A stretch of DNA of 58,697 nt. Source: Xanthobacteraceae bacterium (GTDB lineage: Bacteria > Pseudomonadota > Alphaproteobacteria > Rhizobiales > Xanthobacteraceae). Shown here one piece after another: positions 1 through 58,697 of this stretch; position 1 is the stretch's first letter, and the number at the start of each line of letters is the position of its first letter. The notes under the pieces were generated by a model that had not been told where the DNA came from, did not search any database, and saw nothing but the letters and a program-made list of their open reading frames with translations. Location of the stretch: positions 1 through 58,697 of the forward strand of contig JBOHIG010000073.1 in the NCBI GenBank assembly GCA_050725815.1, written 5' to 3'. Position numbers and translations under genes: made by a program.

Positions 1-5
1 AAACT

Positions 6-94
6 CCACTAGCAACCTATATTTGCTAGTGGGCCTCCGATTCTAACATTCGCAAAGTCGTCTGCCCAAGCTGGATGCGAATGTTAGAATCGGA
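6..94. repeat. Two adjacent perfect hairpins (10-bp stem 6-15/23-32; 19-bp stem 36-54/76-94) immediately 3' of the tyrosinase gene
   Basis: ccactagcaa/ttgctagtgg and tccgattctaacattcgca/tgcgaatgttagaatcgga read directly. The stretch is AT-richer than its flanks and could act as a tandem terminator for the minus-strand gene. Confidence 0.6.
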
Positions 95-115
95 CCATCA
101 GGCTCGCGCTTCGTT

Positions 116-1636
116 TCAGAATTGAACCAGCTCGATCGCGCCGATGATAGGCGGCGACGGGTCGCGTGGCACGGATTCCTTGCCGGCGCCATCAGGCACC
201 GCACGCCGCACGATCGACACCCGCAGATGGCGCAGATTGTAGCCGCGGGTCTTGGACAGCTTGGCGATCGCGTCGGTCGCGCCGAAGACGATATCTTCTC
301 CGTCATCCCGGCCGCTCCGGCCGGTGCCGAGAGCACCAAACAGCTCGATCGCTCCAAGGCGCACCGACGTCGTGGTCGCCTGGAACACGTTCGTACCTTC
401 GAGCAGGAGGAACACGTCATAGGCTGGCGTGCGGTCGCCCGCGATCACGTCCCTGAGAACCACGTGCATGCGTGGCCGCGACATGACCTTGCCCTTCGGT
501 TTTCGCTTTGCGTTGGATCGGCCGCGCGGACGCGGCACCGCTGCGAGGACCAGATGGCTCTCGCGCGCAGACAGCTCGACGCCGCGTCCGCGAGCGAGGA
601 CGACCTCTTCCGGAGGCTCCGTCTGCCCGCCGGCGGCAACCGAATCGAATGTAAGGCGTGCGGCGCGCGGCGGATCGTCGTCGTAGCGATAGCCGAGCTG
701 ATGCTGGGTATCGAGGATGTCGGCCCCAGTCATCCGGCGGTCGTCGCCGTTCTCGTCGACGAAGGTGAAAGCGGTCTTCATCCACACCTCGTCGCCGACC
801 GGCGGAACGCGGCCGCGCTCCGGATCGGTCCATTTCACCCACAGCCGGTCGATATTGGACTGGTGCAGGAAGAACAGCGGATCGCGCGCGGCAGTCGCCG
901 GCGAACCCATGTCGCCGTCACGGCCGATGCGGCCATGGACGCGGTGGCCAATGGCTTCGATGCCGCCGGCGCTTGCCGCCTGTCCCGGATCGGTGACGCG
1001 GACGCCGCCGAAGCTCCGTCCGGCATCAAGCGGGCCGGCGGCGGCAAAGCGCTCGGGCAAGAGCGCCGCCTTGATGTCGTCGGCGATGTCGCCGAGCCCG
1101 ATTTCGCCGCGCTCAACCGCCGCGAGGCGCTTCGCTCGCGCCAACGCATTCTGCCGCTCGGCGGGAGCCGAATTACGCTCGTTCGCATCCGGGCGGAACG
1201 GTTCCGGCATTAACGCCTGCTGCGGATCGTCATAGGCCCAATAAGGCAGCGCAAAGATCGGGTCGCCACTGGCACGCCTCACAATGCGCTCGAAGAAATG
1301 CAGGTACATCCGCTGCCAGCTCAGGAAGAAATAGGTCCGGTGCGGACCCTGTCGCCAGTACTTCGCCAGCGGCTTGCGGGAATCGGTGATCTCAGCGTCA
1401 ACGATGCCGTAGATGTTGGCTTGGAATGCCCAGCTTGTCTTGTCGGCGACATCGCGCTTCATCATCTCGTCAACAGCGCGGCGATAAGAGGCGATGAGCG
1501 GGCTTTCGTCGCGGATGAGATCGCCGATCGAGCGGCGCACCAGCACGATGTCCGCGCTCCAGGCCCGGCGTGGCGCCAGCGCCGCCGCCGCAAGGGCAGC
1601 GCCACCACGGGCGAATGCACGGCGCGTCAGTCCCAT
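116..1636 (-). CDS. Tat-exported tyrosinase / polyphenol oxidase (type-3 copper) with a C-terminal extension
   Basis: ORF 116..1669. Twin-arginine signal 'MGLTRRAFARGGAALAAAALAPRRAWSA' starts at the internal ATG at 1636. CuA-like 'HRTYFFLSWQRMYLHFFERIV', 'YWAYDD' and CuB-like 'HRVHGRIG...DPLFFLHQSNIDRLW' motifs are present. Confidence 0.85.
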   Translation of the reverse strand: MGLTRRAFARGGAALAAAALAPRRAWSADIVLVRRSIGDLIRDESPLIASYRRAVDEMMKRDVADKTSWAFQANIYGIVDAEITDSRKPLAKYWRQGPHRTYFFLSWQRMYLHFFERIVRRASGDPIFALPYWAYDDPQQALMPEPFRPDANERNSAPAERQNALARAKRLAAVERGEIGLGDIADDIKAALLPERFAAAGPLDAGRSFGGVRVTDPGQAASAGGIEAIGHRVHGRIGRDGDMGSPATAARDPLFFLHQSNIDRLWVKWTDPERGRVPPVGDEVWMKTAFTFVDENGDDRRMTGADILDTQHQLGYRYDDDPPRAARLTFDSVAAGGQTEPPEEVVLARGRGVELSARESHLVLAAVPRPRGRSNAKRKPKGKVMSRPRMHVVLRDVIAGDRTPAYDVFLLLEGTNVFQATTTSVRLGAIELFGALGTGRSGRDDGEDIVFGATDAIAKLSKTRGYNLRHLRVSIVRRAVPDGAGKESVPRDPSPPIIGAIELVQF

Positions 1637-1712
1637 TCCAATCTCCGGCCTGTCAGCGATTCCCGGCAATCATACCGCCTGACATCCGCGGCCGTCGAAT
1701 GCCGCAGCGCCC

Positions 1713-3053
1713 TCAGCCGGATATGGCGAACTTGACCGCAAACAGCACCGCCAGCGCCAGCACTGCCGGATGGGCCTCGGAAAACCGGCCGGACAGCACC
1801 TTGGCGAGCGCATAGGTGATGAAACCGAGCCCGATTCCGTCCGCGATCGAATAGGTCAACGGCATGGCGATCGCCGTCACCACGGCGGGCGCGTATTCGG
1901 TGATGTCATCCCATGCGATTTCGGCCAGGCCGCGCGTCATCACACAGGCGACGTAGAGCAACGCCGCCGCGGTCGCATAGGCCGGGACCATCTTTGCTGG
2001 CGGCGAGAGGAACAGCGCCAACAGGAAGAACATCGCTACAAAGACCCCGGCAAGCCCGGTGCGCGCGCCGGCATCGACGCCGGACGTGCTCTCGATATAG
2101 CTCGTCGTGTTGGAGGTGCCGAGCAGCGAGCCGACAACCGTCGCGGAAGAATCGGCGACCAGCGCACGGCCCATCCGCGGCAGATTGCCTGCGCTGTCAA
2201 GAAATCCGGCGCGGTGACTGACCCCTATCAAGGTACCGGCAGTATCGAACAGATCGACGAACACCAGTGAGAAGATGACGATGAGCGCCGTGTGCTCCAA
2301 GACCCGGGAAAAGTCGAGTTGGAGGAAGGTCGGCGCGAGCGACGGCGGCAGCGCTGCCACGCCGGCATAGTCCACGATCCCGAGCGGAATGCCGACCACG
2401 GTCACCGCCATGATCCCGATCAGCGTGCCGCCGAGAACCTTGCGGGAGTTGAGCACCACGATCAGCACGAAACCGGCGAGCGCCAGAATCGCCGGCCACT
2501 TGGTGAGGTCGCCAAGCGCGACCAGCGTCGCTTTGTCGGCGACGACGATGCCGGAGCCATGCAAAGCGATGATCGCCAGGAACAGGCCGATGCCGGCGGA
2601 CACCGCGAGCTTGAGATTGTGCGGGATGGAATTGATGACGTATTCGCGCAGTCGTGTCGCCGTGATGACGACCGCCAATGCGCCGGAGATGAAGACGAAG
2701 GCGAGTGCCTGCTGCCAAGTATATTTGTAGCCGACAACAAGAGTGAAGGCGAAGAATGCATTCAATCCCATGCCCGGCGCGAGTGCGATCGGGTAGTTGG
2801 CATAGAGCGCCATGATCAGGGTCGAGATCGCAGCGGCAAGGCAGGTCGCCACGAACACGGCGCCATGGTCCATGCCCGCACTCGCAAGAATCTGCGGGTT
2901 GACGAACACAATGTAGATCATGGTGAGAAAGGTGGTGGCGCCGCCGATGAATTCGGTGCGGACGCTGGTCCCGTTTTGGCTCAGCGCAAAGGCGCGGTCG
3001 AGCCAGGAACCTTTGTCCCGGCTTTCGCCTTGCGGCGCGCCTGAATCCGTCAT
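1713..3053 (-). CDS. NCS2-family purine permease (AzgA/PurP-type adenine/guanine/hypoxanthine)
   Basis: ORF 1713..3266. Homology-like sequence begins at the internal ATG at 3053 ('MTDSG...RTEFIGGATTFLTMIYIVFVNPQILA'). Multi-TM; the upstream 71 codons are Arg/Ala/Pro-rich junk. Confidence 0.85.
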   Translation of the reverse strand: MTDSGAPQGESRDKGSWLDRAFALSQNGTSVRTEFIGGATTFLTMIYIVFVNPQILASAGMDHGAVFVATCLAAAISTLIMALYANYPIALAPGMGLNAFFAFTLVVGYKYTWQQALAFVFISGALAVVITATRLREYVINSIPHNLKLAVSAGIGLFLAIIALHGSGIVVADKATLVALGDLTKWPAILALAGFVLIVVLNSRKVLGGTLIGIMAVTVVGIPLGIVDYAGVAALPPSLAPTFLQLDFSRVLEHTALIVIFSLVFVDLFDTAGTLIGVSHRAGFLDSAGNLPRMGRALVADSSATVVGSLLGTSNTTSYIESTSGVDAGARTGLAGVFVAMFFLLALFLSPPAKMVPAYATAAALLYVACVMTRGLAEIAWDDITEYAPAVVTAIAMPLTYSIADGIGLGFITYALAKVLSGRFSEAHPAVLALAVLFAVKFAISG

Positions 3054-3316
3054 TAGCCCCCTGCCCCGCTCCGCTCCTGCGCCGTCCGAACCATAGCAAG
3101 CCCTGCGTCGTGACGCCGCAAGGGCGTCCATCCGAGGTGGAGGGGCGTCCTCAAATTCTCCACGAACGGGACCTATCGTTGCCTGATTCGCGCCGGGGGG
3201 CGGCGACGTGTCCGCTGCATGGCTGCAATGCCCCGTTTGGGGAGGAACACTGTGCCGCATTGGCATTTTCCGGTGCGGCCCTACTCTTTTTGGCGAGCCG
3301 GCGGCGGAGCGCGAGA

Positions 3317-4717
3317 ATGGAATTCGACCCGGTCCTGATTGCTCGTTTGCAATTCGCGTTCACGATCATTTTTCATATCATCTTCCCGACCTTCACCATC
3401 GGTTTGTCGGCCTATATCGCCACGCTCTTGGTGATGTGGGTTTCGACCGGACGCGATCGCTACCAACGCCTCGCCCGATTCTGGACCCGCATCTTCGCGG
3501 TGTCGTTCGCGATGGGCGTGGTTTCCGGCATCGTACTGTCCTACCAGTTCGGAACCAATTGGAGCCGCTTCTCGGTCTTCGCCGGAAACATCGTCGGTCC
3601 GCTGATTGGCTATGAGGTGCTCACCGCGTTCTTCCTGGAGGCGACGTTCCTCGGCGTGATGCTGTTCGGCTGGGGACGCGTGCCGCGATGGTTGCAGGTG
3701 TTCGCCGCGATCGCAGTCGCAGTCGGAACAATTCTCTCCGCGTTCTGGGTTCTGGCCGCCGGAAGCTGGATGCATACGCCGGCGGGCCATGAAATCCGCG
3801 ATGGGGTTGCCTACCCGCTCGATTGGTGGGCGATCATCTTCAATCCGAGCTTCCCCTATCGCTTTGCTCACATGGTCAATGCGTCGTTCCTGACCGCCGG
3901 ATTTGTGGTACTCGCGGTCGGCGCGCGCTATCTCCTGAAAGATCGCCATCATGAGCACGCGCGCACCATGATCCGCATGTCGGTGCTGCTGCTGGTCGTG
4001 CTCGCGCCGCTGCAGCTCCTGATCGGCGACCTGCATGGGCTCAACACGCTCAAGTATCAGCCTGTGAAGATCGCAGCGATGGAAGCGCATTGGCATAGCG
4101 ACCGGCCGGCGGACTTCCACATTTTCGCCTGGCCGGACGAGGAGGCCGGCGAGAACCGCTATGCGATCTCGATTCCCAACGCCGCCTCGCTGATCCTGAC
4201 GCACAGGCTCAACGGCCTGATCATCGGTTTGCGCGATATCGCACCGAAGAACCGGCCGCCGGTGAAGCCGGTGTTCTTCGCCTTCCGCATCATGCTGGCG
4301 ATCGGCCTCTTCATGATTGCAGCCGCGGTCGTCGGGGCTTGGCTGCTGTGGCGCGGGATTCTACTGGAGGCACGCTGGTATCTGTGGATCGTCGCGCGAA
4401 GCTGGTGGACCGGCTTCGTCGCAGTCATCTCGGGCTGGATCGTCACCGAGACCGGACGACAGCCATGGGTGGTCCAGGGCCTCATGCGAACCGCCGACGC
4501 GACCTCCCCTCATGCCGCGCCCACAGTCATGGTTTCGCTCGCGATGTTCGTCGTCGTCTACGGCATCGTTTTTGCCATGGGCATCTACTATATTAACCGA
4601 TTGATTGTGAAAGGGCCGGACGATCGCGCGAGCGAGACTCCGCAACACGGACTGCCGTCGCGACCGATCTCTTCGGCCCACGATGCGGGACGCGAAGCGA
4701 TGGCGCCCGGCGCCTAA
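3317..4717 (+). CDS. cydA: Cytochrome bd ubiquinol oxidase subunit I (short form, CioA-like)
   Basis: ORF 3110..4717. The conserved N-terminus 'MEFDPVLIARLQFAFTIIFHIIFPTFTIGL' starts at ATG 3317; 'GWIVTETGRQPW' motif present; 466 aa. Confidence 0.9.
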   Translation: MEFDPVLIARLQFAFTIIFHIIFPTFTIGLSAYIATLLVMWVSTGRDRYQRLARFWTRIFAVSFAMGVVSGIVLSYQFGTNWSRFSVFAGNIVGPLIGYEVLTAFFLEATFLGVMLFGWGRVPRWLQVFAAIAVAVGTILSAFWVLAAGSWMHTPAGHEIRDGVAYPLDWWAIIFNPSFPYRFAHMVNASFLTAGFVVLAVGARYLLKDRHHEHARTMIRMSVLLLVVLAPLQLLIGDLHGLNTLKYQPVKIAAMEAHWHSDRPADFHIFAWPDEEAGENRYAISIPNAASLILTHRLNGLIIGLRDIAPKNRPPVKPVFFAFRIMLAIGLFMIAAAVVGAWLLWRGILLEARWYLWIVARSWWTGFVAVISGWIVTETGRQPWVVQGLMRTADATSPHAAPTVMVSLAMFVVVYGIVFAMGIYYINRLIVKGPDDRASETPQHGLPSRPISSAHDAGREAMAPGA

Positions 4718-4746
4718 ACGATCGAACGCGACTACGGACGGGCGGC

Positions 4747-5757
4747 ATGGAGATCGACCTGCCATTGATCTGGGCCGGCGTTATCGGCCTCGCCGTCGCG
4801 CTTTACGTGATCCTGGACGGATTCGACCTCGGCGTCGGCATTCTGTTTCCCTTCGCCAAGACCGACAAAGAGCAGGACCAGATGGTGCATTCGATCGCGC
4901 CGTTCTGGGACGGCAACGAGACCTGGCTGGTGCTGGGCGGCGCCGGCTTGTGGGTCGCGTTTCCGCGCGCCTACGCCGTCATCATGTCGGCACTTTATCT
5001 TCCAGTGATCGTCATGCTGCTGGCGCTCGTGTTCCGCGGCGTGGCTTTCGAGTTCCGCGCAATCGCCAGGAGCAGCAAGCCGTACTGGAATGTTGCGTTC
5101 TATGGCGGCTCCTCGCTGGCCGCGCTGAGCCAGGGCATCGTCCTGGGCGGGTTGATCCAGGGCATCAACGTGAAGGACGGCGCTTTTGCCGGCGGCGCTT
5201 TCGATTGGGCGACGCCGTTCGCATTGCTTTGCGGCCTCGGCGTGCTTGCCGGCTATGCGCTGCTCGGCGCGACCTGGCTGGTGGTGAAGACCGACGGCGA
5301 GGTCGCCAACCGCTCACGCACACAGGCCAAGCTGCTGCTGCTTGCAGTGCTGGGATTCATGGGCATCGTCAGCCTGTGGACGCCGATTGAATTCGAGCGC
5401 ATCGCCACGCGCTGGTTTTCGACGCCCAATATCTACTACCTGTGGCCGGTGCCGATCCTGACCGCGCTCACCGCCTTCGCCGCATGGCGCTGGCTCGAGA
5501 ATGGCCGCGAGCTGCCGCCGTTCCTTGCTGCGATCGTTCTGTTTCTGCTCGGCTATCTCGGGATCGTGATCTCGGTCTTCCCTTATCTGGTGCCGCCCAC
5601 GCTGACCATCTGGGACACGGCGGCGGCGGCGGCGAGCCAGCGATTCATGCTGATCGGCACGTTGATCCTGCTGCCGATTATCCTTGGTTACTTCGTCTTC
5701 GTGTTCTGGGTTTTCCGCGGCAAGTCCCGCGAAGGCGACAGCTACCACCACCATTAG
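4747..5757 (+). CDS. cydB: Cytochrome bd ubiquinol oxidase subunit II
   Basis: Lies 30 nt after cydA. 'MEIDLPLIWAGVIGLAVALYVILDGFDLGVGILFPF' is a typical CydB N-terminus; polytopic. Confidence 0.9.
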   Translation: MEIDLPLIWAGVIGLAVALYVILDGFDLGVGILFPFAKTDKEQDQMVHSIAPFWDGNETWLVLGGAGLWVAFPRAYAVIMSALYLPVIVMLLALVFRGVAFEFRAIARSSKPYWNVAFYGGSSLAALSQGIVLGGLIQGINVKDGAFAGGAFDWATPFALLCGLGVLAGYALLGATWLVVKTDGEVANRSRTQAKLLLLAVLGFMGIVSLWTPIEFERIATRWFSTPNIYYLWPVPILTALTAFAAWRWLENGRELPPFLAAIVLFLLGYLGIVISVFPYLVPPTLTIWDTAAAAASQRFMLIGTLILLPIILGYFVFVFWVFRGKSREGDSYHHH

Positions 5758-5788
5758 ACAGCGGGCGACGGACCGAGCGTTCCGCCCG

Positions 5789-7336
5789 CTACTTCTTGTC
5801 TCCCGTCTTGCGCGCGCCTTCGTCGGCCTGCGGCCGGATCACCCCCCAGCCGATACGCAAGGCCGGCAACATTCCCGACACCGGCCGCTCGAACGTCCGC
5901 GTGGTTTCCGGAACGATGGTCGGGAAGCGCTTCCTGATGCCGGGCGGCGGCGCGCCGGCGGTGTCCATCGTCGGCCACACCACGATCGCGCCCCTGGCCT
6001 GGACGTCCTTGAGCGTCACCCAGGGCGTGCGCTCGGGCATGGCGTCCAAGTACAGGCTCGGCCGGCTCGGCGAACCAAGGGCGATCAGCGCGGCGGTGCG
6101 CGGATCGCCCGCCACGATCCGCAGCGGCGTCCCGGTGCGGCGCTGGAAGCTGTCAGAGAAATAGCTCGCGATCGCCGCCGCCGGCTTGTTGACGTTCAGA
6201 TCGATCGCGACCCACGGCGCAAGCACGAGCGCGAACACCGCCAGCAGCGGCGGCAGCAGCAGCAACCCGAACCATGCCGAGATGACCATGGTCTGATGGC
6301 TGAGCTCGATTCCGTCGCCCGCCGCCATCACCACCGCAAGTCCCGACAGGATCACCAGCGGCGCGATCCCGCCGACCGGTTCGGTCCATCCGCCGAGCAC
6401 GGACACGACAGTCGCGACCAGCACCGGCACGATGGCGAAGAAATAGACGAAGTGCCGCGAAAAGGAGGTCGGCGGTTCGCGCACGACGACCGGCGCCGGC
6501 TGGCGCCGCGTCCACGGCCATCCGATCACCAGCGATACCAGCACCACCAGGCCGGCATGGGCAGCGAGCACGAACGCGATCTGGCGCAGCCAGGCGTTGA
6601 AATTATCTACGACCGATTCCGGTGTGCGCAGGCGCATGAGCTTGACCAGCAGGCTCTCGTCCGCCTCCGCCAGCCACAGCAGATGCGGAGCCAGCACGAC
6701 GATGGCGACGAAGGCCGCGAACCAGGGATCGGTCGAACGCAGCCAACGCCGCGCGTCCTTGTTCGCGACCGTGAACAGCACAAGCATGCCGATGAGCAGC
6801 AGGCCGGCATAGGTCGTGAGCAGCAGCAGGCCGATCTCGATCGCCAGCGCCACCCAGTAGCCCCGTCGCCCCTCCGCGACCGCGCGCCAATAATGCAGCA
6901 GGATCACCGCCCAAAGCGCCATCGCAAGCGTGGTCGGCCCGAAATCGGGCGTCGGCACGGTGAAAGCCGAAATCCCGACCATCAGCAGGACCGCGAGCGC
7001 GGCATGCTGGGTGCCCACGATAGGGCGGCCGAGCGCAAACACCGCCCAATAGGTGACGACCACACAGACCTGCGACAGCAGGTAGATACCGACGAGACTA
7101 TTGCCGGTGAGGACGTAGACCCCTTCCGCAAGCCAGAAGGCGAGCGGCGGCCCAAGATAGGTACCCAGTTGCAATTCGTTGCCAATCGCCAGCACGAACG
7201 GGACGTCGCCCGGCGGCCCCGAATAGAACAGCGAAGGAAGCAGGAACCACAGGGTGGCCTGCGTCAGCGCAGCCAGCCACACCGCCAGCGCCGGTCGCGA
7301 GCGCAGGAGCTCGACGAAGATTGAGACGTAAAGCAT
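5789..7336 (-). CDS. Polytopic membrane glycosyltransferase, GT39/ArnT-like (PMT family) with a C-terminal periplasmic domain
   Basis: 515-aa ORF with about 12 hydrophobic segments, then a roughly 130-aa soluble tail. The family call is by-eye similarity only. Confidence 0.55.
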   Translation of the reverse strand: MLYVSIFVELLRSRPALAVWLAALTQATLWFLLPSLFYSGPPGDVPFVLAIGNELQLGTYLGPPLAFWLAEGVYVLTGNSLVGIYLLSQVCVVVTYWAVFALGRPIVGTQHAALAVLLMVGISAFTVPTPDFGPTTLAMALWAVILLHYWRAVAEGRRGYWVALAIEIGLLLLTTYAGLLLIGMLVLFTVANKDARRWLRSTDPWFAAFVAIVVLAPHLLWLAEADESLLVKLMRLRTPESVVDNFNAWLRQIAFVLAAHAGLVVLVSLVIGWPWTRRQPAPVVVREPPTSFSRHFVYFFAIVPVLVATVVSVLGGWTEPVGGIAPLVILSGLAVVMAAGDGIELSHQTMVISAWFGLLLLPPLLAVFALVLAPWVAIDLNVNKPAAAIASYFSDSFQRRTGTPLRIVAGDPRTAALIALGSPSRPSLYLDAMPERTPWVTLKDVQARGAIVVWPTMDTAGAPPPGIRKRFPTIVPETTRTFERPVSGMLPALRIGWGVIRPQADEGARKTGDKK

Positions 7337-7391
7337 CAGCCCCGGCGCAGCCCGTTTACGCGACGCGTTCCGGGCAGATTAAAGCACGATC

Positions 7392-7416
7392 CCGAAAGAT
7401 GGGAACCGGTTTTCGG
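7392..7416. repeat. Small hairpin inside a REP-like intergenic element (ccgaaa...aaccggtt...tttcgg)
   Basis: 'gatcccgaaagatgggaaccggttttcggaccg' lies between the GT39-like gene and rnhB. It resembles an intergenic repeat I recall from Bradyrhizobium-type genomes (from memory, not verified). Confidence 0.3.
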
Positions 7417-7425
7417 ACCGAACGC

Positions 7426-8160
7426 TCAACCCGTTGCCGTTCCCTGGATCAGCGGCAGCATATCGGTCGGGACGTCGGCGGTGGCTTCGGCCGGAATGGC
7501 GGTATCGCCATAGCTGGCGGCGACCGGGGCAAAGGACCGGCGATGGTGAATGGTCGGGCCGAGCCGCGTCAAGGCGTCGAAATGCTCGGGCACGCTGTAG
7601 CCCATGTGGCGCTCGAAGCCATAACCCGGATGCTCGAGGCCGAGCCGCATCATCAAACGGTCTCGCGTGACCTTGGCGACGATCGACGCGGCCGCGATCG
7701 AGGCCACGATGCCGTCGCCGCCGATCACCGGCTGGCAATCGCAGCCGGCATCAATGCGGTCGCGCCCATCGACAAAGACCAATTGCGGCCTGATCGGCAG
7801 GCACTTCACGGCGCGGGCGAGCGCCCACAGCGACGCCCGCAGGATGTTGTCGCGGTCGATCCGCGCCGGCGGTGCGAGCGCCACCGCCACTGCAGCGCTG
7901 GCGCAGATTTTCTCGTAGAGCGTTTCGCGCGCCGGCCGATCGAGCTTCTTGGAATCGTTAAGCCCACGCGGGACCCGCTGCGGGTCGAGGATCACCGCCG
8001 CGGCGACCACCGGGCCGGCCAGCGGCCCCCGCCCCGCTTCGTCGCAGCCGGCCACCGGCCAGACCCCGCGCTTCATAGCCGCCCGTTCGCGGCGAAAGGT
8101 CGGACGGGGGTCCTCTTCCCCCAACGGCAGGCGCTCCGCGCGAATCCCATTGCGACTCAT
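7426..8160 (-). CDS. rnhB: Ribonuclease HII
   Basis: '[23 protein letters not shown]...LNDSKKL...[17 protein letters not shown]'. Start placed at internal ATG 8160; track ORF runs to 8289. Confidence 0.9.
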
Positions 8161-8267
8161 GGCGCGATCCTTGCGCAAAGCGCGTCCAGGTGGCAACGGC
8201 CGCCGTCCGGCATGGAACTTTGTCCCCTGAACCGGGTTCCCTGTCGGTTGGAACCATTGGGATTTCG

Positions 8268-8807
8268 ATGCCAACCGATACCAAGACACGCAAGAACATC
8301 AAACTTTCCGCAGGCGCCGAACAATTCGACAATATTTCGCGGATTATTTTCGCGCTGTCCGCCGGCGTCCTCATGTTGCTCGCGATCGCGCTCACCATTG
8401 ACGCGGTCATCCAGTTTACAAAGGCAATCCTCGGTCGCCAGGGCATCGGCATCCCCGCGCTGAGCGGCATCGGCACGGTCGTGGTGTCTATTGCCGTTTT
8501 CGACGTCGCAAAATATCTGATCGAAGAAGAGGTTTTGCGTGGACGCGAGATGCGGGTCGCATCGGAAGCGCGACGCAGCCTCACGCAGTTCGTATCCACG
8601 ATTGCCATTGCCGTCTTCCTCGAGGCGCTCGTCACGATCTTTCGCGTGAGCCAGGACAACGTAACGCTGCTCTTCTACCCAACTGCACTGCTGCTTTGCG
8701 GAATTCTGCTGGTCGTCGGCCTGGGCGTCTACCAGCGGCTCAGCGCCAGCATCGAGGCAAAGGTCGACCGCAAGGACAAGGCCGCTGGCAACGGGCCCGA
8801 CGGCTAA
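8268..8807 (+). CDS. Hypothetical integral membrane protein (about 4 TM)
   Basis: ORF 8190..8807, internal ATG at 8268 ('[12 protein letters not shown]...'). Hydrophobic segments present; somewhat lower GC; no recognisable family. Confidence 0.5.
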
Positions 8808-8857
8808 GGCGCCCTCGCATCGCGCCAATTCATCGTCCGCGCAAGACGTTTCAGTGG

Positions 8858-9706
8858 TCAATTCTTCGCGCTGGTATCGCCGAGATGCTGGCCGCAGTCC
8901 ATGCGGATGGCCTCGCCGGTCATCGTGGTCGCGCCCTCGACCAGGAACAGCGCCGCGACGGCGACGTCGCGCGGCCAGATTCCCTTCTGTAGCGGAAATT
9001 CCGTCTTCGAGCGCTCGACCCGCTCGTCGTATTGCGTCTCGGTAAGGATCTTGCGCGTCCAGGCGCCCAGCATACCGCCCGGACAGAGCGCGTTCACACG
9101 CACTTCGGGCGCGAGCGCACGCGCGCTCGACAGCGTCAGATTGTTGATCGCGGCCTTCGATGCCGTATAGGCCATCGACGATCCGCCCGCGCGCATCGCG
9201 CCGACCGAGGAGATGTTGACGATCGCGGCATCGCCCGACGCCTTGAGATACGGCGCCGCCGCGCGCGTCATCTGATAGGTGCCGATCACATTGACGGCGA
9301 AGATGCGCTCGAACTCATCCTTGTTCAGAAGGTCCATGCGCCGGTGCGGAATCGGCTTGGTGGTGGCGGCGTTGTTGACCAGCACGTCGAGCCGGCCCCA
9401 TTTGTCGATGCAGGCTTTCACCAGCTTCCGGCATTCCTCGTCCTTCGACACGTCGCCCTGCACCGCGATGGCGTCGCCGCCGGCCGCCTTGCAGGCGGCG
9501 ACGATCTTGTCCGCGCCCGCTTTGTTGGTTGCGTAATTCACAACCACGTTGCAGCCGCGCGATGCGAGTATTTTCGCGCACTCGGACCCGATGCCGTCGT
9601 CGGAGCTCGAACCGGTGACGATGGCCGCCTTGCCTTTGATGTCCAACCAACCCTCCTGTCGCTGTTCCCAGTCTTGCGCGAGGGTGACCCGCGCATCCAT
9701 CTTCAT
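8858..9706 (-). CDS. Short-chain dehydrogenase/reductase (SDR)
   Basis: 'KGKAAIVTGSSSDDGIGSE' Rossmann motif, 'NNAA', and 'S...YTASKAA' catalytic Tyr-x3-Lys. Confidence 0.85.
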   Translation of the reverse strand: MKMDARVTLAQDWEQRQEGWLDIKGKAAIVTGSSSDDGIGSECAKILASRGCNVVVNYATNKAGADKIVAACKAAGGDAIAVQGDVSKDEECRKLVKACIDKWGRLDVLVNNAATTKPIPHRRMDLLNKDEFERIFAVNVIGTYQMTRAAAPYLKASGDAAIVNISSVGAMRAGGSSMAYTASKAAINNLTLSSARALAPEVRVNALCPGGMLGAWTRKILTETQYDERVERSKTEFPLQKGIWPRDVAVAALFLVEGATTMTGEAIRMDCGQHLGDTSAKN

Positions 9707-9720
9707 TGCGAAGAAGGAAG

Positions 9721-9773
9721 ATTGCCGGACATAAGGGCGTTCACACCCGTCTTCGACGGGCTATGCCGGCAAT
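9721..9773. repeat. REP-like palindromic element (outer arms attgccgg/ccggcaat)
   Basis: Shares 'ataagggcgttcac' and 'cgacgggctatg' blocks with 54284-54318. Confidence 0.7.
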
Positions 9774-9847
9774 GACACATCAGCCTCTATAGTCCGCCGT
9801 CATTCCGACGCCAAGCAGCCGCGCTCGCGTAGCCCAGAGGAAAAGCA

Positions 9848-10855
9848 CTACCGCCGCGTCATCTTTTTCATCTTGGCGAGCAGCTCCGGCGGAAAGGCCG
9901 ATGCCTTCCGCAGCACCGCTTCGATCTGCTGCCCGCTGCGCGGCGTCACTTGCAATTTGCGTTTCGCGGCCTCCTCCAGGAACGCTTTGTCCCGCATGGT
10001 TGCGTCGAAGGCGGCACGCAGCGCCGCGATACGCTCCTCGGGCACGCCGGGCGGCGCCAGCCACGGCCGGCCGGTCTCAAGCGTCGAGGCCTGGAAATCC
10101 AGGATCGCGCGCTGGTCCTCGGTCTTGGCGAACTCGAAGACGGTCGGCACGCCGAAGCGCGGCACGCGCTCGCGCTCGGTGGTGAACAGGAGCCGTACGG
10201 TGCCGTCGTCGAGCATCTTCTGGCCGGAATTGGCGAAGGCCGTGACGGTCTGGCAGATGCCGCCAACTTCGTTGCGCTGGATGGCGAGAACGATGTGGTT
10301 CGAGCCCTTATAGCCGTCGACGGTGCGGAACTTCATGCCCAGCAAATTCTTCAGCAGCATCGGCATCTCGGAGAGCGAGGTGCCGGCGCCATCGGTGCCG
10401 ACCACCAGCTCGTTCGTGAGCAGGTCCTCGGCCTTGTTCACGCCGACATCGCTGCGCGCAAAGCAGCCGCGATGGGTCAGCTCCGGGCTGCCGATCCAAT
10501 GGAATTTCATCGGATCGAACTGCACGTTGGGCTTCTTGGCGAAGGCGTAGTGCGGGATGTTGCGGCTGACAGAGCCGAGGACGGTACCGTCACGCGCAGC
10601 GCGGTTATAGAGGTGGTTGGCCGCGATCAGCGAGCCCGCGCCCGGCATGTTCTCGACGACAAAGTTGGGGTTGCCCGGCACGTGCCTGCCCAAATGGCGC
10701 ACGATGAAACGCACCCACATGTCGTAGTCGCCCGGCGAGGTGCCGACGATCACGCGGATGGTCTTGCCCTTGTAGAAGTCGGGGGCGGGCTCGGCCGCTG
10801 CGGGCGCGGCGGCCAAGCAAGCCGCCAAAGTGAGAGCAGACAGCAGGCGCGTCAT
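9848..10855 (-). CDS. Bug/TctC-family periplasmic solute-binding protein (orphan)
   Basis: Signal peptide 'MTRLLSALTLAACLAAAPAAA'; 'FYKGKTIRVIVGTSPG...VVENMPGAGS'. ATG 10855 is preceded by GGAGGAG. Confidence 0.8.
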   Translation of the reverse strand: MTRLLSALTLAACLAAAPAAAEPAPDFYKGKTIRVIVGTSPGDYDMWVRFIVRHLGRHVPGNPNFVVENMPGAGSLIAANHLYNRAARDGTVLGSVSRNIPHYAFAKKPNVQFDPMKFHWIGSPELTHRGCFARSDVGVNKAEDLLTNELVVGTDGAGTSLSEMPMLLKNLLGMKFRTVDGYKGSNHIVLAIQRNEVGGICQTVTAFANSGQKMLDDGTVRLLFTTERERVPRFGVPTVFEFAKTEDQRAILDFQASTLETGRPWLAPPGVPEERIAALRAAFDATMRDKAFLEEAAKRKLQVTPRSGQQIEAVLRKASAFPPELLAKMKKMTRR

Positions 10856-10953
10856 GGTCTCCTCCCTCAATTGGTCCTCATGTGACGACAGGACGCCTTC
10901 GGCGGCACTTCAGCATGAAGTCAGATAGCATCACGTCAAGCTCCGCCGGCGCG

Positions 10954-11655
10954 TCACACTCGCGCATACTTCCCGCGGCCGAAGAACTGGTCCTTCTGCT
11001 CGTCGGTCGCGGTCTCGCGGTTCGACTTGATCTGCCCGATCTTGGCGAGTGCGGCCTTCACCGCCGGCCGCGCGGAGATCGCATCGAACCAGCGCGAGAG
11101 GTTTGGCTTGTCGGTGAACGGTACCCCCTGGGCGTCGTGATTGCGCGTCCACGGGAAGGTCGCAATGTCGGCGATCGTGTACTCGCCGCCGCCGAGATAG
11201 CGCGACTGGGCGAGCCGCTGCTCGAGCACGCCATAGAGCCGCTTCACCTCGCTCTGGTAGCGCTTCAGCCCGTAGTCGTCGTTGCCCTTGGGCGCGAACA
11301 TCTTGAAATGGGTGAGTTGGCCGAACATCGGGCCCACGCCGGTCAACTGGATCATCAGCCACTGAATAGTCTCGTAGCGTTCCGCGGTGTCCTTCGGCAG
11401 GAAGCCGCCGCTCTTCTCGGCGAGATATAGCAGGATCGCACCCGACTCGAAGACGGCATAGGGCTTGCCGCCGGATCCGTCGTGGTCGACGATCGCCGGA
11501 ATCTTGTTGTTCGGATTGATCTTCAGGAACTCGGCGCTGTACTGCTCGCCCTTCCAGACGTCGACGAATATCTCCTTGTACGGAAGGCCCGTTTCTTCCA
11601 GCATGATGTAGATCTTCTGCACATTCGGGCTGGTCAGGGCATAGAAGTCGATCAT
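10954..11655 (-). CDS. Glutathione S-transferase family protein
   Basis: 'MIDFYALTSPNVQKIYIMLEETGLPYKEIFVDVWKGEQYSAEFLKINPNNKIPAIVD' has a GST N-terminal thioredoxin-like fold signature. Confidence 0.85.
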   Translation of the reverse strand: MIDFYALTSPNVQKIYIMLEETGLPYKEIFVDVWKGEQYSAEFLKINPNNKIPAIVDHDGSGGKPYAVFESGAILLYLAEKSGGFLPKDTAERYETIQWLMIQLTGVGPMFGQLTHFKMFAPKGNDDYGLKRYQSEVKRLYGVLEQRLAQSRYLGGGEYTIADIATFPWTRNHDAQGVPFTDKPNLSRWFDAISARPAVKAALAKIGQIKSNRETATDEQKDQFFGRGKYARV

Positions 11656-11744
11656 GGAACGCACCTCGGGCTGGTGGAAGCCTCAACGGTAGCGGCGCGC
11701 GCCGAGGCCGGCAAGCGGCGCGACGTCGCCGTACGGTTGACAAT

Positions 11745-12047
11745 GTGAGCGCGAACTACGCGAAATGCGTGGCGACAGAACGAACGGACCACAAAGATGC
11801 AACGTCCCGTGCCCCCGCTTGTAACTTTCCTTGTCCTCACGTTGCCGATAGCGTTTTCAAGCGTGTCATCAAAACACTGCATGTCAACACGGTCGAAGCG
11901 CTCAAGGAGTCGGAGTTGCACAAGCGCATGTCCGCTCAGGGCGCGGACGTGGTCGGCAACACGCCGGCGGAATTCCGCGCCCATATCGTAGCCGAAACCG
12001 AGCGGCTGGCGAAGGTGATCAAGAACGCCAACATCCACCTCGATTAG
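11745..12047 (+). pseudogene. Remnant of a Bug/TctC-family gene (C-terminal ~50 codons only)
   Basis: The tail '...ALKESELHKRMSAQGADVVGNTPAEFRAHIVAETERLAKVIKNANIHLD' matches the usual C-terminus of Bug proteins. No signal peptide or N-domain is present, and upstream space is occupied by the GST gene. Confidence 0.55.
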
Positions 12048-12155
12048 ACATTGGCCATTCGTTCTATGCGGTGTCATGGCCGCGCCGGCGGGCATCCAGT
12101 AACCACCGGGCTTTCGAGGCCATTCATGCTACAAAACAGCTATCGTGAGTACTGG

Positions 12156-12177
12156 ATCATCCGCTTTCGCGGATGAT
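12156..12177. repeat. REP-like hairpin atcatccgc-tttc-gcggatgat
   Basis: Read directly within 'gagtactggatcatccgctttcgcggatgatgacggcg'; intergenic. Confidence 0.6.
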
Positions 12178-12218
12178 GACGGCGAAGAGACGACTAGTCT
12201 AACATCCAGGAGTCACCA

Positions 12219-12959
12219 GTGGCAGAGAAGAAACTGACCGGCCGCATCGCGCGCGACAAGATCAGGATGTTGGAAGTGCCTCGCCCGCCGCAGGGCGTTG
12301 TCGAACGCTTCAAGGAACTCGGTGACTGTACCGGCATCATCTCCGACACCATGGATGAGCTCGGCATCCCCAATGGCGTCATCGGCGCCTCGGTGTTGCG
12401 GCCGACCCTTCCCGGCACGACCGTCGTGGGTCCGGCCCTGACATTGCGCAATATCCTCCAGCGCATCGACCCGCTGCAAGGCGCGCGCCAGCACGTCAAC
12501 AAGATGGCAGAGTTCGAGTGTCACAATTTGGCACAGCCGGGCGATGTGTTGGTGATCCAGGGCGTGGCCAACGTCTCCAACATGGGCGGCATCTCGGCAC
12601 AGACCGGCAAGCGCGCGGGCGAAGCCGGCGCCATCGTCGAGGGCGGCATCCGCGACATCGCCCATTCCCGTGCGGTCGGCTATCCGCTCTGGTCCAGCGA
12701 CATCACGCCTGTCACCGGCAAATGGCGGCTGGAAGCCGCTGAAGTCAACGGGGTTATCGAGATTGGCGGCGTGCAAGTCGCGCCCGGCGACCTCGTCGTC
12801 GCCGACGACACCGGCGTCGCCTTCATCCCGCGCGACGTGGTGCTCGAAGTGCTGGAGGAAGCCGAGAAGAAGGCCAAGGCCGAAGACATCCGCTGCAAGG
12901 CGATCGATGGCGGCGTGCCGGTGCCGGACATTTCGAAATCGACCTACGGCGAAACCTGA
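12219..12959 (+). CDS. RraA-family protein (putative 4-hydroxy-4-methyl-2-oxoglutarate aldolase / RNase E regulator-like)
   Basis: GTG start with AGGAG 7 nt upstream. 'GDVLVIQGVANVSNMGGISAQTGKRAGEAGAIVEGGIRD...GDLVVADDTGVAFIP'. Confidence 0.8.
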   Translation: MAEKKLTGRIARDKIRMLEVPRPPQGVVERFKELGDCTGIISDTMDELGIPNGVIGASVLRPTLPGTTVVGPALTLRNILQRIDPLQGARQHVNKMAEFECHNLAQPGDVLVIQGVANVSNMGGISAQTGKRAGEAGAIVEGGIRDIAHSRAVGYPLWSSDITPVTGKWRLEAAEVNGVIEIGGVQVAPGDLVVADDTGVAFIPRDVVLEVLEEAEKKAKAEDIRCKAIDGGVPVPDISKSTYGET

Positions 12960-13260
12960 CACCTTGCCCTGTTGGATTTGTTTCTGAGCAAACCTGCACA
13001 AGGCAATCGGCCACCCGCCGATTCACGGGTGACCGTCCGAAAAGACCGGCGCATTGCAAGCGCAACGGGTTGTCGTTCATTGCCGAAGCCGCTGCGCGAA
13101 TTTCAAACTTGACTGAATTGCCGGACGCGCAAGATAACCGCGCGTTCATTGCGCAAGTCATGTTTAACTTGCCAGTCTAAAAAAAAGTGCTAGCCTTCGA
13201 TCAAGACCCCAAGCGTTCCGGTCATTCTGGGGAGTTGTCAGTAAGGGTGACCGCGGGGCT

Positions 13261-14184
13261 TTGTTTATGAGTGAGCCGATCGTCTATCTTGGCATCGGAA
13301 TTCTGATCGCGCTCCTACTCATTGTCGGCGCCAAATTGATCGCGCATTCTCGCGTCGGGCGCTTTGCCAGAAAACGTCTCGAATCCGTCGCGCCGAAACT
13401 GATGGCGGACATCGAGGCCGATATGGCCCAGCTTCACGCTCAAATCGCCGTAGCCACGCGCCGGCTCGAGGTGAGCGTGGAGCACATGAAATCGAAGACC
13501 ACGAGCCAGCTTTCCGAGATCGGCAAGACGACCGAGGCGATCGCCCGCCTCAAGGGCGAGCTTGCCGACAAGACCGTCGCAATGCAGATGATGGAGTTGA
13601 AGGAGCGCACGCTGGCCGAGGAAATGCGCACCACCGAAGCGCAATTGGCGGTCAAGACCGGCGCGCTCGAGGAGGTCCAGCGCAAGCTTGCGGAAGAGAA
13701 GGCCGAGCTCAAGGACCTGATGGCGTTCGTCGACGCACGCGACAAGCTGGCCGAAGCCGAGAACCGCCATGCCGCCGCGACGGCGGATTTGCGAGCCGAG
13801 AACGCCAAGCTCGAAGACCAGCTTGCGCAGTCGCGCCAGCACTGCGCCGCAATGCAATCGGAGATGCAGCTGTTAAAGAAGCAGGTCGAATCAACCTGGG
13901 CGTCCGAACGCATGGCCAATGCGCTGCTGCGCGAACGCATCAACGACGTGGCGGGCGAAGTCGTGCGGGTGGCGCACGCGCTCGAAGGCCTGGGTTCGCC
14001 GATCGACACCATGCTCGCCGGGCGCGCCGCCGAACTGGATGCGGCCGCCGCCAATGGCGCAAACGGCAATCATCCATCCAAGACCCCGCCCGGAAGCGAC
14101 GATTCCAAGGGCTTGCTCGCCCACCGTATCCGCTCTTTGCAGAAGCGGGCGGCGCGGGTTTCCGCCTCCTCCGGGGGAACATAG
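13261..14184 (+). CDS. Membrane-anchored coiled-coil protein (hypothetical)
   Basis: N-terminal TM 'IVYLGIGILIALLLIVGAKLI', then about 200 aa of heptad-like Glu/Ala/Lys/Leu-rich sequence. TTG at 13261, ATG at 13267. Confidence 0.6.
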   Translation: MFMSEPIVYLGIGILIALLLIVGAKLIAHSRVGRFARKRLESVAPKLMADIEADMAQLHAQIAVATRRLEVSVEHMKSKTTSQLSEIGKTTEAIARLKGELADKTVAMQMMELKERTLAEEMRTTEAQLAVKTGALEEVQRKLAEEKAELKDLMAFVDARDKLAEAENRHAAATADLRAENAKLEDQLAQSRQHCAAMQSEMQLLKKQVESTWASERMANALLRERINDVAGEVVRVAHALEGLGSPIDTMLAGRAAELDAAAANGANGNHPSKTPPGSDDSKGLLAHRIRSLQKRAARVSASSGGT

Positions 14185-14262
14185 GCCGGGCCGCTCGGAA
14201 CGCCGCATGATCAAGGCCATGGATCAAAAAAAAGAGGAATGTGTGTTGGGTGAGGGAAGGTC

Positions 14263-15186
14263 ATGTTGGTGCAGGCGAGTAGCAGGCGGCCCGCGTCCAC
14301 GCACGTCGTTGTGCTCGGAAACGAGAAGGGAGGTGCAGGCAAGTCGACCATCGCCATGCACGTCGCGGTCGCGCTCCTGAACTTCGGGCAGCGCGTCGCC
14401 ACCATCGATCTCGACCTGCGGCAGCGAAGCTTCACCTGCTACATTGAAAACCGCCGCGCCTGGGCGAAACGCTCCGGCTGCATCCTTGCACTTCCCGATC
14501 ATCATTGTGTGCCGCGCGGCACCACGCAGAAGCTCGACGATAACGAGACCATCGAATTCGCGGGCTTCGTCGACGCCCTCACCTCGGTCGAGCAAACTCA
14601 CGATTTCATCGTTATCGACACCGCCGGCACTGATAGCCACCTGACGCGGCTGGCGCATTCCATGGCCAACACGCTGATCACGCCGCTGAACGACAGCTTC
14701 GTGGATTTCAACGTGCTCGGCACCGTCGACCCGGAGAGCTACAGCGTGACCGGCGAAAGTCATTACGCGCGGATGGTGCGGGAAAGCCGCCAGCAACGCC
14801 GCCTTGCCGACGGCGCACAGATGGATTGGCTGGTCGTGCGCAACCGCGTCTCCTCGCTGGAATCGCGCAACAAGCAGCGCATCGCCAAGGGAATCGGCGA
14901 GCTTGCGGTCCGGCTCGGCTTCCGCATCGCCGGCCCGCTCGGCGATCGCGTGATTTACCGCGAGCTGTTTCCGCGCGGCATCACGGCGCTGGACGCTCTC
15001 GACGAGAAGACGCTGGGCACGCGGCCGACCCTCTCCCACGTCACCGCCCGACGGGAATTGATGAGCCTGATCGAAATGCTCAAGCTGCCGATCGACGAGC
15101 GCGCGCGCGAACGCGCGGCGGCGCACGCCGAATGGCAGGCGGTGCGCGACAAGCCGCTCGACGTGCATGACGTGATCGAGGGATAG
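14263..15186 (+). CDS. mipZ: ParA-like division-plane positioning ATPase MipZ
   Basis: 'VVVLGNEKGGAGKSTIAMHVAVALLNFGQRVATIDLDLRQRSFTCYIENRRAW' closely resembles the MipZ deviant Walker A region. SD GAGGGAAGG lies upstream. Confidence 0.85.
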   Translation: MLVQASSRRPASTHVVVLGNEKGGAGKSTIAMHVAVALLNFGQRVATIDLDLRQRSFTCYIENRRAWAKRSGCILALPDHHCVPRGTTQKLDDNETIEFAGFVDALTSVEQTHDFIVIDTAGTDSHLTRLAHSMANTLITPLNDSFVDFNVLGTVDPESYSVTGESHYARMVRESRQQRRLADGAQMDWLVVRNRVSSLESRNKQRIAKGIGELAVRLGFRIAGPLGDRVIYRELFPRGITALDALDEKTLGTRPTLSHVTARRELMSLIEMLKLPIDERARERAAAHAEWQAVRDKPLDVHDVIEG

Positions 15187-15228
15187 CAGGTTGCGGGGCC
15201 GCCGCTACACGGTGGGAGTTGAGGCCAC

Positions 15229-15846
15229 CTAAGTCCCGCTCTTTGCCGGCGGCGGCACCGGAGCGATCTTCGCCGCCGTGTGCATGTGGCCGTCCCACCG
15301 CTTCTCGAACGGCGCCGGAATGCCGAATTGATCGAGCACACGGCCGACCGTATGGTTGACCAGGTCGTCGATCGACTGCGGATGGTTGTAGAAGGCCGGC
15401 ATCGGCGGCAGCATGGTCACGCCCATGCGCGCGAGCTTGAGCATGTTTTCGAGATGCACCTCGGAGAGCGGCGTCTCGCGCACGACCAGGACGAGCTTGC
15501 GGCGCTCCTTGAGCACCACGTCGGCGGCGCGATGCACCAGATGGTCACCGACGCCCTGTGCGATACCGCCGAGCGTGCGCACCGAGCATGGGATCACCAC
15601 CATACCCTCGGTGAGGAAGGAGCCCGAGGACAGCGTCGCGCCCATGTCGCCCGATGAGTGCACGACGCTGGCCAGCGCCCTCACCTGCTCGAGCGAATAA
15701 TTGGTCTCGTGCTCGATGGTGCGTTGCGCCCATTTGCTGATCACGAGGTGCGACTCCACATCGCCGGCGCGCTTGAGCGCCTCCAGGAAGCGGACGCCGA
15801 AGATGGCGCCGGTCGATCCGGTCATGCCGATGATGAGGCGTCGCAT
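15229..15846 (-). CDS. ubiX: Flavin prenyltransferase UbiX (prFMN synthase)
   Basis: 'MRRLIIGMTGSTGAIFGVRFLEALK...VISKWA...IPCSVRTLGGIAQG'. ATG at 15846; track ORF starts at TTG 15852. Confidence 0.9.
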   Translation of the reverse strand: MRRLIIGMTGSTGAIFGVRFLEALKRAGDVESHLVISKWAQRTIEHETNYSLEQVRALASVVHSSGDMGATLSSGSFLTEGMVVIPCSVRTLGGIAQGVGDHLVHRAADVVLKERRKLVLVVRETPLSEVHLENMLKLARMGVTMLPPMPAFYNHPQSIDDLVNHTVGRVLDQFGIPAPFEKRWDGHMHTAAKIAPVPPPAKSGT

Positions 15847-15954
15847 TCTCAATCTCTCTTACTGTCGCCGCCGAGGGCCGCCTGTCCAACACCAGCCAGC
15901 TTTATCACACTACCAATCGTCACGGGAATCTAGCACGGCATCCGTTAACGCATT

Positions 15955-17472
15955 TCAATTCTCGAACAGGTGCCCGAATTTGCGGATCGCCAGCGCCTTG
16001 TCCTCCAGGGACGGCGCGTTGACCTCGGGGAACTTGTCGCGCCAGTGAAATGGCCGGCACGCATCGATCACGGCGCGGCTGTTGGTGTAGTCGCCGACCG
16101 CGCGGCGCTCGGGTTCGATGCGCGGGTCGAGAGGCGTCGACCAAGCGCCGCGGATGATCTCGATCGAGGTGGCAGGGTCCGAGCGCGTGAGCAGCGCCCA
16201 TAGCACCTCATTGATGTTGGACACGTCGATGTCGTCGTCGACCACGATGGTGTAGCGGCCGCAATAGGCGCCGACATGGCACATCGAGGCGATGTGGCCG
16301 GCCTGCTTGGCATGGCCGGGATAACGCTGGTTGACCGCGACCGCGAGCAGCAACCGCGCATTGCCGACTTCGTGCGCCCAGGCCGCGGTCACCGCCGGCA
16401 CGCCGGCCTTGGTGACGTTCTCGCGCAAGAGCGCCGAGCGCACGATGGCGCGATAGCGGCAGATTTCGTCCGGCGGCCGCTCGGGCACGCAGCCGAGCAG
16501 GATCGGCTCGTTGCGGTGATAGATCGCCTTGATGTCGAGCACCGGCTCTTCCGCCGCGCCGGTGGCGTAGTAGCCGGTCCACTCACCGAACGGGCCCTCG
16601 GTGCGAGTCTTGTCCGGCTCGATGAAGCCTTCGATCACGATCTCGGCGTTAGCAGGAATCGGCAGCCCGGTGACCGGGCCCTTGATCACCTCGACCGCCG
16701 AACCGCGCATGCCGCCGATGACCTCATACTCGCTCACGCCGTAGGGCACCTCGCTGCATCCCATCAGGAAGCTCATGGGATCGCCGCCCAGCACCACTGC
16801 AATCGGCATCGGCTGCTTGCGCGCCTTGTACTTGTCGCGCATCTGCCGGCCCTGCTTGCCCGGCGAGATGTAGAGGCCGCAGGACGTCGCGTCGTGGATC
16901 ATCACCCGGTAGGTGCCGCAATTGATCCAGCCTTCGTCGGGATCGCGGATGATGGTGTAGCAGCCGGTGCCGATGTAGCGACCGCCGTCCTTCGCGTGCC
17001 ATTGCGGCGCCGGGAATTTGGTAATGTCGATCGCATTGCCGGTGATGACGTTCTGCATCACCGGGCCGCTGTCGACGAATTTCGGCGCGATGCGCTTCAG
17101 GTCGGCGACGTAATGAACACGGAAGCCCTCGCTCAATTCGACCTTCGACATGTCGGTCGGGAAGCCGAGGGTCATGTTCTTGCGGCGGCCGTCGAAGAAG
17201 TTGAGCAGCACGCGGCTGCCGGGAAGCGTGCCGGGCACGTCCTCAAATACGAAGCACGGCGCATTGTCGGTGTGGTAGGCCATCTCGGACACCATGCCGA
17301 TGTCCTTCTGCCAGTTGAGACCCTGGACGTGCCTCACCTCGCCGAGCTTCTCGGCCTCCTCGAGCCACTTGCGCAGATCGTGATAGGCGAGATGCGGCGC
17401 AGTGTTGGAACCGATGCCGGCGGGCGCGCCCGCGCCGTTGGCGCTACCGCCGCTTCCAAGCTGTGTCGCCAT
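15955..17472 (-). CDS. UbiD-family prFMN-dependent (de)carboxylase, paralogue A
   Basis: 'EGPFGEWTGYY' acid-motif region and UbiD-like N-terminus 'YHDLRKWLEEAEKLGEVRHV'. Start uncertain (ATG 17472 or 17538; track ORF runs to 17628). Confidence 0.85.
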   Translation of the reverse strand: MATQLGSGGSANGAGAPAGIGSNTAPHLAYHDLRKWLEEAEKLGEVRHVQGLNWQKDIGMVSEMAYHTDNAPCFVFEDVPGTLPGSRVLLNFFDGRRKNMTLGFPTDMSKVELSEGFRVHYVADLKRIAPKFVDSGPVMQNVITGNAIDITKFPAPQWHAKDGGRYIGTGCYTIIRDPDEGWINCGTYRVMIHDATSCGLYISPGKQGRQMRDKYKARKQPMPIAVVLGGDPMSFLMGCSEVPYGVSEYEVIGGMRGSAVEVIKGPVTGLPIPANAEIVIEGFIEPDKTRTEGPFGEWTGYYATGAAEEPVLDIKAIYHRNEPILLGCVPERPPDEICRYRAIVRSALLRENVTKAGVPAVTAAWAHEVGNARLLLAVAVNQRYPGHAKQAGHIASMCHVGAYCGRYTIVVDDDIDVSNINEVLWALLTRSDPATSIEIIRGAWSTPLDPRIEPERRAVGDYTNSRAVIDACRPFHWRDKFPEVNAPSLEDKALAIRKFGHLFEN

Positions 17473-17707
17473 GCCATCCGGCCGACCGTCGTCCTGCTTC
17501 GCCACGCGGCCCTCCAAGACCTTGAGATGACGAGTCATTCGAGAGGCCCGGAGGCCTCGCGGACCCGCATTATACACGGGCGCTGCGCCGGGGAAGTGAA
17601 ACTTCGCCGCGGAGCAGCTTGCCATCAACGAGGCGCGCGCGTCATGTCGGTTGGCAGCGCCCGTGGAATGCTTATAATGCTAAGTAATTCCCTTCGGCAG
17701 CCCCTCC

Positions 17708-19255
17708 ATGCAAAACGACGCAGGCCCGAGACTGTTGCGCGACTGGATCGAACGCGCCGCTGCGCGCGATCCGGCAAAGCCCTGGATCGTCTGCGCCGAC
17801 GGCGGCCGCACCGTCAGCTACGGACAGTTGAAAGACCTCACCGGCCGCATCGCTACCGTCCTGCGCCGTCGCGGCCTCGACCGCAACGCCCGAGTGGCGC
17901 TGCTCGCCAACAACTCGATCGAGCACCTCCTCTGCTATTTCGGTGTCATGGCGTATGGCGCGACTATCTGCACCGTCCATGTGGAGATGAACCGCAACCA
18001 GCTCGACAACATCTTCGCCCGGCTCAAGCCTACACTGGTGCTGCATCAGGACGGGTTGCAGCTCGACGACCTCCTTGCGACTGTGTCCGCGCCGAAGTTG
18101 CAGCTCGGGCACTGGGACGAGCCCGCTGACGAAACGTTCTTCGTCGAGGTCGGGCGTGCGGAGCCAAGCGGCGCGCAGACCGACGCCGGCGGAGATGACG
18201 ACGCGGTGATCCTGTTCACTTCGGGCACCAGCGCGCGGCCCAAGGGCGTGGTGCTGAATTATCGCGAGCACCTCTCCAACATCGATCCCACCGCCGAGGG
18301 CTTCTGCATCACGGCGAACGACCGGCTTTACGACTTCCGCTCGTTCAACTGGGCGTCGGCACAGCTTCTCGGCGCGCTGGTGCCGATCAACCGCGGCGCG
18401 ACGCTGGTCATGGCCGAGAAATTTTCCGCCAGCCGCTTCTTTCAGCACGTGCGCGAGCGCCGCGTCACGGTCGCCGCCGGCAATCCGACCACCGTCAATA
18501 TCCTGCTCAACGGCGAGCAGGACGCGCACCACGACACGCTCCCGTCGCTGCGCTTCCTCACCTCCAGCTCGGCGCCCCTCACGGTCGAGGAGTGGCGACG
18601 CTTCGAAAGCAAGTTCGGAATTCCGATCGCGCAAGGCTACGGTTCGAGCGAAACCGGCTGGATCGCTGCCGTCTCCGGCGAGACGCGACGACTCGGCACC
18701 GTCGGGCAGCCACTGCCCTATCACGCGCTGGCGATCGTCGATGCCGACGGCCAACGGCTCCCGGCGGGCGAAAACGGCCAGGTCGAGATCGGCGGCTTTC
18801 CCGACCATTGCTACCGCTACCTCGCCGACGACGGCAGCGTCACGATCGCCTGTCGCGACCGCATCCGCACTGGCGATCTTGGCTCGCTGGATGACGCCGG
18901 ATTCCTGAGCCTCGCCGGACGCGAAAAGGAGCTGATCATCCGCGGCGGGGTCAATATCTCGCCGGTCGAGATCGACAGCTTCCTGATGCGTCGCCCAGAG
19001 CTGATCGAAGTGGCGACCGTTGGCGTGCCCGATGCGGTCTATGGCGAGGAGGTCGTGAGCTATGTGGTGGCGCGGCCGGGCGCGACGGTCGATGAGACGA
19101 CGCTGTTGCGCTATTGCAGCGACGGCCTTCCCACCTTCAAGGCGCCGAAGCGGATCGTGATGAGCGCCTCATTGCCTAAAACCGAGCGCGGCAAGCTCGA
19201 CCGCCGCGCGTTGGCAGAGCGGTGGAGCCGGGAACAAACTCCTGATCGAATGTAG
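17708..19255 (+). CDS. ANL-superfamily acyl-CoA ligase / AMP-dependent synthetase
   Basis: 'FTSGTSARPKGV', 'GYGSSETG', 'RTGDLG', 'PKTERGKLDRR' adenylation-core motifs. Confidence 0.9.
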   Translation: MQNDAGPRLLRDWIERAAARDPAKPWIVCADGGRTVSYGQLKDLTGRIATVLRRRGLDRNARVALLANNSIEHLLCYFGVMAYGATICTVHVEMNRNQLDNIFARLKPTLVLHQDGLQLDDLLATVSAPKLQLGHWDEPADETFFVEVGRAEPSGAQTDAGGDDDAVILFTSGTSARPKGVVLNYREHLSNIDPTAEGFCITANDRLYDFRSFNWASAQLLGALVPINRGATLVMAEKFSASRFFQHVRERRVTVAAGNPTTVNILLNGEQDAHHDTLPSLRFLTSSSAPLTVEEWRRFESKFGIPIAQGYGSSETGWIAAVSGETRRLGTVGQPLPYHALAIVDADGQRLPAGENGQVEIGGFPDHCYRYLADDGSVTIACRDRIRTGDLGSLDDAGFLSLAGREKELIIRGGVNISPVEIDSFLMRRPELIEVATVGVPDAVYGEEVVSYVVARPGATVDETTLLRYCSDGLPTFKAPKRIVMSASLPKTERGKLDRRALAERWSREQTPDRM

Positions 19256-19270
19256 ACGGCGCGCGCGACG

Positions 19271-19305
19271 CTTGCTCCGTTACCCTCTCCCCCCGCGGGA
19301 GAGGG
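19271..19305. repeat. REP-like unit with hairpin ccctctccc/gggagaggg
   Basis: The 22-mer 'cttgctccgttaccctctcccc' is identical to 54146-54167. Confidence 0.8.
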
Positions 19306-19347
19306 AAGTGCACAAGTGGCTTCGCAGCAAATCAACGCAGCGCTGTA

Positions 19348-20961
19348 CTACCGCCCCGTCCGCGCCAGCGAGTGCACCCAGCCCTGCATGCGCGACTTGG
19401 CGTTCTCGATGTCCTTCTTCGTGAAGAACTTCTCCGGCTTCACCTTGTCGATCGGATAGACCGGCCGCAGGAAGTCGCTCTCATAGCCGAACGGCACGGT
19501 GGTATCGATGCCCATGCCGCCCTCGAACTGGGTGTTGGATGCGGTCCACTGCTTGTCGCCCGCGGTCATGCGCTCGGCCGGCATGAAGGTCTGTCCGCGC
19601 CCGCCCGGGATCGGGTTCAGGATGTCGGTGCGCGGGTTCACCCGCGTCGTCAGGCACCACATGATGTCGTCCATGGAATAGGGATCGACATCCTCCGACA
19701 CGGCGATCGCGAGCCGCATGCCCTGCGAGCAGGACAGCGCGGCGGCGAGGAAGTTGCGCTGCCAGCCCTCGTCGATCTGGTGGCGCTTCTTCACCTGGAT
19801 GACACAGCCGCCCCAGTCGGTCATGCAATAGGGGATCACCACGTTCTGCACGATGCCGGGCTGCAGCCGCTCGCACAGCTCATAGATCGTCGCCTCGCGG
19901 ATTGTGGTGTCGATATTGTGGTCGTCGAGCGTATGGACGCCGAGCGCGAAGATGATCGGCTTGGTGGCCGGCTTGCGCATCGTTACCGCTGTGACGTGGA
20001 AGGTCGGCGCCTTGTAGGCCTTGCCCATATAGCCTGCCCATTCCGGATGGAAGTGGAAGCGGCCCTGCACGCCGGCGTCCTCCGATTCCCGGGTCTCGAA
20101 GCGGCGGTCGCGCGGATTGACGTAGCCTTCGAGCACAAGTTCCGCGTCCGCGAGCGCCATGGCGTTGACGGTGCGCGCCTTGACCAGCCGTACCGGAGAA
20201 CCCTGCACCGCGCCGGCGATACCGATCTCGTCGCAACCCATCGGCATGACGGCGTAGCCGAAGCCCGCGCCCGCGAGCAGCGTGCAGGCCGGCGGCACGC
20301 CGAAGCACATGGTGATCGGCACCGGCTCCTTCGCCTGGTAGTATTTGTTGACCACCTGCCACATGTGCGAGCCGGGCGAGATCTGGAACGTGCCGACATT
20401 GCCCCAGCGGAAGTTCATCCGGTTGTAGCCGAGGTCGGAACCGCCATCGAACTGGTCGCCGGTGACGCATCGGATGCCGGAGCCCACCGTCAGCTCGGGC
20501 TCGTAGGTGGTGTGGCGGATCGGAACGAGGTACTTGTTGACATCCTTCGGCTTGAGCACGACGTGCTCCTGGCACGGCGCCTCGTCCTGCGAAATCTCCT
20601 CAGGCTTGAGCGGCCGGCGCAGCGCCTGCGCGAGCTTGCGCACGCGCTCGGCATCGCTCGACCAGCCGAACATCTTGTTGATGACGGCCATGTCGCCGAA
20701 CAGGTTGGTGAGCACGCGATGGTTGGGCTTGCCCTTGACCTTGTTGAACAGCACCGGACAACCGCCATCCATGTGCTTCTGCAAACCGGTGACCTCGAGG
20801 TCCGGATTGACCTCCTTGCTGGTCTCGATCAGGTCGCCCTGCGACTTCAACCAAGCAAGCGTCGAGCGCAGGTCGCGCGCGCGATTGGCGGGTCTTGAAC
20901 CTTTGCTCGCCTTCTTCGCCTTGGCCGCGAGCTGCTTGTCCTTGCGGATATGCCGTTGCAT
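19348..20961 (-). CDS. UbiD-family (de)carboxylase, divergent paralogue B
   Basis: 537 aa with overall UbiD-like layout. It has 'FHFHPEWAGYMG' where paralogue A has 'EGPFGEWTGYY' (by-eye alignment) and a basic N-terminal tail 'KDKQLAAKAKKASKGSRPANRAR'. Confidence 0.75.
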   Translation of the reverse strand: MQRHIRKDKQLAAKAKKASKGSRPANRARDLRSTLAWLKSQGDLIETSKEVNPDLEVTGLQKHMDGGCPVLFNKVKGKPNHRVLTNLFGDMAVINKMFGWSSDAERVRKLAQALRRPLKPEEISQDEAPCQEHVVLKPKDVNKYLVPIRHTTYEPELTVGSGIRCVTGDQFDGGSDLGYNRMNFRWGNVGTFQISPGSHMWQVVNKYYQAKEPVPITMCFGVPPACTLLAGAGFGYAVMPMGCDEIGIAGAVQGSPVRLVKARTVNAMALADAELVLEGYVNPRDRRFETRESEDAGVQGRFHFHPEWAGYMGKAYKAPTFHVTAVTMRKPATKPIIFALGVHTLDDHNIDTTIREATIYELCERLQPGIVQNVVIPYCMTDWGGCVIQVKKRHQIDEGWQRNFLAAALSCSQGMRLAIAVSEDVDPYSMDDIMWCLTTRVNPRTDILNPIPGGRGQTFMPAERMTAGDKQWTASNTQFEGGMGIDTTVPFGYESDFLRPVYPIDKVKPEKFFTKKDIENAKSRMQGWVHSLARTGR

Positions 20962-20984
20962 GGTGGTGACGCTCGTGTTGCGAT

Positions 20985-21002
20985 TACATAGATTTCTAAG
21001 TA
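20985..21002. promoter_or_regulatory. Candidate MarR operator: imperfect palindrome TACaTAGAttTCTAaGTA in the divergent UbiD-B/marR promoter region
   Basis: Read directly. It sits in an 87-nt AT-rich spacer between divergent starts 20961 and 21049. Confidence 0.4.
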
Positions 21003-21048
21003 TTATTATGCGACAAACGCCGAAACGCTGTCAATCGCGGTATTTTTC

Positions 21049-21540
21049 ATGCAACGAGAGAGCGCCGCAGGCCACGCCGACGCGCCTATCCGCCCCGACG
21101 GCGACGATCTTCCGCATCATCAGAGCGATGGCTATCTCGTGCGCGATGCCCATCGCGCGTACCAGCGCCTCCTGGAGAAGCGCATCGCGCCGCACGGCGT
21201 GACGCGCGGGCAATGGTACTTCCTGCGCGTGCTCTGGACCAAGGACGGGCTTTCGCAACGCGAGCTTTCGACACGCGTCGGCATGATGGAGCCGACCACC
21301 GTGATCGCGCTGCGCAGCATGGAGAAGGCCGGACTGGTCCGCCGCATACGCAGCAAGGATGACCGCCGCCGGACCCATGTGTGGCTGACCTCCAAGGCCA
21401 AGCGCATGCGCAGCCGCCTGCTCGCCATCGCGCGCGGGATCAACGATGCCTCCGAGCAGGGCATCGACCGGCGCGACATCGAGGCGCTGCGGCGCGTGCT
21501 CCCGCGCATGACCGCAAACCTCGACCGGATCAAGCGCTAA
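21049..21540 (+). CDS. MarR-family transcriptional regulator
   Basis: 'GVTRGQWYFLRVLWTKDGLSQRELSTRVGMMEPTTVIALRSMEKAGLVRRIRSKDDRRRTHVWLT' is a winged-HTH MarR signature. Confidence 0.9.
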   Translation: MQRESAAGHADAPIRPDGDDLPHHQSDGYLVRDAHRAYQRLLEKRIAPHGVTRGQWYFLRVLWTKDGLSQRELSTRVGMMEPTTVIALRSMEKAGLVRRIRSKDDRRRTHVWLTSKAKRMRSRLLAIARGINDASEQGIDRRDIEALRRVLPRMTANLDRIKR

Positions 21541-21549
21541 GGAGTCTCC

Positions 21550-21963
21550 ATGAAACCCAGCCTCCGGCCTGGTATCGCTTTCAGCAAGCGCATCACCGTC
21601 GACCTCGACCGCACCATCAGCTTCATGGGCGAGGATGCGCGGGTCTATGCCACGCCGCGGCTGGTCAGCGACGTCGAGTACACCTGCCGCGACCTGATCC
21701 TCCAGCACGCCGACACCGGCGAGGACTCCGTCGGCATGGAGATCGCGCTCAAGCATCTCGCGCCGACGCTTGCCGGCAGCACCGTGGAGGTCGCCGTCCG
21801 CGTCATCGCGGTCGACGGCCGCAAGGTCACGTTGGAGGCATCCGTTCGCGACGAGATCGACACCGTGAGCACGGGAACCCACGCCCGCTTCGTGGTCGAT
21901 GTCGCCAAGACCAAGGAGCGGCTGAAGGCCAAAGCCACGAAGCTCGCCGCCCACAAGGGATGA
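21550..21963 (+). CDS. Hotdog-fold thioesterase (FlK-like acyl-CoA thioesterase family)
   Basis: 137 aa. AGGAG overlaps the marR stop, 6 nt before the ATG. The family call is by-eye similarity to small hotdog thioesterases. Confidence 0.6.
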   Translation: MKPSLRPGIAFSKRITVDLDRTISFMGEDARVYATPRLVSDVEYTCRDLILQHADTGEDSVGMEIALKHLAPTLAGSTVEVAVRVIAVDGRKVTLEASVRDEIDTVSTGTHARFVVDVAKTKERLKAKATKLAAHKG

Positions 21964-22042
21964 CGAGGCCGGCTCCACACGCCGTCAACGCTGTTCCCCT
22001 CCCCGCGTTGTCATCGCGCGGCAACCGCCCTATACGAGCGGC

Positions 22043-22645
22043 ATGGCCGAGGAACAGCTCATCGTCGTCGACGAGCGCAACCGCGCCGTCGGCTTTGGCG
22101 GCAAGACCCCGGTGCACCGCGCCGGGCTCCTTCACCGTGCCTTCTCCATCTTCCTGGTGGACGACAAAGGTCGCATCCTGCTGCAACGGCGCAGCCGCCG
22201 GAAATATCACTCCGGCGGCTTGTGGGCCAACTCCTGCTGCGGCCATCCGCGCCCGGGCGAGCAGACCTTGCCTGCGGCGCGCCGCCGTCTGCGTGAGGAA
22301 CTTGGCGCCGAAGGACCGCTGTCGTTCGGATTCTTCAGCCGCTACCGCGCCGAGCTCGACGGCGGCATGCAGGAGAACGAGTTCGTCTACGTGTATTTCG
22401 GCCCACTGTCGTCGTCGCTCGCGCCCGATCCCACCGAGGTGTCTGACGTCGAGTTCGTCAGCGTCGACGATCTGAGGCGCCGCGTCGCACGGGAGCCTGA
22501 TGCGTTTGCGTATTGGCTCAAGCACTATTTACGCAATCATCTCCCCGACATTGCGCAACTGTCTAAGCGCGCGGCGCGCAAGGCGCTGCCGGCCGCCGAC
22601 GCCGACCGCTACGAACGCAGCAAGACCGTAGCCGCACGGCGATGA
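22043..22645 (+). CDS. idi: Isopentenyl-diphosphate delta-isomerase, type 1 (Nudix)
   Basis: 'LHRAFSIFLVDDKGRILLQRRSRRKYHSGGLWANSCCGHP...ENEFVYVY'. Confidence 0.9.
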   Translation: MAEEQLIVVDERNRAVGFGGKTPVHRAGLLHRAFSIFLVDDKGRILLQRRSRRKYHSGGLWANSCCGHPRPGEQTLPAARRRLREELGAEGPLSFGFFSRYRAELDGGMQENEFVYVYFGPLSSSLAPDPTEVSDVEFVSVDDLRRRVAREPDAFAYWLKHYLRNHLPDIAQLSKRAARKALPAADADRYERSKTVAARR

Positions 22646-22688
22646 CGGTCCCTGTTCGGGCGTCTTCGCCGCCGGAACCGGAGTCAAC

Positions 22689-23696
22689 TTACTTCCGCTT
22701 GATGAACCCGTTGAGCTTGACCAGCGTCGACTTCGGCACCTTGGCGACGTCGGTCAATATCTTCTGCACCTCATCGCCATAGACCGGGTCGACCTCACGC
22801 CGCGACTTCTTCATCTCCGCAAGGTAGTCGCGGTCCTTCATGGTCGCTGCAAATCCTGCGCGCAAAATCTTGACCAGTTCGGGGGGCAAGCCGGGTGGCG
22901 CCACCACCGGGCGCCCCACCGTGCCGACCGCCGTCATGACGGTCCACATCGCCTTGTACTCTGGATCCTTCACGAACTCCGTGACCATCGGCACGTTCGG
23001 CAAATCGGCATGCTTCGCCCGGCCGACCTGCACGATGACGTTGACCAGCTTGTCGCGCAGCCAATGCAGCTTACCAGCCTTCAGCGATCCCCACGAGCCG
23101 GCCACGCCTTCGACCTCGCCGCGCTCCATGGCGAGCATGACATCGGTGTTCGACTTGTAGCCGCTGGAGACCTTGAACTTCGTCCCGATGGTGTTGTTCA
23201 TCAGCGAAGTATGGGTCTCGCTGTCGTTGGGGCCGCTGCCGCCCATCACCGCGCCGATCGTCATCGCGTCGTTGATGGTCTTCACCCTGGACGCATGCCA
23301 CATGGTGACGACGCTGGTCTCGTCATTGAAGCTGCCGAGCCAATTGAAATCGGCCGGCACGAACTTCGCGCGCTTCTCGCCGAAGAACGGATGGAACGGC
23401 ACGCCGCGCTGGATCACGCCAAAGACAAGCCCGTCCTTGGGCGCCACGTTGAAAAGCCAGTTGGTCGCGACCGTCCCGCCGGCTCCGGGCATGTTCTGCA
23501 CCACGATCGTGGGCTCGCCGGGGATGTGCTTCTTCAGGTATTGGGCGAAGGTACGCGCATAGGCGTCGTAACCGCCGCCTGGCGCGGAGGAGACCACCAG
23601 CCGGATGGTCTTGCCGGCATAGAAGTCGGCCGCCATCGCGGCGCCGGCGATGCCAGTGGCTGCAAGGGTGGTGAGAACCGCGATCAGTTTCCGCAT
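22689..23696 (-). CDS. Bug/TctC-family periplasmic solute-binding protein (orphan)
   Basis: The real start is the internal ATG at 23696 ('MRKLIAVLTTLAATGIAGAAMAADFYAGKTIRLVVSSAPGGGYD...VVQNMPGAGG'). The track ORF extends to 24362 through antisense of the MFS gene. Confidence 0.85.
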   Translation of the reverse strand: MRKLIAVLTTLAATGIAGAAMAADFYAGKTIRLVVSSAPGGGYDAYARTFAQYLKKHIPGEPTIVVQNMPGAGGTVATNWLFNVAPKDGLVFGVIQRGVPFHPFFGEKRAKFVPADFNWLGSFNDETSVVTMWHASRVKTINDAMTIGAVMGGSGPNDSETHTSLMNNTIGTKFKVSSGYKSNTDVMLAMERGEVEGVAGSWGSLKAGKLHWLRDKLVNVIVQVGRAKHADLPNVPMVTEFVKDPEYKAMWTVMTAVGTVGRPVVAPPGLPPELVKILRAGFAATMKDRDYLAEMKKSRREVDPVYGDEVQKILTDVAKVPKSTLVKLNGFIKRK

Positions 23697-23858
23697 GTCA
23701 GCCTCCAGAAGTCCGACACCGAGTTGACAACAGCCCGTGACGGTACGAAACGAGTTGTTTCGGCACAAGACCGTCGATCCCGCGGGGCGCCAGCCGCAAC
23801 GTCGCAGGATAGGACGCGCCGCGCAGGAGTGGCGACAGCACGATGACGCGGCCGGACG

Positions 23859-25184
23859 GTGAGCTTCGTGACTGAACGGCACCCCCAAGCCACGGACGCC
23901 GGCACGACGCCGATCGAGGATCAGCCCATCGACCCCGCGACGCCTTTGTTCCGCGTCCGCTCCTTCCGGCTGCTGTTCATCACCCGCGTCGCGTCCACCA
24001 CCGCTTTCCAGATGGTCGCCGTCATCGTCGGCTGGCACGTCTACGAGCTGACCAACAGCGCGCTCCATCTCGGCCTGATCGGGCTGGCGCAGTTCCTCCC
24101 GCAGTTCTTCCTGATGCTGCCGGCGGGCCAGATCGCCGACCGGCTCAACCGCCGCTACGTGCTGTGGTTCTGCTACGCGATCGCGTTTGCCTCCTGCGCC
24201 GGGCTGATGCTGGTCGCAGCGCATCCCTCGCCCAGCCTGGTCGCCATCTATCTCCTGGTCGCGCTGAACATGGTCGCGCGCACCTTCGAGCAGCCCGTCA
24301 TGCAGGCGATGCTGCCGCTGATGGCGCCGCGGGCGATCCTCCATCGCGCGATCGCGGCGCACATCTCGGCGCGTCAGCTCTCGGTGCTGATCGGGCCGAC
24401 GCTCGGCGGCGTGCTCTACGTATTCGGGCCGGTCTTCGATTACGGAATCTGCACCGTACTCACGCTCGCGGCAGTGGTCGGCGCGTTCCTGTTGCCGGAT
24501 CCGGGCAAGCCGGCGAAGGCCGTCGCGCTGACCTGGGAGTCGGTTGCGGTCGGCTTCCGCTTCATCTGGCGGCGCGAGACGATCCTTGGCGCCATGCTGT
24601 TCGAGTTCACCGCCTCGCTGTTCGGCAGCGTGCAGGCGCTGCTGCCGCTCTATGCCCGCGATATCCTCGAGACCGGCGCCTGGGGCGCGGGCGTGCTGCG
24701 CAGCGCCACCGCGCTCGGTGCGCTACTGGCGGCCGTGGTGCTGGCGCGCTTCCCGGTCAAGCGTGCCGGCGGCCTGTGGCTGTTCGTGGGATTCGCGGTC
24801 TTCGGCGCGGCCACCATCGTATTCGGCATGTCGACCAATCTCGCGCTGTCGATCGCCGCGCTGACGCTTCTCGGCATGGGCGATTTGGTCACCACCGTGA
24901 TCCGCCAAACGCTGATCCAAATGCAGACTCCGGACGAGATGCGCGGCCGGGTGTTCTCCGTCAACTCGCTGTTCTACGGCTCGTCGCTCCAGATCGGCTC
25001 GTTCCGCGCCGGCATCATGGCCGAATGGTTCGGCGCCGTGGTCTCCGTCGTCATTGGCGGCGTCGCGGTGATGGGCGCGGTCGCCTTGTGGGCATGGTTG
25101 TTTCCAGCATTGCGCCGCGTGGACAATCCCGCTCTGGTGGACCAGCGCGATCCGCTCGGCGACAAGCGCCCGCCGCCTGCATGA
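23859..25184 (+). CDS. MFS transporter (EntS/MFS_3-like), copy 1
   Basis: 12-TM-like. 'FRLLFITRVASTTAFQMVAVIVGWHVYELT...LPAGQIADRLNRR'. GTG start; exact start uncertain. Confidence 0.8.
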   Translation: MSFVTERHPQATDAGTTPIEDQPIDPATPLFRVRSFRLLFITRVASTTAFQMVAVIVGWHVYELTNSALHLGLIGLAQFLPQFFLMLPAGQIADRLNRRYVLWFCYAIAFASCAGLMLVAAHPSPSLVAIYLLVALNMVARTFEQPVMQAMLPLMAPRAILHRAIAAHISARQLSVLIGPTLGGVLYVFGPVFDYGICTVLTLAAVVGAFLLPDPGKPAKAVALTWESVAVGFRFIWRRETILGAMLFEFTASLFGSVQALLPLYARDILETGAWGAGVLRSATALGALLAAVVLARFPVKRAGGLWLFVGFAVFGAATIVFGMSTNLALSIAALTLLGMGDLVTTVIRQTLIQMQTPDEMRGRVFSVNSLFYGSSLQIGSFRAGIMAEWFGAVVSVVIGGVAVMGAVALWAWLFPALRRVDNPALVDQRDPLGDKRPPPA

Positions 25185-26434
25185 ACGACCCCGCGCCGAC
25201 GCAGCCAGCCATAGGAGCAAAACCCGCGCTGTTCAGCCACCGGCCGTTCGTGCAGCTCTATGCACTGCGGCTGGGATCCAACACGTCGAACCAGATGCTG
25301 GCCGTGGTAGTCGGCTATCAGGTCTACGAGCTCACCGACAGCGCGTGGCATCTCGGACTGGTCGGCCTGATGCAATTCCTGCCGCCGCTCTTCCTGATGC
25401 TGCTGGCGGGTCAGATCGCCGACCGCTTCAACCGCCGGATGATCCTCCGCTGCGCCTTTGCGGTCGAGATCGCTATGGCGATCGGCCTTATGCTGTTGAC
25501 GTTGCAGCCGCAGCCGAGCGTCGAGACGATCTATCTGCTGCTGCTCGTCAACGCCGGCGCGCGCACCTTCGAACAGCCGGTGACGCAAGCGATCCTGCCG
25601 GCGGTGATCCCGCGTGCGCTGCTGAGCCGCGCGGTCCCGACCATCGTGTTCGCCAACCGGATGGCGAACCTGCTCGGCCCCGCCATCGGCGGCGGCCTCT
25701 ATCTGTTCGGCCCCGCCGCCGCCTACGCCGCCTGTGCGGCGCTGCTGGCAATCGCAGGCGTGATGAGCCTGGTGATGCCCGATGTGCCGATCGTGGGCGA
25801 GCGGCCGAAGGTCAACGTCGAGAGCCTGTTTGGCGGCTTCCGCTTCCTGTGGCGCTGCAAGCCGGTGCTGGGCGCGATGACGCTCGACCTGATGGCCGTG
25901 CTGTTCGGCGCAGTGACGGCGCTGCTGCCGATCTTCGCTCGCGACATCCTCGAGATCGGGCCGGCCGGCGCCGGCATCCTGCGCAGTTCGCAAGCCGTGG
26001 GCGCGCTGCTCGTCGCCGGCGTATTGGCGCGCTTCCCGATCGTGCGCAACGGCGGCGCCGCGGTGCTGCTCGGCTTCGCCGCCTACGGCGTCGGCACGGT
26101 CGTGTTCGGGGTGTCGGAGATCGTCCTGCTTTCCGTCCTGGCGCTAATGGTGGTGGGCGCGGGCGACATGGTGTCGTCGATCATTCGACAGACGGTCGTG
26201 CAGATCACCACGCCGGACGCAATGCGCGGCCGTGTGTTCGCGGTCAACGCGCTATTCGTCGGCTCCTCGGCACAGCTCGGCGGCTTTACCTCCGGCACGA
26301 TGGCTGCGCTGATTGGCGCAGTCCCGGCGGTTGCGGTGGGCGGTTGCGCGGTGGTCGCAACTGTCGCACTGTGGGCTTGGCTGTTTCCGTCACTGCGCCG
26401 CATGGACCGGGCGGATGAGCCGCAGCCATACTAA
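25181..26434 (+). CDS. MFS transporter (EntS/MFS_3-like), copy 2 (tandem paralogue)
   Basis: ATG 25181 overlaps the copy-1 stop (ATGA). 'NQMLAVVVGYQVYELT...LAGQIADRFNRR'. The track merges it into the frame-shadow ORF 24164..26434. Confidence 0.85.
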   Translation: MNDPAPTQPAIGAKPALFSHRPFVQLYALRLGSNTSNQMLAVVVGYQVYELTDSAWHLGLVGLMQFLPPLFLMLLAGQIADRFNRRMILRCAFAVEIAMAIGLMLLTLQPQPSVETIYLLLLVNAGARTFEQPVTQAILPAVIPRALLSRAVPTIVFANRMANLLGPAIGGGLYLFGPAAAYAACAALLAIAGVMSLVMPDVPIVGERPKVNVESLFGGFRFLWRCKPVLGAMTLDLMAVLFGAVTALLPIFARDILEIGPAGAGILRSSQAVGALLVAGVLARFPIVRNGGAAVLLGFAAYGVGTVVFGVSEIVLLSVLALMVVGAGDMVSSIIRQTVVQITTPDAMRGRVFAVNALFVGSSAQLGGFTSGTMAALIGAVPAVAVGGCAVVATVALWAWLFPSLRRMDRADEPQPY

Positions 26435-26453
26435 CAACAACACGGATGGAACG

Positions 26454-27491
26454 ATGAAGCGCTCACTGGTCAGGCTCGCTACCGCCGCCTTCGTTGCTCT
26501 CGCGATCCTGCCCGCTCATGCCCAGGGCGACGTCGCGGCCTTCTACAAGGGCAAGACCGTCCAGCTCCGCGTCGGCTCGGCCGCCGGCGGCGGCTACGAT
26601 CTGATCGCCCGCACCATCGCGCGCCACATGGGCCGGCACATTCCCGGACAGCCGGCCATCGCGGTGCAGAACGTCACCGGCGGCGGCGGCCTCAAGCTGC
26701 TCAACGACCTCTATACGATCGCGCCGAAGGACGGCAGCGTGATCGGCGCCGGAATTTCGGGCACGCCGACCGGCGCGCTGCTCACACCCGGCGTCACACG
26801 TTTCGATCCGCGCAATTTCGCCTGGCTCGGTAGCGCCGGCACCGAAACCTTCCTCGTCGTCATCATCGACAAGGCGCCGGTGCAGAAGCTTGCGGACCTG
26901 TTCAAACGGGAGCTGGTGGTCGGCGCATCGGCCTCCGGCAGCGCCTCGGTCGACTTCCCGACCGTGACCAACGCCATCCTCGGCACCAAGTTCAAGATCG
27001 TGAGCGGCTACAAGGCCGCCAGCGTGGTGGTCAAGATCGCGATGCCGGCCGGCGAGGTGGACGGCATTTCGGTCTACACGCTGAGCGGATTGCGTACGCA
27101 ACATGCGCGCGAATACAAGGAAGGAAAGTTCAGGATCCTGCTGCAATGGGGATTGCAGAAGAACGCCGATATCCCACACGTGCCGCTAATGCCGCTCGGC
27201 AAGACCAAAGAGGACTATCAGTTGTTCGAGCTGCTTTACGCCCGCGGCAACTACGGCCGCCCCTACATGTTGCCGCCGGGCGTGCCGCCGGCGCGCGTGG
27301 CCGCGCTGCGTAAGGCGTTCGAGGCGGTGTTCAAGGATGCGGCATTCGTGGCTGAAGCCAAGAAGCAGAGGCTCGAGGTGGCCTATATCAGCGCCGCCGA
27401 GATCGCCGCGCTGACCGAGCGCGTGATGGCGACGCCAAAGCCGGTGGTCGCGCGCATCCAGAAGCTGCTCCCCGGCGGCGGAACGCGATAG
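26454..27491 (+). CDS. Bug/TctC-family periplasmic solute-binding protein, 19 nt downstream of MFS copy 2
   Basis: 'MKRSLVRLATAAFVALAILPAHAQGDVAAFYKGKTVQLRVGSAAGGGYD...VQNVTGGGG'. Internal ATG of track ORF 26313..27491. Confidence 0.85.
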   Translation: MKRSLVRLATAAFVALAILPAHAQGDVAAFYKGKTVQLRVGSAAGGGYDLIARTIARHMGRHIPGQPAIAVQNVTGGGGLKLLNDLYTIAPKDGSVIGAGISGTPTGALLTPGVTRFDPRNFAWLGSAGTETFLVVIIDKAPVQKLADLFKRELVVGASASGSASVDFPTVTNAILGTKFKIVSGYKAASVVVKIAMPAGEVDGISVYTLSGLRTQHAREYKEGKFRILLQWGLQKNADIPHVPLMPLGKTKEDYQLFELLYARGNYGRPYMLPPGVPPARVAALRKAFEAVFKDAAFVAEAKKQRLEVAYISAAEIAALTERVMATPKPVVARIQKLLPGGGTR

Positions 27492-27526
27492 TTGAATCTT
27501 GCGAGAGCGAGGCTTGCGCATGCGGG

Positions 27527-27618
27527 CTCCCTCTCCCAGTCGAAGTCGGATATATCCGACTTCGACCACTCTATGACACCGAACTCGGGTAAACCCGAGT
27601 TCGGATGGGGAGAGGGAG
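27527..27618. repeat. Composite REP-like element: outer stem ctccctctccc/gggagagggag enclosing two perfect hairpins (27539-27566; 27579-27604)
   Basis: gtcgaagtcggata|tatccgacttcgac and ccgaactcggg-taaa-cccgagttcgg read directly. Confidence 0.8.
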
Positions 27619-27669
27619 TCCACCGAATTCGCCGCGCGTTTGTACATAAACAAGGACGCAATCGAAAAA

Positions 27670-28614
27670 ATGCAACTGCGCGATCTCGGACAATCCGGCC
27701 TGCGCGTTTCGGCCGTCGGTCTCGGTTGCAACAATTTCGGCCGCAATGTCGACCGCGAGACCGCGCGGGCGGTGATCCACAAGGCGCTCGACCTCGGCGT
27801 CACCTTCCTTGACACCGGCGATGTCTACGGCCGGCGCGGCGGCTCGGAGACAATCATCGGCGAAGTCTTGGGGCCGCGGCGCAGGGACGTCTTCATCGCC
27901 ACCAAGTTCGGGCGGCCGATGGATGCGGAGGGCAAGCTGCAAGGCAGCTCGCGCCGCTACATCATGCAGGCGGTGGAGGCGAGCCTCAAACGGCTCAAGA
28001 CCGATTGGATCGACCTCTATCAGTCACACAAGCCCGATCCGTCGACGCCGATCGAGGAGACGCTGCGCGCGCTCGATGATCTCAAACGCGCCGGCAAGAT
28101 CCGCTTCGCCGGGTGCAGCCACATGCCGGCGACGGAGGTGCGCGACGCCGCGCGCGCGGCAGGCACGCACGCCCTTCCCGGGTTCTGTTGCGCCGAGGAC
28201 GAATACAGCCTGTTGTTTCGCGGCATCGAGCGCGACCTCTTGCCCGCGATGGCGGCGAGCGGCATGAGCCTCCTGCCCTACTATCCGCTCGCGAGCGGGC
28301 TGCTCACCGGCAAATACAAGCGCGGCGAGCCGCTGCCGGAGGGGTCTCGCTTCAAGGTCGTCACCGAGCGCGACTACACGGGCCACTTCTTCACCGACGC
28401 GAACTGGAACAAGCTCGACGCGCTCAATGCCTTTGCGCAGCAGCGCGGGCTGACGTTGCTCGACCTCGCGATGAGCTGGGTTGCAGCGAAGCCCGCGGTC
28501 GCGAGCGTGATTGCCGGCGCGACCAAGCCCGAGCAGGTCGAGGCCAACGTGAAGGCCGCGGAGGCGAACTTGTCGGTCGCGGATATCGCAGAGCTCGACG
28601 CAATCACGGCATGA
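27670..28614 (+). CDS. Aldo/keto reductase
   Basis: 'MQLRDLGQSGLRVSAVGLGCNNFG...FLDTGDVYG...IDLYQSHKPD'. ATG 27670 lies inside track ORF 27640..28614. Confidence 0.9.
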   Translation: MQLRDLGQSGLRVSAVGLGCNNFGRNVDRETARAVIHKALDLGVTFLDTGDVYGRRGGSETIIGEVLGPRRRDVFIATKFGRPMDAEGKLQGSSRRYIMQAVEASLKRLKTDWIDLYQSHKPDPSTPIEETLRALDDLKRAGKIRFAGCSHMPATEVRDAARAAGTHALPGFCCAEDEYSLLFRGIERDLLPAMAASGMSLLPYYPLASGLLTGKYKRGEPLPEGSRFKVVTERDYTGHFFTDANWNKLDALNAFAQQRGLTLLDLAMSWVAAKPAVASVIAGATKPEQVEANVKAAEANLSVADIAELDAITA

Positions 28615-28636
28615 GCGGCGTGCGGCCACCAGGGCG

Positions 28637-28822
28637 CTACGACTTTTCCCGCTCGCGCTTGGGAGATTGGGCGGGCACGAGCGGCGCTTCGACCTCCTGC
28701 GCGCGCTTGCGCCAATACCGCTCCATCTCTCCCCAGACTTCGCGCGCGCGATCGTTCGCCGCCGTCGCAGCGTGCAAAGCGCATTCGTCTGCGCGTTCCC
28801 GGTAATCGAACGTCTTGGCCAT
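28637..28822 (-). CDS. Small hypothetical protein (61 aa)
   Basis: ATG-initiated ORF with non-shadow composition ('MAKTFDYRERADECALHAATAAND...'); no family recognised. Confidence 0.4.
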   Translation of the reverse strand: MAKTFDYRERADECALHAATAANDRAREVWGEMERYWRKRAQEVEAPLVPAQSPKREREKS

Positions 28823-28994
28823 TCGGGGCCCCCGGGGCGCATTGTGAGCCGGCCGGGTTAACGATCTTTGACTCGGCAGCGCCCATACCGCCGCGGGGGG
28901 GCATCGAGCAGCACGGTAGGATTGTGTCTCAAATCACGTCCAGAACGAGAAATCCGTTAACCGGCGTCACAATTCGCGGCGGCACGAGCCGAAT

Positions 28995-29249
28995 TCAGTT
29001 GTCCAGGCGCTTGCTGATGAGCCGGTATTTCGCATCGAACTTCAGGTCGTATTTGCGTCCATCGCACACCGCATCGTCGACTTCGAAATGGCGGTCCTCG
29101 TCGTCCCATTCCATCTTGCCCCCGGAACACCTCTGAGCCGATATCGCCGCCATCAGCTTGGCCCGCTCCGCCTCGGTTGTCGGTCGATCCGCTTTCGCGG
29201 GAAATGCCATTACAACGAGGAGTGCGGTCATTGCGAAGAGCATTCGCAT
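28995..29249 (-). CDS. Small secreted PepSY-like protein
   Basis: Signal peptide 'MRMLFAMTALLVVMAFPAKA'. 'CSGGKMEWDDEDRHFEVDDAVCDGRKYDLKFDAKYRLIS' resembles small PepSY-like periplasmic proteins (by eye). Confidence 0.5.
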   Translation of the reverse strand: MRMLFAMTALLVVMAFPAKADRPTTEAERAKLMAAISAQRCSGGKMEWDDEDRHFEVDDAVCDGRKYDLKFDAKYRLISKRLDN

Positions 29250-29516
29250 GGTGTGCTCCTTTGCCGATTGCCCGCCCGCTACCGGCAAATTCCTTCTGTC
29301 ATCGAATGTTCCCGTCCACGCCGCGGCAAAATATGCGGTTCTGTGTGCGCAGACCCGCTCCGATCACCGCGCACGGCAGGCGACAACGGTGGGATGAGCC
29401 CCACCGCATTGCGTCGTCCCGTCCAGATCGAGAACTCGGGCTCCTACCCAACTCCTTCGCTTGTATCGCAGCCGATGAAATTGGGGAACGACGAGCTCCG
29501 CACGATCAATCATGGA

Positions 29517-30308
29517 CTAAGGATGAAAATAATAGGCGATCCCAACTCGGCCGGTGTGCGCCGCTGCATCAAAACGCCCTGTCGCGACAGCAGTGCTAGT
29601 TTGTGGGATGACGCCCTGCGCGGTTCGCCTAAAAGTTCCTCCAACATCACCATCCATGAAGCTGCTATATCGATATTCGGCTCGCATAGTCCAATGGCCT
29701 GCGATTTTTCTTTCAATTCCAGCACCAACAATCGGGCCGTGAAGCCCGAAATTGGGAAGCACATCGCTGGCCGAAATCTCGAAGCGAGCGTATGTCCATC
29801 CAGCCAAAATGTAGGCAAGCGTATCATTTGAGACGAGGTAACCAGCGCGGACGAAGGCTGCGGCAGACCATCGATGTGGAATGGTGAAAAGGGTGTCTTG
29901 TGTCGTCAACTCGGGAGGAATAGGCGCCCGTTGAACCGTGAGTATTCTCTCAACACCGCGCATGTTTATCGAATTGCCGGCAAAGCCTCCTTCGACTTGA
30001 GCGCCTACGATAACTCGCGTGCCGAATTGCTGGTTATATCCGACATAGAGATCACTGACATATCCCGTATCCCGCCCACTCGCGATTGCATTGACCGTCT
30101 GCGTGAACGTCCCGAAGGGAGATGTGTTAACGTTTTGCCTATTTCCAATTGAATCCAGGCTGATAAACGACGCGCCAGCTGACGCGCCAACGTAGAAGCC
30201 GGACCATCCAGCGATCGGATAACGCGGCGCTGTGTCGGCGGCTGTGCCGAGATTTGGAAAGATTGAGATCCAGAAGCCAACAAGAAGTACCCCTCGAAGG
30301 TGCAGCAT
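29517..30308 (-). CDS. Outer-membrane beta-barrel protein (Omp25/OmpA-like barrel family)
   Basis: Signal peptide, 'GWSGFYVGASAG...', alternating beta-strand pattern and a C-terminal aromatic '...RVGIAYYFHP'. Lies in a lower-GC patch (sampled lines about 47-62%). Confidence 0.7.
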   Translation of the reverse strand: MLHLRGVLLVGFWISIFPNLGTAADTAPRYPIAGWSGFYVGASAGASFISLDSIGNRQNVNTSPFGTFTQTVNAIASGRDTGYVSDLYVGYNQQFGTRVIVGAQVEGGFAGNSINMRGVERILTVQRAPIPPELTTQDTLFTIPHRWSAAAFVRAGYLVSNDTLAYILAGWTYARFEISASDVLPNFGLHGPIVGAGIERKIAGHWTMRAEYRYSSFMDGDVGGTFRRTAQGVIPQTSTAVATGRFDAAAHTGRVGIAYYFHP

Positions 30309-30582
30309 GATGAACTCCCAAATTTGAGGACGTGCCACTCAGACGGCACACAACCAGAACTTGAAGGCAATATCGTACCGTCGCAAGGCCTATCTTCCGG
30401 TTGATCGCGAACCGCGCAATCGAGATCGGAGGCCGATACAGCAAACGAAGCGGTCGATGAGGGACGCCGAGAGCGGTTCGCAAGAGACCTCGCGAATCGC
30501 TACCGAAAAAGCCGAGCTTCGACCCTGTGCGTGAAACGAAGAGAGTCTAGCGGCGCCGCGGACAACTCGCAGCGTCGCAACC

Positions 30583-30706
30583 AGCCCGATTCAGCTGTCT
30601 AGCCGCTTGCTGATGAGCTGGTATTTCGCATCGAATTTCAGGTCGTACTGCGCCCGCCGCACACGGCATCATCGACCTCGAAATGGCGGTCCTCGTCGTC
30701 CCATTC
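30583..30706 (-). pseudogene. Frameshifted 124-bp duplicate of the 3' end of the PepSY-like gene (copy of 28987-29111)
   Basis: By-eye alignment gives roughly 85-90% identity with a 1-nt deletion. It encodes '...EWDDEDRHFEVDDAV' and then loses frame. Confidence 0.75.
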
Positions 30707-30737
30707 GCGGAGTATCAGGAGCGGAGTGTCGTGCCGC

Positions 30738-30932
30738 TCAAAATGCTTTCGGTAGTCCCGCGTCCTTCAAATAGCCGTTGGCGGAATGGCGCGACACGAT
30801 TTTGCCGTCGACCGGGAATGTGATGTTAGTGATCGGGCTGTACCATATTTCGTGATCGCCCTTGCCTTGACGCACGACATGGCACCCGGCTTCGCGGAGA
30901 ATGCGTCGCACGTCGCGAGAAAAATCCGCCAC
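30738..30932 (-). CDS. hicA: HicA-family type II toxin (mRNA interferase)
   Basis: 'DVRRILREAGCHVVRQGKGDHEIWYSPITNITFPVDGKIVSRHSANGYLKDAGLPK' fits the HicA G-x-H core. GTG 30932 is 2 nt after the hicB stop; an alternative TTG lies at 30983. Confidence 0.7.
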   Translation of the reverse strand: MADFSRDVRRILREAGCHVVRQGKGDHEIWYSPITNITFPVDGKIVSRHSANGYLKDAGLPKAF

Positions 30933-30934
30933 AC

Positions 30935-31180
30935 CTATGCAACCAGTAACTCGGTCCGATCCACGACCCGAAGTTCCTGCCAATTGATTACGATCGAAAC
31001 GTTGCGAGGCGGGCGCCCGATCCTCGATTCAAGGACATCAGGAACGATGACCTTCAGTCGCTCGATCAAGGCCTCGCGAGAGGGCGCTTCGGTGGTGATC
31101 CGAGCCTCTGCGCTGGTCGCAACCCACATCCCCGCTTCCACATCGTGGAAGGCGTCGAAGGAGAGGCCATGTTCGCCCAT
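30935..31180 (-). CDS. hicB: HicB-like antitoxin (DUF1902-type N-domain)
   Basis: 'FDAFHDVEAGMWVATSAEARITTEAPSREALIERLKVIVPDVLE'. ATG 31180 is 18 nt from the tRNA 3' end. The track ORF reads on through the tRNA. Confidence 0.65.
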   Translation of the reverse strand: MGEHGLSFDAFHDVEAGMWVATSAEARITTEAPSREALIERLKVIVPDVLESRIGRPPRNVSIVINWQELRVVDRTELLVA

Positions 31181-31197
31181 GCTGAGCCTCTGCGGTC

Positions 31198-31273
<76 letters not shown>

Positions 31274-31376
31274 GATCGCCCTGCGGAAGCATCCGCCAAG
31301 CCGGCGTCCTGTAGCAAAGCGACTTTGGCAAGTCCAGCAAGCATCGGGCGTTTCGCACGGGCTTGCGAGGACCTCC

Positions 31377-31410
31377 AAAAATGGAAAACCGCCGGGCGTG
31401 AACCCGGCGG
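31377..31410 (-). terminator. Rho-independent terminator after the Spy-like gene
   Basis: Minus strand: CCGCCGGG-ttcacg-CCCGGCGG followed by TTTTCCATTTTT. Confidence 0.8.
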
Positions 31411-31473
31411 CTCCCATGCGTCGGCGGTCGTGTCGGGGGGCTGGGAGTACGACCGCCGCGCTAGCGAAACTCG

Positions 31474-32313
31474 TTAGAGCGTCTCCCCCACCGGCGCCTT
31501 GGCGCGGAACTCCTGCTCGACCGGGGCGACATCGGCGCGGGTCTTGGCGGTGAAGGTGCTGACCGGCTCGGACAGCGTTCGGGTCTTGGCTGTGAAGGCG
31601 ACGATCGGGGCCGCTCCGGTCTTGGCCGAGAACGCGACCGCCGGAGCGGGCGTCTCGCCGACCACCGCGGCGGGCGCACCGGGCACCGACTTGGCGCTGA
31701 AGGTGACCACCGGAGCCTCAGCGACCTCGGCGGTCTGCGTCTTGCGGCTGAACATCGGCAGCCCATCCGTCTCTTGCGGAGCGACCTCGGTATGGCGATG
31801 TCCGCGATTCCAGCCGGGCCGCCGGCCACCGTCGCGATTTTGCATGCCGCGGCGCCCACGCGGGCCGGCCATGCGGGCGAGCACGTTGAAGCGCCGCCGC
31901 TGAGCCTCGTCGAGGCTCGAATAGAGCGGGCCCATGGCGTCGGCGAAATTCCTCAGCGCGGCGCCGGTCTCCGACAGGCGGATCGCGCGCTGGCGCATGC
32001 GCTCGACCGGATCGCGGGTGCGCGCCTGCCTGTCACGGCGCGCCGTGCGCCTGGCGTCGATACGATCCATGCGAATCTTCTGCAGCGAACGGGCGGCCTT
32101 CTCGAAGGCCGGCCAGTGCGCCTGCTGCTCGGCGCTAAGCACGAGGCCGGCGCGCAGCGCCGCGAGCCGCGCGTCGGCAAACGCGCGCATATCTTCGATG
32201 CTCGGCTGCCAGCGACGCGTCCCCTCGGGACGGCCCTGACGCTGCTGGGCATAGGCAATGGTGGACCCGGCGATGACCAGCGCGGTCGTGCCGGCGAGGA
32301 TTGCTTTCCACAT
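31474..32313 (-). CDS. Periplasmic Spy/CpxP (LTXXQ)-like protein with a repetitive C-terminal tail
   Basis: Signal 'MWKAILAGTTALVIAGSTIAYA'. LTXXQ-like 'LSAEQQAHW' and 'LDEAQRRRF'. The tail holds six F-[STR]-[AR]-K-[TSA] units. Confidence 0.65.
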   Translation of the reverse strand: MWKAILAGTTALVIAGSTIAYAQQRQGRPEGTRRWQPSIEDMRAFADARLAALRAGLVLSAEQQAHWPAFEKAARSLQKIRMDRIDARRTARRDRQARTRDPVERMRQRAIRLSETGAALRNFADAMGPLYSSLDEAQRRRFNVLARMAGPRGRRGMQNRDGGRRPGWNRGHRHTEVAPQETDGLPMFSRKTQTAEVAEAPVVTFSAKSVPGAPAAVVGETPAPAVAFSAKTGAAPIVAFTAKTRTLSEPVSTFTAKTRADVAPVEQEFRAKAPVGETL

Positions 32314-32722
32314 GGAACTCTCCTGCAATGTCCGTGACGAATATTAGAGATGCCATGCTCGAATAGGCAAATTAAAGTTTGGTCACATTACATCAAAGTA
32401 ATATTGATGTATAAGCGTTCAGCTGACGTCTTCAAATCTGCGCGGTGTTCCGCGATTCCGGCCATTGCCTGCGGCAACGGCGCGACACATGGCCGCGCGG
32501 ACGGCGGTCACTGGGCGTGGCCTGATGCGAGGGTAATTGCATTGATAGTCGAGACGACGGTCGATCGGCATGGTCTGCGCGGATGAGGCACCGTAATGGC
32601 AATCTGCAAACGGGCTGGTCGAGGGCGCAAACGTCGGCGATGATAGGTGCAAGCCTCCAGCCGGTCGCTGCGTGCAGCCGGTCAGGGCAACAGAACAGCT
32701 AGCTACCAGAAGGGAGAACGTG

Positions 32723-33760
32723 ATGCCCAAGCTCAACTATCTTTTGACGGTGTCTGCGGCCACGCTCACGGGCCTGGTCGCCTTGTCCACCGTCCAGCCG
32801 GCGGAAGCGCAGCGCAAGTCGATCCGGTGGGCCACCTCCAGCGTCGACTCCTACGGCTACCGCGTCGCCGCTTCGATGGTGAAGATCATCGAAGAGGCGC
32901 TGGGCGGCCAATACACCATCACCGTGAATCCCTATCCGTCCACGACCGCCGCCATGAAGGCCGCGATGGATGGCAATGGCGAGATCGGCTACACTGCCGA
33001 CATCGGCATGGCGCAGCTCTACGGCGGCGAAGGCGCGTTCAAGAGCTACAAGCCCGGCAAGGGCCGGCTGGTCCACACCTGGTACGCCTATCCGATGGAA
33101 TCCTTCATGGCCACGTCGGCCCAGTTGGCGCCCAAGTTCAAATGCTGGAGCGACTTCGGCGGCAAGCCGGTGTTCTACACCACCGCCGGATTCATGAACT
33201 GGAACAACTTCCGGCGTATCTCCAAGACGCTCGGCTACGAGTTCAAGCACGTCCAGATCGACCCAAAGACCCAGTCCGACGCCTTGCAGGGTGGCACCAT
33301 CGTCGGTTCTGTCGCCTACACCACGGCGGAGCGCTCGCTCGCGACCTACTGGAAGGAGACCGACGTGCGCATGGATATCAGCGTGGTCAATCCGTGCCCC
33401 AACGAAGTCGCCAAGCTCAAATCCGCGGGCCTTGCGGTCTCGACCTTCTCGCCGAAGCCCGCCTTCTCACAGGACGTTGGCGTCAAGCAGATCAGCGGCG
33501 TGCCGATCCTATTCGCCTACAATATGCGCACCGACATGCCGGAAGACGTGGTCTACAAGATGCTGACCGGTCTCTACAAGAACCGCGACAAGCTCGTCGC
33601 CGCCGATCCGGGCTTCACACCGCTGTCTAAAAACTTCGTCGGCATGCAGGCAAATGGCATCAACGCCAATCCGGAGGCTCCGGTCCATCCAGGACTCGCA
33701 AAATTCCTGAAGGAGCACAAGGCCTGGAACGACAAGTGGAAGATCGCAAGCGGCAAGTGA
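32723..33760 (+). CDS. TAXI-family TRAP transporter solute-binding protein
   Basis: 'MPKLNYLLTVSAATLTGLVALSTVQPAEA' signal; 'IRWATSSVDSYGYRVAASMVKIIEEALGGQYTITVNPYPSTTAAMKA'. Confidence 0.85.
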   Translation: MPKLNYLLTVSAATLTGLVALSTVQPAEAQRKSIRWATSSVDSYGYRVAASMVKIIEEALGGQYTITVNPYPSTTAAMKAAMDGNGEIGYTADIGMAQLYGGEGAFKSYKPGKGRLVHTWYAYPMESFMATSAQLAPKFKCWSDFGGKPVFYTTAGFMNWNNFRRISKTLGYEFKHVQIDPKTQSDALQGGTIVGSVAYTTAERSLATYWKETDVRMDISVVNPCPNEVAKLKSAGLAVSTFSPKPAFSQDVGVKQISGVPILFAYNMRTDMPEDVVYKMLTGLYKNRDKLVAADPGFTPLSKNFVGMQANGINANPEAPVHPGLAKFLKEHKAWNDKWKIASGK

Positions 33761-33783
33761 TCGGTCACACGTTCGGTGAACGA

Positions 33784-33820
33784 CGGGCAGTCTGCGTCAA
33801 TGACGCGGCTGCCCGTTTTT
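33784..33820 (+). terminator. Strong hairpin plus T-run between the TAXI SBP and permease genes (intra-operon terminator/attenuator)
   Basis: CGGGCAG-tct-GCGTC-aat-GACGC-gg-CTGCCCG followed by TTTTT. Confidence 0.7.
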
Positions 33821-33964
33821 CCGCAGACGAAGGACGCAGCCGCGTTCGACGACCGGCTCGCCGAGGCACCGCCGCTAATTGCGATCCTCTCGTGACAGTC
33901 CTAAGGTCATGCAGGGAATTGAGCTAACGGGGGCGCAGACCTCCGGCACCTCCGGGGAAACGCA

Positions 33965-35977
33965 ATGAATGGCGAGCGGCTGAAAGGCCTTTTCACACTC
34001 AATAATCTGATCCTCATTTTTGCGCTCATCCAGTTCTGCTGGCTCGTCTGGTACTTTTACACCGGCTTCGGCGGCTCGCAGGAGCTGTGCGCGCATGTGA
34101 TGTCGATCGCGCTCACGCTGCAAATCCTGTTCATGTACCGCGAGGACTATTTCTACAAATGGCTGCCGCCGATCGCCAATCATCTCATCGTGGCGATCTA
34201 TATCGGCATTTGCGCCTACGCCTTCTGGCATTTCTGGTGGGAGTTCGAACAGATCGCGATCTACCGTCAGGGTTCTTATACGACGCAGGACTACATCGTC
34301 GGCCTGCTTGTCTTCCTGCTGGTTATGGAACTGTCCCGGATGGCGCATCCGGTGCTGTTCTGGGTCAATCTCGTTCTCGTGTTCTACACGCTTTGGGGCT
34401 ATCTCAGCCCGATCGACTTTTTCTGGCATCCGGGAACGTCGTTTTACCGCATCGTCACATCGAGCACGGTGGAGCTTTCGACCGGCATCTACGGCATCTA
34501 CGGCCAACTTGCACTGACCTTGATCGCCGCGTTCCTCCTGCTGGCGGCAGCCGCCAACGGCTTCGGCGCGCAGAGCGCGATGATCAACGTCATGCGCCGG
34601 CTCGCCGGCCGCAGCCGCCAGATGGTGCCGCAGACCGCCGTCCTTGGCTCACTCTCGGTCGGCATGGTCAGCGGCTCCGGCTCCGCCAATGCGGTGGTCG
34701 TAGGCTCGATCACTATTCCGCTGATGAAACGCTACGGCGTACCCGGCACTTTCGCGGGGGCGGTGGAAACGGCCGCCTCGATGGGCGGCCTCATCATGCC
34801 GCCGATGATGGGCGTCGGCGCCTTCCTGATGTCGGAGTTCCTCGGGGTCCCCTATTGGGATGTTGTGATCCGCGGATTCGCGCTCGCCGCCGTCTACTAC
34901 ATATCGCTGGCGCTGGTCGTCTATCTGCTCTGCGTCCGCCTGCTGCCGAACGACACCGTGGATGCGCCGAGGGTCAGGCGCTACGACCAAATCAAGACAG
35001 CGATCTTCTTCCTGTCCGTTGTCTATCTCATCCTGCTGCTGTCGCAGTTCGGCAAGGGCGAGCTGCTCGCCGCGCTCTACACCGCGATCTTCATGTTTTC
35101 CCTGCTGCTGCTGTCGTTCCTCACATTCAAGTATGTGATCAAGGATCCTGACGTCGCGACGGAGTCGCTGCTAGCAAACCTCCGCAAGATGATCGAAACC
35201 CACGCCGACATGACGTCCTACCTGACGCTGCTGCTCGCAACGCTGGGCATCATGATCGGCCTGTTCACGGTCACCGGTTTCATCAACCGGATGGGCGCGA
35301 CGCTGCTCAGCCTCGGGTCGTGGAACATCATCGCGATGATCGGCATGGCCTATCTCTTCGGCTGGCTGGTCGGCGCCGGCCTGCCCCCGACCGCGACCTA
35401 CGTCGTTGGCGCCGTCATCATCGTCGGGCCGTTGCGCGAACTCGGCGTCAATCCGTGGGTTGCGCACTTCTTCGTGTTCCTGCTCTCGGTCTGGGGCGAA
35501 ATTTCTCCTCCCACTTCGCTCACCGCCGCGGTTTCCGCGCGCATTGCCGAAGCGTCATTCATGCGAACGATGTGGGAGGCGCTCAAGATCTGCCTTCCGA
35601 TCACGCTGATGACGTTCGCAATCTTCACCCGCTCCAACATGGTCATCAATCCGGGCTGGCCGCAGATCGCCGACACGATCATCGTCGTGATCGGCACCTG
35701 CGCCATCGCCTTCGCCATGTTCGGGCGTGCGTTCGCGAGTCCGGCCGCGGACATTGCCTTCCGCGTCGTGCTGACGGCGCTTGCGTTGCTCGCGCTGTTC
35801 CACCCGAACGACACGTTCGTGTGGGCGCCGGCATTGGTGGCGCTGGCGGCCATCGTATTCGGCACCTGGCGCCACCAGCAGATCGCCCCGCCGAAAGCGA
35901 CGACTGCCGAAGCCATCGCCACCCCTTCCGGCGATCTCGGGAAGCTTGCCGCCGAGGCACGGCGGGATATTGGATAG
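33965..35977 (+). CDS. TRAP transporter fused permease (TAXI-associated 4TM/12TM fusion)
   Basis: 670-aa polytopic protein immediately after the TAXI SBP. Confidence 0.85.
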   Translation: MNGERLKGLFTLNNLILIFALIQFCWLVWYFYTGFGGSQELCAHVMSIALTLQILFMYREDYFYKWLPPIANHLIVAIYIGICAYAFWHFWWEFEQIAIYRQGSYTTQDYIVGLLVFLLVMELSRMAHPVLFWVNLVLVFYTLWGYLSPIDFFWHPGTSFYRIVTSSTVELSTGIYGIYGQLALTLIAAFLLLAAAANGFGAQSAMINVMRRLAGRSRQMVPQTAVLGSLSVGMVSGSGSANAVVVGSITIPLMKRYGVPGTFAGAVETAASMGGLIMPPMMGVGAFLMSEFLGVPYWDVVIRGFALAAVYYISLALVVYLLCVRLLPNDTVDAPRVRRYDQIKTAIFFLSVVYLILLLSQFGKGELLAALYTAIFMFSLLLLSFLTFKYVIKDPDVATESLLANLRKMIETHADMTSYLTLLLATLGIMIGLFTVTGFINRMGATLLSLGSWNIIAMIGMAYLFGWLVGAGLPPTATYVVGAVIIVGPLRELGVNPWVAHFFVFLLSVWGEISPPTSLTAAVSARIAEASFMRTMWEALKICLPITLMTFAIFTRSNMVINPGWPQIADTIIVVIGTCAIAFAMFGRAFASPAADIAFRVVLTALALLALFHPNDTFVWAPALVALAAIVFGTWRHQQIAPPKATTAEAIATPSGDLGKLAAEARRDIG

Positions 35978-35978
35978 C

Positions 35979-36011
35979 AAAAAACAGACGGGCCGCCACG
36001 AAGGACGGCCC
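35979..36011 (-). terminator. Rho-independent terminator after the small LTXXQ gene
   Basis: Minus strand: GGGCCG-tccttcgtgg-CGGCCC, then gtctgTTTTTTg. Confidence 0.7.
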
Positions 36012-36039
36012 GCTCTTCCCTCTCCCGAAGCCTATCGAT

Positions 36040-36447
36040 CTACATCGCCGAAGCGAGACTCGAGAATCCGAGGGCGCGGATCACGCGCATGCCATCCTGC
36101 TTCTGCTTGTCGTTGAGAACACCGATCAGCGGGCGTGCGGCCGCAGCGACCCGGCGGGCGGCGTCGGCCTGCCCGACCGCTGCGCTCGCGCGCCGGCGCC
36201 AGCCTTGCTCCGAGCCGGCACGGCCGGTGAGGCGGCGCAGCGCTCGTTCGACCGCCGGCCAATATTTCTGCTGCGAAGGCGTCAGCTTGAGCGCCGCCCG
36301 AAGGCGGGCGATGTGCCCCGCGGTGACCACGGGCCCGCGCTGCGCTGGCTGGGCACGGTGATACGCCGCTGGCGCGAAGTCCTGCGCGACACAAAAAGTG
36401 GCTCCCGTCGTCGCGAGCACTACGCCCGCGAGCGCTGCTTTCAGCAT
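36040..36447 (-). CDS. Small periplasmic LTXXQ-motif (Spy/CpxP-like) protein
   Basis: ATG 36447 has GGAG 7 nt upstream. Signal 'MLKAALAGVVLATTGATFCVAQ'; 'LKLTPSQQKYW' and 'LNDKQKQD'. Confidence 0.6.
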   Translation of the reverse strand: MLKAALAGVVLATTGATFCVAQDFAPAAYHRAQPAQRGPVVTAGHIARLRAALKLTPSQQKYWPAVERALRRLTGRAGSEQGWRRRASAAVGQADAARRVAAAARPLIGVLNDKQKQDGMRVIRALGFSSLASAM

Positions 36448-36633
36448 CCCGATCTCCAATGTTTATGTTATTGTGCAGCGCGACATAGAAGAATTTCACC
36501 GGAACAACAAGAGAAAACTTGAAGATAAATTCGCAAGGTAAAGAGTAGTTCCATTATCTCAATACTGAGCGGCGGCGGCCACGTCCCGGACAGAAATTGG
36601 GCAAATCTGGGGCAGAACGCCCCCGATCCGCGG

Positions 36634-37905
36634 CTATACAATCAGGAAATCGGACCGCGTGATCGCCAGATGTGTCGTCACATTGGCAAATACGACGTGC
36701 GCCATTCCGCCAATCCCATCCACATCGAATAGCAGCTTGCCGGTGCTTGGATTGTAGACGATGCGGTCGCTGGCATCGTGCGCGCTTGTGCCGACGTGAA
36801 ACTTGTCTGTCGACAAGACGCCCGCGGGCAGCCCTTTGAAAAACGAGTTTTCCAATACGAAGATATCGGCGGGAGGTGCGAAGTCGGTGATCGTGTCGAC
36901 ATTGGTCGTGGCACTCAGCGCGGCGCTGAACACGAACTTGTCGTTCCCGGCGCCACCCGTCAGCTTGTCCTTGCCAGCGCCGCCGACAAGAGTATCGGAG
37001 TTGTTGCCCGCGCTAATGGTGTCGTTTCCCCCGACTCCGACAATCGTGTCCCTGCCGGAGGTGCCGAAAAGCTTGTTGGCGGCGCTGTCGCCGAGGATGA
37101 TCTTCAGCCCGCGGGTATCGTTGTCGGCCTCCGCGCTCTCCGCGACCTTCTGCTTGATATCGGCAATGACCCCCAGATAGTAGGTGCCGGGATCGAGGTT
37201 GCCCGGAAGCGTAGGCAGGATGTTTTCCGCTTCCGACTTGCCGGCGCTCAGCGTCCCCTCACCTCGCGTCGCCACGAGCTTGTCGGCGGTGGTGATGGCG
37301 GCGTCCTTGGAAAGATAGAGGCCGGAGGTCGACGCGGCCGCGGTCTTGTTGCCGGTGTTCTCGACCTCGTAGGCGACGGTGCTGCCGTTGAAGACGAAGT
37401 CCGCGATCGACAGGTTGGGACCCGGCGGCAGCAGGTCGAAGTCGCCGTCCAGGTTGGCGACGACCTTGTAGTTGAGATGGGCAGGCAGGTGCGCATCCAC
37501 CTCGACGTCGACATCGACCCGGTTCGACGACGGCACATAGACCTGCGTGAAAAGGAACGAGATATCCTCGACCCAATCGCCAATTCCGGCTTGAAGAAAG
37601 TCCCGGTAGGAAACTGAGGGGGTCCCGTCGCCCACGACGAGCCTGTTGCCGCTCGGGTTGAGTCCCCTCACCTCGTCATAGTGTCCGCTCGAATCCCGTC
37701 CGGCATTGGCGTGGTCCGACGTCCAAAGCACGACGATGCGCTCGCTACCGCCGATCAACTTCGTGCCGTCGAACCGCAAAGTCGCGGTCAGGGTCGCGGC
37801 GAAGAAGATGCCGAAGATTTCGTTCTGCGACGTTATTGGATTGAAATGACTGCCGCTGCCGGTCAGCGCGACCGTCGCGACGTAAGACTTGCTGGTGATG
37901 GCCAT
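36634..37905 (-). CDS. RTX-type calcium-binding secreted protein with a CARDB-like middle domain
   Basis: Five nonapeptide repeats 'GTSGRDTIVGVGGNDTISAGNNSDTLVGGAGKDKLTGGAGNDKFVF'. No N-terminal signal peptide. Lower GC (about 55-58% in sampled lines). Confidence 0.75.
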   Translation of the reverse strand: MAITSKSYVATVALTGSGSHFNPITSQNEIFGIFFAATLTATLRFDGTKLIGGSERIVVLWTSDHANAGRDSSGHYDEVRGLNPSGNRLVVGDGTPSVSYRDFLQAGIGDWVEDISFLFTQVYVPSSNRVDVDVEVDAHLPAHLNYKVVANLDGDFDLLPPGPNLSIADFVFNGSTVAYEVENTGNKTAAASTSGLYLSKDAAITTADKLVATRGEGTLSAGKSEAENILPTLPGNLDPGTYYLGVIADIKQKVAESAEADNDTRGLKIILGDSAANKLFGTSGRDTIVGVGGNDTISAGNNSDTLVGGAGKDKLTGGAGNDKFVFSAALSATTNVDTITDFAPPADIFVLENSFFKGLPAGVLSTDKFHVGTSAHDASDRIVYNPSTGKLLFDVDGIGGMAHVVFANVTTHLAITRSDFLIV

Positions 37906-38016
37906 GATGCCGGGCGCCGGAGGGCGGGATTGGATCAGACCAGAAACATAGTCTGGACGTCGGCTCCCGCTGTCAAGCGCCAGCCGGCGATAGCAGGCTG
38001 GCGCTTGCGCAACCGC

Positions 38017-39621
38017 TCAGATCGTATCGGTCGAATGGATGCGGCGGCCGCCGCCGGCCGCGGCCACGCCCGCTTGGTGGCGGGCGGTGAGCTTGTTGAG
38101 CGCGCCAAGATAGGCCTTGGCGGAAGCAACCAAGGTGTCCGGGTCGGCACCCCTCGCGGTCATGGAGCGGCCGGCCTTGTCGCCGAGCCGAACCGACACT
38201 TCGGCCTGTGCATCGGTGCCCTCGGTCACCGCATGCACCTGATAGAGCTCGAGCGCCGCCTCGTGCGGGATCAGCCGCTTGATGCAGTTGAAGGTCGCAT
38301 CCACGGGCCCGTTGCCGGTCTCCTGCGCGGTCTGGTGCTTGCCGTCGACGTCGAGTGTCAGCGTCGCCGACTGCGGACCCATGGTGCCGGCGATCACGGT
38401 CAGGGAGACGAGCTTGATGCGGTCCTGCGCGGTCGCGATCCTCTCGTCGACGAGCGCCTCGATGTCCTCGTCATAGACGTGTTTCTTGCGGTCGGCGAGC
38501 GCCTTGAAGCGCACGAAGGCGTCCTCGAGCTGATTGCCGGCGAGCTTGTAGCCCAGCTCCTCAAGCTTGCGCGAGAACGCGTGCCGCCCGGAATGCTTGC
38601 CCATCACCAGCGAGGTCTGCTTCACGCCCACGCTCTCCGGCGTCATGATCTCGTAGGTCTGGGTGTGCTTGAGCATGCCGTCCTGGTGGATGCCGCTCTC
38701 ATGCGCGAACGCGTTCCGACCGATGATCGCCTTGTTGTACTGCACCGGGAACGAGGTCACGGCCGACACCAGCTTCGAGGCGCGCGTCAGCATGGTGGCG
38801 TCGACGTTCGTCCAGTACGGCAACACGTCGTTGCGCACCTTCATCGCCATCACGACCTCTTCGAGCGCGGCGTTGCCCGCGCGCTCGCCGATCCCGTTGA
38901 CGGTGCATTCGATCTGCCGGATGCCGGCGCGCACGCCGGCGAGCGAATTCGCCACCGCCATGCCGAGATCGTCGTGGCAATGCGCCGAGAAGCGCGCCTT
39001 GTCGGCGTTCGGCACGCGCTCCCGCAGCATCGCGATGAGCGCGAAATATTCCTCCGGCACGGTGTAGCCGACCGTGTCTGGGATGTTGATCGTGCCGGCG
39101 CCGGCTTTGATCGCGGCCTCGACGCAGCGGCACAGGAAATCGTGCTCGGTGCGGGTGGCATCCTCGGCCGACCACTCGACGTCGTCGGTGTGGTTGCGTG
39201 CGCGCGACACCGAGGAGATCACCATCTCGAGCACCTTCTCGGGCTCGAGCTGGAGCTTCCACTTCATGTGGACCGGCGAGGTCGAGATGAAGGTGTGGAT
39301 ACGTCCGCGCGCGGCCGGCCGGATCGCCTCGCCGCAACGGTCGATGTCCTTCAGCCCGGCGCGGGCGAGGCCGGCGACGACGGCGTTCTTGGTGCGCTTG
39401 GAGATCTCATTGACGGCGAGGAAGTCGCCGTCCGAGGCGATCGGAAATCCGGCCTCGATGATGTCGACGCCCATGGCGTCGAGCACTTCGGCGACCTGGA
39501 GCTTCTCCTCGTGCGTCATGGTGGCGCCGGGACACTGCTCGCCGTCGCGCAAGGTGGTGTCGAAAATGACGACGCGGTCCGCTTCGGACTTGGCTGACGC
39601 GGACTTGGCTGGCGTGGTCAT
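38017..39621 (-). CDS. leuA: 2-isopropylmalate synthase
   Basis: 'VIFDTTLRDGEQCPGATMTHEEKLQVAEVLDAMGVDIIEAGFPIAS...HCHDDLGMAVANSLA'. Confidence 0.95.
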   Translation of the reverse strand: MTTPAKSASAKSEADRVVIFDTTLRDGEQCPGATMTHEEKLQVAEVLDAMGVDIIEAGFPIASDGDFLAVNEISKRTKNAVVAGLARAGLKDIDRCGEAIRPAARGRIHTFISTSPVHMKWKLQLEPEKVLEMVISSVSRARNHTDDVEWSAEDATRTEHDFLCRCVEAAIKAGAGTINIPDTVGYTVPEEYFALIAMLRERVPNADKARFSAHCHDDLGMAVANSLAGVRAGIRQIECTVNGIGERAGNAALEEVVMAMKVRNDVLPYWTNVDATMLTRASKLVSAVTSFPVQYNKAIIGRNAFAHESGIHQDGMLKHTQTYEIMTPESVGVKQTSLVMGKHSGRHAFSRKLEELGYKLAGNQLEDAFVRFKALADRKKHVYDEDIEALVDERIATAQDRIKLVSLTVIAGTMGPQSATLTLDVDGKHQTAQETGNGPVDATFNCIKRLIPHEAALELYQVHAVTEGTDAQAEVSVRLGDKAGRSMTARGADPDTLVASAKAYLGALNKLTARHQAGVAAAGGGRRIHSTDTI

Positions 39622-39734
39622 GGGAATGGGTCCTTTCGTCGCTGGCGCGCCCTTTGGCTGTCAGAGCTTGGGGCGCTCATGGTTCTGCCGGCTTGGCTCC
39701 CCTGAGTGCCCAGGCGCACGCGCCCGTACGGCCC

Positions 39735-39842
39735 TCAGGGGACGCTAAGGAGCAGCAGGAGCCCGCCGACAACGAGGGCAGCGCCCGGCCGGACCGTGTC
39801 GGCCCCCGGGTCGATCGCGCGGAAATCGCGGCTGATCGTCAT
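39735..39842 (-). promoter_or_regulatory. Candidate leucine leader peptide (35 aa, LLLLL run) upstream of leuA
   Basis: Minus strand: GAGGGAAGcg-ATG ... 'MTISRDFRAIDPGADTVRPGAALVVGGLLLLLSVP*'. The stop lies inside the stem CCCCTGAG/CTCAGGGG (39734-41 with 39709-16). Confidence 0.55.
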
Positions 39843-40002
39843 CGCTTCCCTCAATCCAGGCCACCGAAGGTCGCGGATTACGGTGAATTCCGCGTTAACC
39901 CCCATGTAGGACCGCCGCGCTTGTAGCGGAAGAGCGCGGCCCGGCGCAAGTCGATAGGTCCTGCGCGATCGTCCAGCGCCAGCCGCGTGTCCAGCAAGGG
40001 CT

Positions 40003-40938
40003 CTATGAAGACGTTCGGTTCGGCTTGCGGCTTTTGAGACGCTGTTGTGTCCCTTCCGCCAACAGCGTCTCGCGAATCCGCTCCATTTCCTTCAGCGCCG
40101 CGCGGTCGACCTTCGGAAACTTGAGGTCGAGGCGGGTCAGCGCATCCACCATAGCGCGGGCGACGATGATGCGCGCATAGCGCTTGTGGTCGGCGGGCAC
40201 CACGTACCAGGGCGCATAGGGCCGGCTGGTGGCGCAGATCGCCTCCTCATAGGCCGTCATGTACTTTTCCCAGAGCTTGCGCTCGGCGATGTCGCCTTTG
40301 GCGAACTTCCAGCGCTTTCCCGGCTCCTCGATCCGCGCCAGCAGCCGCTGGCGCTGCTCTTCCTTGGAGACGTGCAGGAAGAACTTGAGCACCAGCGTGC
40401 CGTTGCGCGCGAGATGGCGCTCGAAGCCTCGAATGCTTTTGAAACGCTGCTGCCAGATGTCCTTGCCGTTGAGCTTTTCGGGCAGTCGTTGCGGCTCCAG
40501 ATATTCCGGGTGCACTCGCACCACGACCACCTCTTCGTAGTGCGAGCGGTTGAAGATGCCGATGCGTCCGCGCTCGGGCAGCCGCGTCGCCAGCCGCCAG
40601 AGGAAATCGTGGTCGAGTTCCTCCGCGCTCGGCGCCTTGAACGAATGCACCACGCAGCCCTGCGGATCGACCGCGCCCATCACGTGCTCGATGATGCCGT
40701 CCTTGCCGGCGGTGTCCATGCCCTGCAGCACCACCAGCACCGCCCAACGGTTGTCCGCGTAGAGCCGTTCCTGCAGTTCGCCGAGCCGGTCGACATCCTC
40801 GGCAAGCATCGCCTTGGCTTTGTCCTTGTCGAGGTCGAGCCCGCCGTGATCGGCGCAATCGAATGCCGCAAGACGGAAACGCTCGGGATCGTCGATACGA
40901 TACCGATCGATGAATTTAGCGGACGACTTCGCGGGCAT
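40003..40938 (-). CDS. Polyphosphate kinase 2 (PPK2) family protein
   Basis: 'VVLQGMDTAGKDGIIEHVMG...FNRSHYEEVVVVRVH' PPK2 Walker A/lid-like motifs. Confidence 0.85.
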   Translation of the reverse strand: MPAKSSAKFIDRYRIDDPERFRLAAFDCADHGGLDLDKDKAKAMLAEDVDRLGELQERLYADNRWAVLVVLQGMDTAGKDGIIEHVMGAVDPQGCVVHSFKAPSAEELDHDFLWRLATRLPERGRIGIFNRSHYEEVVVVRVHPEYLEPQRLPEKLNGKDIWQQRFKSIRGFERHLARNGTLVLKFFLHVSKEEQRQRLLARIEEPGKRWKFAKGDIAERKLWEKYMTAYEEAICATSRPYAPWYVVPADHKRYARIIVARAMVDALTRLDLKFPKVDRAALKEMERIRETLLAEGTQQRLKSRKPNRTSS

Positions 40939-40973
40939 TGTCGCTGTTCCCAGCTAATAGCGCGAGTGTACCT

Positions 40974-42683
40974 TTAAAGTCCCTTGATCCAACCGGCATC
41001 GATCAGCATCCGGTTGAAACGCCTCGCCTCCGCCCCTCCGGCACAGGTGTAGAATAGCCCGCGGCAACGTCCGAAGATCTTTTTCTGCTCGGCAAAGGTC
41101 GAGTCGAGCGGCAGGCCGGCGGCTTCGAGCAGGATCAGCGGGAGATAAGGCGCCTCCACGTTGTCGATGGCCGACGCCATGGTCGCCGGTTTGTAGTTGA
41201 CGGTGTCGATGGCGTAGTAGGTGGTGAAGTATTTCGGATGGTTCACCATGATCCGTTGTGCCACCTCGGTTGGCTTCAGCGACGGTTCGAGGATGGCGGG
41301 GGCGAAATCCGGCTGGTGATCGCCATAGCGGATCAGCAGGAAGGATTCACCGGGGAAGTCGCGCTTGAGGCGCTCCAGGAATTCCTGATAGTGCCGCATG
41401 CCGAGCGTCTGCCGCCGGAGGTACTCGTCCACGAGCTGCGTGTTGCCCGGGTTCTTCCAGCCGAGCGTGAGCTCGTGCCGCCAGCCGTAATCCCAGGGGT
41501 GATGGTTGGCCGAGAGATAGATGAACATGAACATCGGTCCCCCGGCGCGCTCGCGCGCGAACATGCGGGCGGCCGTATCGTAGTAGTAGTCATCGGGCTC
41601 GATATCGTTGGCGCGCAGCGCGTTCGAGTCGTAGAAGCGCTGCACGCCCGCCGTGCTCTGGAATTTGCGGGCGGACATGAACGCGCCGTAGGCCGGGTAG
41701 AGCGAGAACGTCCGGTACCCGCAGCGGCGCAGCACGCTCGGCAGGCCGCGCGTGACGCGCCCGACGGCAATGCGGGTGACGAAATAGGAGAAACGGCCGA
41801 AGCTGCGCGCCGAGAGGCCGGTCAAGACGTTGTATTCCGTGTACCAGCTCGAACCGCCGGCGGTTTCCACGACGAATTTACGATGCACTCCGTCGAGCGA
41901 GCGGAAGTGGCGTCCGTAGCCCGGCGGTGCGATCACGTTCGGCGCGGTGCGGATGTCGAAGGCGGATTCGTCATGCACCAGGATGATGTGGGGCGGCTTG
42001 GCGGCCGGCTCGCAAGTCGCCTCGGCGGCCGTCCCGAGGCGATCAGGGGTGAAGGCGTCCGACTCCAGAAGCCCGCGCGAAAAGTACTGCCCGACCGCAT
42101 CCACGCCCGAGCGTGCAAAATGCGACACGTGCTTGTCGGGATAGAAGCCGTCGTGCGGATCGAACGGAAACAGCAACGACAAACCGACCAGTCCCGACAG
42201 GGAAACGCCGAAACCGGCGAACGCATGTCTGCGTGACATCCGGAATGGATCGAAGAGCCAGAGCAACGCCAGGATGGGGACCACCACCGCGGCGGTGATC
42301 AGGACATGCACCCCGAGACCGGGAAAGATCGTGAAGAGATAGCGCAGCGCCGCAGGATTGATGATCAGCAGATCGACGAAATCCGCCGTCATCCAGAGCA
42401 CCCGGTACTTGTATTGCGACACCAGGATCAGGACGACGACTATCGTCAGCGACAACGCCGCTGCCGCCGCCGGACGGCGCAGGATTGCAATCCAGGCGAA
42501 ATTGAGCAGGCCCCAGAACAGCAGATACGCGGCGATGTAGGGAAACTCATGGTATTCGATCCGCACCATCACGATCAGGGCGGCGAGGTGGATCAGCGCG
42601 AGCGGGATGATCTGCCAAAAGCGGCGCGGGGCGCGGGAATTGGCGGCCCAGCGGCTGGTCAACACTGGATGGGAGGACGACAT
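40974..42683 (-). CDS. Membrane-anchored sulfatase-like (alkaline-phosphatase superfamily; LtaS/OpgB-like) transferase
   Basis: N-terminal TM bundle, then 'HIILVHDESAFD...GGSSWYTEYNVLTGL...YGDHQP'. ATG 42683 lies inside track ORF 40974..42776. Confidence 0.65.
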   Translation of the reverse strand: MSSSHPVLTSRWAANSRAPRRFWQIIPLALIHLAALIVMVRIEYHEFPYIAAYLLFWGLLNFAWIAILRRPAAAAALSLTIVVVLILVSQYKYRVLWMTADFVDLLIINPAALRYLFTIFPGLGVHVLITAAVVVPILALLWLFDPFRMSRRHAFAGFGVSLSGLVGLSLLFPFDPHDGFYPDKHVSHFARSGVDAVGQYFSRGLLESDAFTPDRLGTAAEATCEPAAKPPHIILVHDESAFDIRTAPNVIAPPGYGRHFRSLDGVHRKFVVETAGGSSWYTEYNVLTGLSARSFGRFSYFVTRIAVGRVTRGLPSVLRRCGYRTFSLYPAYGAFMSARKFQSTAGVQRFYDSNALRANDIEPDDYYYDTAARMFARERAGGPMFMFIYLSANHHPWDYGWRHELTLGWKNPGNTQLVDEYLRRQTLGMRHYQEFLERLKRDFPGESFLLIRYGDHQPDFAPAILEPSLKPTEVAQRIMVNHPKYFTTYYAIDTVNYKPATMASAIDNVEAPYLPLILLEAAGLPLDSTFAEQKKIFGRCRGLFYTCAGGAEARRFNRMLIDAGWIKGL

Positions 42684-42876
42684 GGCTACGTGCTCATGCC
42701 CGGCAATGACCCACCCCGTTCCGGCGCATGGAGCGTCCGCATTAGAAATGCAACAATTGTGTCTTTGCAAGGACACAAAATAGTCACGGCCCGATCAATG
42801 AACGCCCGGCGACGAACATGGTTTCCGGGGTGGCAACATAAGTTTACGGTGCGGTTATGCGCTACCGGCTGACTCC

Positions 42877-43662
42877 ATGACCGGCGAACCCGCAGCCATT
42901 TCGTTCGCAGGCGTCCGCAAGACCTATGGAGGGGGGCCCCGGCCGGCGCTCGACGGCGTTTCGCTGGAGGTCGCAAGGCGCGAATTCCTCGCCATCGTCG
43001 GCCAATCGGGGTCGGGCAAGACCACCCTGTTGCGGCTGATCAACCGGCTGGCCGAACCGACCGGAGGGACGGTCCGCGTCGGTGGCGAGGACGTGAGTGC
43101 GCTCGACCCGATCGCGCTGCGCCGGCGCATCGGCTACGTGTTCCAGGGGGTGGGGCTGTTCCCCCACATGACGGTCGAGGAGAACATCGCCATCACCCCT
43201 CGCTTGCTCGGCTTTGCCGAAGATCGCATCGCCGCCCGTGTCGCCGACCTCATCGACCTCGTTCGCCTCGATCGTACGGCGCACCCACACCGTTTCCCGC
43301 ACCAGCTTTCCGGCGGCGAACGCCAACGGGTCGGGGTCGCCCGCGCGCTGGCGGCCGAACCTGCGATCGTGCTGATGGACGAACCGTTCGGCGCGCTCGA
43401 TCCCCTGACCCGCGATGGGCTGAGCCAGGACTACCGGCGGCTGCACGACCAGCTCGGGCTGACCACGGTGATGATCACCCACGACATGCTCGAAGCGCTG
43501 CTGCTCGCCGACCGGATCGCGGTGCTGCACGAGGGCCGGATGATCGCCGTGGGCACGCCCGCGGCCCTGCTGGGGCGTCCGGGCGACGACCTCGTCGGCG
43601 AACTGATGCAGACCCCGCGCCGGCAGGCGGAGCGGCTCAACGCGCTGAAAGCCGCGCCATGA
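42877..43662 (+). CDS. ABC transporter ATP-binding protein (osmoprotectant/quaternary-amine Opu-type)
   Basis: 'GQSGSGKTT' Walker A, 'LSGGERQRVGVARAL' signature, 'VLMDEPFGALD' Walker B. Confidence 0.9.
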   Translation: MTGEPAAISFAGVRKTYGGGPRPALDGVSLEVARREFLAIVGQSGSGKTTLLRLINRLAEPTGGTVRVGGEDVSALDPIALRRRIGYVFQGVGLFPHMTVEENIAITPRLLGFAEDRIAARVADLIDLVRLDRTAHPHRFPHQLSGGERQRVGVARALAAEPAIVLMDEPFGALDPLTRDGLSQDYRRLHDQLGLTTVMITHDMLEALLLADRIAVLHEGRMIAVGTPAALLGRPGDDLVGELMQTPRRQAERLNALKAAP

Positions 43663-45236
43663 TGGCCGCGCTCGATCCGCGCGTCGCCGATGCGTTCGCG
43701 CGCTTGCCCGACTATCTCGGCGGCCACGTCGTGGTGAGCATGACGGCGCTTGCGCTTGGGCTCGCGGTAAGCCTGCCGCTCGCGCTTGCCTCGATCCACC
43801 GCCCGGCGCTGCGCCGCATTCTGCTGACGCTTGCGAGTATCGTGCAGACGATCCCGGGGCTTGCACTGCTCGCGCTGTTCTATCCGTTGCTGCTGGCCCT
43901 GACGGCGCTGACGGAGCGAATATTAGGCCTCGGATTCCCGGCGCTCGGCTTCCTGCCCTCGGTGCTGGCGCTTGCGCTCTACAGCATGCTGCCGGTGCTG
44001 CGGAATACCATCGCCGGCCTGCAAGGCATCGACCCGGCGATCGGCGAGGCGGCGCTCGGTGTCGGCATGACGCGGCGGCAATCGCTCACCATGGTGGAGC
44101 TGCCGCTTGCGCTGCCTGTAATCATGGCGGGCATCCGCACTGCGGCTGTCTGGGTGATCGGCACGGCGACACTGTCGACTCCGATCGGCCAGACCAGCCT
44201 CGGCAACTACATCTTCACCGGTTTGCAAACGCAGAATTGGGTGTTCGTGCTGTTCGGTTGCGTAGCGACGGCGCTGCTGGCGCTCGCCGTCGATCAGCTC
44301 CTGTCGCTGATCGAATCCGGCGTCGGCGCACGCAGCCGAAGACGCGTTGCCTTCGGGCTCGCCGGATTGGCGCTGCTCGTCGGCGGCGCACTTGCGCCTT
44401 CGCTGGCGCGGCCCGGCGCGAATTATACCATCGGCGCCAAGCCGTTTGCCGAGCAATACATCCTCGCCAACCTGATCCAGGACCGGCTGGCCGCAGCGGG
44501 ACTCACCGCGAGCCGGCGCGACGGGCTCGGTTCAAGCGTCATTTTCGGCGCGCTCAAGAGTAGCGACATCGATGCTTATGTCGATTATTCCGGCACGATC
44601 TGGGTCAACGAGATGGGCCGCCGCGACGTGAAGCCGCGCGGGGAGGTGCTGCGCGAAGTCGCAGCCTGGCTCAGGAAGCAGCACGGCATCACGATGGTCG
44701 GCGGGCTCGGCTTCGAGAATGCCTATGCGCTCGCCGTCTCCCGTCCGCTTGCGCAGCAGCTCAAGCTGCGAACCATCGCCGACCTTGCGCCCCATGCATC
44801 GCGGCTGTCGATCGCGGGCGACTACGAATTCTTCGGGCGGCCGGAATGGGCGGCGATCCGCAAGGCCTACGGTCTCTCCTTCCGCAGCGAGCGCACCATG
44901 CAGCAGGAGTTCATCTATCCCGCGGTCGCAGCGGGGGAGATCGACGTCATCGCCGCATACACCAGCGACGGGCGCATCGCGCGCCACGATCTGGTCGTGC
45001 TGGAGGATCCGAAGCAGGCCATCCCGCCCTACGACGCGATCCTGCTCGTGTCACCGAAGCGGGCGAACGACGGCACGCTGATCAAGGCTTTGCGTCCGCT
45101 CGTCGACGCCATCGATGTCGCGGCGATGCGCGCGGCAAACCTGCGGGCCGCGGGCGCGGGCGCCTCCCCCCGCGACGCCGCTCGCTGGCTATGGAGCGAA
45201 ATCAAGCGAACCCGGCAACAAAAGAAGGCGCCCTGA
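43659..45236 (+). CDS. ABC permease fused to a glycine-betaine/choline-type substrate-binding domain
   Basis: ATGA overlap with the ATPase gene. N-terminal permease segments, then an SBP-like half ('DAYVDYSGTIW...YDAILLVS'). Confidence 0.8.
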   Translation: MMAALDPRVADAFARLPDYLGGHVVVSMTALALGLAVSLPLALASIHRPALRRILLTLASIVQTIPGLALLALFYPLLLALTALTERILGLGFPALGFLPSVLALALYSMLPVLRNTIAGLQGIDPAIGEAALGVGMTRRQSLTMVELPLALPVIMAGIRTAAVWVIGTATLSTPIGQTSLGNYIFTGLQTQNWVFVLFGCVATALLALAVDQLLSLIESGVGARSRRRVAFGLAGLALLVGGALAPSLARPGANYTIGAKPFAEQYILANLIQDRLAAAGLTASRRDGLGSSVIFGALKSSDIDAYVDYSGTIWVNEMGRRDVKPRGEVLREVAAWLRKQHGITMVGGLGFENAYALAVSRPLAQQLKLRTIADLAPHASRLSIAGDYEFFGRPEWAAIRKAYGLSFRSERTMQQEFIYPAVAAGEIDVIAAYTSDGRIARHDLVVLEDPKQAIPPYDAILLVSPKRANDGTLIKALRPLVDAIDVAAMRAANLRAAGAGASPRDAARWLWSEIKRTRQQKKAP

Positions 45237-45270
45237 CGGACGCCTTCTGTCAAAAGGAAGCCGGGTCGAC

Positions 45271-46293
45271 TCAATTGAACCCGAGTGTTTCCTTCAATTC
45301 GGCGATGACCGGCTTCGGAGTGGCATAAGCTTCCGCAGTGATGCGCTGCAGTTCCTCGCCCTTGACCAGCTCGACGGGAGTACGGAGCTTCTTGGCCATG
45401 GCCTTGAATTCCGCGCTTGCCATCATGCTCTCGAACGCCTTTCGCAATGTTGCGACACGCGCCTTCGGCGTCCCGGGCGGAACCCAGAAGCCCATGCCGA
45501 TTCTGTTGGCGGCCTCCAGGAAGGTGATCATCTGCTTCGTCTTCTCGTCTTTCACGAGGCTCTTCAGGCTCGGGACGTCGGGCAGCTCCTTGATGGGCGG
45601 CCCATACTGGACGAAGTGGATCAGCTTTTTGTCGCGCAGCCAGTTGGGCTTTCCGGCGGTCCAGCCCGACCAGTACTGCATGCGGCCGTGCACCTCACCC
45701 TGCTCCATCGCCTGATTGATCTCGGCGCCGCCTTTGTAGCCCATGACGATCTTGAACTTGGTTCCCAGCGTGCGGTTCATCAGGGTCGGAACCAGGAAGG
45801 TCTCCGAGCCCTTGCCAGAGGACCCGACGATCACTTCTTTCTGCTTGGCCTCGGCAAGGGTCTTGGCCGGCGTCGATTCCTTCCAAACCGAGATGACCGC
45901 GGGGCGCGGCACCAGCGATCCGATCCACTGGAATTTCGAGCCGTCGAACTTGACGTTACGCAGCAGCGGGAGCGTTACGGAGGGCGCGAGCACTTCCGCG
46001 ATGTAGGTGCCGTCTTTCGGCGCAACCGTATAGGCATGCGCCGCGCCAACCGCACCGCCCGCGCCCGGGCGCGATTCGATGATGACGTTGGGATTGCCGG
46101 GGATGTGCTTGCCGAGGAGATCGACCACCATCCGGCCGTAAAGGCCGAGCGTGGCCCCCAGGCTGGACGGAATCATCACGGTGACGGTCTTGCCGCGAAA
46201 GAAGTCCGCCTCGTCGGCCGAGGAGGCGGGCGTACAGGTGGCGGCCAGCGCTGCGACTCCAGCGATGGCCGCGAGAGCTTTGCGATAGAGCAT
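45271..46293 (-). CDS. Bug/TctC-family periplasmic solute-binding protein (orphan)
   Basis: Internal ATG 46293: 'MLYRKALAAIAGVAALAATCTPASSADEADFFRGKTVTVMIPSS...IIESRPGAGG'. Confidence 0.85.
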   Translation of the reverse strand: MLYRKALAAIAGVAALAATCTPASSADEADFFRGKTVTVMIPSSLGATLGLYGRMVVDLLGKHIPGNPNVIIESRPGAGGAVGAAHAYTVAPKDGTYIAEVLAPSVTLPLLRNVKFDGSKFQWIGSLVPRPAVISVWKESTPAKTLAEAKQKEVIVGSSGKGSETFLVPTLMNRTLGTKFKIVMGYKGGAEINQAMEQGEVHGRMQYWSGWTAGKPNWLRDKKLIHFVQYGPPIKELPDVPSLKSLVKDEKTKQMITFLEAANRIGMGFWVPPGTPKARVATLRKAFESMMASAEFKAMAKKLRTPVELVKGEELQRITAEAYATPKPVIAELKETLGFN

Positions 46294-46722
46294 TTTACGT
46301 CTCCCTAGGAAGCGGCATTCGTTGTTGTGCGCAATACTGCGATGGAAGCCGGACCGGCAGAAGGGGCGAAGGGAGGACCAATTGGCGCAGTGCCACGCCT
46401 GATCAAGCCCGCTCCAATCGGCGTTCTGCCCGAGCGCATAGCACAGGCGCAGCGACATCGCGGCTATTGCACCCCGCGTTTCGTCCCAAATGGTGGAATA
46501 CGCTGCGTTATTTTCGCCGGATGGCGCTCCCCCAATACCGGTGCGACGCAAGCAGGAGGCACCGTCATCCCATTTGGATGACGATATGGGACCAGCGGCA
46601 ATTTTTCACACGTCACGGCCGGCGGATTGCTGGAGGTCGGGAGCTCGGCCCGCTGCGCGCCGGCGGAAAGCAATGCGCGCCCGCCATCGGCGAGCGCGAT
46701 TGAAAACAAAGGCTCGGCCGCC

Positions 46723-47292
46723 TCAGGGCTTCTTCCAGAGTCCGATCAGGCCGGTCGCCTGCACCAGCTTGCCGGCCGATTTCTCGAAGAACTGCTCGCG
46801 CGTGAGCTTCGGCGGCAGGTCTTTCGCCCCATGCGTGGTCGCGATCAGCGTAAAGGTGTAGTGGTGCAACGGGCCGGGCGGAGTACACGGTCCGAGATAG
46901 ATGGTTTGCTTGTTGGAGCCGAGGCCGCCGACATATTTGGGCGAGTCCTTGCTGACCTCGCCCTCGGCGAAGCCGGTCACCGACACCGGGATGCCATAAG
47001 CGACCCAGTGCGACACACCCGCGCCGCCGCGGCCTTCCGGATCGAACATCAGGAGCGCAAGGCTGGTCGCCTTTTTCGGCACGCTGGTCCAGGCGAACGG
47101 CGGCGACACATTCTGGCCGACGCAGTTCTTGTTGCCCGGCCGCGAGCCGGCATTCTTCTGCTGCAACCATCCACCGTCCTTGAAGGCGGATGAGCTCAAG
47201 GTGAAATCCTGCGCCGACGCGGGCACTGCGATGCCAAGACCCGCCAACGCAAAGCCGCCCGCGAGGGCGACGCTTACAAACAGTCTGGTCAT
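46723..47292 (-). CDS. YbhB/YbcL-family (PEBP / Raf-kinase-inhibitor-like) periplasmic protein
   Basis: Internal ATG 47292. Signal peptide; 'NVSPPFAWTSVPKKATSLALLMFDPE...HWVAYGIP...PPGPLHHYTFTLIA'. Confidence 0.8.
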   Translation of the reverse strand: MTRLFVSVALAGGFALAGLGIAVPASAQDFTLSSSAFKDGGWLQQKNAGSRPGNKNCVGQNVSPPFAWTSVPKKATSLALLMFDPEGRGGAGVSHWVAYGIPVSVTGFAEGEVSKDSPKYVGGLGSNKQTIYLGPCTPPGPLHHYTFTLIATTHGAKDLPPKLTREQFFEKSAGKLVQATGLIGLWKKP

Positions 47293-47495
47293 TTGAGGAT
47301 ACCTCCCTGCGGCCGTTCTGCCGCAACCCGAGTGTACCGGGCGGCCGCAGTTGCGCAATCGGCGACTCGGACGAAGACGCCGCGGACATCGGCACGTCGC
47401 TGCTGCGGACGCGCTATTCCGCCCGGGCCACTCCACTAGCCGCGCCCGATTCTATCTGGCAAGGTCGACCGTCGGTCGGTCGGTGCCCGGGGCGT

Positions 47496-48866
47496 ATGCT
47501 TTTCAACTCGTATCAATTTCTGCTGGTGTTTCTGCCGGCGGCGATCCTGATCTACTGGTTTGCCGACCGCAGCGACCGCGCCCGCAACTGGACGCTGATC
47601 GCCCTGTCACTGGCCTTCTACGGTTATTGGGACGTGCGGCTGCTGCCGCTGATGATTGCGTCGATCCTGGTCAACTGGTGGGTCGCGTGGCTGTACGCCG
47701 CGAGCAGGCAGCGCATCTTCATCACCGTCGCGATCGTCGCAAACCTGCTGGTGCTGGCCGTCTTCAAGTATGCGAATTTCTTCGCGGAGAGCCTGTCGGG
47801 ACTGCTCGATATCCCGTCCACGCCGCTCGACCTCGTGCTGCCGCTCGGCATCTCGTTCTTCACCTTTCACCACATCATGTACCTCGTCGACCTCGGGCGC
47901 GGCAAAGCGACGACGTATCCGCTCGACCGCTACGCGCTCTACATCTGCTTTTTCCCGCAGGTTCTGTCCGGTCCGCTGGTGCGCTGGTCGGAGGTCATGC
48001 ACCAGTTCGGGCGCAAGACCTTCGTTCCGGGTCATGCGCGGCGCTGCGTGTTCGGCTTGACGCTGATCACGCTCGGGCTGGTGCAGAAGGTGTATCTCGG
48101 CGACCGGCTCGCCAGCCAGGTGAACCGCGTCTACGAGAAGATCGCCGAGGGAGCGATCACGGCGTCGGAAGCCTGGGTGGCGGTGCTCGGCTTCACGTTC
48201 CAGATCTTCTTCGATTTTTCCGGCTACACCGACATCGCGATCGGGACGGCGCTCATCTTCGGGATCGTGCTGCCGCTCAACTTCGACTCACCCTATCGCG
48301 CGGCCAGCATCCGCGACTTCTGGCGCCGCTGGCATATGACTCTCTCGCGCTTCCTGCGCGACTACCTCTACATCCCGCTGGGCGGCAACCGCTTCGGCCT
48401 GCCGCATCAGGTCATGGCGCTGCTGGTGACCATGACGCTCGGCGGCCTATGGCATGGCGCCGGCTGGACCTTCGTGATCTGGGGACTGCTGCACGGCATC
48501 GCGCTGACGGCGGTGCACCTGTGGACGCGCTTCCTGCCGCCGCTCCCGTTGCTGCTTGGCTGGGCGCTCACATTCGTATTCGTGGTGGCGACCTGGGTGT
48601 TCTTTCGAGCGCCGACCTTCGATGTCGCCTGGCGCATGTTCGGGTCACTGCTTGGCGACCCGCAGTTCACCACCGAGCGGGGCTGGCGCACCATCGGCGT
48701 CGCGGCATTCTGCGCCATCGTATTGCCGGCAAGCTATCGGATCGCACAATGGCTGACGAAGCGCCCGAGCTATGTCGTCGCTCTCGTCCTCGGAGTGGCG
48801 GGCGCTGCGATCTTGTTCGAGCTTGGACAGGAAAAGGCGTATGAGTTCATCTACTTCCGATTTTGA
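47496..48866 (+). CDS. MBOAT-family membrane O-acyltransferase (AlgI/DltB/PatA-like), copy 1
   Basis: 'MLFNSYQFLLVFLP...', 'ISFFTFHHIMYLVD', 'FWRRWHMTLSRFLRDYLYIPLGGNR', 'LGGLWHGAGW'. Confidence 0.9.
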   Translation: MLFNSYQFLLVFLPAAILIYWFADRSDRARNWTLIALSLAFYGYWDVRLLPLMIASILVNWWVAWLYAASRQRIFITVAIVANLLVLAVFKYANFFAESLSGLLDIPSTPLDLVLPLGISFFTFHHIMYLVDLGRGKATTYPLDRYALYICFFPQVLSGPLVRWSEVMHQFGRKTFVPGHARRCVFGLTLITLGLVQKVYLGDRLASQVNRVYEKIAEGAITASEAWVAVLGFTFQIFFDFSGYTDIAIGTALIFGIVLPLNFDSPYRAASIRDFWRRWHMTLSRFLRDYLYIPLGGNRFGLPHQVMALLVTMTLGGLWHGAGWTFVIWGLLHGIALTAVHLWTRFLPPLPLLLGWALTFVFVVATWVFFRAPTFDVAWRMFGSLLGDPQFTTERGWRTIGVAAFCAIVLPASYRIAQWLTKRPSYVVALVLGVAGAAILFELGQEKAYEFIYFRF

Positions 48867-49866
48867 GCGCGATCTGGCGCTGGATGCGAGCGCCGACCCG
48901 CGCTGGCGGCGCTGGATTGCGCTCTATCTGGCCGTAGCCGTCGGAGCGACCGGCATCTGTTTCCTGGCTCTGGTGCTGCTCGACCCGTTCTCCACCGGAC
49001 GGCTGACGCCGATCAAGTCGTTCAACATCACCACGTCCTATCGAATCCTGGCGCATGCGGGGCGCATCCGAAATCCCGCCTTCGACTCCGCCATCATCGG
49101 CAACTCACGCAGCTTCCCGATCGAGCCAGCGCGGCTCAGCGCGTTGACCGGGCACCGCATTGTCAACCTTGCCATGCCGGGCATGTACCCGCCTGAGCAG
49201 TTGTTCTTCGTGGAGACATTCGTGCGGCAGCATCGCGGGAGCGCGCCGCTGATCATCTGGCAGTTGGACGTCGCCTGGTGCCAAAGCGAGCAGCGGCACA
49301 CGGAGTACGACATTCCGAAATGGGTCTATGCGGAATCGGACTTCGAATACCTCCGCCACATCGTATCGCGCACGGCGTTGCGCGCTGCTTACGCGAGGCT
49401 GCAGATCCTGCTCGGACTCAAGAAAGATGCCGCGCGCCTGGACGGGTATGAGCCTTGGATCCCGGACGACGTGCCGGCCCGACGCGCGGCGATGCTGAAG
49501 GCGCCAGCGCAAACGTATGGCGAGCCGGTGAGCGACCCGTTTCCCAATCTCGACGCCCTTAAGACGGGACTGGCCGCGATCGAGCCGGCATCGCCGGTGG
49601 TGCTGTGGTTTCCACCGGTCTATGTCGGCGCCCTGCCGGTACCGGGCAGTGCCGCCGAGGCGCGTCTCGCCGAGTGCAGAGCCCGACTGCGCGCCATCGT
49701 CGCGGGGCGGCCGCACACGGAACTCGTCGATCTCTGGAAGGACGCGCCGGGCCTGCACGATCCCGACAATTTCATCGACCATATGCACTTCCTCGATCCG
49801 GTGGCGCGCGATGTCGAGCGCGTGCTCGCCGAGCACATTCGCACGCTCGCGCCGCGGCCGCGCTGA
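48841..49866 (+). CDS. Membrane-anchored hypothetical protein with SGNH-like GNS and DxxH motifs (putative MBOAT partner), copy 1
   Basis: ATG 48841 overlaps the MBOAT-1 3' end by 26 nt. TM 'WIALYLAVAVGATGICFLALVLL'; 'AIIGNSRS'; C-terminal 'NFIDHMHF'. Confidence 0.7.
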   Translation: MSSSTSDFERDLALDASADPRWRRWIALYLAVAVGATGICFLALVLLDPFSTGRLTPIKSFNITTSYRILAHAGRIRNPAFDSAIIGNSRSFPIEPARLSALTGHRIVNLAMPGMYPPEQLFFVETFVRQHRGSAPLIIWQLDVAWCQSEQRHTEYDIPKWVYAESDFEYLRHIVSRTALRAAYARLQILLGLKKDAARLDGYEPWIPDDVPARRAAMLKAPAQTYGEPVSDPFPNLDALKTGLAAIEPASPVVLWFPPVYVGALPVPGSAAEARLAECRARLRAIVAGRPHTELVDLWKDAPGLHDPDNFIDHMHFLDPVARDVERVLAEHIRTLAPRPR

Positions 49867-49942
49867 AGGGGCATCGCGGGACTTGTCCGCCAAATGACGA
49901 TCTGGCAGGGTCCGCCCGCCGCGTCATGAGTGCCGACAGCAA

Positions 49943-51325
49943 ATGTTGTTCAATACCTACGGGTTCCTGCTGGTCTTCCTGCCCGCGGCGCTCCTGATCT
50001 ATTGGTTTGCCGACAAGAGTGAGCGCTGGCGCACCTGGGTGCTGGTCGCGCTGTCGTGCGTGTTCTACAGCTACTGGGACGTGCGCTTCCTGCCGCTGAT
50101 GATCGGCTCCATCCTGTTCAATTGGTGGATGGCCAATCTTTACGCCGCAACCAAGAAGCACATCCTCATCAAGGCGGCGATCGTCGGCAATCTGCTCGTC
50201 CTCGCCTTCTTCAAATACACGAACTTCCTCGCCGACACTTTCACGATCCTGCTGGGCGCGCAGATATCGCATCTGTCGCTGGCGCTGCCGCTCGGCATCT
50301 CGTTCTTCACCTTCCACCACATCATGTACCTGGTCGATCTCGGCCGCGGTAAGGCGCCGACCTATTCGCTCGACCGCTACGCGCTCTACATCTGCTTTTT
50401 CCCGCAGGCTATCGCTGGCCCGATCGCACGTTGGAGCGAGGTCATCCATCAGTTCGGTCACCGCGTTTTCGCGCCGGGATGGGAGCGGCGCGCCGCGCTG
50501 GGCGCGATCTTCATTATCATCGGTCTGGCGCAGAAGACGTTGCTTGCCGATCCGATTGGCAAGGCGATCGACCCGATCTATGCGCAAGCGCTGACCGGGG
50601 AACTGATACCGGGGCGCGCCTGGCTTACATTGGGCTTCGCGTTCCAGGTGTTCTTTGACTTCTCCGCCTATTCCGACATCGCCATCGGGCTGGCATTGCT
50701 CTTCGGCGTGAAGCTTCCGATCAATTTCGACGCGCCATTCCGCGCCACCACGATCCTGGACTTCTGGCAACGCTGGCACATGACGCTCGGGCGTTTCCTG
50801 CGCGACTACGTATTCATGCCGCTGTCGAACATTCAAATCGGCGGCCGCGCGCTGCGGACCACGCGCCTGCTGGTGGCGCTGCTCCTGACCATGGCGATTT
50901 GCGGGCTCTGGCACGGCGCCGGCTGGACCTATGTGTTGTGGGGCACGTTGCAGGGCGTCGCCATGGTGACCGCGGCGATATGGCGGCGCTACGGGCCGCC
51001 GCTGCCGTCCATGATCGGCTGGGCGCTGACGATCGGCTTCTTCGTCATCACCTCGGTCTTCTTCCGGGCAGGCTCGCTCGAAGCGGTGTGGCGCATCTAC
51101 GACGGCTTGGCGTACATTCCGAGCTGGGCCAGCTCGCAGAATCGCGATGCCGTCCTCATCGGCGCCATCGCGGCGGTCGCGCTGCCGGCTACGCACAAGC
51201 TCGTCGAGCCGCTAGCCAGGATTCCACGGCAGGTCACTGCCGTGGGGCTGGCAGTGCTCGCGATGGTCGCCATGGCGGCGATCGCGGGCCAATCGAACTT
51301 TGAATTCGTGTACTTTCAGTTCTAA
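49943..51325 (+). CDS. MBOAT-family membrane O-acyltransferase, copy 2
   Basis: About two-thirds identical to copy 1 by eye over the N-terminal half. It has 'WQRWHMTLGRFLRDYVFMPLSNIQIGGRA', so the PLGGNR motif is altered. Confidence 0.9.
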   Translation: MLFNTYGFLLVFLPAALLIYWFADKSERWRTWVLVALSCVFYSYWDVRFLPLMIGSILFNWWMANLYAATKKHILIKAAIVGNLLVLAFFKYTNFLADTFTILLGAQISHLSLALPLGISFFTFHHIMYLVDLGRGKAPTYSLDRYALYICFFPQAIAGPIARWSEVIHQFGHRVFAPGWERRAALGAIFIIIGLAQKTLLADPIGKAIDPIYAQALTGELIPGRAWLTLGFAFQVFFDFSAYSDIAIGLALLFGVKLPINFDAPFRATTILDFWQRWHMTLGRFLRDYVFMPLSNIQIGGRALRTTRLLVALLLTMAICGLWHGAGWTYVLWGTLQGVAMVTAAIWRRYGPPLPSMIGWALTIGFFVITSVFFRAGSLEAVWRIYDGLAYIPSWASSQNRDAVLIGAIAAVALPATHKLVEPLARIPRQVTAVGLAVLAMVAMAAIAGQSNFEFVYFQF

Positions 51326-51348
51326 AAGCGTCGTCGGGCAAGCGACAG

Positions 51349-52371
51349 ATGAGCACCGCCGAATTGACCGATGACGTTGACTTGAGCCGCCGCTGGCGGC
51401 GCTGGCTGATTACGCTCGTCTCGATCATCGCGGGCACCATGGCCTTGGTCTACGGCGGCGTGTTGTTGCTCGACCCGTTCTCCACCGGCCGCTTCACGCC
51501 GATCAAGCGGATCGACATCGCCACAAAGAACATCACCATGGGCCATGTCGCCCGCGTCCGCGATCTTCGCTTCGATGCCGCCATCGTCGGCAATTCCCAT
51601 GCGGTGACGTTCGATCCCGGACGGCTCAGCGTGCTCACGGGGCGAACCTTCGCGCAGTTGTCCTCGCCCGGCTACGGGGCGCGCGAGCAGTTCGTCGTGA
51701 CCCGCGCGTTCGTTCGCGAGCGGCGCGGCCGCGCGCCCGCGCTGGTCCTGGTGCTCGACCGGCAGGCATGCGCGCCGGACGAGAACCTGGCGCGGTTCGG
51801 CGACAGCTTTCCGGACTATCTGTTCGAGGAGTCACGGCTCAACTATTTGCGCCGCATCTTCTTTCCGGAGGCGATCCGTTCGGCCGGCTATCGCTTGCTG
51901 ATGCTGATGGGCTTCGCGCGCGACCGCCAGCCGCGAGACGGCGTCGATGCCGGCGCATTGAAGGCGATGCAGGGCCTATCACCCCGGCACCGGGCGGAGA
52001 TCGAGGCGCTCAGGCGCCCGACCAGCAGCCCCCCGCACGGCGCGCCGTTCCCGGCGGTCGCGTTCTGGCGGAGCTTCCTCGCGGGGCTCGATGCGGAGAC
52101 GCGCTTGGTCCTGTATTTCGGGCCGTTGCCGATCGGCCGGTTGCCGCTGCCGGGCAGCGCGGCTGAGGCCCGGCTTGCCGCCTGCAAGGCAGCCTACCGC
52201 AAGCTCGCGGTCGAGCGGCCTCACACCGTACTGATCGACCGCTGGATCGACCACGCCTTCGCGCGCGACATCGGCAATTTCACCGACACCGACCACTTCC
52301 GCAGCGGGCTGGCGACAAACCTGGAGCCAGAGATCGCGGCGGCGTTAAAGCACGCGCTATCGGAGCGGTAG
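51349..52371 (+). CDS. Membrane-anchored hypothetical protein with SGNH-like GNS and DxxH motifs (putative MBOAT partner), copy 2
   Basis: 'RWRRWLITLVSIIAGTMALVYGGVLLLDPFSTGRFTPIK' parallels copy 1; 'AIVGNSHA'; C-terminal 'NFTDTDHF'. Confidence 0.7.
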   Translation: MSTAELTDDVDLSRRWRRWLITLVSIIAGTMALVYGGVLLLDPFSTGRFTPIKRIDIATKNITMGHVARVRDLRFDAAIVGNSHAVTFDPGRLSVLTGRTFAQLSSPGYGAREQFVVTRAFVRERRGRAPALVLVLDRQACAPDENLARFGDSFPDYLFEESRLNYLRRIFFPEAIRSAGYRLLMLMGFARDRQPRDGVDAGALKAMQGLSPRHRAEIEALRRPTSSPPHGAPFPAVAFWRSFLAGLDAETRLVLYFGPLPIGRLPLPGSAAEARLAACKAAYRKLAVERPHTVLIDRWIDHAFARDIGNFTDTDHFRSGLATNLEPEIAAALKHALSER

Positions 52372-52375
52372 AGTC

Positions 52376-52464
52376 GTAGCCCGGATGAGCGGAAGCGAAA
52401 TCCGGGAACGGCAGAGCCGGATTGCAATGCTGCTCCCGCATTTCGCTTCGCTCATGCGGGCTAC
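52376..52464. repeat. REP-like inverted repeat pair (gtagcccggatgagcggaagcgaaatccggg ... cccgcatttcgcttcgctcatgcgggctac)
   Basis: Arms at 52376-52406 and 52435-52464 read directly; between convergent genes. Confidence 0.8.
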
Positions 52465-52490
52465 GCATATGCGGACGATAAGAGCTCCGA

Positions 52491-53510
52491 TCAGTTCCGG
52501 CTCTTGTCCACCATCGCGCGTTGTTTGATCCAAGGCATCATGGCGCGCAGCTTGGCGCCGACTTCCTCGATCGGATGCGCGGCATTCTTCGCCCGCATCG
52601 CCTTGAACGAGGTCTGGTTGACGCGGTTCTCCAGCATCCAGTCCTTGACGAATTTGCCCGACTGGATGTCGGCGAGGATCTTCTTCATCTCGGCGCGCGC
52701 CGCATCGCCGACCACGCGCGGACCGGAAACATATTGGCCGTACTCGGCGGTGTTCGAGACCGAATAGTCCATGGTGGCGATGCCGCCCTCGTAGATCAGG
52801 TCGACGATCAGCTTCACCTCGTGCACGCACTCGAAATAGGCCATCTCGGGCGCATAGCCGGCCTCGACCAGCGTCTCGTAGCCGGCCTTCATCAACTCGA
52901 CGAGGCCGCCGCACAGCACCGACTGTTCGCCGAACAGGTCGGTTTCGCATTCCTCGCGGAAGGTCGTCTCGATGATGCCGGCGCGGCCGCCGCCGATCGC
53001 CGAGCCGTAGGAGATCGTCAGGTCGTGGGCGTTGCCGGAGGCATCGCGATGCACGGCCATCAGCACCGGCACGCCGGCGCCGCGCTGATATTCTGCCCGC
53101 ACCGTATGGCCGGGACCTTTGGGCGCGATCATCATCACGTCGAGGTCTTCGCGCGGCTCGATCAGGTTGAAGTGGATGTTGAGGCCGTGCGCGAACATCA
53201 GCGCCGCGCCCTTCTTCATGTTGTCGTGCATGTGATTGTAGTAGATCTCATGCTGCAACTCGTCGGGCGTCAGCATCATCATCACGTCGGCCCATTTGGC
53301 GGCGTCGGCGACCTCCATCACCTTGAGCTTCTCGCCCTCCGCCTTCTTGACGCCGGCCGAGCCCTTGCGCAGCGCCACCGCCACGTTCTTGACGCCGGAA
53401 TCGCGCAGGTTGAGCGCATGGGCGTGGCCCTGGCTGCCATAGCCGATAACGGCGACCTTCTTGCCCTTGATCAGGTTCAGGTCGGCGTCGCGATCGTAAT
53501 AAACACGCAT
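52491..53510 (-). CDS. ilvC: Ketol-acid reductoisomerase
   Basis: '[39 protein letters not shown]'. ATG 53510 lies inside track ORF 52491..53561. Confidence 0.95.
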
Positions 53511-53592
53511 GGTCCGCGGTCCTTGTGTAGCGTGACGAACTGATGGCGGCAGAAACGGCAAACGGCGGCGAAAATCAAGCGCTAACCGTCTT

Positions 53593-54132
53593 TTACATCC
53601 CCTCGGGGCCGCGCGCGATCGCGACGATGCCGGTGCGCGAGACCTCGACCAGCCCGAGCGGCAGCATCAGCGCGATGAAGCTTTCGATCTTGTCGGAGGC
53701 GCCGGTGATCTCGAACACGAAGCTCTCGGTGCCGGCGTCGATGACGCGCGCGCGGAAGGCGTCGGCGAGCCGCAGCGCCTCGACCCGGTTCTCGCCGGCG
53801 CCGCGCACCTTGACCATGGCCAGCTCGCGCTGGATCGGCTGCTTCAGCAGCGTCATGTCGACCACACGGTGCACCGGAACCAGCCGCTCGAGCTGGTTCT
53901 TGATCTGCTCGATCACCATCGGCGTACCGCGGGTGGCGATGGTGATGCGCGACAGGTGCTTCTCGTGCTCGGTCTCCGACACCGTGAGCGAGTCGATGTT
54001 GTAGCCGCGGCCGGAGAACAGGCCGATGACGCGCGCCAGCACGCCGGGCTCGTTGTCGACGATCACCGCCAGCGTGTGGTTTTCAATGCCCTGCGCGGCG
54101 GGCGCGGCGGGATAATGAGAGGTCGTTGTCAT
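53593..54132 (-). CDS. ilvH: Acetolactate synthase small (regulatory) subunit
   Basis: '[37 protein letters not shown]'. ATG 54132; the track ORF reads on through the REP element to 54345. Confidence 0.9.
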
Positions 54133-54145
54133 CGTGTTCACGCCA

Positions 54146-54330
54146 CTTGCTCCGTTACCCTCTCCCCTTGCGGGAGAGGGTGGCGCCGAACGAAGTGAGG
54201 CGCCGGGTGAGGGGTAACAAATAGGCCGTGCGCGAGGAAGGCACCCCTCACCCGGCTCGCTTCGCTCGCCACCCTCTCCCAGCATAAGGGCGTTCACGCT
54301 CGTCCGCGACGGGCTATGGGGAGAGGGTGG
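54146..54330. repeat. Composite of three REP-like units forming long alternative hairpins in the ilvI-ilvH spacer
   Basis: Pairings: ccctctccc/gggagaggg (54158-80); ccgggtgagggg/cccctcacccgg (about 54203-15 with 54244-56); ccaccctctccc/gggagagggtgg (about 54279-90 with 54319-30). Confidence 0.8.
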
Positions 54331-54354
54331 CGGAGTTTGCCGCATGCTCCGCCA

Positions 54355-56142
54355 TCACACCATCACCTTGCCTTCCTCGGTGACCGCCTCCTCGATGTCC
54401 TTGGCGGCGCCGCCGAGCAGCATCTCGTTGTGCGCACGTCCCGACGGGATCATCGGGAAGCAGTTCTCGTTCGGATCGACCCGGCAATCGAAGATCACCG
54501 GCCGCTTGACCTTGATCATCTCCCTGATCGCGCCGTCGAGATCGCCGGGCTTCTCGCAGCGCATGCCGACCGCATGAAAGCCCTCCGCAAGCTTCACGAA
54601 GTCCGGCAGCGCCTCGGTGTAGGAGTGCGCGTAGCGGCCGCCGTGCAGCAGCTCCTGCCACTGGCGCACCATGCCCATGTACTGGTTGTTGATGATGAAG
54701 ATCTTGATCGGCAGGTCGTACTGCACCGCCGTCGACATCTCCTGCATGGTCATCAGCACCGAGGCCTCGCCGGCGATATCGATCACCAGCGAGTTCGGAT
54801 GCGCGAGCTGCACGCCGACGGCGGCCGGCAGCCCGTAGCCCATGGTGCCGAGACCGCCCGAGGTCATCCAGCGGTTGGGTTCCTCGAAGTGGAAGAACTG
54901 CGCCGCCCACATCTGGTGCTGGCCGACCTCGGTGGTGATGTAGACGTCCTTGTCCTTGGTCAGCTCGTAGAGCCGCTGGATCGCGTATTGCGGCTTGATG
55001 ATGTCGTCGGAGTTCGTATAGGCGAGCGATTGCCGCGCCCGCCAGCGTTCGATCTGCTTCCACCATGCGGCGAGCGCCGCCTTGTCGGGCGCGGCCTTCT
55101 CTGCACGCCAGAGCGCGATCATGTCCGCGAGCACGCTCGCGCAATCGCCGATGATCGGCACGTCGACCTTGACGTTCTTGTTGATCGAGGATGGGTCGAT
55201 GTCGACATGGATCTTCTTCGAGCCGGGCGAGAAGGCGTCGAGCCGTCCGGTGATGCGGTCGTCGAAACGCGCTCCGATGCAGATCATCACGTCGCAATCG
55301 TGCATCGACCAGTTCGCTTCCCAGGTGCCGTGCATGCCGAGCATGCCGACCCATTGCGCCCCGGAGGCGTTGTAGGCGCCGAGCCCCATCAGCGTGGAGG
55401 TGATGGGAAAGCCGGTAAGCTTGACGAGCTCGCGCAGCAGCCGGCTCGCCTCCGGGCCGGAATTGATGATGCCGCCGCCGGTGTAGAACAGCGGCCGCTT
55501 GGCGGCGCGCATCATCTCGACCGCGGTCCTGATCCGCTCTGGATCGCCCTTGATCCGCGGCTTGTAACCCTTGTGCGCGATCTCCTTTGGCTTCGAATAG
55601 AGACCCTTGGCGAACTGGATGTCCTTCGGGATGTCGACCACCACCGGTCCAGGCCGCCCGCTCCTGGCGATATGGAACGCCTCGTGCAGCACGCGCGGCA
55701 GGTCGGCGATGCTCTTCACCAAGTAGTTGTACTTGGTGCAGGGCCGCGTGATGCCGACGGTGTCGCATTCCTGGAAGGCGTCGTTGCCGATCAGATGCGT
55801 CGGCACCTGTCCCGTAATGCAGACGATCGGGATCGAGTCGCAGAGCGCGTCGGTGAGGCCGGTGACCGCATTGGTCGCGCCGGGACCGGACGTGACCAGC
55901 ACGCAGCCGACCTTGCCGGTCGAGCGCGCATAGCCTTCGGCGGCGTGCACCGCGCCCTGCTCGTGACGCACCAACACGTGCTGGAGCCGGTTCGACTGCT
56001 GGAACAGCGCATCGTAGATCGGCAGCACCGCGCCGCCCGGATAGCCGAAGATGTGCTCGACGCCCTGGTCGGCGAGCGCTTCGATCACCATGTCGGCGCC
56101 GGTCATTTCCCTGCCGCTGTTCTCTTTTGCTTCTTTCGCCAT
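54355..56142 (-). CDS. ilvI: Acetolactate synthase large (catalytic) subunit, biosynthetic type
   Basis: 'MTGADMVIEALADQGVEHIFGYPGGAVLPIYDALF...GLGTMGYGLPAAVG' with a ThDP motif. Start at 56142 (alternatives 56166 and 56103). Confidence 0.95.
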   Translation of the reverse strand: MAKEAKENSGREMTGADMVIEALADQGVEHIFGYPGGAVLPIYDALFQQSNRLQHVLVRHEQGAVHAAEGYARSTGKVGCVLVTSGPGATNAVTGLTDALCDSIPIVCITGQVPTHLIGNDAFQECDTVGITRPCTKYNYLVKSIADLPRVLHEAFHIARSGRPGPVVVDIPKDIQFAKGLYSKPKEIAHKGYKPRIKGDPERIRTAVEMMRAAKRPLFYTGGGIINSGPEASRLLRELVKLTGFPITSTLMGLGAYNASGAQWVGMLGMHGTWEANWSMHDCDVMICIGARFDDRITGRLDAFSPGSKKIHVDIDPSSINKNVKVDVPIIGDCASVLADMIALWRAEKAAPDKAALAAWWKQIERWRARQSLAYTNSDDIIKPQYAIQRLYELTKDKDVYITTEVGQHQMWAAQFFHFEEPNRWMTSGGLGTMGYGLPAAVGVQLAHPNSLVIDIAGEASVLMTMQEMSTAVQYDLPIKIFIINNQYMGMVRQWQELLHGGRYAHSYTEALPDFVKLAEGFHAVGMRCEKPGDLDGAIREMIKVKRPVIFDCRVDPNENCFPMIPSGRAHNEMLLGGAAKDIEEAVTEEGKVMV

Positions 56143-56177
56143 CGCCCGCTCCAAACCTCGGATCATGCCCAGGAATC

Positions 56178-56197
56178 AAAAAGGGCCGCGAAGGCCC
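56178..56197 (-). terminator. Intrinsic terminator inside the ilvI 5' leader (candidate attenuator)
   Basis: Minus strand: GGGCC-ttcgc-GGCCC-TTTTTG, ending 36 nt before the ilvI ATG. Confidence 0.65.
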
Positions 56198-56320
56198 TGC
56201 TGCGCACCGCCAACGCGAGGGGGTCCTAGCCACCCGCGGCGGTGCGCCTGCCTACCACCATTACCGGCTCGGTAATTTTATTGCGCATTTAAGACCACAT
56301 TCGCCATTTACTTGCGCGAC

Positions 56321-56349
56321 CTTATATGGAGCGCGAAAAGCCAGGTCAA
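56321..56349 (-). promoter_or_regulatory. Sigma70-like promoter for the ilvI leader (TTGACC-N17-TATAAG)
   Basis: Minus strand: ttgacc tggcttttcgcgctcca tataag. The -35 element overlaps the miaA stop codon. Confidence 0.5.
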
Positions 56350-57302
56350 GGGGAATCCGCGCTCAAAATTCCCCGCCACGGCCCCTTGAACGCCGCTACC
56401 GCGGCCGAAAAGGCCTCATCGGGTCCCATCCAGGCCCAGTCGGGAAGCTGGTGGCGGAACCAGGTCGCCTGCCGCTTGGTGTAGCGGCGGGTGTCGCGCT
56501 TGCCGCCTTCGGCCGCCTCGTCGAGCGAAATCTCGCCGCGCAGGTGGCGGATCAGCCACGGTACCCCGTGCGCCTTCATCGCCGGCAGCCAGGGATCGAG
56601 GCCGCGCGCCGCCAGCGATCGCACCTCCTCCATGGCGCCGGCCGCCAGCATGGCGTCGAAGCGCACGCCGATGCGTCGGTAGAGCTCGGCGCGGTCGACC
56701 GCGAGGAAGATCTTGACCGCACGGCCGGCATCGACCGACGGCGGCATGCCCTCGCGGTGCCAGTCGGCGAGCGGCCGGCCGGTGGCCAGCACCACCTCCA
56801 GCGCGCGGGTGATGCGGGAGCGGTCGTTTGGCATCAGACGCTGCGCGGCGGCCGGATCGCGCTCGGCGAGGTCGGCGTGCAGCGCGGCCACGCCCTCGGA
56901 CTTGAGCCGCTCGCGCACCTTTGCGCGAATGGCCGCTGGCACTGGCGGCACCGCCGCCAGCCCCTGCGTCAGTGCCTTGAAATAGAGGCCAGTGCCGCCG
57001 ATGAGGATCGGGACGCGCCCTGCCCGCCCCGCCTCGGCGATCGCAGCCTGCGCATCCACGCACCAGCGCCCGACCGAATAGTTCTCCGCCGCATCGATAT
57101 GACCGTAGAGACGATGCGGCGCGCGGGCCTCCTCTTCCAAGCTTGGCCGCGCGGTGATGATGCACAGGTCGCGATAGACCTGCATCGAGTCGGCATTGAC
57201 GACAGTGCCGCCCAGCGCTTCGGCAAGCCTGAGCGCCAGCGCCGACTTGCCGCTCGCAGTCGGCCCGGCGAGGAGGATGGCCTGAGGAACGCGAGCAGGC
57301 AT
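56346..57302 (-). CDS. miaA: tRNA dimethylallyltransferase
   Basis: '[46 protein letters not shown]'. Confidence 0.95.
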
Positions 57303-58361
57303 TCAAAATCCGGGATAATGTAGTTCAAGCGATGCAATGTCATTTCGCCGCTCGCCAAAAGGGCCAAAGTCGTAGAGGTCGTCAGCGAGGCGGGTTATGA
57401 CGTCATTCAATTCGAGCCGTGTAATCCAATGCTCGGGGATGGCTTGGGTGCCGGCCATAGCGCCATAGATGTTGCCTGCGATGGCAGCGGTGGAGTCGCT
57501 GTCACCAGAGTGATTGGCGGCAGTCAGGACCGCCTCGGTGAAGTCATCTGCCCGGTCGACGGCAAACACGGCAATCGCAACCGCCTCATCCGCAGTCCAG
57601 CCGCCGCCGACGATTTCGATGCTCTCTGGCGCACGGGTCGCCTTCCGGGCGAGCAAGCGGGCGTGTTCGATTTGGTGGAGGAATTCATGCCCCGCGTCGG
57701 AAGCCTGCGTAGCCGCGTTGGACATGGCGAGAGCCTGATCAAATTCTAGGCCTCGCACGAGGCCGGCAATCAGCACAGTCAGCCATCCGGCTGGAACAAT
57801 TCCCAGCGGATGCCCGTGCGTAAGCGCGGCCACCTCACATGCGAGTTCAAAAAGGTCGTTATCCGGACGGTCTGAAAGGAGCAGACCTATTGGTGCAGTT
57901 TTCATTGCCGTGCCACAGCCCTTGCTGGTGTTTTTTGCCGGCTGACCAAATGACGTTTTTTCTGCGAGCGCTGTGAGACATGTCGTACCGGGTGCACGGC
58001 GTTCATGCAGCGCCGGTTCGGCGTACAACCAACTACTTTCCCAAGCCGCATTTGCTTGAGGGCGGATGCCTTGGGTAGATAGCCAACGCAAATTGGCTAC
58101 ATCGACGATGCTCGGAATATGCACGATGCCCTTGGACCTTCCGCGCACGAGCGCCCTCAACAAGCCCTCCGCGGTAAACAAGGTCATTTGCGTGTCGTCG
58201 GTAATTGCGCCAACCCTTCCATAGGCCGGCGCAAAGTCTGCGATGCCCGCGGCCCCGAATCGCGCCACGATATCGCCGTGGGAGAGGAACTCTACCGGAG
58301 CGCCGAGCGCATCCCCTACGGCTCCGCCAAGCAGACAGCCGCGATACCGTGAGCGGTCCAT
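57303..58361 (-). CDS. ADP-ribosylglycohydrolase (ARH/DraG) family protein
   Basis: 'YRGCLLGGAVGDALGAPVEF...ITDDTQMTLF...GDSDSTAAIAGNIYGA'. Its TGA stop directly abuts the miaA ATG (TGAATG). Confidence 0.85.
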   Translation of the reverse strand: MDRSRYRGCLLGGAVGDALGAPVEFLSHGDIVARFGAAGIADFAPAYGRVGAITDDTQMTLFTAEGLLRALVRGRSKGIVHIPSIVDVANLRWLSTQGIRPQANAAWESSWLYAEPALHERRAPGTTCLTALAEKTSFGQPAKNTSKGCGTAMKTAPIGLLLSDRPDNDLFELACEVAALTHGHPLGIVPAGWLTVLIAGLVRGLEFDQALAMSNAATQASDAGHEFLHQIEHARLLARKATRAPESIEIVGGGWTADEAVAIAVFAVDRADDFTEAVLTAANHSGDSDSTAAIAGNIYGAMAGTQAIPEHWITRLELNDVITRLADDLYDFGPFGERRNDIASLELHYPGF

Positions 58362-58511
58362 GGGCTGCCTCCCCGTGTCGGCGTTGGACGAAGAGCTCAG
58401 AGGTGGAACAATGCCGTCTAACCCATTTTAGCCCCTTGCGGCCTCGATCGCTTCACCATGGGTGATCAGAATCTTATCGCGATGTGGTCAGGGACACGAT
58501 TCGCGCCGATG

Positions 58512-58549
58512 CAAACAGATCGGCGGCCGCGATCGCTCACGGCCGCCGG
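58512..58549 (-). terminator. Hairpin (CGGCGGCCG/CGGCCGCCG) followed by a T-containing tract, downstream of a gene that runs off the window end
   Basis: Minus strand: ccGGCGGCCGtgagcgatcgCGGCCGCCgatctgtttgc. Confidence 0.45.
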
Positions 58550-58588
58550 CCTGAACACATCATGCGCCGCCCTTTAGCGGCGCAGCCG

Positions 58589-58697
58589 CTACGCCGTCAG
58601 CGCATTACCATACGCGCCAGCAGCGCCGCACCAGGCGGCCCCGCCACCAGCGGCGGCGGCATACCAACCGCCCGCGACGCCAGCCGCGGCGCCAACG
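58589..58697 (-). CDS. Possible 3' end of a Gly/Ala-rich (glycine-zipper-like) small protein, truncated by the window edge
   Basis: The frame ending '...GAAAGVAGGWYAAAAGGGAAWCGAAGAYGNALTA*' has a terminator-like hairpin downstream. All three frames are open here, so support is weak. Confidence 0.25.
   Translation of the reverse strand, partial: VGAAAGVAGGWYAAAAGGGAAWCGAAGAYGNALTA

What the first reader, a model, noticed from the sequence alone, without database searches (positions are those of the whole stretch)
15229..22645. MarR-associated prFMN locus: two divergent UbiD paralogues bracketing an acyl-CoA ligase, plus UbiX, a hotdog thioesterase and Idi
Seen: seven co-localised genes organised around two divergent promoter regions. 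They are ubiX (15229-15846,-) and UbiD-A (15955-17472,-), diverging from an ANL acyl-CoA ligase (17708-19255,+). The ligase converges on UbiD-B (19348-20961,-), which diverges from marR (21049-21540,+). A hotdog thioesterase (21550-21963, SD overlapping the marR stop) and idi (22043-22645) follow marR. UbiD-A keeps a Fdc1/UbiD-type 'EGPFGEWTGYY' acid motif. UbiD-B has 'FHFHPEWAGYMG' at the by-eye equivalent position (first Glu absent) and a basic N-terminal tail, so the two are not recent duplicates. Established: UbiX makes prFMN for UbiD (de)carboxylases. Phthaloyl-CoA decarboxylase is a UbiD enzyme that acts on a CoA thioester supplied by a CoA transferase or ligase. Phenylphosphate carboxylase uses two different UbiD-like subunits. 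Inference: a ligase and thioesterase embedded between two non-identical UbiD paralogues suggests a CoA-dependent, possibly heteromeric, (de)carboxylation module. Its substrate would be an unknown (hetero)aromatic or unsaturated acid, under MarR control. I cannot match it to a characterised pathway from memory.
Basis: partly seen in the sequence, partly recalled or inferred. Interest (0 to 1): 0.8.

Follow-up and report, generated by a model that had tools for sequence, protein, structure and literature searches.

The report
Ligase-type phthaloyl-CoA decarboxylase gene cluster
This is a soil alphaproteobacterial version of the known pathway that removes a carboxyl group from the plasticiser breakdown product phthalate via a CoA thioester, in which an ATP-dependent ligase has replaced the usual CoA transferase and a second decarboxylase of unknown substrate rides along.

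Summary
All seven genes exist at the stated coordinates with the stated families. The locus does match a characterised pathway. UbiD-B (19348-20961) aligns without gaps over 510 residues, 74% identical, to crystallised phthaloyl-CoA decarboxylase (Pcd) of Thauera chlorobenzoica, including the FHFHPEWAGYMG motif.

In 60 related loci with at least 7 kb on both sides of Pcd, the slot beside Pcd holds either this ANL ligase (47 loci) or a pair of family III CoA transferases (10), never both. That pair is 61-62% identical to the two annotated CoA transferases next to Pcd in the Aromatoleum aromaticum EbN1 phthalate island. The two types interleave on the Pcd tree. The ligase is therefore most likely the phthalate-activating enzyme.

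Two conserved 18-mers overlap strong promoters of pcd/marR and of the ligase. They are probable MarR operators.

UbiD-A is a canonical UbiD, 41% identical to phenazine-1-carboxylate decarboxylase. It is absent from most Pcd loci, but the EbN1 island has a 64% relative. It is an accessory enzyme of unknown substrate; the evidence argues against a Pcd subunit role, though this was not tested directly.

UbiX, idi and an FlK-type thioesterase co-occur tightly.

Verdict: a new variant of a known pathway, widespread and unannotated in soil bacteria. Moderate interest.

The parts
15229..15852 (-). ubiX, flavin prenyltransferase that makes prFMN for the UbiD enzymes. The alternative ATG start is at 15846.
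   Evidence: PF02441 and NF004685 (260 bits, cutoff 188). 67% identical to both UbiX copies of the EbN1 phthalate island. Lies 102 bp downstream of UbiD-A on the same strand.
15955..17472 (-). UbiD-A, a canonical UbiD-family decarboxylase of unknown substrate. It is an accessory gene, not part of the core.
   Evidence: UbiD plus UbiD_C domains. Best solved relative is PhdA (7pda), E 2e-103, 40.7% identity, with EGPFGEWTGY conserved. 64% identical to the second UbiD (WP_011255029.1) of the EbN1 island. Present in 23 of 60 Pcd loci.
17651..17686 (+). Ligase promoter (TTGGCA-N16-TATAAT, 17651-17678) with a conserved 18-mer, TGCTTATAATGCTAAGTA (17669-17686), overlapping the -10 box. Probable repressor operator.
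   Evidence: Promoter scan gives 11 of 12 matches. The 18-mer is unique in the window, with 0.01 expected by chance. The same element lies 25-49 nt (mostly 34-42) upstream of 41 of 53 ligase orthologues and at -106 in one more; 51 hits in total (both strands) in the 1.56 Mb searched, which includes this window.
17708..19255 (+). ANL-superfamily acyl-CoA ligase, the proposed ATP-dependent phthalate-CoA ligase.
   Evidence: PF00501 plus PF13193. No NCBIfam equivalog cutoff is reached. Best solved relatives are the dicarboxylate activators oxalyl-CoA and malonyl-CoA synthetase. Mutually exclusive with the CoA-transferase pair (47/10/0/3). Three independent metagenome contigs also place it next to Pcd.
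19348..20961 (-). UbiD-B, a phthaloyl-CoA decarboxylase (Pcd) orthologue with a 27-residue basic N-terminal extension.
   Evidence: 916 bits, E 4e-275, 73.7% identity over 510 ungapped residues to T. chlorobenzoica Pcd (8pmk/8oz5), with an identical FHFHPEWAGYMGKAYKAPTFHV stretch. 74% identical to the EbN1 Pcd copies.
20978..21034 (.). 87-bp divergent control region. It holds the pcd promoter (TTGACA-N18-CATAAT on the minus strand, 21034-21005), the marR promoter (TTGCGA-N17-TATTAT on the plus strand, 20978-21006), and a conserved pseudo-palindromic 18-mer, TACTTAG-AAAT-CTATGTA (20985-21002, minus strand).
   Evidence: Promoter scan. The 18-mer is exact and unique in the window, with 0 expected by chance. 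With up to 4 mismatches it is found just upstream of Pcd in 62 of 80 related loci, once per locus.
21049..21540 (+). marR-family regulator, probable repressor of pcd, of itself and of the ligase.
   Evidence: PF01047 and PF12802. The divergent MarR-Pcd pairing is found in 47 of 60 loci.
21550..21963 (+). FlK-type hotdog acyl-CoA thioesterase, translationally linked to marR.
   Evidence: PF22636, 103 bits. The FlK catalytic residues Thr42/Glu50/His76 and Arg120 are conserved in the alignment to 3kv7; the Phe36 gate is replaced by Asp. Co-occurs with ubiX and idi in 23 of 25 loci.
22043..22645 (+). idi, type 1 isopentenyl-diphosphate isomerase. Proposed supplier of the dimethylallyl donor for prFMN synthesis.
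   Evidence: NF002995 (158.6 bits, cutoff 127) and TIGR02150 (109.5 bits, cutoff 105.8). An idi (46% identical) also flanks the EbN1 IclR-UbiX-Pcd unit. idi and ubiX occur together in 23 loci, apart in 3.
22689..23700 (-). TctC/Bug-family periplasmic solute-binding protein (start approximate). Candidate uptake component; only weakly linked to the cluster.
   Evidence: PF03401, E 8.5e-11, in the C-terminal 265 residues of the open frame. TctC genes flank Pcd in close relatives (family f28). TctCAB follows Pcd plus the CoA transferases in MAGs labelled Deltaproteobacteria and Binatia.

Best explanation
The locus encodes a ligase-dependent version of the phthaloyl-CoA route for o-phthalate.

Proposed steps:
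1. The ANL ligase (17708-19255) uses ATP and CoA to make the labile phthaloyl-CoA (inferred).
2. UbiD-B, a phthaloyl-CoA decarboxylase orthologue loaded with prFMN, converts it to benzoyl-CoA plus CO2. The orthology is shown; the activity is inferred.
3. UbiX makes the prFMN, and Idi raises the dimethylallyl donor supply for the large amount of cofactor needed (inferred).
4. The FlK-type thioesterase most likely hydrolyses benzoyl-CoA or mis-formed acyl-CoAs. It would act as a CoA-pool safety valve, or yield free benzoate for oxygenase pathways (inferred; the weakest step).
5. MarR represses pcd and marR from an operator that overlaps both promoters in the 87-bp intergenic region. It probably also represses the ligase from a related operator over its -10 box. 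An aromatic acid or its CoA ester would relieve repression (inferred from conserved DNA elements).

UbiD-A is a separate, canonical UbiD decarboxylase served by the same UbiX. It would act on a further, unidentified aromatic acid. It is an optional passenger of phthalate loci in several proteobacterial classes and is probably not a subunit of Pcd.
For: - UbiD-B matches crystallised Pcd at 916 bits, 73.7% identity over 510 ungapped residues. The next-best UbiD enzyme scores only 168 bits.
- The experimentally studied Aromatoleum aromaticum EbN1 phthalate island (review PMC13040137) carries orthologues of Pcd (74%), UbiX (67%), idi (46%) and UbiD-A (64%).
- In 60 species-level loci with at least 7 kb on each side of Pcd, the ligase is present in 47 and the family III CoA-transferase pair in 10. 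Both are present in 0 and neither in 3. The transferase pair always starts within about 200 bp after Pcd. The ligase does so in about half of its loci and lies up to 6 kb away in the rest.
- That transferase pair is 61-62% identical to the two annotated CoA transferases that follow Pcd in the EbN1 island. These are presumably the succinyl-CoA:phthalate CoA transferase.
- Ligase-type and transferase-type loci are interleaved on the Pcd tree, so the swap happened repeatedly in place.
- Three independent metagenome contigs found through the ligase all carry a UbiD next to it (a full Pcd-type domain set in two, a fragment in the third). Between them they also carry MarR (2 of 3), an FlK thioesterase (2 of 3), a NUDIX protein (1 of 3) and UbiX (2 of 3).
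- The ligase's closest solved relatives activate dicarboxylates: oxalyl-CoA and malonyl-CoA synthetases.
- ATP-dependent phthalate-CoA ligase plus Pcd is an established alternative in Desulfosarcina cetonica (PMC13040137).
- The conserved operators and promoters are described.
- The thioesterase keeps the FlK catalytic residues.
- Divergence of the cluster proteins among close relatives (Pcd 90%, UbiD-A 90-92%, ligase 76-79%) is similar to that of the flanking housekeeping genes MipZ (84%) and RraA (77%). In several species the cluster sits at the same RraA/MipZ site. This argues for vertical inheritance.
Against: - There is no biochemical evidence for any protein of this locus.
- The ligase reaches no curated equivalog model. 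Its relation to the D. cetonica phthalate-CoA ligase could not be tested.
- No benzoyl-CoA or benzoate catabolic genes (box, bad/bcr, ben) lie in the 58.7-kb window, so the fate of the product is unknown.
- From my own knowledge, not checked here: characterised Pcd is oxygen-sensitive, whereas these hosts are mostly soil bacteria.
- The clade is very widespread (at least 1017 protein clusters and 591 genome stretches) and apparently vertically inherited. That sits uneasily with a purely xenobiotic substrate and leaves room for a natural analogue.
- The ligase shares its divergent promoter region with UbiD-A in about 17 loci, so it could serve UbiD-A as well.
- The thioesterase also travels with a PaaK-like ligase in 17 of 25 loci, so its substrate may belong to another pathway.
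Confidence: 0.68

Rival explanations
1. The Pcd orthologue and ligase act on a natural ortho-dicarboxylate analogue rather than on o-phthalate itself. Candidates are substituted phthalates from PAH or humic breakdown, or pyridine-2,3-dicarboxylate. Phthalate use in betaproteobacteria would then be a recent recruitment of this older soil pathway.
For: - The Pcd clade is very large and spans several phyla: 1017 clusters at E<=1e-150, with MAGs labelled Binatia, Vicinamibacteria and Burkholderiales, and 591 stretches in species-representative genomes.
- It sits at a conserved chromosomal site, with divergence similar to that of the neighbouring housekeeping genes.
- Neighbouring genes vary widely among aromatic-acid functions: VanA-type Rieske oxygenase, DpgC-like dioxygenase, intradiol dioxygenase, further UbiD paralogues.
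Against: - 74% ungapped identity to enzymes shown to act on phthaloyl-CoA, and 61-62% identity of the alternative activating enzyme to the EbN1 CoA-transferase pair. The review says the EbN1 and Azoarcus succinyl-CoA:phthalate transferases are specific for o-phthalate.
- o-Phthalate also arises naturally from PAH degradation (PMC6362003 abstract), so wide distribution does not require another substrate.
Confidence: 0.15
2. Two independent modules lie side by side. The ligase and UbiD-A would form a ligase/decarboxylase pair for another aromatic dicarboxylate, for example isophthalate or terephthalate via its CoA ester, by analogy with the Syntrophorhabdus isophthalate system. Pcd would get phthaloyl-CoA from an enzyme encoded elsewhere.
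For: - The ligase and UbiD-A share a 235-bp divergent promoter region here and are adjacent and divergent in about 17 related loci.
- Isophthalate is handled by a ligase plus a UbiD-like decarboxylase in Syntrophorhabdus aromaticivorans (PMC9516798).
Against: - 27 of 47 ligase-bearing loci have no UbiD-A within reach, whereas every one has Pcd by construction of the set, and the three independently found ligase contigs also carry it.
- The ligase is strictly exclusive with the CoA-transferase pair.
- UbiD-A also occurs in 3 transferase-type loci without the ligase.
- UbiD-A has the canonical free-acid-type motif, and its nearest characterised relative, PhdA, acts on a free acid.
- The Syntrophorhabdus ligase is PaaK-type, not this ANL type.
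Confidence: 0.08
3. One reading: UbiD-A and UbiD-B form a heteromeric, CoA-dependent (de)carboxylase for an unknown substrate, as in phenylphosphate carboxylase.
For: Two dissimilar UbiD paralogues plus one UbiX lie in a single 7.4-kb locus. The pair recurs in 23 of 60 loci and in the EbN1 island.
Against: - Pcd occurs without UbiD-A in 37 of 60 loci and in the contigs checked from other bacterial groups.
- The solved Pcd entries hold a single sequence in 6 or 12 copies.
- UbiD-A scores 297 bits against the phenylphosphate carboxylase beta model (cutoff 469) and 170 against alpha (cutoff 565).
- UbiD-A-family members at 67-71% identity sit in unrelated contexts without Pcd.
Confidence: 0.04

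Closest known systems
Anaerobic/hybrid o-phthalate clusters of denitrifying Betaproteobacteria (Aromatoleum aromaticum EbN1 plasmid 2, Thauera chlorobenzoica, Azoarcus sp. PA01): succinyl-CoA:phthalate CoA transferase, Pcd (PhtDa) and UbiX (PhtDb)
   Same: Orthologous Pcd (74%) and UbiX (67%). The EbN1 island also carries an idi (46%) and a second UbiD that is 64% identical to UbiD-A. The chemical logic is the same: activate phthalate to phthaloyl-CoA, then decarboxylate it to benzoyl-CoA.
   Different: - This window has no family III CoA transferase; an ANL ligase sits in that role.
- The regulator is MarR rather than IclR.
- A FlK-type thioesterase is added.
- The locus is chromosomal and apparently vertically inherited in soil Xanthobacteraceae-type genomes, not plasmid- or transposon-borne.
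- TctC/MFS genes flank it instead of TAXI-TRAP or ABC transporters.
Desulfosarcina cetonica phthalate CoA ligase (PCL) plus Pcd
   Same: ATP-dependent ligase activation of phthalate followed by a UbiD-type Pcd and UbiX (review PMC13040137).
   Different: The host there is a strictly anaerobic deltaproteobacterium. Whether the two ligases are orthologous, or independent recruitments within the adenylate-forming superfamily, could not be tested because no D. cetonica sequence was available.
Syntrophorhabdus aromaticivorans isophthalate:CoA ligase plus isophthalyl-CoA decarboxylase
   Same: A ligase plus a UbiD-like decarboxylase acting on a benzenedicarboxyl-CoA (PMC9516798).
   Different: That ligase is PaaK-type. 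The window's ligase has the PF00501/PF13193 architecture and is closest to oxalyl- and malonyl-CoA synthetases. A PaaK-like gene is present in some related loci (family f9) but not in this window.
PhdA/PhdB phenazine-1-carboxylate decarboxylase of Mycobacterium fortuitum (PDB 7pda)
   Same: Closest solved relative of UbiD-A: E 2e-103, 41% identity, shared EGPFGEWTGY motif, and pairing with a UbiX gene.
   Different: 41% identity is too low to transfer the substrate. There are no phenazine-related genes nearby. UbiD-A's relatives occur in many different aromatic-acid contexts.
Phenylphosphate carboxylase (heteromeric UbiD-like alpha/beta subunits)
   Same: Two different UbiD-family proteins are encoded in one locus.
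   Different: Both paralogues score below the curated cutoffs of TIGR02723 and TIGR02724. The co-occurrence pattern speaks against an obligate pair.

Membership tests
Phthaloyl-CoA decarboxylase (Pcd/PhtDa) clade of the UbiD family | Full-length, high-identity alignment to a biochemically and structurally characterised Pcd, far above any other UbiD enzyme | tested here: met
   916 bits and 73.7% identity over 510 ungapped residues to 8pmk/8oz5. The next enzyme, AroY, scores 168 bits. 74% identical to the EbN1 Pcd copies.
Phthaloyl-CoA decarboxylase (Pcd/PhtDa) clade of the UbiD family | Pcd-type acid-motif region (FHFHPEWAGYMG) in place of the canonical E-x4-E loop | tested here: met
   The stretch rfhfhpewagymgkaykaptfhvta is identical in the query and in 8pmk in the printed alignment.
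Phthaloyl-CoA decarboxylase (Pcd/PhtDa) clade of the UbiD family | A UbiX-type flavin prenyltransferase encoded in the same cluster | tested here: met
   ubiX at 15229-15852. UbiX lies within 10 kb of Pcd in 25 of 60 loci.
Phthaloyl-CoA decarboxylase (Pcd/PhtDa) clade of the UbiD family | Decarboxylation of phthaloyl-CoA to benzoyl-CoA | not testable with these tools
   Requires an enzyme assay.
Betaproteobacterial-type phthalate cluster (succinyl-CoA:phthalate CoA transferase plus Pcd plus UbiX) | Two family III CoA-transferase genes adjacent to Pcd | tested here: not met
   No PF02515 gene was found among the window ORFs scanned. The pair is present in 10 of 60 sister loci, and exactly in those that lack the ligase.
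ATP-dependent phthalate-CoA ligase (as in Desulfosarcina cetonica) | An adenylate-forming (ANL) ligase encoded next to Pcd | tested here: met
   PF00501 plus PF13193. The gene converges on Pcd with a 92-bp gap. The linkage holds in 47 of 60 loci and in 3 of 3 independent contigs.
ATP-dependent phthalate-CoA ligase (as in Desulfosarcina cetonica) | Sequence orthology to the characterised D. cetonica enzyme, and activity with o-phthalate | not tested
   The D. cetonica sequence and the primary paper (Geiger et al. 2019) were not available in the tools.
Canonical UbiD decarboxylases (Fdc1/UbiD/PhdA type), for UbiD-A | UbiD plus UbiD_C domains and the conserved E-G-P-F-G-E acid loop | tested here: met
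   PF01977 (229 bits) and PF20696 (94 bits). TIGR00148 scores 271.5, above its cutoff of 244.85. TEGPFGEWTGYY aligns with hEGPFGEWTGYF of PhdA.
Phenazine-1-carboxylate decarboxylase PhdA, for UbiD-A | Orthology-level similarity and a phenazine-related genomic context | tested here: inconclusive
   It is the best solved hit, but at only 40.7% identity. There is no phenazine context. Relatives of UbiD-A occur in diverse contexts.
Phenylphosphate carboxylase alpha/beta (heteromeric UbiD) | Score above the curated cutoffs of TIGR02723 and TIGR02724 | tested here: not met
   UbiD-A: 297 bits against a cutoff of 469 (beta) and 170 against 565 (alpha). UbiD-B: 62 and 48 bits.
Type 1 isopentenyl-diphosphate isomerase | Score above the equivalog cutoff, plus the catalytic Cys/Glu and metal ligands | tested here: met
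   NF002995 (158.6 bits, cutoff 127) and TIGR02150 (109.5 bits, cutoff 105.8). By eye against the E. coli Idi pattern as I recall it, NSCCGHP and ENEF are present in the translation.
FlK-type hotdog thioesterase | Pfam PF22636 above cutoff and the FlK catalytic Thr/Glu/His | tested here: met
   102.8 bits (cutoff 27). Thr, Glu, His and Arg120 align with those of 3kv7; the Phe36 gate is Asp. Substrate was not tested.
MarR-family repressor with a divergent operator | A MarR winged-helix domain, plus a conserved pseudo-palindrome overlapping the promoters of the divergent target gene | tested here: met
   PF01047 and PF12802. TACTTAG-N4-CTATGTA lies at 20985-21002 within both promoters and is conserved in 62 of 80 related loci. 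Binding itself was not tested.

The most novel reading that the evidence does not exclude
Soil Alphaproteobacteria run an old, vertically inherited and so far unannotated route in which a new, independently recruited ANL ligase replaces the CoA transferase. Together with Pcd and the FlK-type thioesterase, it would form an ATP-driven CoA cycle that turns free phthalate into free benzoate for ordinary aerobic catabolism. UbiD-A would be a new prFMN decarboxylase for another benzene- or pyridine-polycarboxylate that feeds the same funnel. In that case the phthaloyl-CoA route would be a major natural soil pathway rather than a recent response of anaerobes to plasticisers.
Probability: 0.25. Interest if true: 0.65.

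Novelty: new variant of a known kind. Interest (0 to 1): 0.45.

Why it matters
- Phthalate is the common intermediate of plasticiser and PAH breakdown. In the literature I could read, the CoA-dependent decarboxylation route is known from a few denitrifying and sulfate-reducing bacteria.
- This locus, and the hundreds of related ones found here, suggest that the route is common in soil Alphaproteobacteria and other soil phyla. In public databases these proteins carry wrong or generic names such as 'gallate decarboxylase subunit C' or '4-hydroxy-3-polyprenylbenzoate decarboxylase'.
- The repeated in-place swap between a CoA transferase and an ATP-dependent ligase is a clean natural experiment. 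It shows two ways to make what is described as an extremely unstable CoA thioester.
- The conserved promoter and operator pair gives a ready-made candidate biosensor for phthalate.
- UbiD-A, which recurs in phthalate loci of several proteobacterial classes, is a defined target for discovering a new prFMN decarboxylase substrate.

Tried and rejected
- **Primary literature.** Ebenau-Jehle 2017 and 2020, Boll 2020 and Geiger 2019 are not held. The Syntrophorhabdus ISME paper timed out twice. I therefore could not learn whether the second UbiD or the idi of the EbN1 island has been discussed, nor what kind of ligase the D. cetonica enzyme is.
- **Literature on Alphaproteobacteria.** A search for phthaloyl-CoA plus Bradyrhizobium found nothing. 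The two recent reviews I queried do not mention Alphaproteobacteria or a ligase in aerobes.
- **Names in the protein collection.** The names given to the ligase, UbiD-A and Pcd relatives are all generic, so they gave no functional lead.
- **Downstream pathway.** I looked for benzoyl-CoA or benzoate pathway genes across the window. None were found. The flanks are housekeeping genes: MipZ, RNase HII, cytochrome bd, LeuA, IlvBHC, MiaA.
- **EbN1 transporters.** The EbN1 ABC substrate-binding protein has no homologue in the related loci. The TAXI-TRAP permeases are only 28% identical, so I do not count the window's TRAP system as part of the locus.
- **marR-pcd inversion.** I looked for inverted repeats flanking the marR-pcd segment that could explain its two orientations among close relatives. 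Nothing convincing was found.
- **Inverted-repeat tool on the intergenic regions.** It missed the operators. They emerged only from cross-locus comparison.
- **Heteromer model and phenylphosphate-carboxylase membership.** Both were rejected on co-occurrence and HMM scores.
- **Structure prediction.** Not run.

Full report
**1.

A GC3 frame analysis selects them as the coding frames in this 65% G+C sequence. Pfam and NCBIfam assign the following:
- 15229-15852(-): UbiX.
- 15955-17472(-): a UbiD-family protein, UbiD-A.
- 17708-19255(+): an ANL acyl-CoA ligase.
- 19348-20961(-): a second UbiD-family protein, UbiD-B.
- 21049-21540(+): MarR.
- 21550-21963(+): a FlK-type hotdog thioesterase.
- 22043-22645(+): a type 1 isopentenyl-diphosphate isomerase, which scores above the equivalog cutoffs.

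The quoted motifs, the basic N-terminal tail of UbiD-B, and the Shine-Dalgarno sequence overlapping the marR stop codon are all there. The flanks are housekeeping genes: MipZ, RraA-like, RNase HII, cytochrome bd, LeuA, IlvBHC, MiaA. The locus is therefore chromosomal, in an alphaproteobacterium.

**2. UbiD-B is a phthaloyl-CoA decarboxylase orthologue**

Against all PDB sequences, UbiD-B hits phthaloyl-CoA decarboxylase (Pcd; 8pmk, 8oz5/8p02) at 916 bits, E 4e-275. The alignment is ungapped from residue 28 to the C-terminus, and I count 73.7% identity over 510 positions. The next enzyme, protocatechuate decarboxylase, scores 168 bits. It is the family's normal motif.

The reviews describe the pathway as follows (PMC13040137; PMC8269228). 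o-Phthalate is activated to the very unstable phthaloyl-CoA. In denitrifiers this is done by a succinyl-CoA-dependent family III CoA transferase, and in Desulfosarcina cetonica by an ATP-dependent ligase. A UbiD-type Pcd then decarboxylates phthaloyl-CoA to benzoyl-CoA, using prFMN made by a UbiX encoded in the same cluster.

**3. Comparison with a studied cluster**

A tblastn search of plasmids found only Aromatoleum aromaticum EbN1 plasmid 2. Its annotated island reads: idi, IclR, UbiX, Pcd, an ABC transporter, a second UbiD, a porin, a DMT transporter, UbiX, Pcd, two CoA transferases, and a TAXI-TRAP transporter.

By BLASTP, the EbN1 proteins match the window's proteins as follows: Pcd 74%, UbiX 67%, idi 46%. 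The second UbiD (WP_011255029.1) is 64% identical to UbiD-A over 477 residues. So Pcd, UbiX, a UbiD-A-type paralogue and idi already travel together in a betaproteobacterial phthalate island. What differs here is the activating enzyme, the regulator and the thioesterase.

**4. The ligase replaces the CoA transferase**

A scan of one genome per species with UbiD-B gave 591 matching stretches. The best 80 (82-92% identity) are nearly all soil MAGs labelled Xanthobacteraceae or Alphaproteobacteria. I mapped the window's proteins and de novo ORF families onto these loci.

Of the 60 loci with at least 7 kb on both sides of Pcd:
- 47 carry the ligase.
- 10 carry a pair of family III CoA transferases.
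- None carries both.
- 3 carry neither.

The transferase pair always starts within about 200 bp of the end of Pcd. The ligase does so in about half of its loci and lies up to 6 kb away in the rest. The transferase pair is 61% and 62% identical to the two EbN1 CoA transferases. On a neighbour-joining tree of the Pcd sequences, ligase-type and transferase-type loci are interleaved. For example, L029 (transferase) lies next to L034 (ligase), L015 next to L021, and L080 next to L079. The exchange therefore happened more than once among close relatives.

Three metagenome contigs reached through the ligase, not through Pcd, all have a UbiD gene beside it. Two of these carry the full Pcd-type domain set; the third is a fragment. 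MarR, the FlK thioesterase, a NUDIX protein and UbiX appear on some of these contigs. In Pcd contexts from MAGs labelled Deltaproteobacteria, Binatia and Burkholderiales, Pcd is followed by CoA transferases (two in the first two, one in the third, where a transposase follows). TctCAB follows in the first two. The ligase thus looks like an innovation of the Xanthobacteraceae-type lineage.

The ligase passes no curated equivalog model. Its best solved relatives are oxalyl-CoA and malonyl-CoA synthetases, which activate dicarboxylates. Its thousands of metagenomic relatives carry only generic names. I conclude that the ligase supplies Pcd with its substrate. The genomic evidence is strong, but the activity is inferred.

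**5. Regulation**

The 87-bp marR-pcd spacer holds three elements:
- A near-consensus pcd promoter, TTGACA-N18-CATAAT.
- A divergent marR promoter, TTGCGA-N17-TATTAT.
- Between and over them, the pseudo-palindrome TACTTAG-AAAT-CTATGTA at 20985-21002.

This 18-mer is unique in the window, with none expected by chance. With up to four mismatches it lies just upstream of Pcd in 62 of 80 related loci, once per roughly 20-kb locus.

A second conserved 18-mer, TGCTTATAATGCTAAGTA (17669-17686), overlaps the -10 box of a TTGGCA-N16-TATAAT promoter 39 nt before the ligase start. The same element is found 25-49 nt (mostly 34-42) upstream of 41 of 53 ligase orthologues and at -106 in one more. There are only 51 hits in total, counting both strands, in the 1.56 Mb searched, which includes this window. 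Both elements contain CTTAG/CTAAG half-sites.

The likely reading is that MarR represses pcd, itself and the ligase. Binding and the effector were not tested.

**6. UbiD-A**

UbiD-A has the canonical EGPFGEWTGY loop and passes the general UbiD subfamily model. Its nearest solved relative is PhdA, the phenazine-1-carboxylate decarboxylase of Mycobacterium fortuitum (7pda; PMC10850782), at 40.7% identity. It scores only 49 bits against Pcd.

Its distribution:
- It occurs in 23 of the 60 Pcd loci: 20 with the ligase and 3 with the transferase pair.
- It is usually divergent from the ligase and followed by UbiX.
- In some loci a VanA-type Rieske oxygenase sits in that position instead.
- Family members at 67-71% identity lie in unrelated contexts with hydantoinase-like, TctC and Rieske genes and no Pcd.

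On a rough tree, the Pcd-linked Xanthobacteraceae copies form one group. The EbN1, L055 and L079 copies, which are also Pcd-linked, form another.

Three points argue against UbiD-A being a Pcd subunit. The solved Pcd entries contain a single chain type. Pcd frequently occurs without UbiD-A. And UbiD-A fails the phenylphosphate carboxylase models. UbiD-A is best seen as an optional second decarboxylase, probably acting on a free aromatic acid related to the phthalate funnel. Its substrate is unknown.

**7. UbiX, idi and the thioesterase**

These three travel together. The thioesterase and idi co-occur in 23 loci and occur apart in 3. The same numbers hold for the thioesterase with ubiX, and for ubiX with idi. 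idi also flanks the EbN1 unit.

Pcd is reported to be made in very large amounts to capture its labile substrate (PMC13040137). Extra isomerase to supply the dimethylallyl donor for prFMN is therefore a reasonable but untested reading.

The thioesterase keeps the FlK catalytic Thr/Glu/His and Arg120 but not the Phe gate. In 17 of 25 loci a PaaK-like ligase lies beside it, often with a DpgC-like dioxygenase. Its substrate could therefore be benzoyl-CoA, or an arylacetyl-CoA from a neighbouring pathway. The benzoyl-CoA role would be a CoA safety valve, or release of benzoate; from my own knowledge, such thioesterases are known in the box and paa pathways. This is the least secure part of the model.

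**8. Distribution and age**

The protein collection holds at least 1017 clusters (at 90% identity) that match UbiD-B at E<=1e-150. Some clusters have hundreds to over a thousand members. The MAGs are labelled Alphaproteobacteria, Rhodospirillaceae, Burkholderiales, Binatia, Vicinamibacteria and Deltaproteobacteria. None is named phthaloyl-CoA decarboxylase; the names given include 'gallate decarboxylase subunit C' and '4-hydroxy-3-polyprenylbenzoate decarboxylase'.

Among the closest relatives, the cluster sits at the same RraA/MipZ site. Its proteins have diverged about as much as those neighbours: Pcd 90%, UbiD-A 90-92%, ligase 76-79%, MipZ 84%, RraA 77%. This points to vertical inheritance rather than recent transfer. 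It keeps open the possibility that the natural substrate pool is older or broader than industrial phthalate.

**9. Limits**
- No enzyme of this locus has been assayed.
- The relation of the ligase to the D. cetonica enzyme is untested.
- No gene for the further metabolism of benzoyl-CoA lies in the window.
- Several primary papers could not be read. I cannot exclude that the second UbiD or the idi of the EbN1 island, or alphaproteobacterial clusters, have been discussed elsewhere. The held literature gave no such report.

**10. Verdict**

What remains new:
- The ANL ligase as an in-place substitute for the CoA transferase.
- The MarR operator pair.
- The tight ubiX-idi-thioesterase association.
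- The recurrent but unexplained UbiD-A.
- The scale of the unannotated Pcd clade in soils.

I rate it a new variant of a known kind, of moderate interest.

Noticed in passing
protein collection, hits P0241-P0360 to window 19348-20961: At least 1017 protein clusters of the Pcd clade (E<=1e-150) exist in public data, some with more than 1000 members. They span MAGs labelled Alphaproteobacteria, Burkholderiales, Binatia, Vicinamibacteria and Deltaproteobacteria. None is named phthaloyl-CoA decarboxylase; they are called gallate decarboxylase subunit C, UbiD family decarboxylase or 4-hydroxy-3-polyprenylbenzoate decarboxylase.
   Followed up: partly
related loci such as L010, L018, L026, L029, L033, L039, between the thioesterase and marR: Many related loci insert a module of a PaaK-like ligase (624 bits against the PaaK model, just under the 646 cutoff), a DpgC-like cofactor-independent dioxygenase (425 bits, cutoff 530), a PurC-like protein, a PQQ-dehydrogenase-like protein (by eye) and a cytochrome c (by eye). 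This suggests a separate arylacetyl-CoA pathway beside the phthalate genes. It is absent from this window.
   Followed up: partly
L012, L027, L042, L044, L062, L065, L087, L089 (position divergent from the ligase): A VanA-type Rieske oxygenase, in L087 and L089 followed by a 66-aa ORF, sits next to the ligase where UbiD-A sits in this window (adjacent and divergent in L012, L027, L042, L062, L065, L087 and L089). The slot beside the ligase is therefore variable among aromatic-acid enzymes.
   Followed up: no
L027, L035, L044, L046, L056, L066 (about 9-10 kb downstream of Pcd): A third, distinct UbiD paralogue (about 480 aa, about 31% identical to UbiD-A) recurs near Pcd. It occurs together with DUF5996, a MetE-like protein (by eye), an ABC binding protein (by eye) and a 2Fe-2S subunit of the xanthine-dehydrogenase type (by eye).
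   Followed up: no
window 19348-21540 compared with L001, L002, L003, L005: The marR-pcd pair occurs in both orientations relative to the ligase among the closest relatives. It is inverted in L001-L003 and L005, and oriented as in the window in L004, L006 and L063. Compared with those relatives, the window also lacks the TctC gene (f28) next to marR-pcd and the TauD-family gene (f34) after idi. No flanking inverted repeats were found.
   Followed up: partly
window 19348-20961, residues 1-27 of UbiD-B: The Lys/Arg-rich N-terminal extension is absent from the crystallised Thauera enzyme. It is conserved at protein level in many Xanthobacteraceae-type Pcd genes, in both ligase-type and transferase-type loci. 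Its role is unknown.
   Followed up: partly
window 32672-35977: A TAXI-type TRAP transporter (NMT1_3 binding protein plus a fused DctM permease) lies about 10 kb from the cluster. It is the same transporter class as in the EbN1 phthalate island, but the permeases are only 28% identical, and no linkage was seen in related loci.
   Followed up: partly
window 28600-32600, tRNA at 31198-31273(-): This stretch has lower G+C (0.61-0.62). It holds a tRNA-Lys(CTT) (the only tRNA gene found by ARAGORN and the only Rfam match at gathering threshold in the window), an outer-membrane beta-barrel protein, an LTXXQ-motif protein, and ORFs without family matches.
   Followed up: no
window 47496-52371: Two tandem pairs, each made of an MBOAT-family membrane O-acyltransferase followed by a protein with no Pfam match (456+364 aa and 460+340 aa). 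This looks like a duplicated two-gene unit.
   Followed up: no
window 116-1669(-): A tyrosinase/polyphenol-oxidase-like protein (Tyrosinase, PPO1_DWL and DUF7868 domains) lies next to a xanthine/uracil-family permease.
   Followed up: no
L084 (JGI contig Ga0556625_000007), 9001-15203: Two UbiD-A-family paralogues lie 3 kb apart. Around them are hydantoinase A/B-like genes, several TctC genes, a VanA-type Rieske oxygenase, a SnoaL-like protein and a molybdopterin hydroxylase. This may be a heteroaromatic-acid catabolic island and could hint at the substrate class of the UbiD-A family.
   Followed up: no

Follow-up and report, generated by a model that had tools for sequence, protein, structure and literature searches.

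Organization of the locus

The window, a stretch of 58,697 nucleotides from a Xanthobacteraceae bacterium (GCA_050725815.1, contig JBOHIG010000073.1), contains four genes on the plus strand whose open reading frames, read directly, follow the order MBOAT-1, partner-1, MBOAT-2 and partner-2. MBOAT-1 (47496..48866, 456 amino acids) is a canonical bacterial MBOAT whose IPLGGNR motif occupies residues 293-299, and MBOAT-2 (49943..51325, 460 amino acids) is an insertion-type MBOAT. Partner-1 (48841..49866, 341 amino acids) and partner-2 (51349..52371, 340 amino acids) consist of an N-terminal transmembrane (TM) anchor, at about residues 28-46 and 23-41, respectively, followed by a DltD-like SGNH domain. 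The four frames are intact, with a coding-type GC3 of 0.80-0.88. MBOAT-2 and partner-2 are separated by a 23-nt gap, and the two cassettes by a 76-nt spacer (49867..49942, plus strand). The spacer shows no significant structure or signal (RNA fold z = -0.74), and neither a promoter-like site nor a convincing terminator was found in it.

Direct reading of the sequence places a 26-nt overlap (48841..48866, plus strand) between MBOAT-1 and partner-1, in which the ATG and the MSSSTS codons of partner-1 are the +1 reading of the Y-E-F-I-Y-F codons of MBOAT-1. The partner start is embedded in the codons of the C-terminal shuttle motif in 35 of 68 related loci, and its position in cassette 1 suggests translational coupling. 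Gene order, overlap and both gaps lie exactly where a first-pass annotation of the window had placed them. In about 72 of 80 genomes the gene immediately before the partner, on the same strand, encodes an MBOAT.

The cassettes are flanked by genes for a PEBP protein and a Bug SBP and by ilvC, as annotated earlier, and the accompanying statement that glycan-synthesis neighbours are lacking holds for the surrounding DNA: within about 15 kb, genes for making glycans, peptidoglycan or teichoic acids are absent. No gene for the O-acetylpeptidoglycan esterase Ape1 was found near the cassettes, and the window encodes no carrier protein and no fatty-acyl-AMP ligase (FAAL) of the type found beside the MBOAT-2 clade (clade A, below). 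A membrane protein of the Sulfatase family is encoded about 5 kb upstream; it matched no NCBIfam model and is not a conserved neighbour at other loci. A 33-kb metagenome contig of independent origin has the same order, PEBP, MBOAT, partner, MBOAT, partner, with a partner-1 that is 79% identical. The layout is therefore inherited and not an assembly artefact.

The two MBOATs and the insertion in MBOAT-2

MBOAT-1 and MBOAT-2 score 110.1 and 71.6 bits against PF03062 (gathering cut-off 27 bits). They are 54% identical and 69% similar (E = 6e-180), so the two-thirds identity first estimated by eye was too high, and they share the segment FFTFHHIMYLVDLGRGKA (residues 121-138) and the motifs GLWHGAGW and RWHMTL. 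DltB is the best-scoring solved MBOAT for both, with MBOAT-2 (E = 3e-35, 125 bits) above MBOAT-1 (E = 1.5e-25, 93 bits). His280 (RWH) and His320 (GLWHG) of MBOAT-1 align with His289 and His336 of DltB, the latter being the universally conserved catalytic His, and the equivalents in the alignment of MBOAT-2 are His279 and His324.

At its extreme C-terminus MBOAT-1 reads F-I-Y-F-R-F (48846..48863, plus strand; Tyr453) and MBOAT-2 reads F-V-Y-F-Q-F (51305-51322, plus strand; Tyr457). Both segments are of the FxYxxF type, the acyl-shuttle motif defined experimentally in PatA and DltX (PMC12148441), and thus place both proteins in the PatA/AlgI class rather than the DltB class. The motif forms the extreme C-terminus of 67 of 68 related MBOATs; it is absent from the first-pass annotation. 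Related MBOATs are labelled 'AlgI' by IMG.

The similarity between the two MBOATs and between the two partners is far beyond chance. MBOATs from other genomes come closer to MBOAT-2 (61%) than MBOAT-1 does. Any duplication is therefore old, and the tandem duplication that had been proposed is only loosely right.

The IPLGGNR motif of MBOAT-1 corresponds to MPLSNIQIGGRA in MBOAT-2. It had been described as lost; it is indeed replaced (M-P-L-S-N-I-Q-I-G-G-R-A, 50816..50851, plus strand), although not by simple loss, since a five-residue insertion, SNIQI (50825-50839), breaks it. The insertion segment aligns without gaps with residues 302-313 of DltB, the DltC-docking helix HC, and equals that helix in length; DltC contacts Met302, Val305, Ile306, Met309, Lys312 and Arg317 of DltB. 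At two positions where insertion-type MBOATs carry Arg (22 of 24 and 20 of 24), MBOAT-2 alone has Gln and Ala, and its carrier docking may therefore have decayed.

Genes for a FAAL and an acyl carrier protein (ACP) neighbour 20 of 21 insertion-type loci versus 1 of 44 others (Fisher p = 1.5e-14), in convergent as well as co-directional orders. The ligase of clade A is FAAL-like (PRK05850, FadD32-like), the carrier has a PP-binding domain, and the MBOAT cluster of the clade contains a protein of Bradyrhizobium sp. ORS 278. At six loci of one sub-clade (L012, L014, L019, L026, L027 and L029), a true NdvA/ChvA glucan exporter (NF010178; 900 bits, cut-off 733) is encoded next to the genes for MBOAT, partner, FAAL and ACP. 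The locus of the nearest relative of MBOAT-2 (L013) has no FAAL and no carrier protein. The first-pass annotation had proposed that the relays differ in acceptor specificity, which is a putative difference; the one that stands out most concerns the supply of donor to the MBOAT, where the insertion tracks with FAAL and ACP neighbours. Cassette 2 carries the hallmark of a related, undescribed subgroup that appears to be fed by an acyl carrier protein, not by acyl-CoA. The helix insertion in place of PLGGNR provides a simple marker that splits the carrier-protein-linked clade from the canonical type, and both types are adjacent here within one operon-like unit.

The SGNH-like partners

Partner-1 and partner-2 are 37% identical (E = 2e-70) and are, as had been noticed, more diverged than the MBOATs. 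The motifs LLDPFSTGR.TPIK, I(I/V)GNS and NFxDxxHF, quoted before together with Ser89/Ser83, are present in both. The residues of interest on the plus strand are Ser89 (49105-49107), Asp313 (49777-49779) and His316 (49786-49788) in partner-1, with Cys147 and Cys279, and Ser83 (51595-51597), Asp313 (52285-52287) and His316 (52294-52296) in partner-2, with Cys141 and Cys279. Among 99 diverse relatives, G87, S89, C147, C279 and H316 (partner-1 numbering) are invariant, the equivalent of D313 is kept in at least 90%, and G104 and D143 are near-invariant. Block I reads GNS in 69 of 77 partners retrieved with a pattern that allowed G[NT]S only. The invariant Cys pair suggests a disulfide.

The AlphaFold models of the partners are confident (pLDDT 91.1 and 91.2) and, together with the fold matches and the conserved residues, agree with the SGNH/GDSL superfamily, in whose alpha/beta/alpha fold the block I Ser follows strand one and the block V DxxH motif precedes the final helix. 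In the PDB, the best fold matches of partner-1 are DltD and other SGNH/GDSL enzymes, the six best of partner-2 are all DltD, and nearly all confident matches of both are SGNH enzymes; no PatB structure is found among the top 50 of either. DltD, the best or near-best match, has E values of 7.5e-5 to 1e-3, modest TM scores of about 0.4-0.46 and 10-13% identity. Sequence comparison found no tie between the partners and a family of Pfam, NCBIfam or the PDB, DltD included. The Pfam models Lipase_GDSL_2, SGNH and ALGX match below threshold in 16, 3 and 1 of the 99 members (best E = 0.0011), and no clear GxND block (SGNH block II Gly and block III Asn, the oxyanion hole) was identified in the partner sequences. 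The models support the view, already put forward in the first-pass annotation, that the partners, each anchored in the membrane by one N-terminal helix, belong to a divergent family of SGNH fold. A positive RWRRW patch before the TM helix, together with the disulfide suggested by the Cys pair, points to a periplasmic location.

The AlgJ and AlgX proteins, which had been suggested as comparisons, turn out to be the wrong ones because they are circularly permuted. In AlgJ the triad is D190, H192 and S288, with DxH before the Ser, and a cap domain is present in AlgJ/AlgX (PMC4148444); the partners instead have Ser89 ... Asp313-x-x-His316 in canonical order. Membership of the AlgJ/AlgX family is ruled out by the order of the triad, the ALGX model matching weakly in a single relative. 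A likeness to AlgI/AlgJ/AlgF/AlgX and WssH/WssI remains in the AlgI-type MBOAT with its fused shuttle motif and in the predicted periplasmic, SGNH-like partner, whereas the alginate and cellulose systems have AlgF/WssG-like and polymer synthase genes that are lacking here.

Proposed acyl relays and their candidate acceptors

When bacteria acylate the polymers of their envelope outside the cytoplasm, MBOAT-SGNH relays are the main route; how these relays work was settled only in 2023-2025. The paradigm is PatA/PatB of Neisseria and Campylobacter (PMC12148441). The present cassettes resemble it in the two-gene layout, the C-terminal FxYxxF Tyr and conserved His of the MBOAT, the single TM anchor and canonical Ser ... 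DxxH order of the partner, and a window devoid of carrier protein and ligase. They differ in that the best structural match of the partners is DltD and that no sequence similarity to SGNH proteins of Pfam, NCBIfam or the PDB is detectable, and further in the helix insertion of MBOAT-2 and the absence of ape1 nearby. The Dlt system is approached through the DltB and DltD matches, a probably shared architecture of TM anchor and SGNH domain, the docking-helix-sized segment of MBOAT-2, and the adenylating ligase and carrier that accompany the pairs of its clade as DltA and DltC do. The cassettes depart from Dlt D-alanylation on three counts: with the DltB equivalog TIGR04091 the two MBOATs reach 164.2 and 166.5 bits, far short of the cut-off of 375, the window has no DltA or DltC gene, and each MBOAT carries the shuttle motif itself, with no separate DltX microprotein for it. 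In addition, the ligase of related loci is of the fatty-acyl-AMP-ligase type, not DltA, and the cassettes occur in Gram-negative Alphaproteobacteria, which lack teichoic acids, unlike the Gram-positive hosts of Dlt.

We consider it likely that the four genes form two paralogous MBOAT-SGNH acyl relays of the PatA/PatB and DltB/X/D kind, each of which probably carries acyl groups through the inner membrane to a cell-envelope molecule. The observations behind this reading are the domains identified, the fold of the models, the conserved residues, the linkage of the genes and the start codon embedded in cassette 1; the chemistry and the periplasmic location are inferred. The MBOAT would draw its acyl group from a thioester in the cytoplasm and use His320 (His324 in MBOAT-2) to acylate its own C-terminal Tyr453 (Tyr457) at the periplasmic face. 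The acyl-Tyr would be handed to the catalytic Ser89 (Ser83) of the partner, whose Ser-His-Asp triad would esterify a hydroxyl of an envelope molecule whose synthesis genes lie elsewhere in the genome; we infer that the partners act as transferases rather than esterases. The two cassettes probably differ in donor. For cassette 1, with its canonical IPLGGNR MBOAT, acyl-CoA is most likely, and by precedent acetyl-CoA. Because of the docking-helix insertion and the FAAL/ACP neighbours of its clade, cassette 2 may take a carrier-borne acyl group; this may be a longer or unusual one from a carrier protein encoded elsewhere, or the cassette may have reverted to CoA. The lack of a carrier or ligase in the window is consistent with an acyl-CoA donor; for the MBOAT-2 clade, the linkage to FAAL and ACP argues against such a donor. 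Among possible acceptors, peptidoglycan, periplasmic glucans and LPS/lipid A come first.

That cassette 1 or both constitute the peptidoglycan O-acetylation system of this lineage, equivalent to PatA/PatB and acting on MurNAc O-6, is a reading we regard as rather unlikely. In Bradyrhizobium japonicum, from the same taxonomic neighbourhood, 18.5% O-acetylation of peptidoglycan was measured (Weadge, Pfeffer and Clarke 2005, PMC1199599). As in the present cassettes, an AlgI-like 'pat' gene is followed there by a single one for a divergent, membrane-associated SGNH-like 'Ape3', whose block I is described as other than GDS and whose catalytic D and H have no consensus between them. The surroundings of the cassettes are of a housekeeping kind and hold no polymer-specific genes, as a ubiquitous acceptor would lead one to expect, and MBOAT-1 has canonical PatA/AlgI-type motifs. 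However, Ape3 would be a putative member of the partner family at most, and its block I is reported as G(T/S)S against the GNS of most partners; 'pat-ape3' was reported as a single cassette with a predicted esterase and no carrier-protein link. The appearance of DltD but not PatB among the top 50 fold matches and the lack of an Ape1 gene nearby also speak against this reading, which leaves the FAAL and ACP linkage of the MBOAT-2 clade unexplained. A periplasmic cyclic beta-glucan (osmoregulated periplasmic glucan) that would receive its acyl groups once exported appears improbable as the acceptor. The idea draws on the exporter next to the six related loci and on the Sulfatase-family protein upstream, whose superfamily includes glucan phosphoglycerol transferases; the adjacency is limited to one sub-clade and could be plain synteny, the Sulfatase-family protein has neither a model match nor a conserved position, and a glucan synthase is seen in none of the loci.

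It would likewise surprise us if the partners were esterases (de-acylases), or if one cassette, most likely cassette 2, were a decaying, non-functional paralogue. SGNH enzymes are mostly hydrolases, such partners were first named esterases (PMC1199599), MBOAT-2 lacks the two conserved Arg as well as ligase and carrier neighbours, and several related MBOATs are split matches in MAGs. Against this, the four intact frames retain coding-type GC3, all catalytic residues and both FxYxxF motifs, and the four-gene layout is kept in the relative with the 79% identical partner-1. The tight coupling of MBOAT and partner in overlapping frames suits a relay better than an antagonistic esterase, and the MBOAT-linked SGNH partners PatB and DltD are characterised as transferases (PMC12148441).

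Within the preferred reading of two acyl relays, a more far-reaching version is held tentatively, and we doubt that all of its parts hold jointly: insertion-type MBOAT, DltD-like partner, FAAL-type ligase and dedicated ACP would form an undescribed third class of MBOAT-SGNH pathway in bacteria, carrier-protein-fed as in Dlt and with the shuttle Tyr fused to the MBOAT as in PatA/AlgI. A 2025 synthesis describes the pathways besides Dlt as lacking a carrier protein (PMC12148441). In such a class a long-chain or unusual carboxylic acid would cross the inner membrane and esterify an envelope lipid or glycan, with cassette 2 of the window as an orphan member whose carrier protein is encoded elsewhere. 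One candidate acceptor class would be the tertiary acyl substituents of lipid A, including hopanoid-lipid A, for which we know of no assigned enzyme in Bradyrhizobium and its relatives. If the carrier-linked clade moves fatty or other lipid-like acids, bacteria would have in it a counterpart of the eukaryotic lipid-transferring MBOATs, and it would be a candidate for envelope acylations of rhizobia and their relatives that lack an assigned enzyme. If it does not, a usable annotation is still gained for the sizeable, unnamed DltD-like partner family that the locus defines in Alphaproteobacteria, which comprises about 1,900 cluster representatives without a Pfam or NCBIfam model and of which one member carries the RefSeq name "hypothetical protein".

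Organization of the four-gene block

The block is composed of two cassettes on the forward strand, each formed by an MBOAT gene and a gene for a membrane-anchored SGNH-like partner: MBOAT-1 (47496–48866, 456 aa), partner-1 (48841–49866, 341 aa), MBOAT-2 (49943–51325, 460 aa) and partner-2 (51349–52371, 340 aa). The first two overlap by 26 nt, and the gaps that follow are of 76 and 23 nt. The first-pass annotation had placed all four reading frames exactly, and every motif it quoted was found in the translations. Third-position GC of the four frames is 0.80–0.88 in a window of 64% GC, as would be expected of real genes here. The MBOATs, previously judged two-thirds identical, share 54% identity and 69% similarity (E = 6e-180), and the partners 37% identity (E = 2e-70). 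The flanks described earlier (PEBP, Bug and ilvC) were recovered: a PEBP protein, a TctC/Bug binding protein and an OpuA-type ABC transporter lie on one side, and ilvC, ilvH and ilvI on the other. The reported absence of glycan-synthesis neighbours also holds, with no glycan, peptidoglycan or teichoic-acid synthesis gene within ~15 kb. RNA structure in the 76-nt spacer is not significant, no sigma-70-like promoter or convincing terminator was found within the block, and an Rfam search of the window returned one tRNA, elsewhere than the block, and nothing more.

The order PEBP, MBOAT, partner, MBOAT, partner recurs on a metagenome contig of 33 kb, the partner-1 of which shares 79% identity, and the arrangement is therefore inherited. 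In the window the TctC/Bug gene (45271–46551, reverse strand) is found upstream of the cassettes; in this relative it is downstream of them, before ilvC, a sign that the surroundings of the block have been rearranged locally.

Both MBOATs match PF03062, align to DltB structures (E = 1.5e-25 for MBOAT-1 and 3e-35 for MBOAT-2) and retain both conserved histidines, in RWH and GLWHG. Their C-termini carry an FxYxxF hexapeptide (FIYFRF and FVYFQF), a feature absent from the first-pass annotation that is shared by 67 of 68 related MBOATs. This hexapeptide has been described as an "acyl shuttle": PatA auto-acetylates its tyrosine, from which PatB takes the acetyl group, and in the Dlt system the motif is carried by a separate microprotein, DltX (PMC12148441). 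In PatA and AlgI the shuttle is fused to the MBOAT. The same fusion in MBOAT-1 and MBOAT-2, in contrast to the Dlt arrangement, places both with PatA and AlgI rather than with DltB, and their scores against the DltB equivalog (164–166 bits versus a cut-off of 375) are consistent with this assignment.

Of the 80 fetched loci carrying partner-family genes (L001–L080), ~72 have an MBOAT gene immediately 5′ of the partner and in the same orientation. Other layouts comprise one MBOAT with two partners, partner–MBOAT–partner and partner-only arrays; the MBOAT, partner, MBOAT, partner layout of the window occurs in none of the 80. Within the overlap (48841–48866), MBOAT-1 reads TAT GAG TTC ATC TAC TTC (Y-E-F-I-Y-F), the codons of the shuttle motif, and one base later (+1) the same bases read ATG AGT TCA TCT ACT TCC (M-S-S-S-T-S), the start of partner-1. 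The embedded start, 26 nt ahead of the MBOAT stop, is present in 35 of 68 related loci, and many partners begin MSSSTS because of it. The conserved partner N-terminus is thus a by-product of overlapping reading frames, and the embedded start suggests translational coupling of the two proteins. In cassette 2 this start is lost, TTC GAG replacing TAT GAG, and partner-2 begins 23 nt past the MBOAT-2 stop.

Partner genes with no MBOAT within 7–10 kb were observed in Enterovirga: L035 (7588–11014, three partner genes in tandem), L015 (9938–11005, adjoining pyrimidine-biosynthesis genes) and L080 (7122–8213). In three metagenome-assembled genomes (L019, L026 and L027) the MBOAT frame is shortened or in two tblastn pieces at ~8.5–9.9 kb; these are either pseudogenes or assembly frameshifts.

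Fold, conservation and distribution of the partners

Sequence searches with the partners gave nothing usable. A GDSL match below threshold (E = 0.042) was the only one in Pfam; none was obtained in NCBIfam, among PDB sequences (with a single sequence or a 99-member profile) or, by tblastn with partner-1, among PLSDB plasmids, and a profile query of a protein collection reached no wider than a single sequence and returned no informative names. By sequence, the partners fall in no described family. They do form a real family of some size, however: 1,926 representatives of 50% identity clusters were retrieved in an exhaustive profile search at E ≤ 1e-3, of which 397 reach E ≤ 1e-30, and relatives were detected in at least 440 species-level genomes in a genome scan. 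Where classified to class, the 80 fetched loci are alphaproteobacterial, and include Xanthobacteraceae (among them Bradyrhizobium), Bosea, Chelatococcus, Enterovirga, Methylocapsa, Microvirga, Acetobacteraceae and Rhodospirillales. One Bradyrhizobium member is named "hypothetical protein" in RefSeq. The main value of the analysis is twofold: an annotation that can be used for this large "hypothetical" family, and the MBOAT sequence marker described below.

The relationship of the partners surfaced only through structure prediction and Foldseek. AlphaFold models built on the family alignment are confident (pLDDT 91.1 for partner-1 and 91.2 for partner-2; pTM 0.87) and comprise a long helix at the N-terminus and, after it, an alpha/beta domain. 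In this domain Gly-Asn-Ser is predicted just past the first strand and Asp-x-x-His just ahead of the last helix, the canonical SGNH order. Foldseek matches in the PDB are almost exclusively SGNH/GDSL enzymes. For partner-1, the DltD structures 6o93, 3bma and 6pfx occupy ranks 2, 3 and 11–12 with the longest alignments, and for partner-2 the best six matches are all DltD. At TM-scores of 0.42–0.46 and identities of 10–13%, the likeness to DltD is one of fold and does not demonstrate orthology. The models and these matches support the earlier proposal of SGNH-like partners forming two acyl relays. AlgJ and AlgX, which had also been put forward for comparison, are unsuitable: they are circularly permuted, with DxH ahead of Ser (PMC4148444), whereas in the partners Ser precedes Asp-x-x-His. 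The partners are DltD-like, not AlgJ-like.

Among 99 diverse members, P49, G87, S89, C147, C279 and H316 are invariant, and at least 90% keep D48, G53, R77, P96, D143, D297 and D313; the invariant G87, S89 and H316, and D313, belong to the GNS and DxxH blocks highlighted in the first-pass annotation. An RWRRW positive patch ahead of the single hydrophobic helix, together with the invariant Cys pair, suggests that the protein is oriented N-in, C-out, and that its catalytic domain is periplasmic and disulfide-bonded.

The insertion-type MBOATs and the acyl donor

MBOAT-2 had been reported to have lost the IPLGGNR motif. The canonical form is indeed absent, but five residues have been inserted into the motif (PL-SNIQI-GGR), which is split rather than lost. 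Among related MBOATs with the full 5-residue insertion, 20 of 21 have a fatty-acyl-AMP ligase (FAAL)-type enzyme and a PP-binding carrier within 8 kb, as compared with 1 of 44 scored without it (Fisher p = 1.5e-14). That single case, L014, bears a 4-residue version of the insertion, as does L018, which has no ligase or carrier on its short contig. The insertion is a clade marker among these proteins, and offers a sequence marker for carrier-protein-linked MBOATs (clade A, whose cluster includes a protein of Bradyrhizobium sp. ORS 278, WP_012029218.1).

The linked ligase has an AMP-binding domain and a DIP2-like C-terminal domain (best NCBIfam matches, fatty-acid-AMP ligase PRK05850 and FadD32), and the carrier is a PP-binding protein of ~100 aa. 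Both lie 1–3 kb downstream of the partner in L001, L011, L012, L021, L022, L029, L037, L045, L056, L058–L061, L065, L067, L072, L074 and others. Two gene orders occur, convergent in loci of the Bradyrhizobium/Xanthobacteraceae type and co-directional in those of the Acetobacteraceae/Rhodospirillales type, and maintenance of the linkage across both argues for function more than mere synteny. Bradyrhizobium-type loci (L011, L021, L022, L038, L045, L056, L058, L060, L065, L067 and L074) have a DesA-family membrane fatty-acid desaturase gene next to the MBOAT gene, on its upstream side and in the same orientation; most of them also have a fused MFS/spermidine-synthase-like membrane protein at a greater distance upstream, and an L,D-transpeptidase beyond the ligase.

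The inserted segment aligns gap-free to DltB residues 302–313. These form the horizontal helix HC, at which DltC docks via Met302, Val305, Ile306 and Met309, with salt bridges to DltB Lys312 and Arg317 (PMC11035591). The score against DltB is, in addition, higher for MBOAT-2 (125 bits) than for MBOAT-1 (93 bits). Insertion-type loci resemble the four-gene Dlt set (MBOAT, partner, ligase and carrier), but their shuttle is fused to the MBOAT. From sequence, this clade would draw its acyl group from a carrier protein, like DltB, while keeping the fused shuttle of PatA and AlgI. Such a hybrid appears undescribed, since non-Dlt pathways are said to work without a carrier protein in a 2025 synthesis (PMC12148441) and no characterised case of a FAAL, ACP, MBOAT and SGNH system was found in the literature.

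A FAAL and carrier of this type were sought in the window and are absent, as they are at L013, the locus of the closest relative of MBOAT-2; an AMP-binding gene at 17.7–19.2 kb was rejected as the ligase, being generic and 30% identical to a non-FAAL cluster member. At two positions where insertion-type proteins mostly carry Arg (22 of 24 and 20 of 24), MBOAT-2 has Gln at the first, alone among them, and Ala at the second. For MBOAT-2, use of a carrier encoded elsewhere and drift back to an acyl-CoA donor have roughly even odds. The donor side is the best-supported difference between the cassettes.

The claim of a tandem duplication stands in part. The partners are mutual best hits, but MBOAT-2 is closer to its L013 relative (61% identity) than to MBOAT-1 (54%), and the best match of MBOAT-1 is MBOAT-2 only narrowly (499 versus 492 bits). 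The duplication is old or complex. In a neighbour-joining tree, whose topology was not used to date the event, MBOAT-1 branches basally in the FAAL- and ACP-linked clade, though it lacks the insertion.

Candidate acceptors and other window features

No gene in the window points to the acceptor, and neighbours across the loci are mostly housekeeping (topA, rnr, cysS, dksA and flagellar genes). Peptidoglycan is a lead: it is 18.5% O-acetylated in B. japonicum, in which a two-gene "pat-ape3" cluster with the layout of the cassettes was noted in 2005 (PMC1199599), Ape3 being a putative member of the partner family. An exported, carbamoylated glycan is suggested by a NodU/CmcH-like carbamoyltransferase directly downstream of the partner in one clade (L002, 5954–7678, forward strand; likewise L003, L004, L009, L016, L017 and L023) and by an MsbA-like exporter in a sister sub-clade (L030, L033, L041, L062, L063 and L068). 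Periplasmic cyclic glucans are a weak lead. A true NdvA/ChvA cyclic-glucan ABC exporter lies just past the ligase and carrier in one sub-clade (L012, 8858–10777, reverse strand, NF010178, 900 bits; likewise L014, L019, L026, L027 and L029), which may hint at the acceptor or be plain synteny. The apparently single "ABC exporter" neighbour cluster proved to be two families, NdvA/ChvA being confined to this clade-A sub-clade and the clade-C exporter being MsbA-like, hence the weakness of the lead; no glucan acetylation by MBOATs was found in the literature. For the FAAL-linked clade, the lipid-like donor makes tertiary acylation of lipid A conceivable, as speculation; no MBOATs were found in published Bradyrhizobium lipid A or hopanoid work.

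A 600-aa membrane protein (40974–42776, reverse strand) has a Sulfatase-family domain and an LtaS/OpgB/EptA type of architecture, and is conserved in the equivalent place on the related metagenome contig. It had no NCBIfam match and was not counted as part of the system. A 423-aa protein (36634–37905, reverse strand) with a CARDB domain, RTX calcium-binding repeats and a serralysin-type C-terminal domain is probably type I secreted. The region 29500–32400 has a slightly lower GC content (0.61–0.62) and few high-GC3 ORFs; it contains the sole tRNA of the window, tRNA-Lys(CTT) (31198–31273, reverse strand), and its translations apparently include a beta-barrel protein of the Omp25/Omp31 kind and a periplasmic protein resembling Spy/CpxP.
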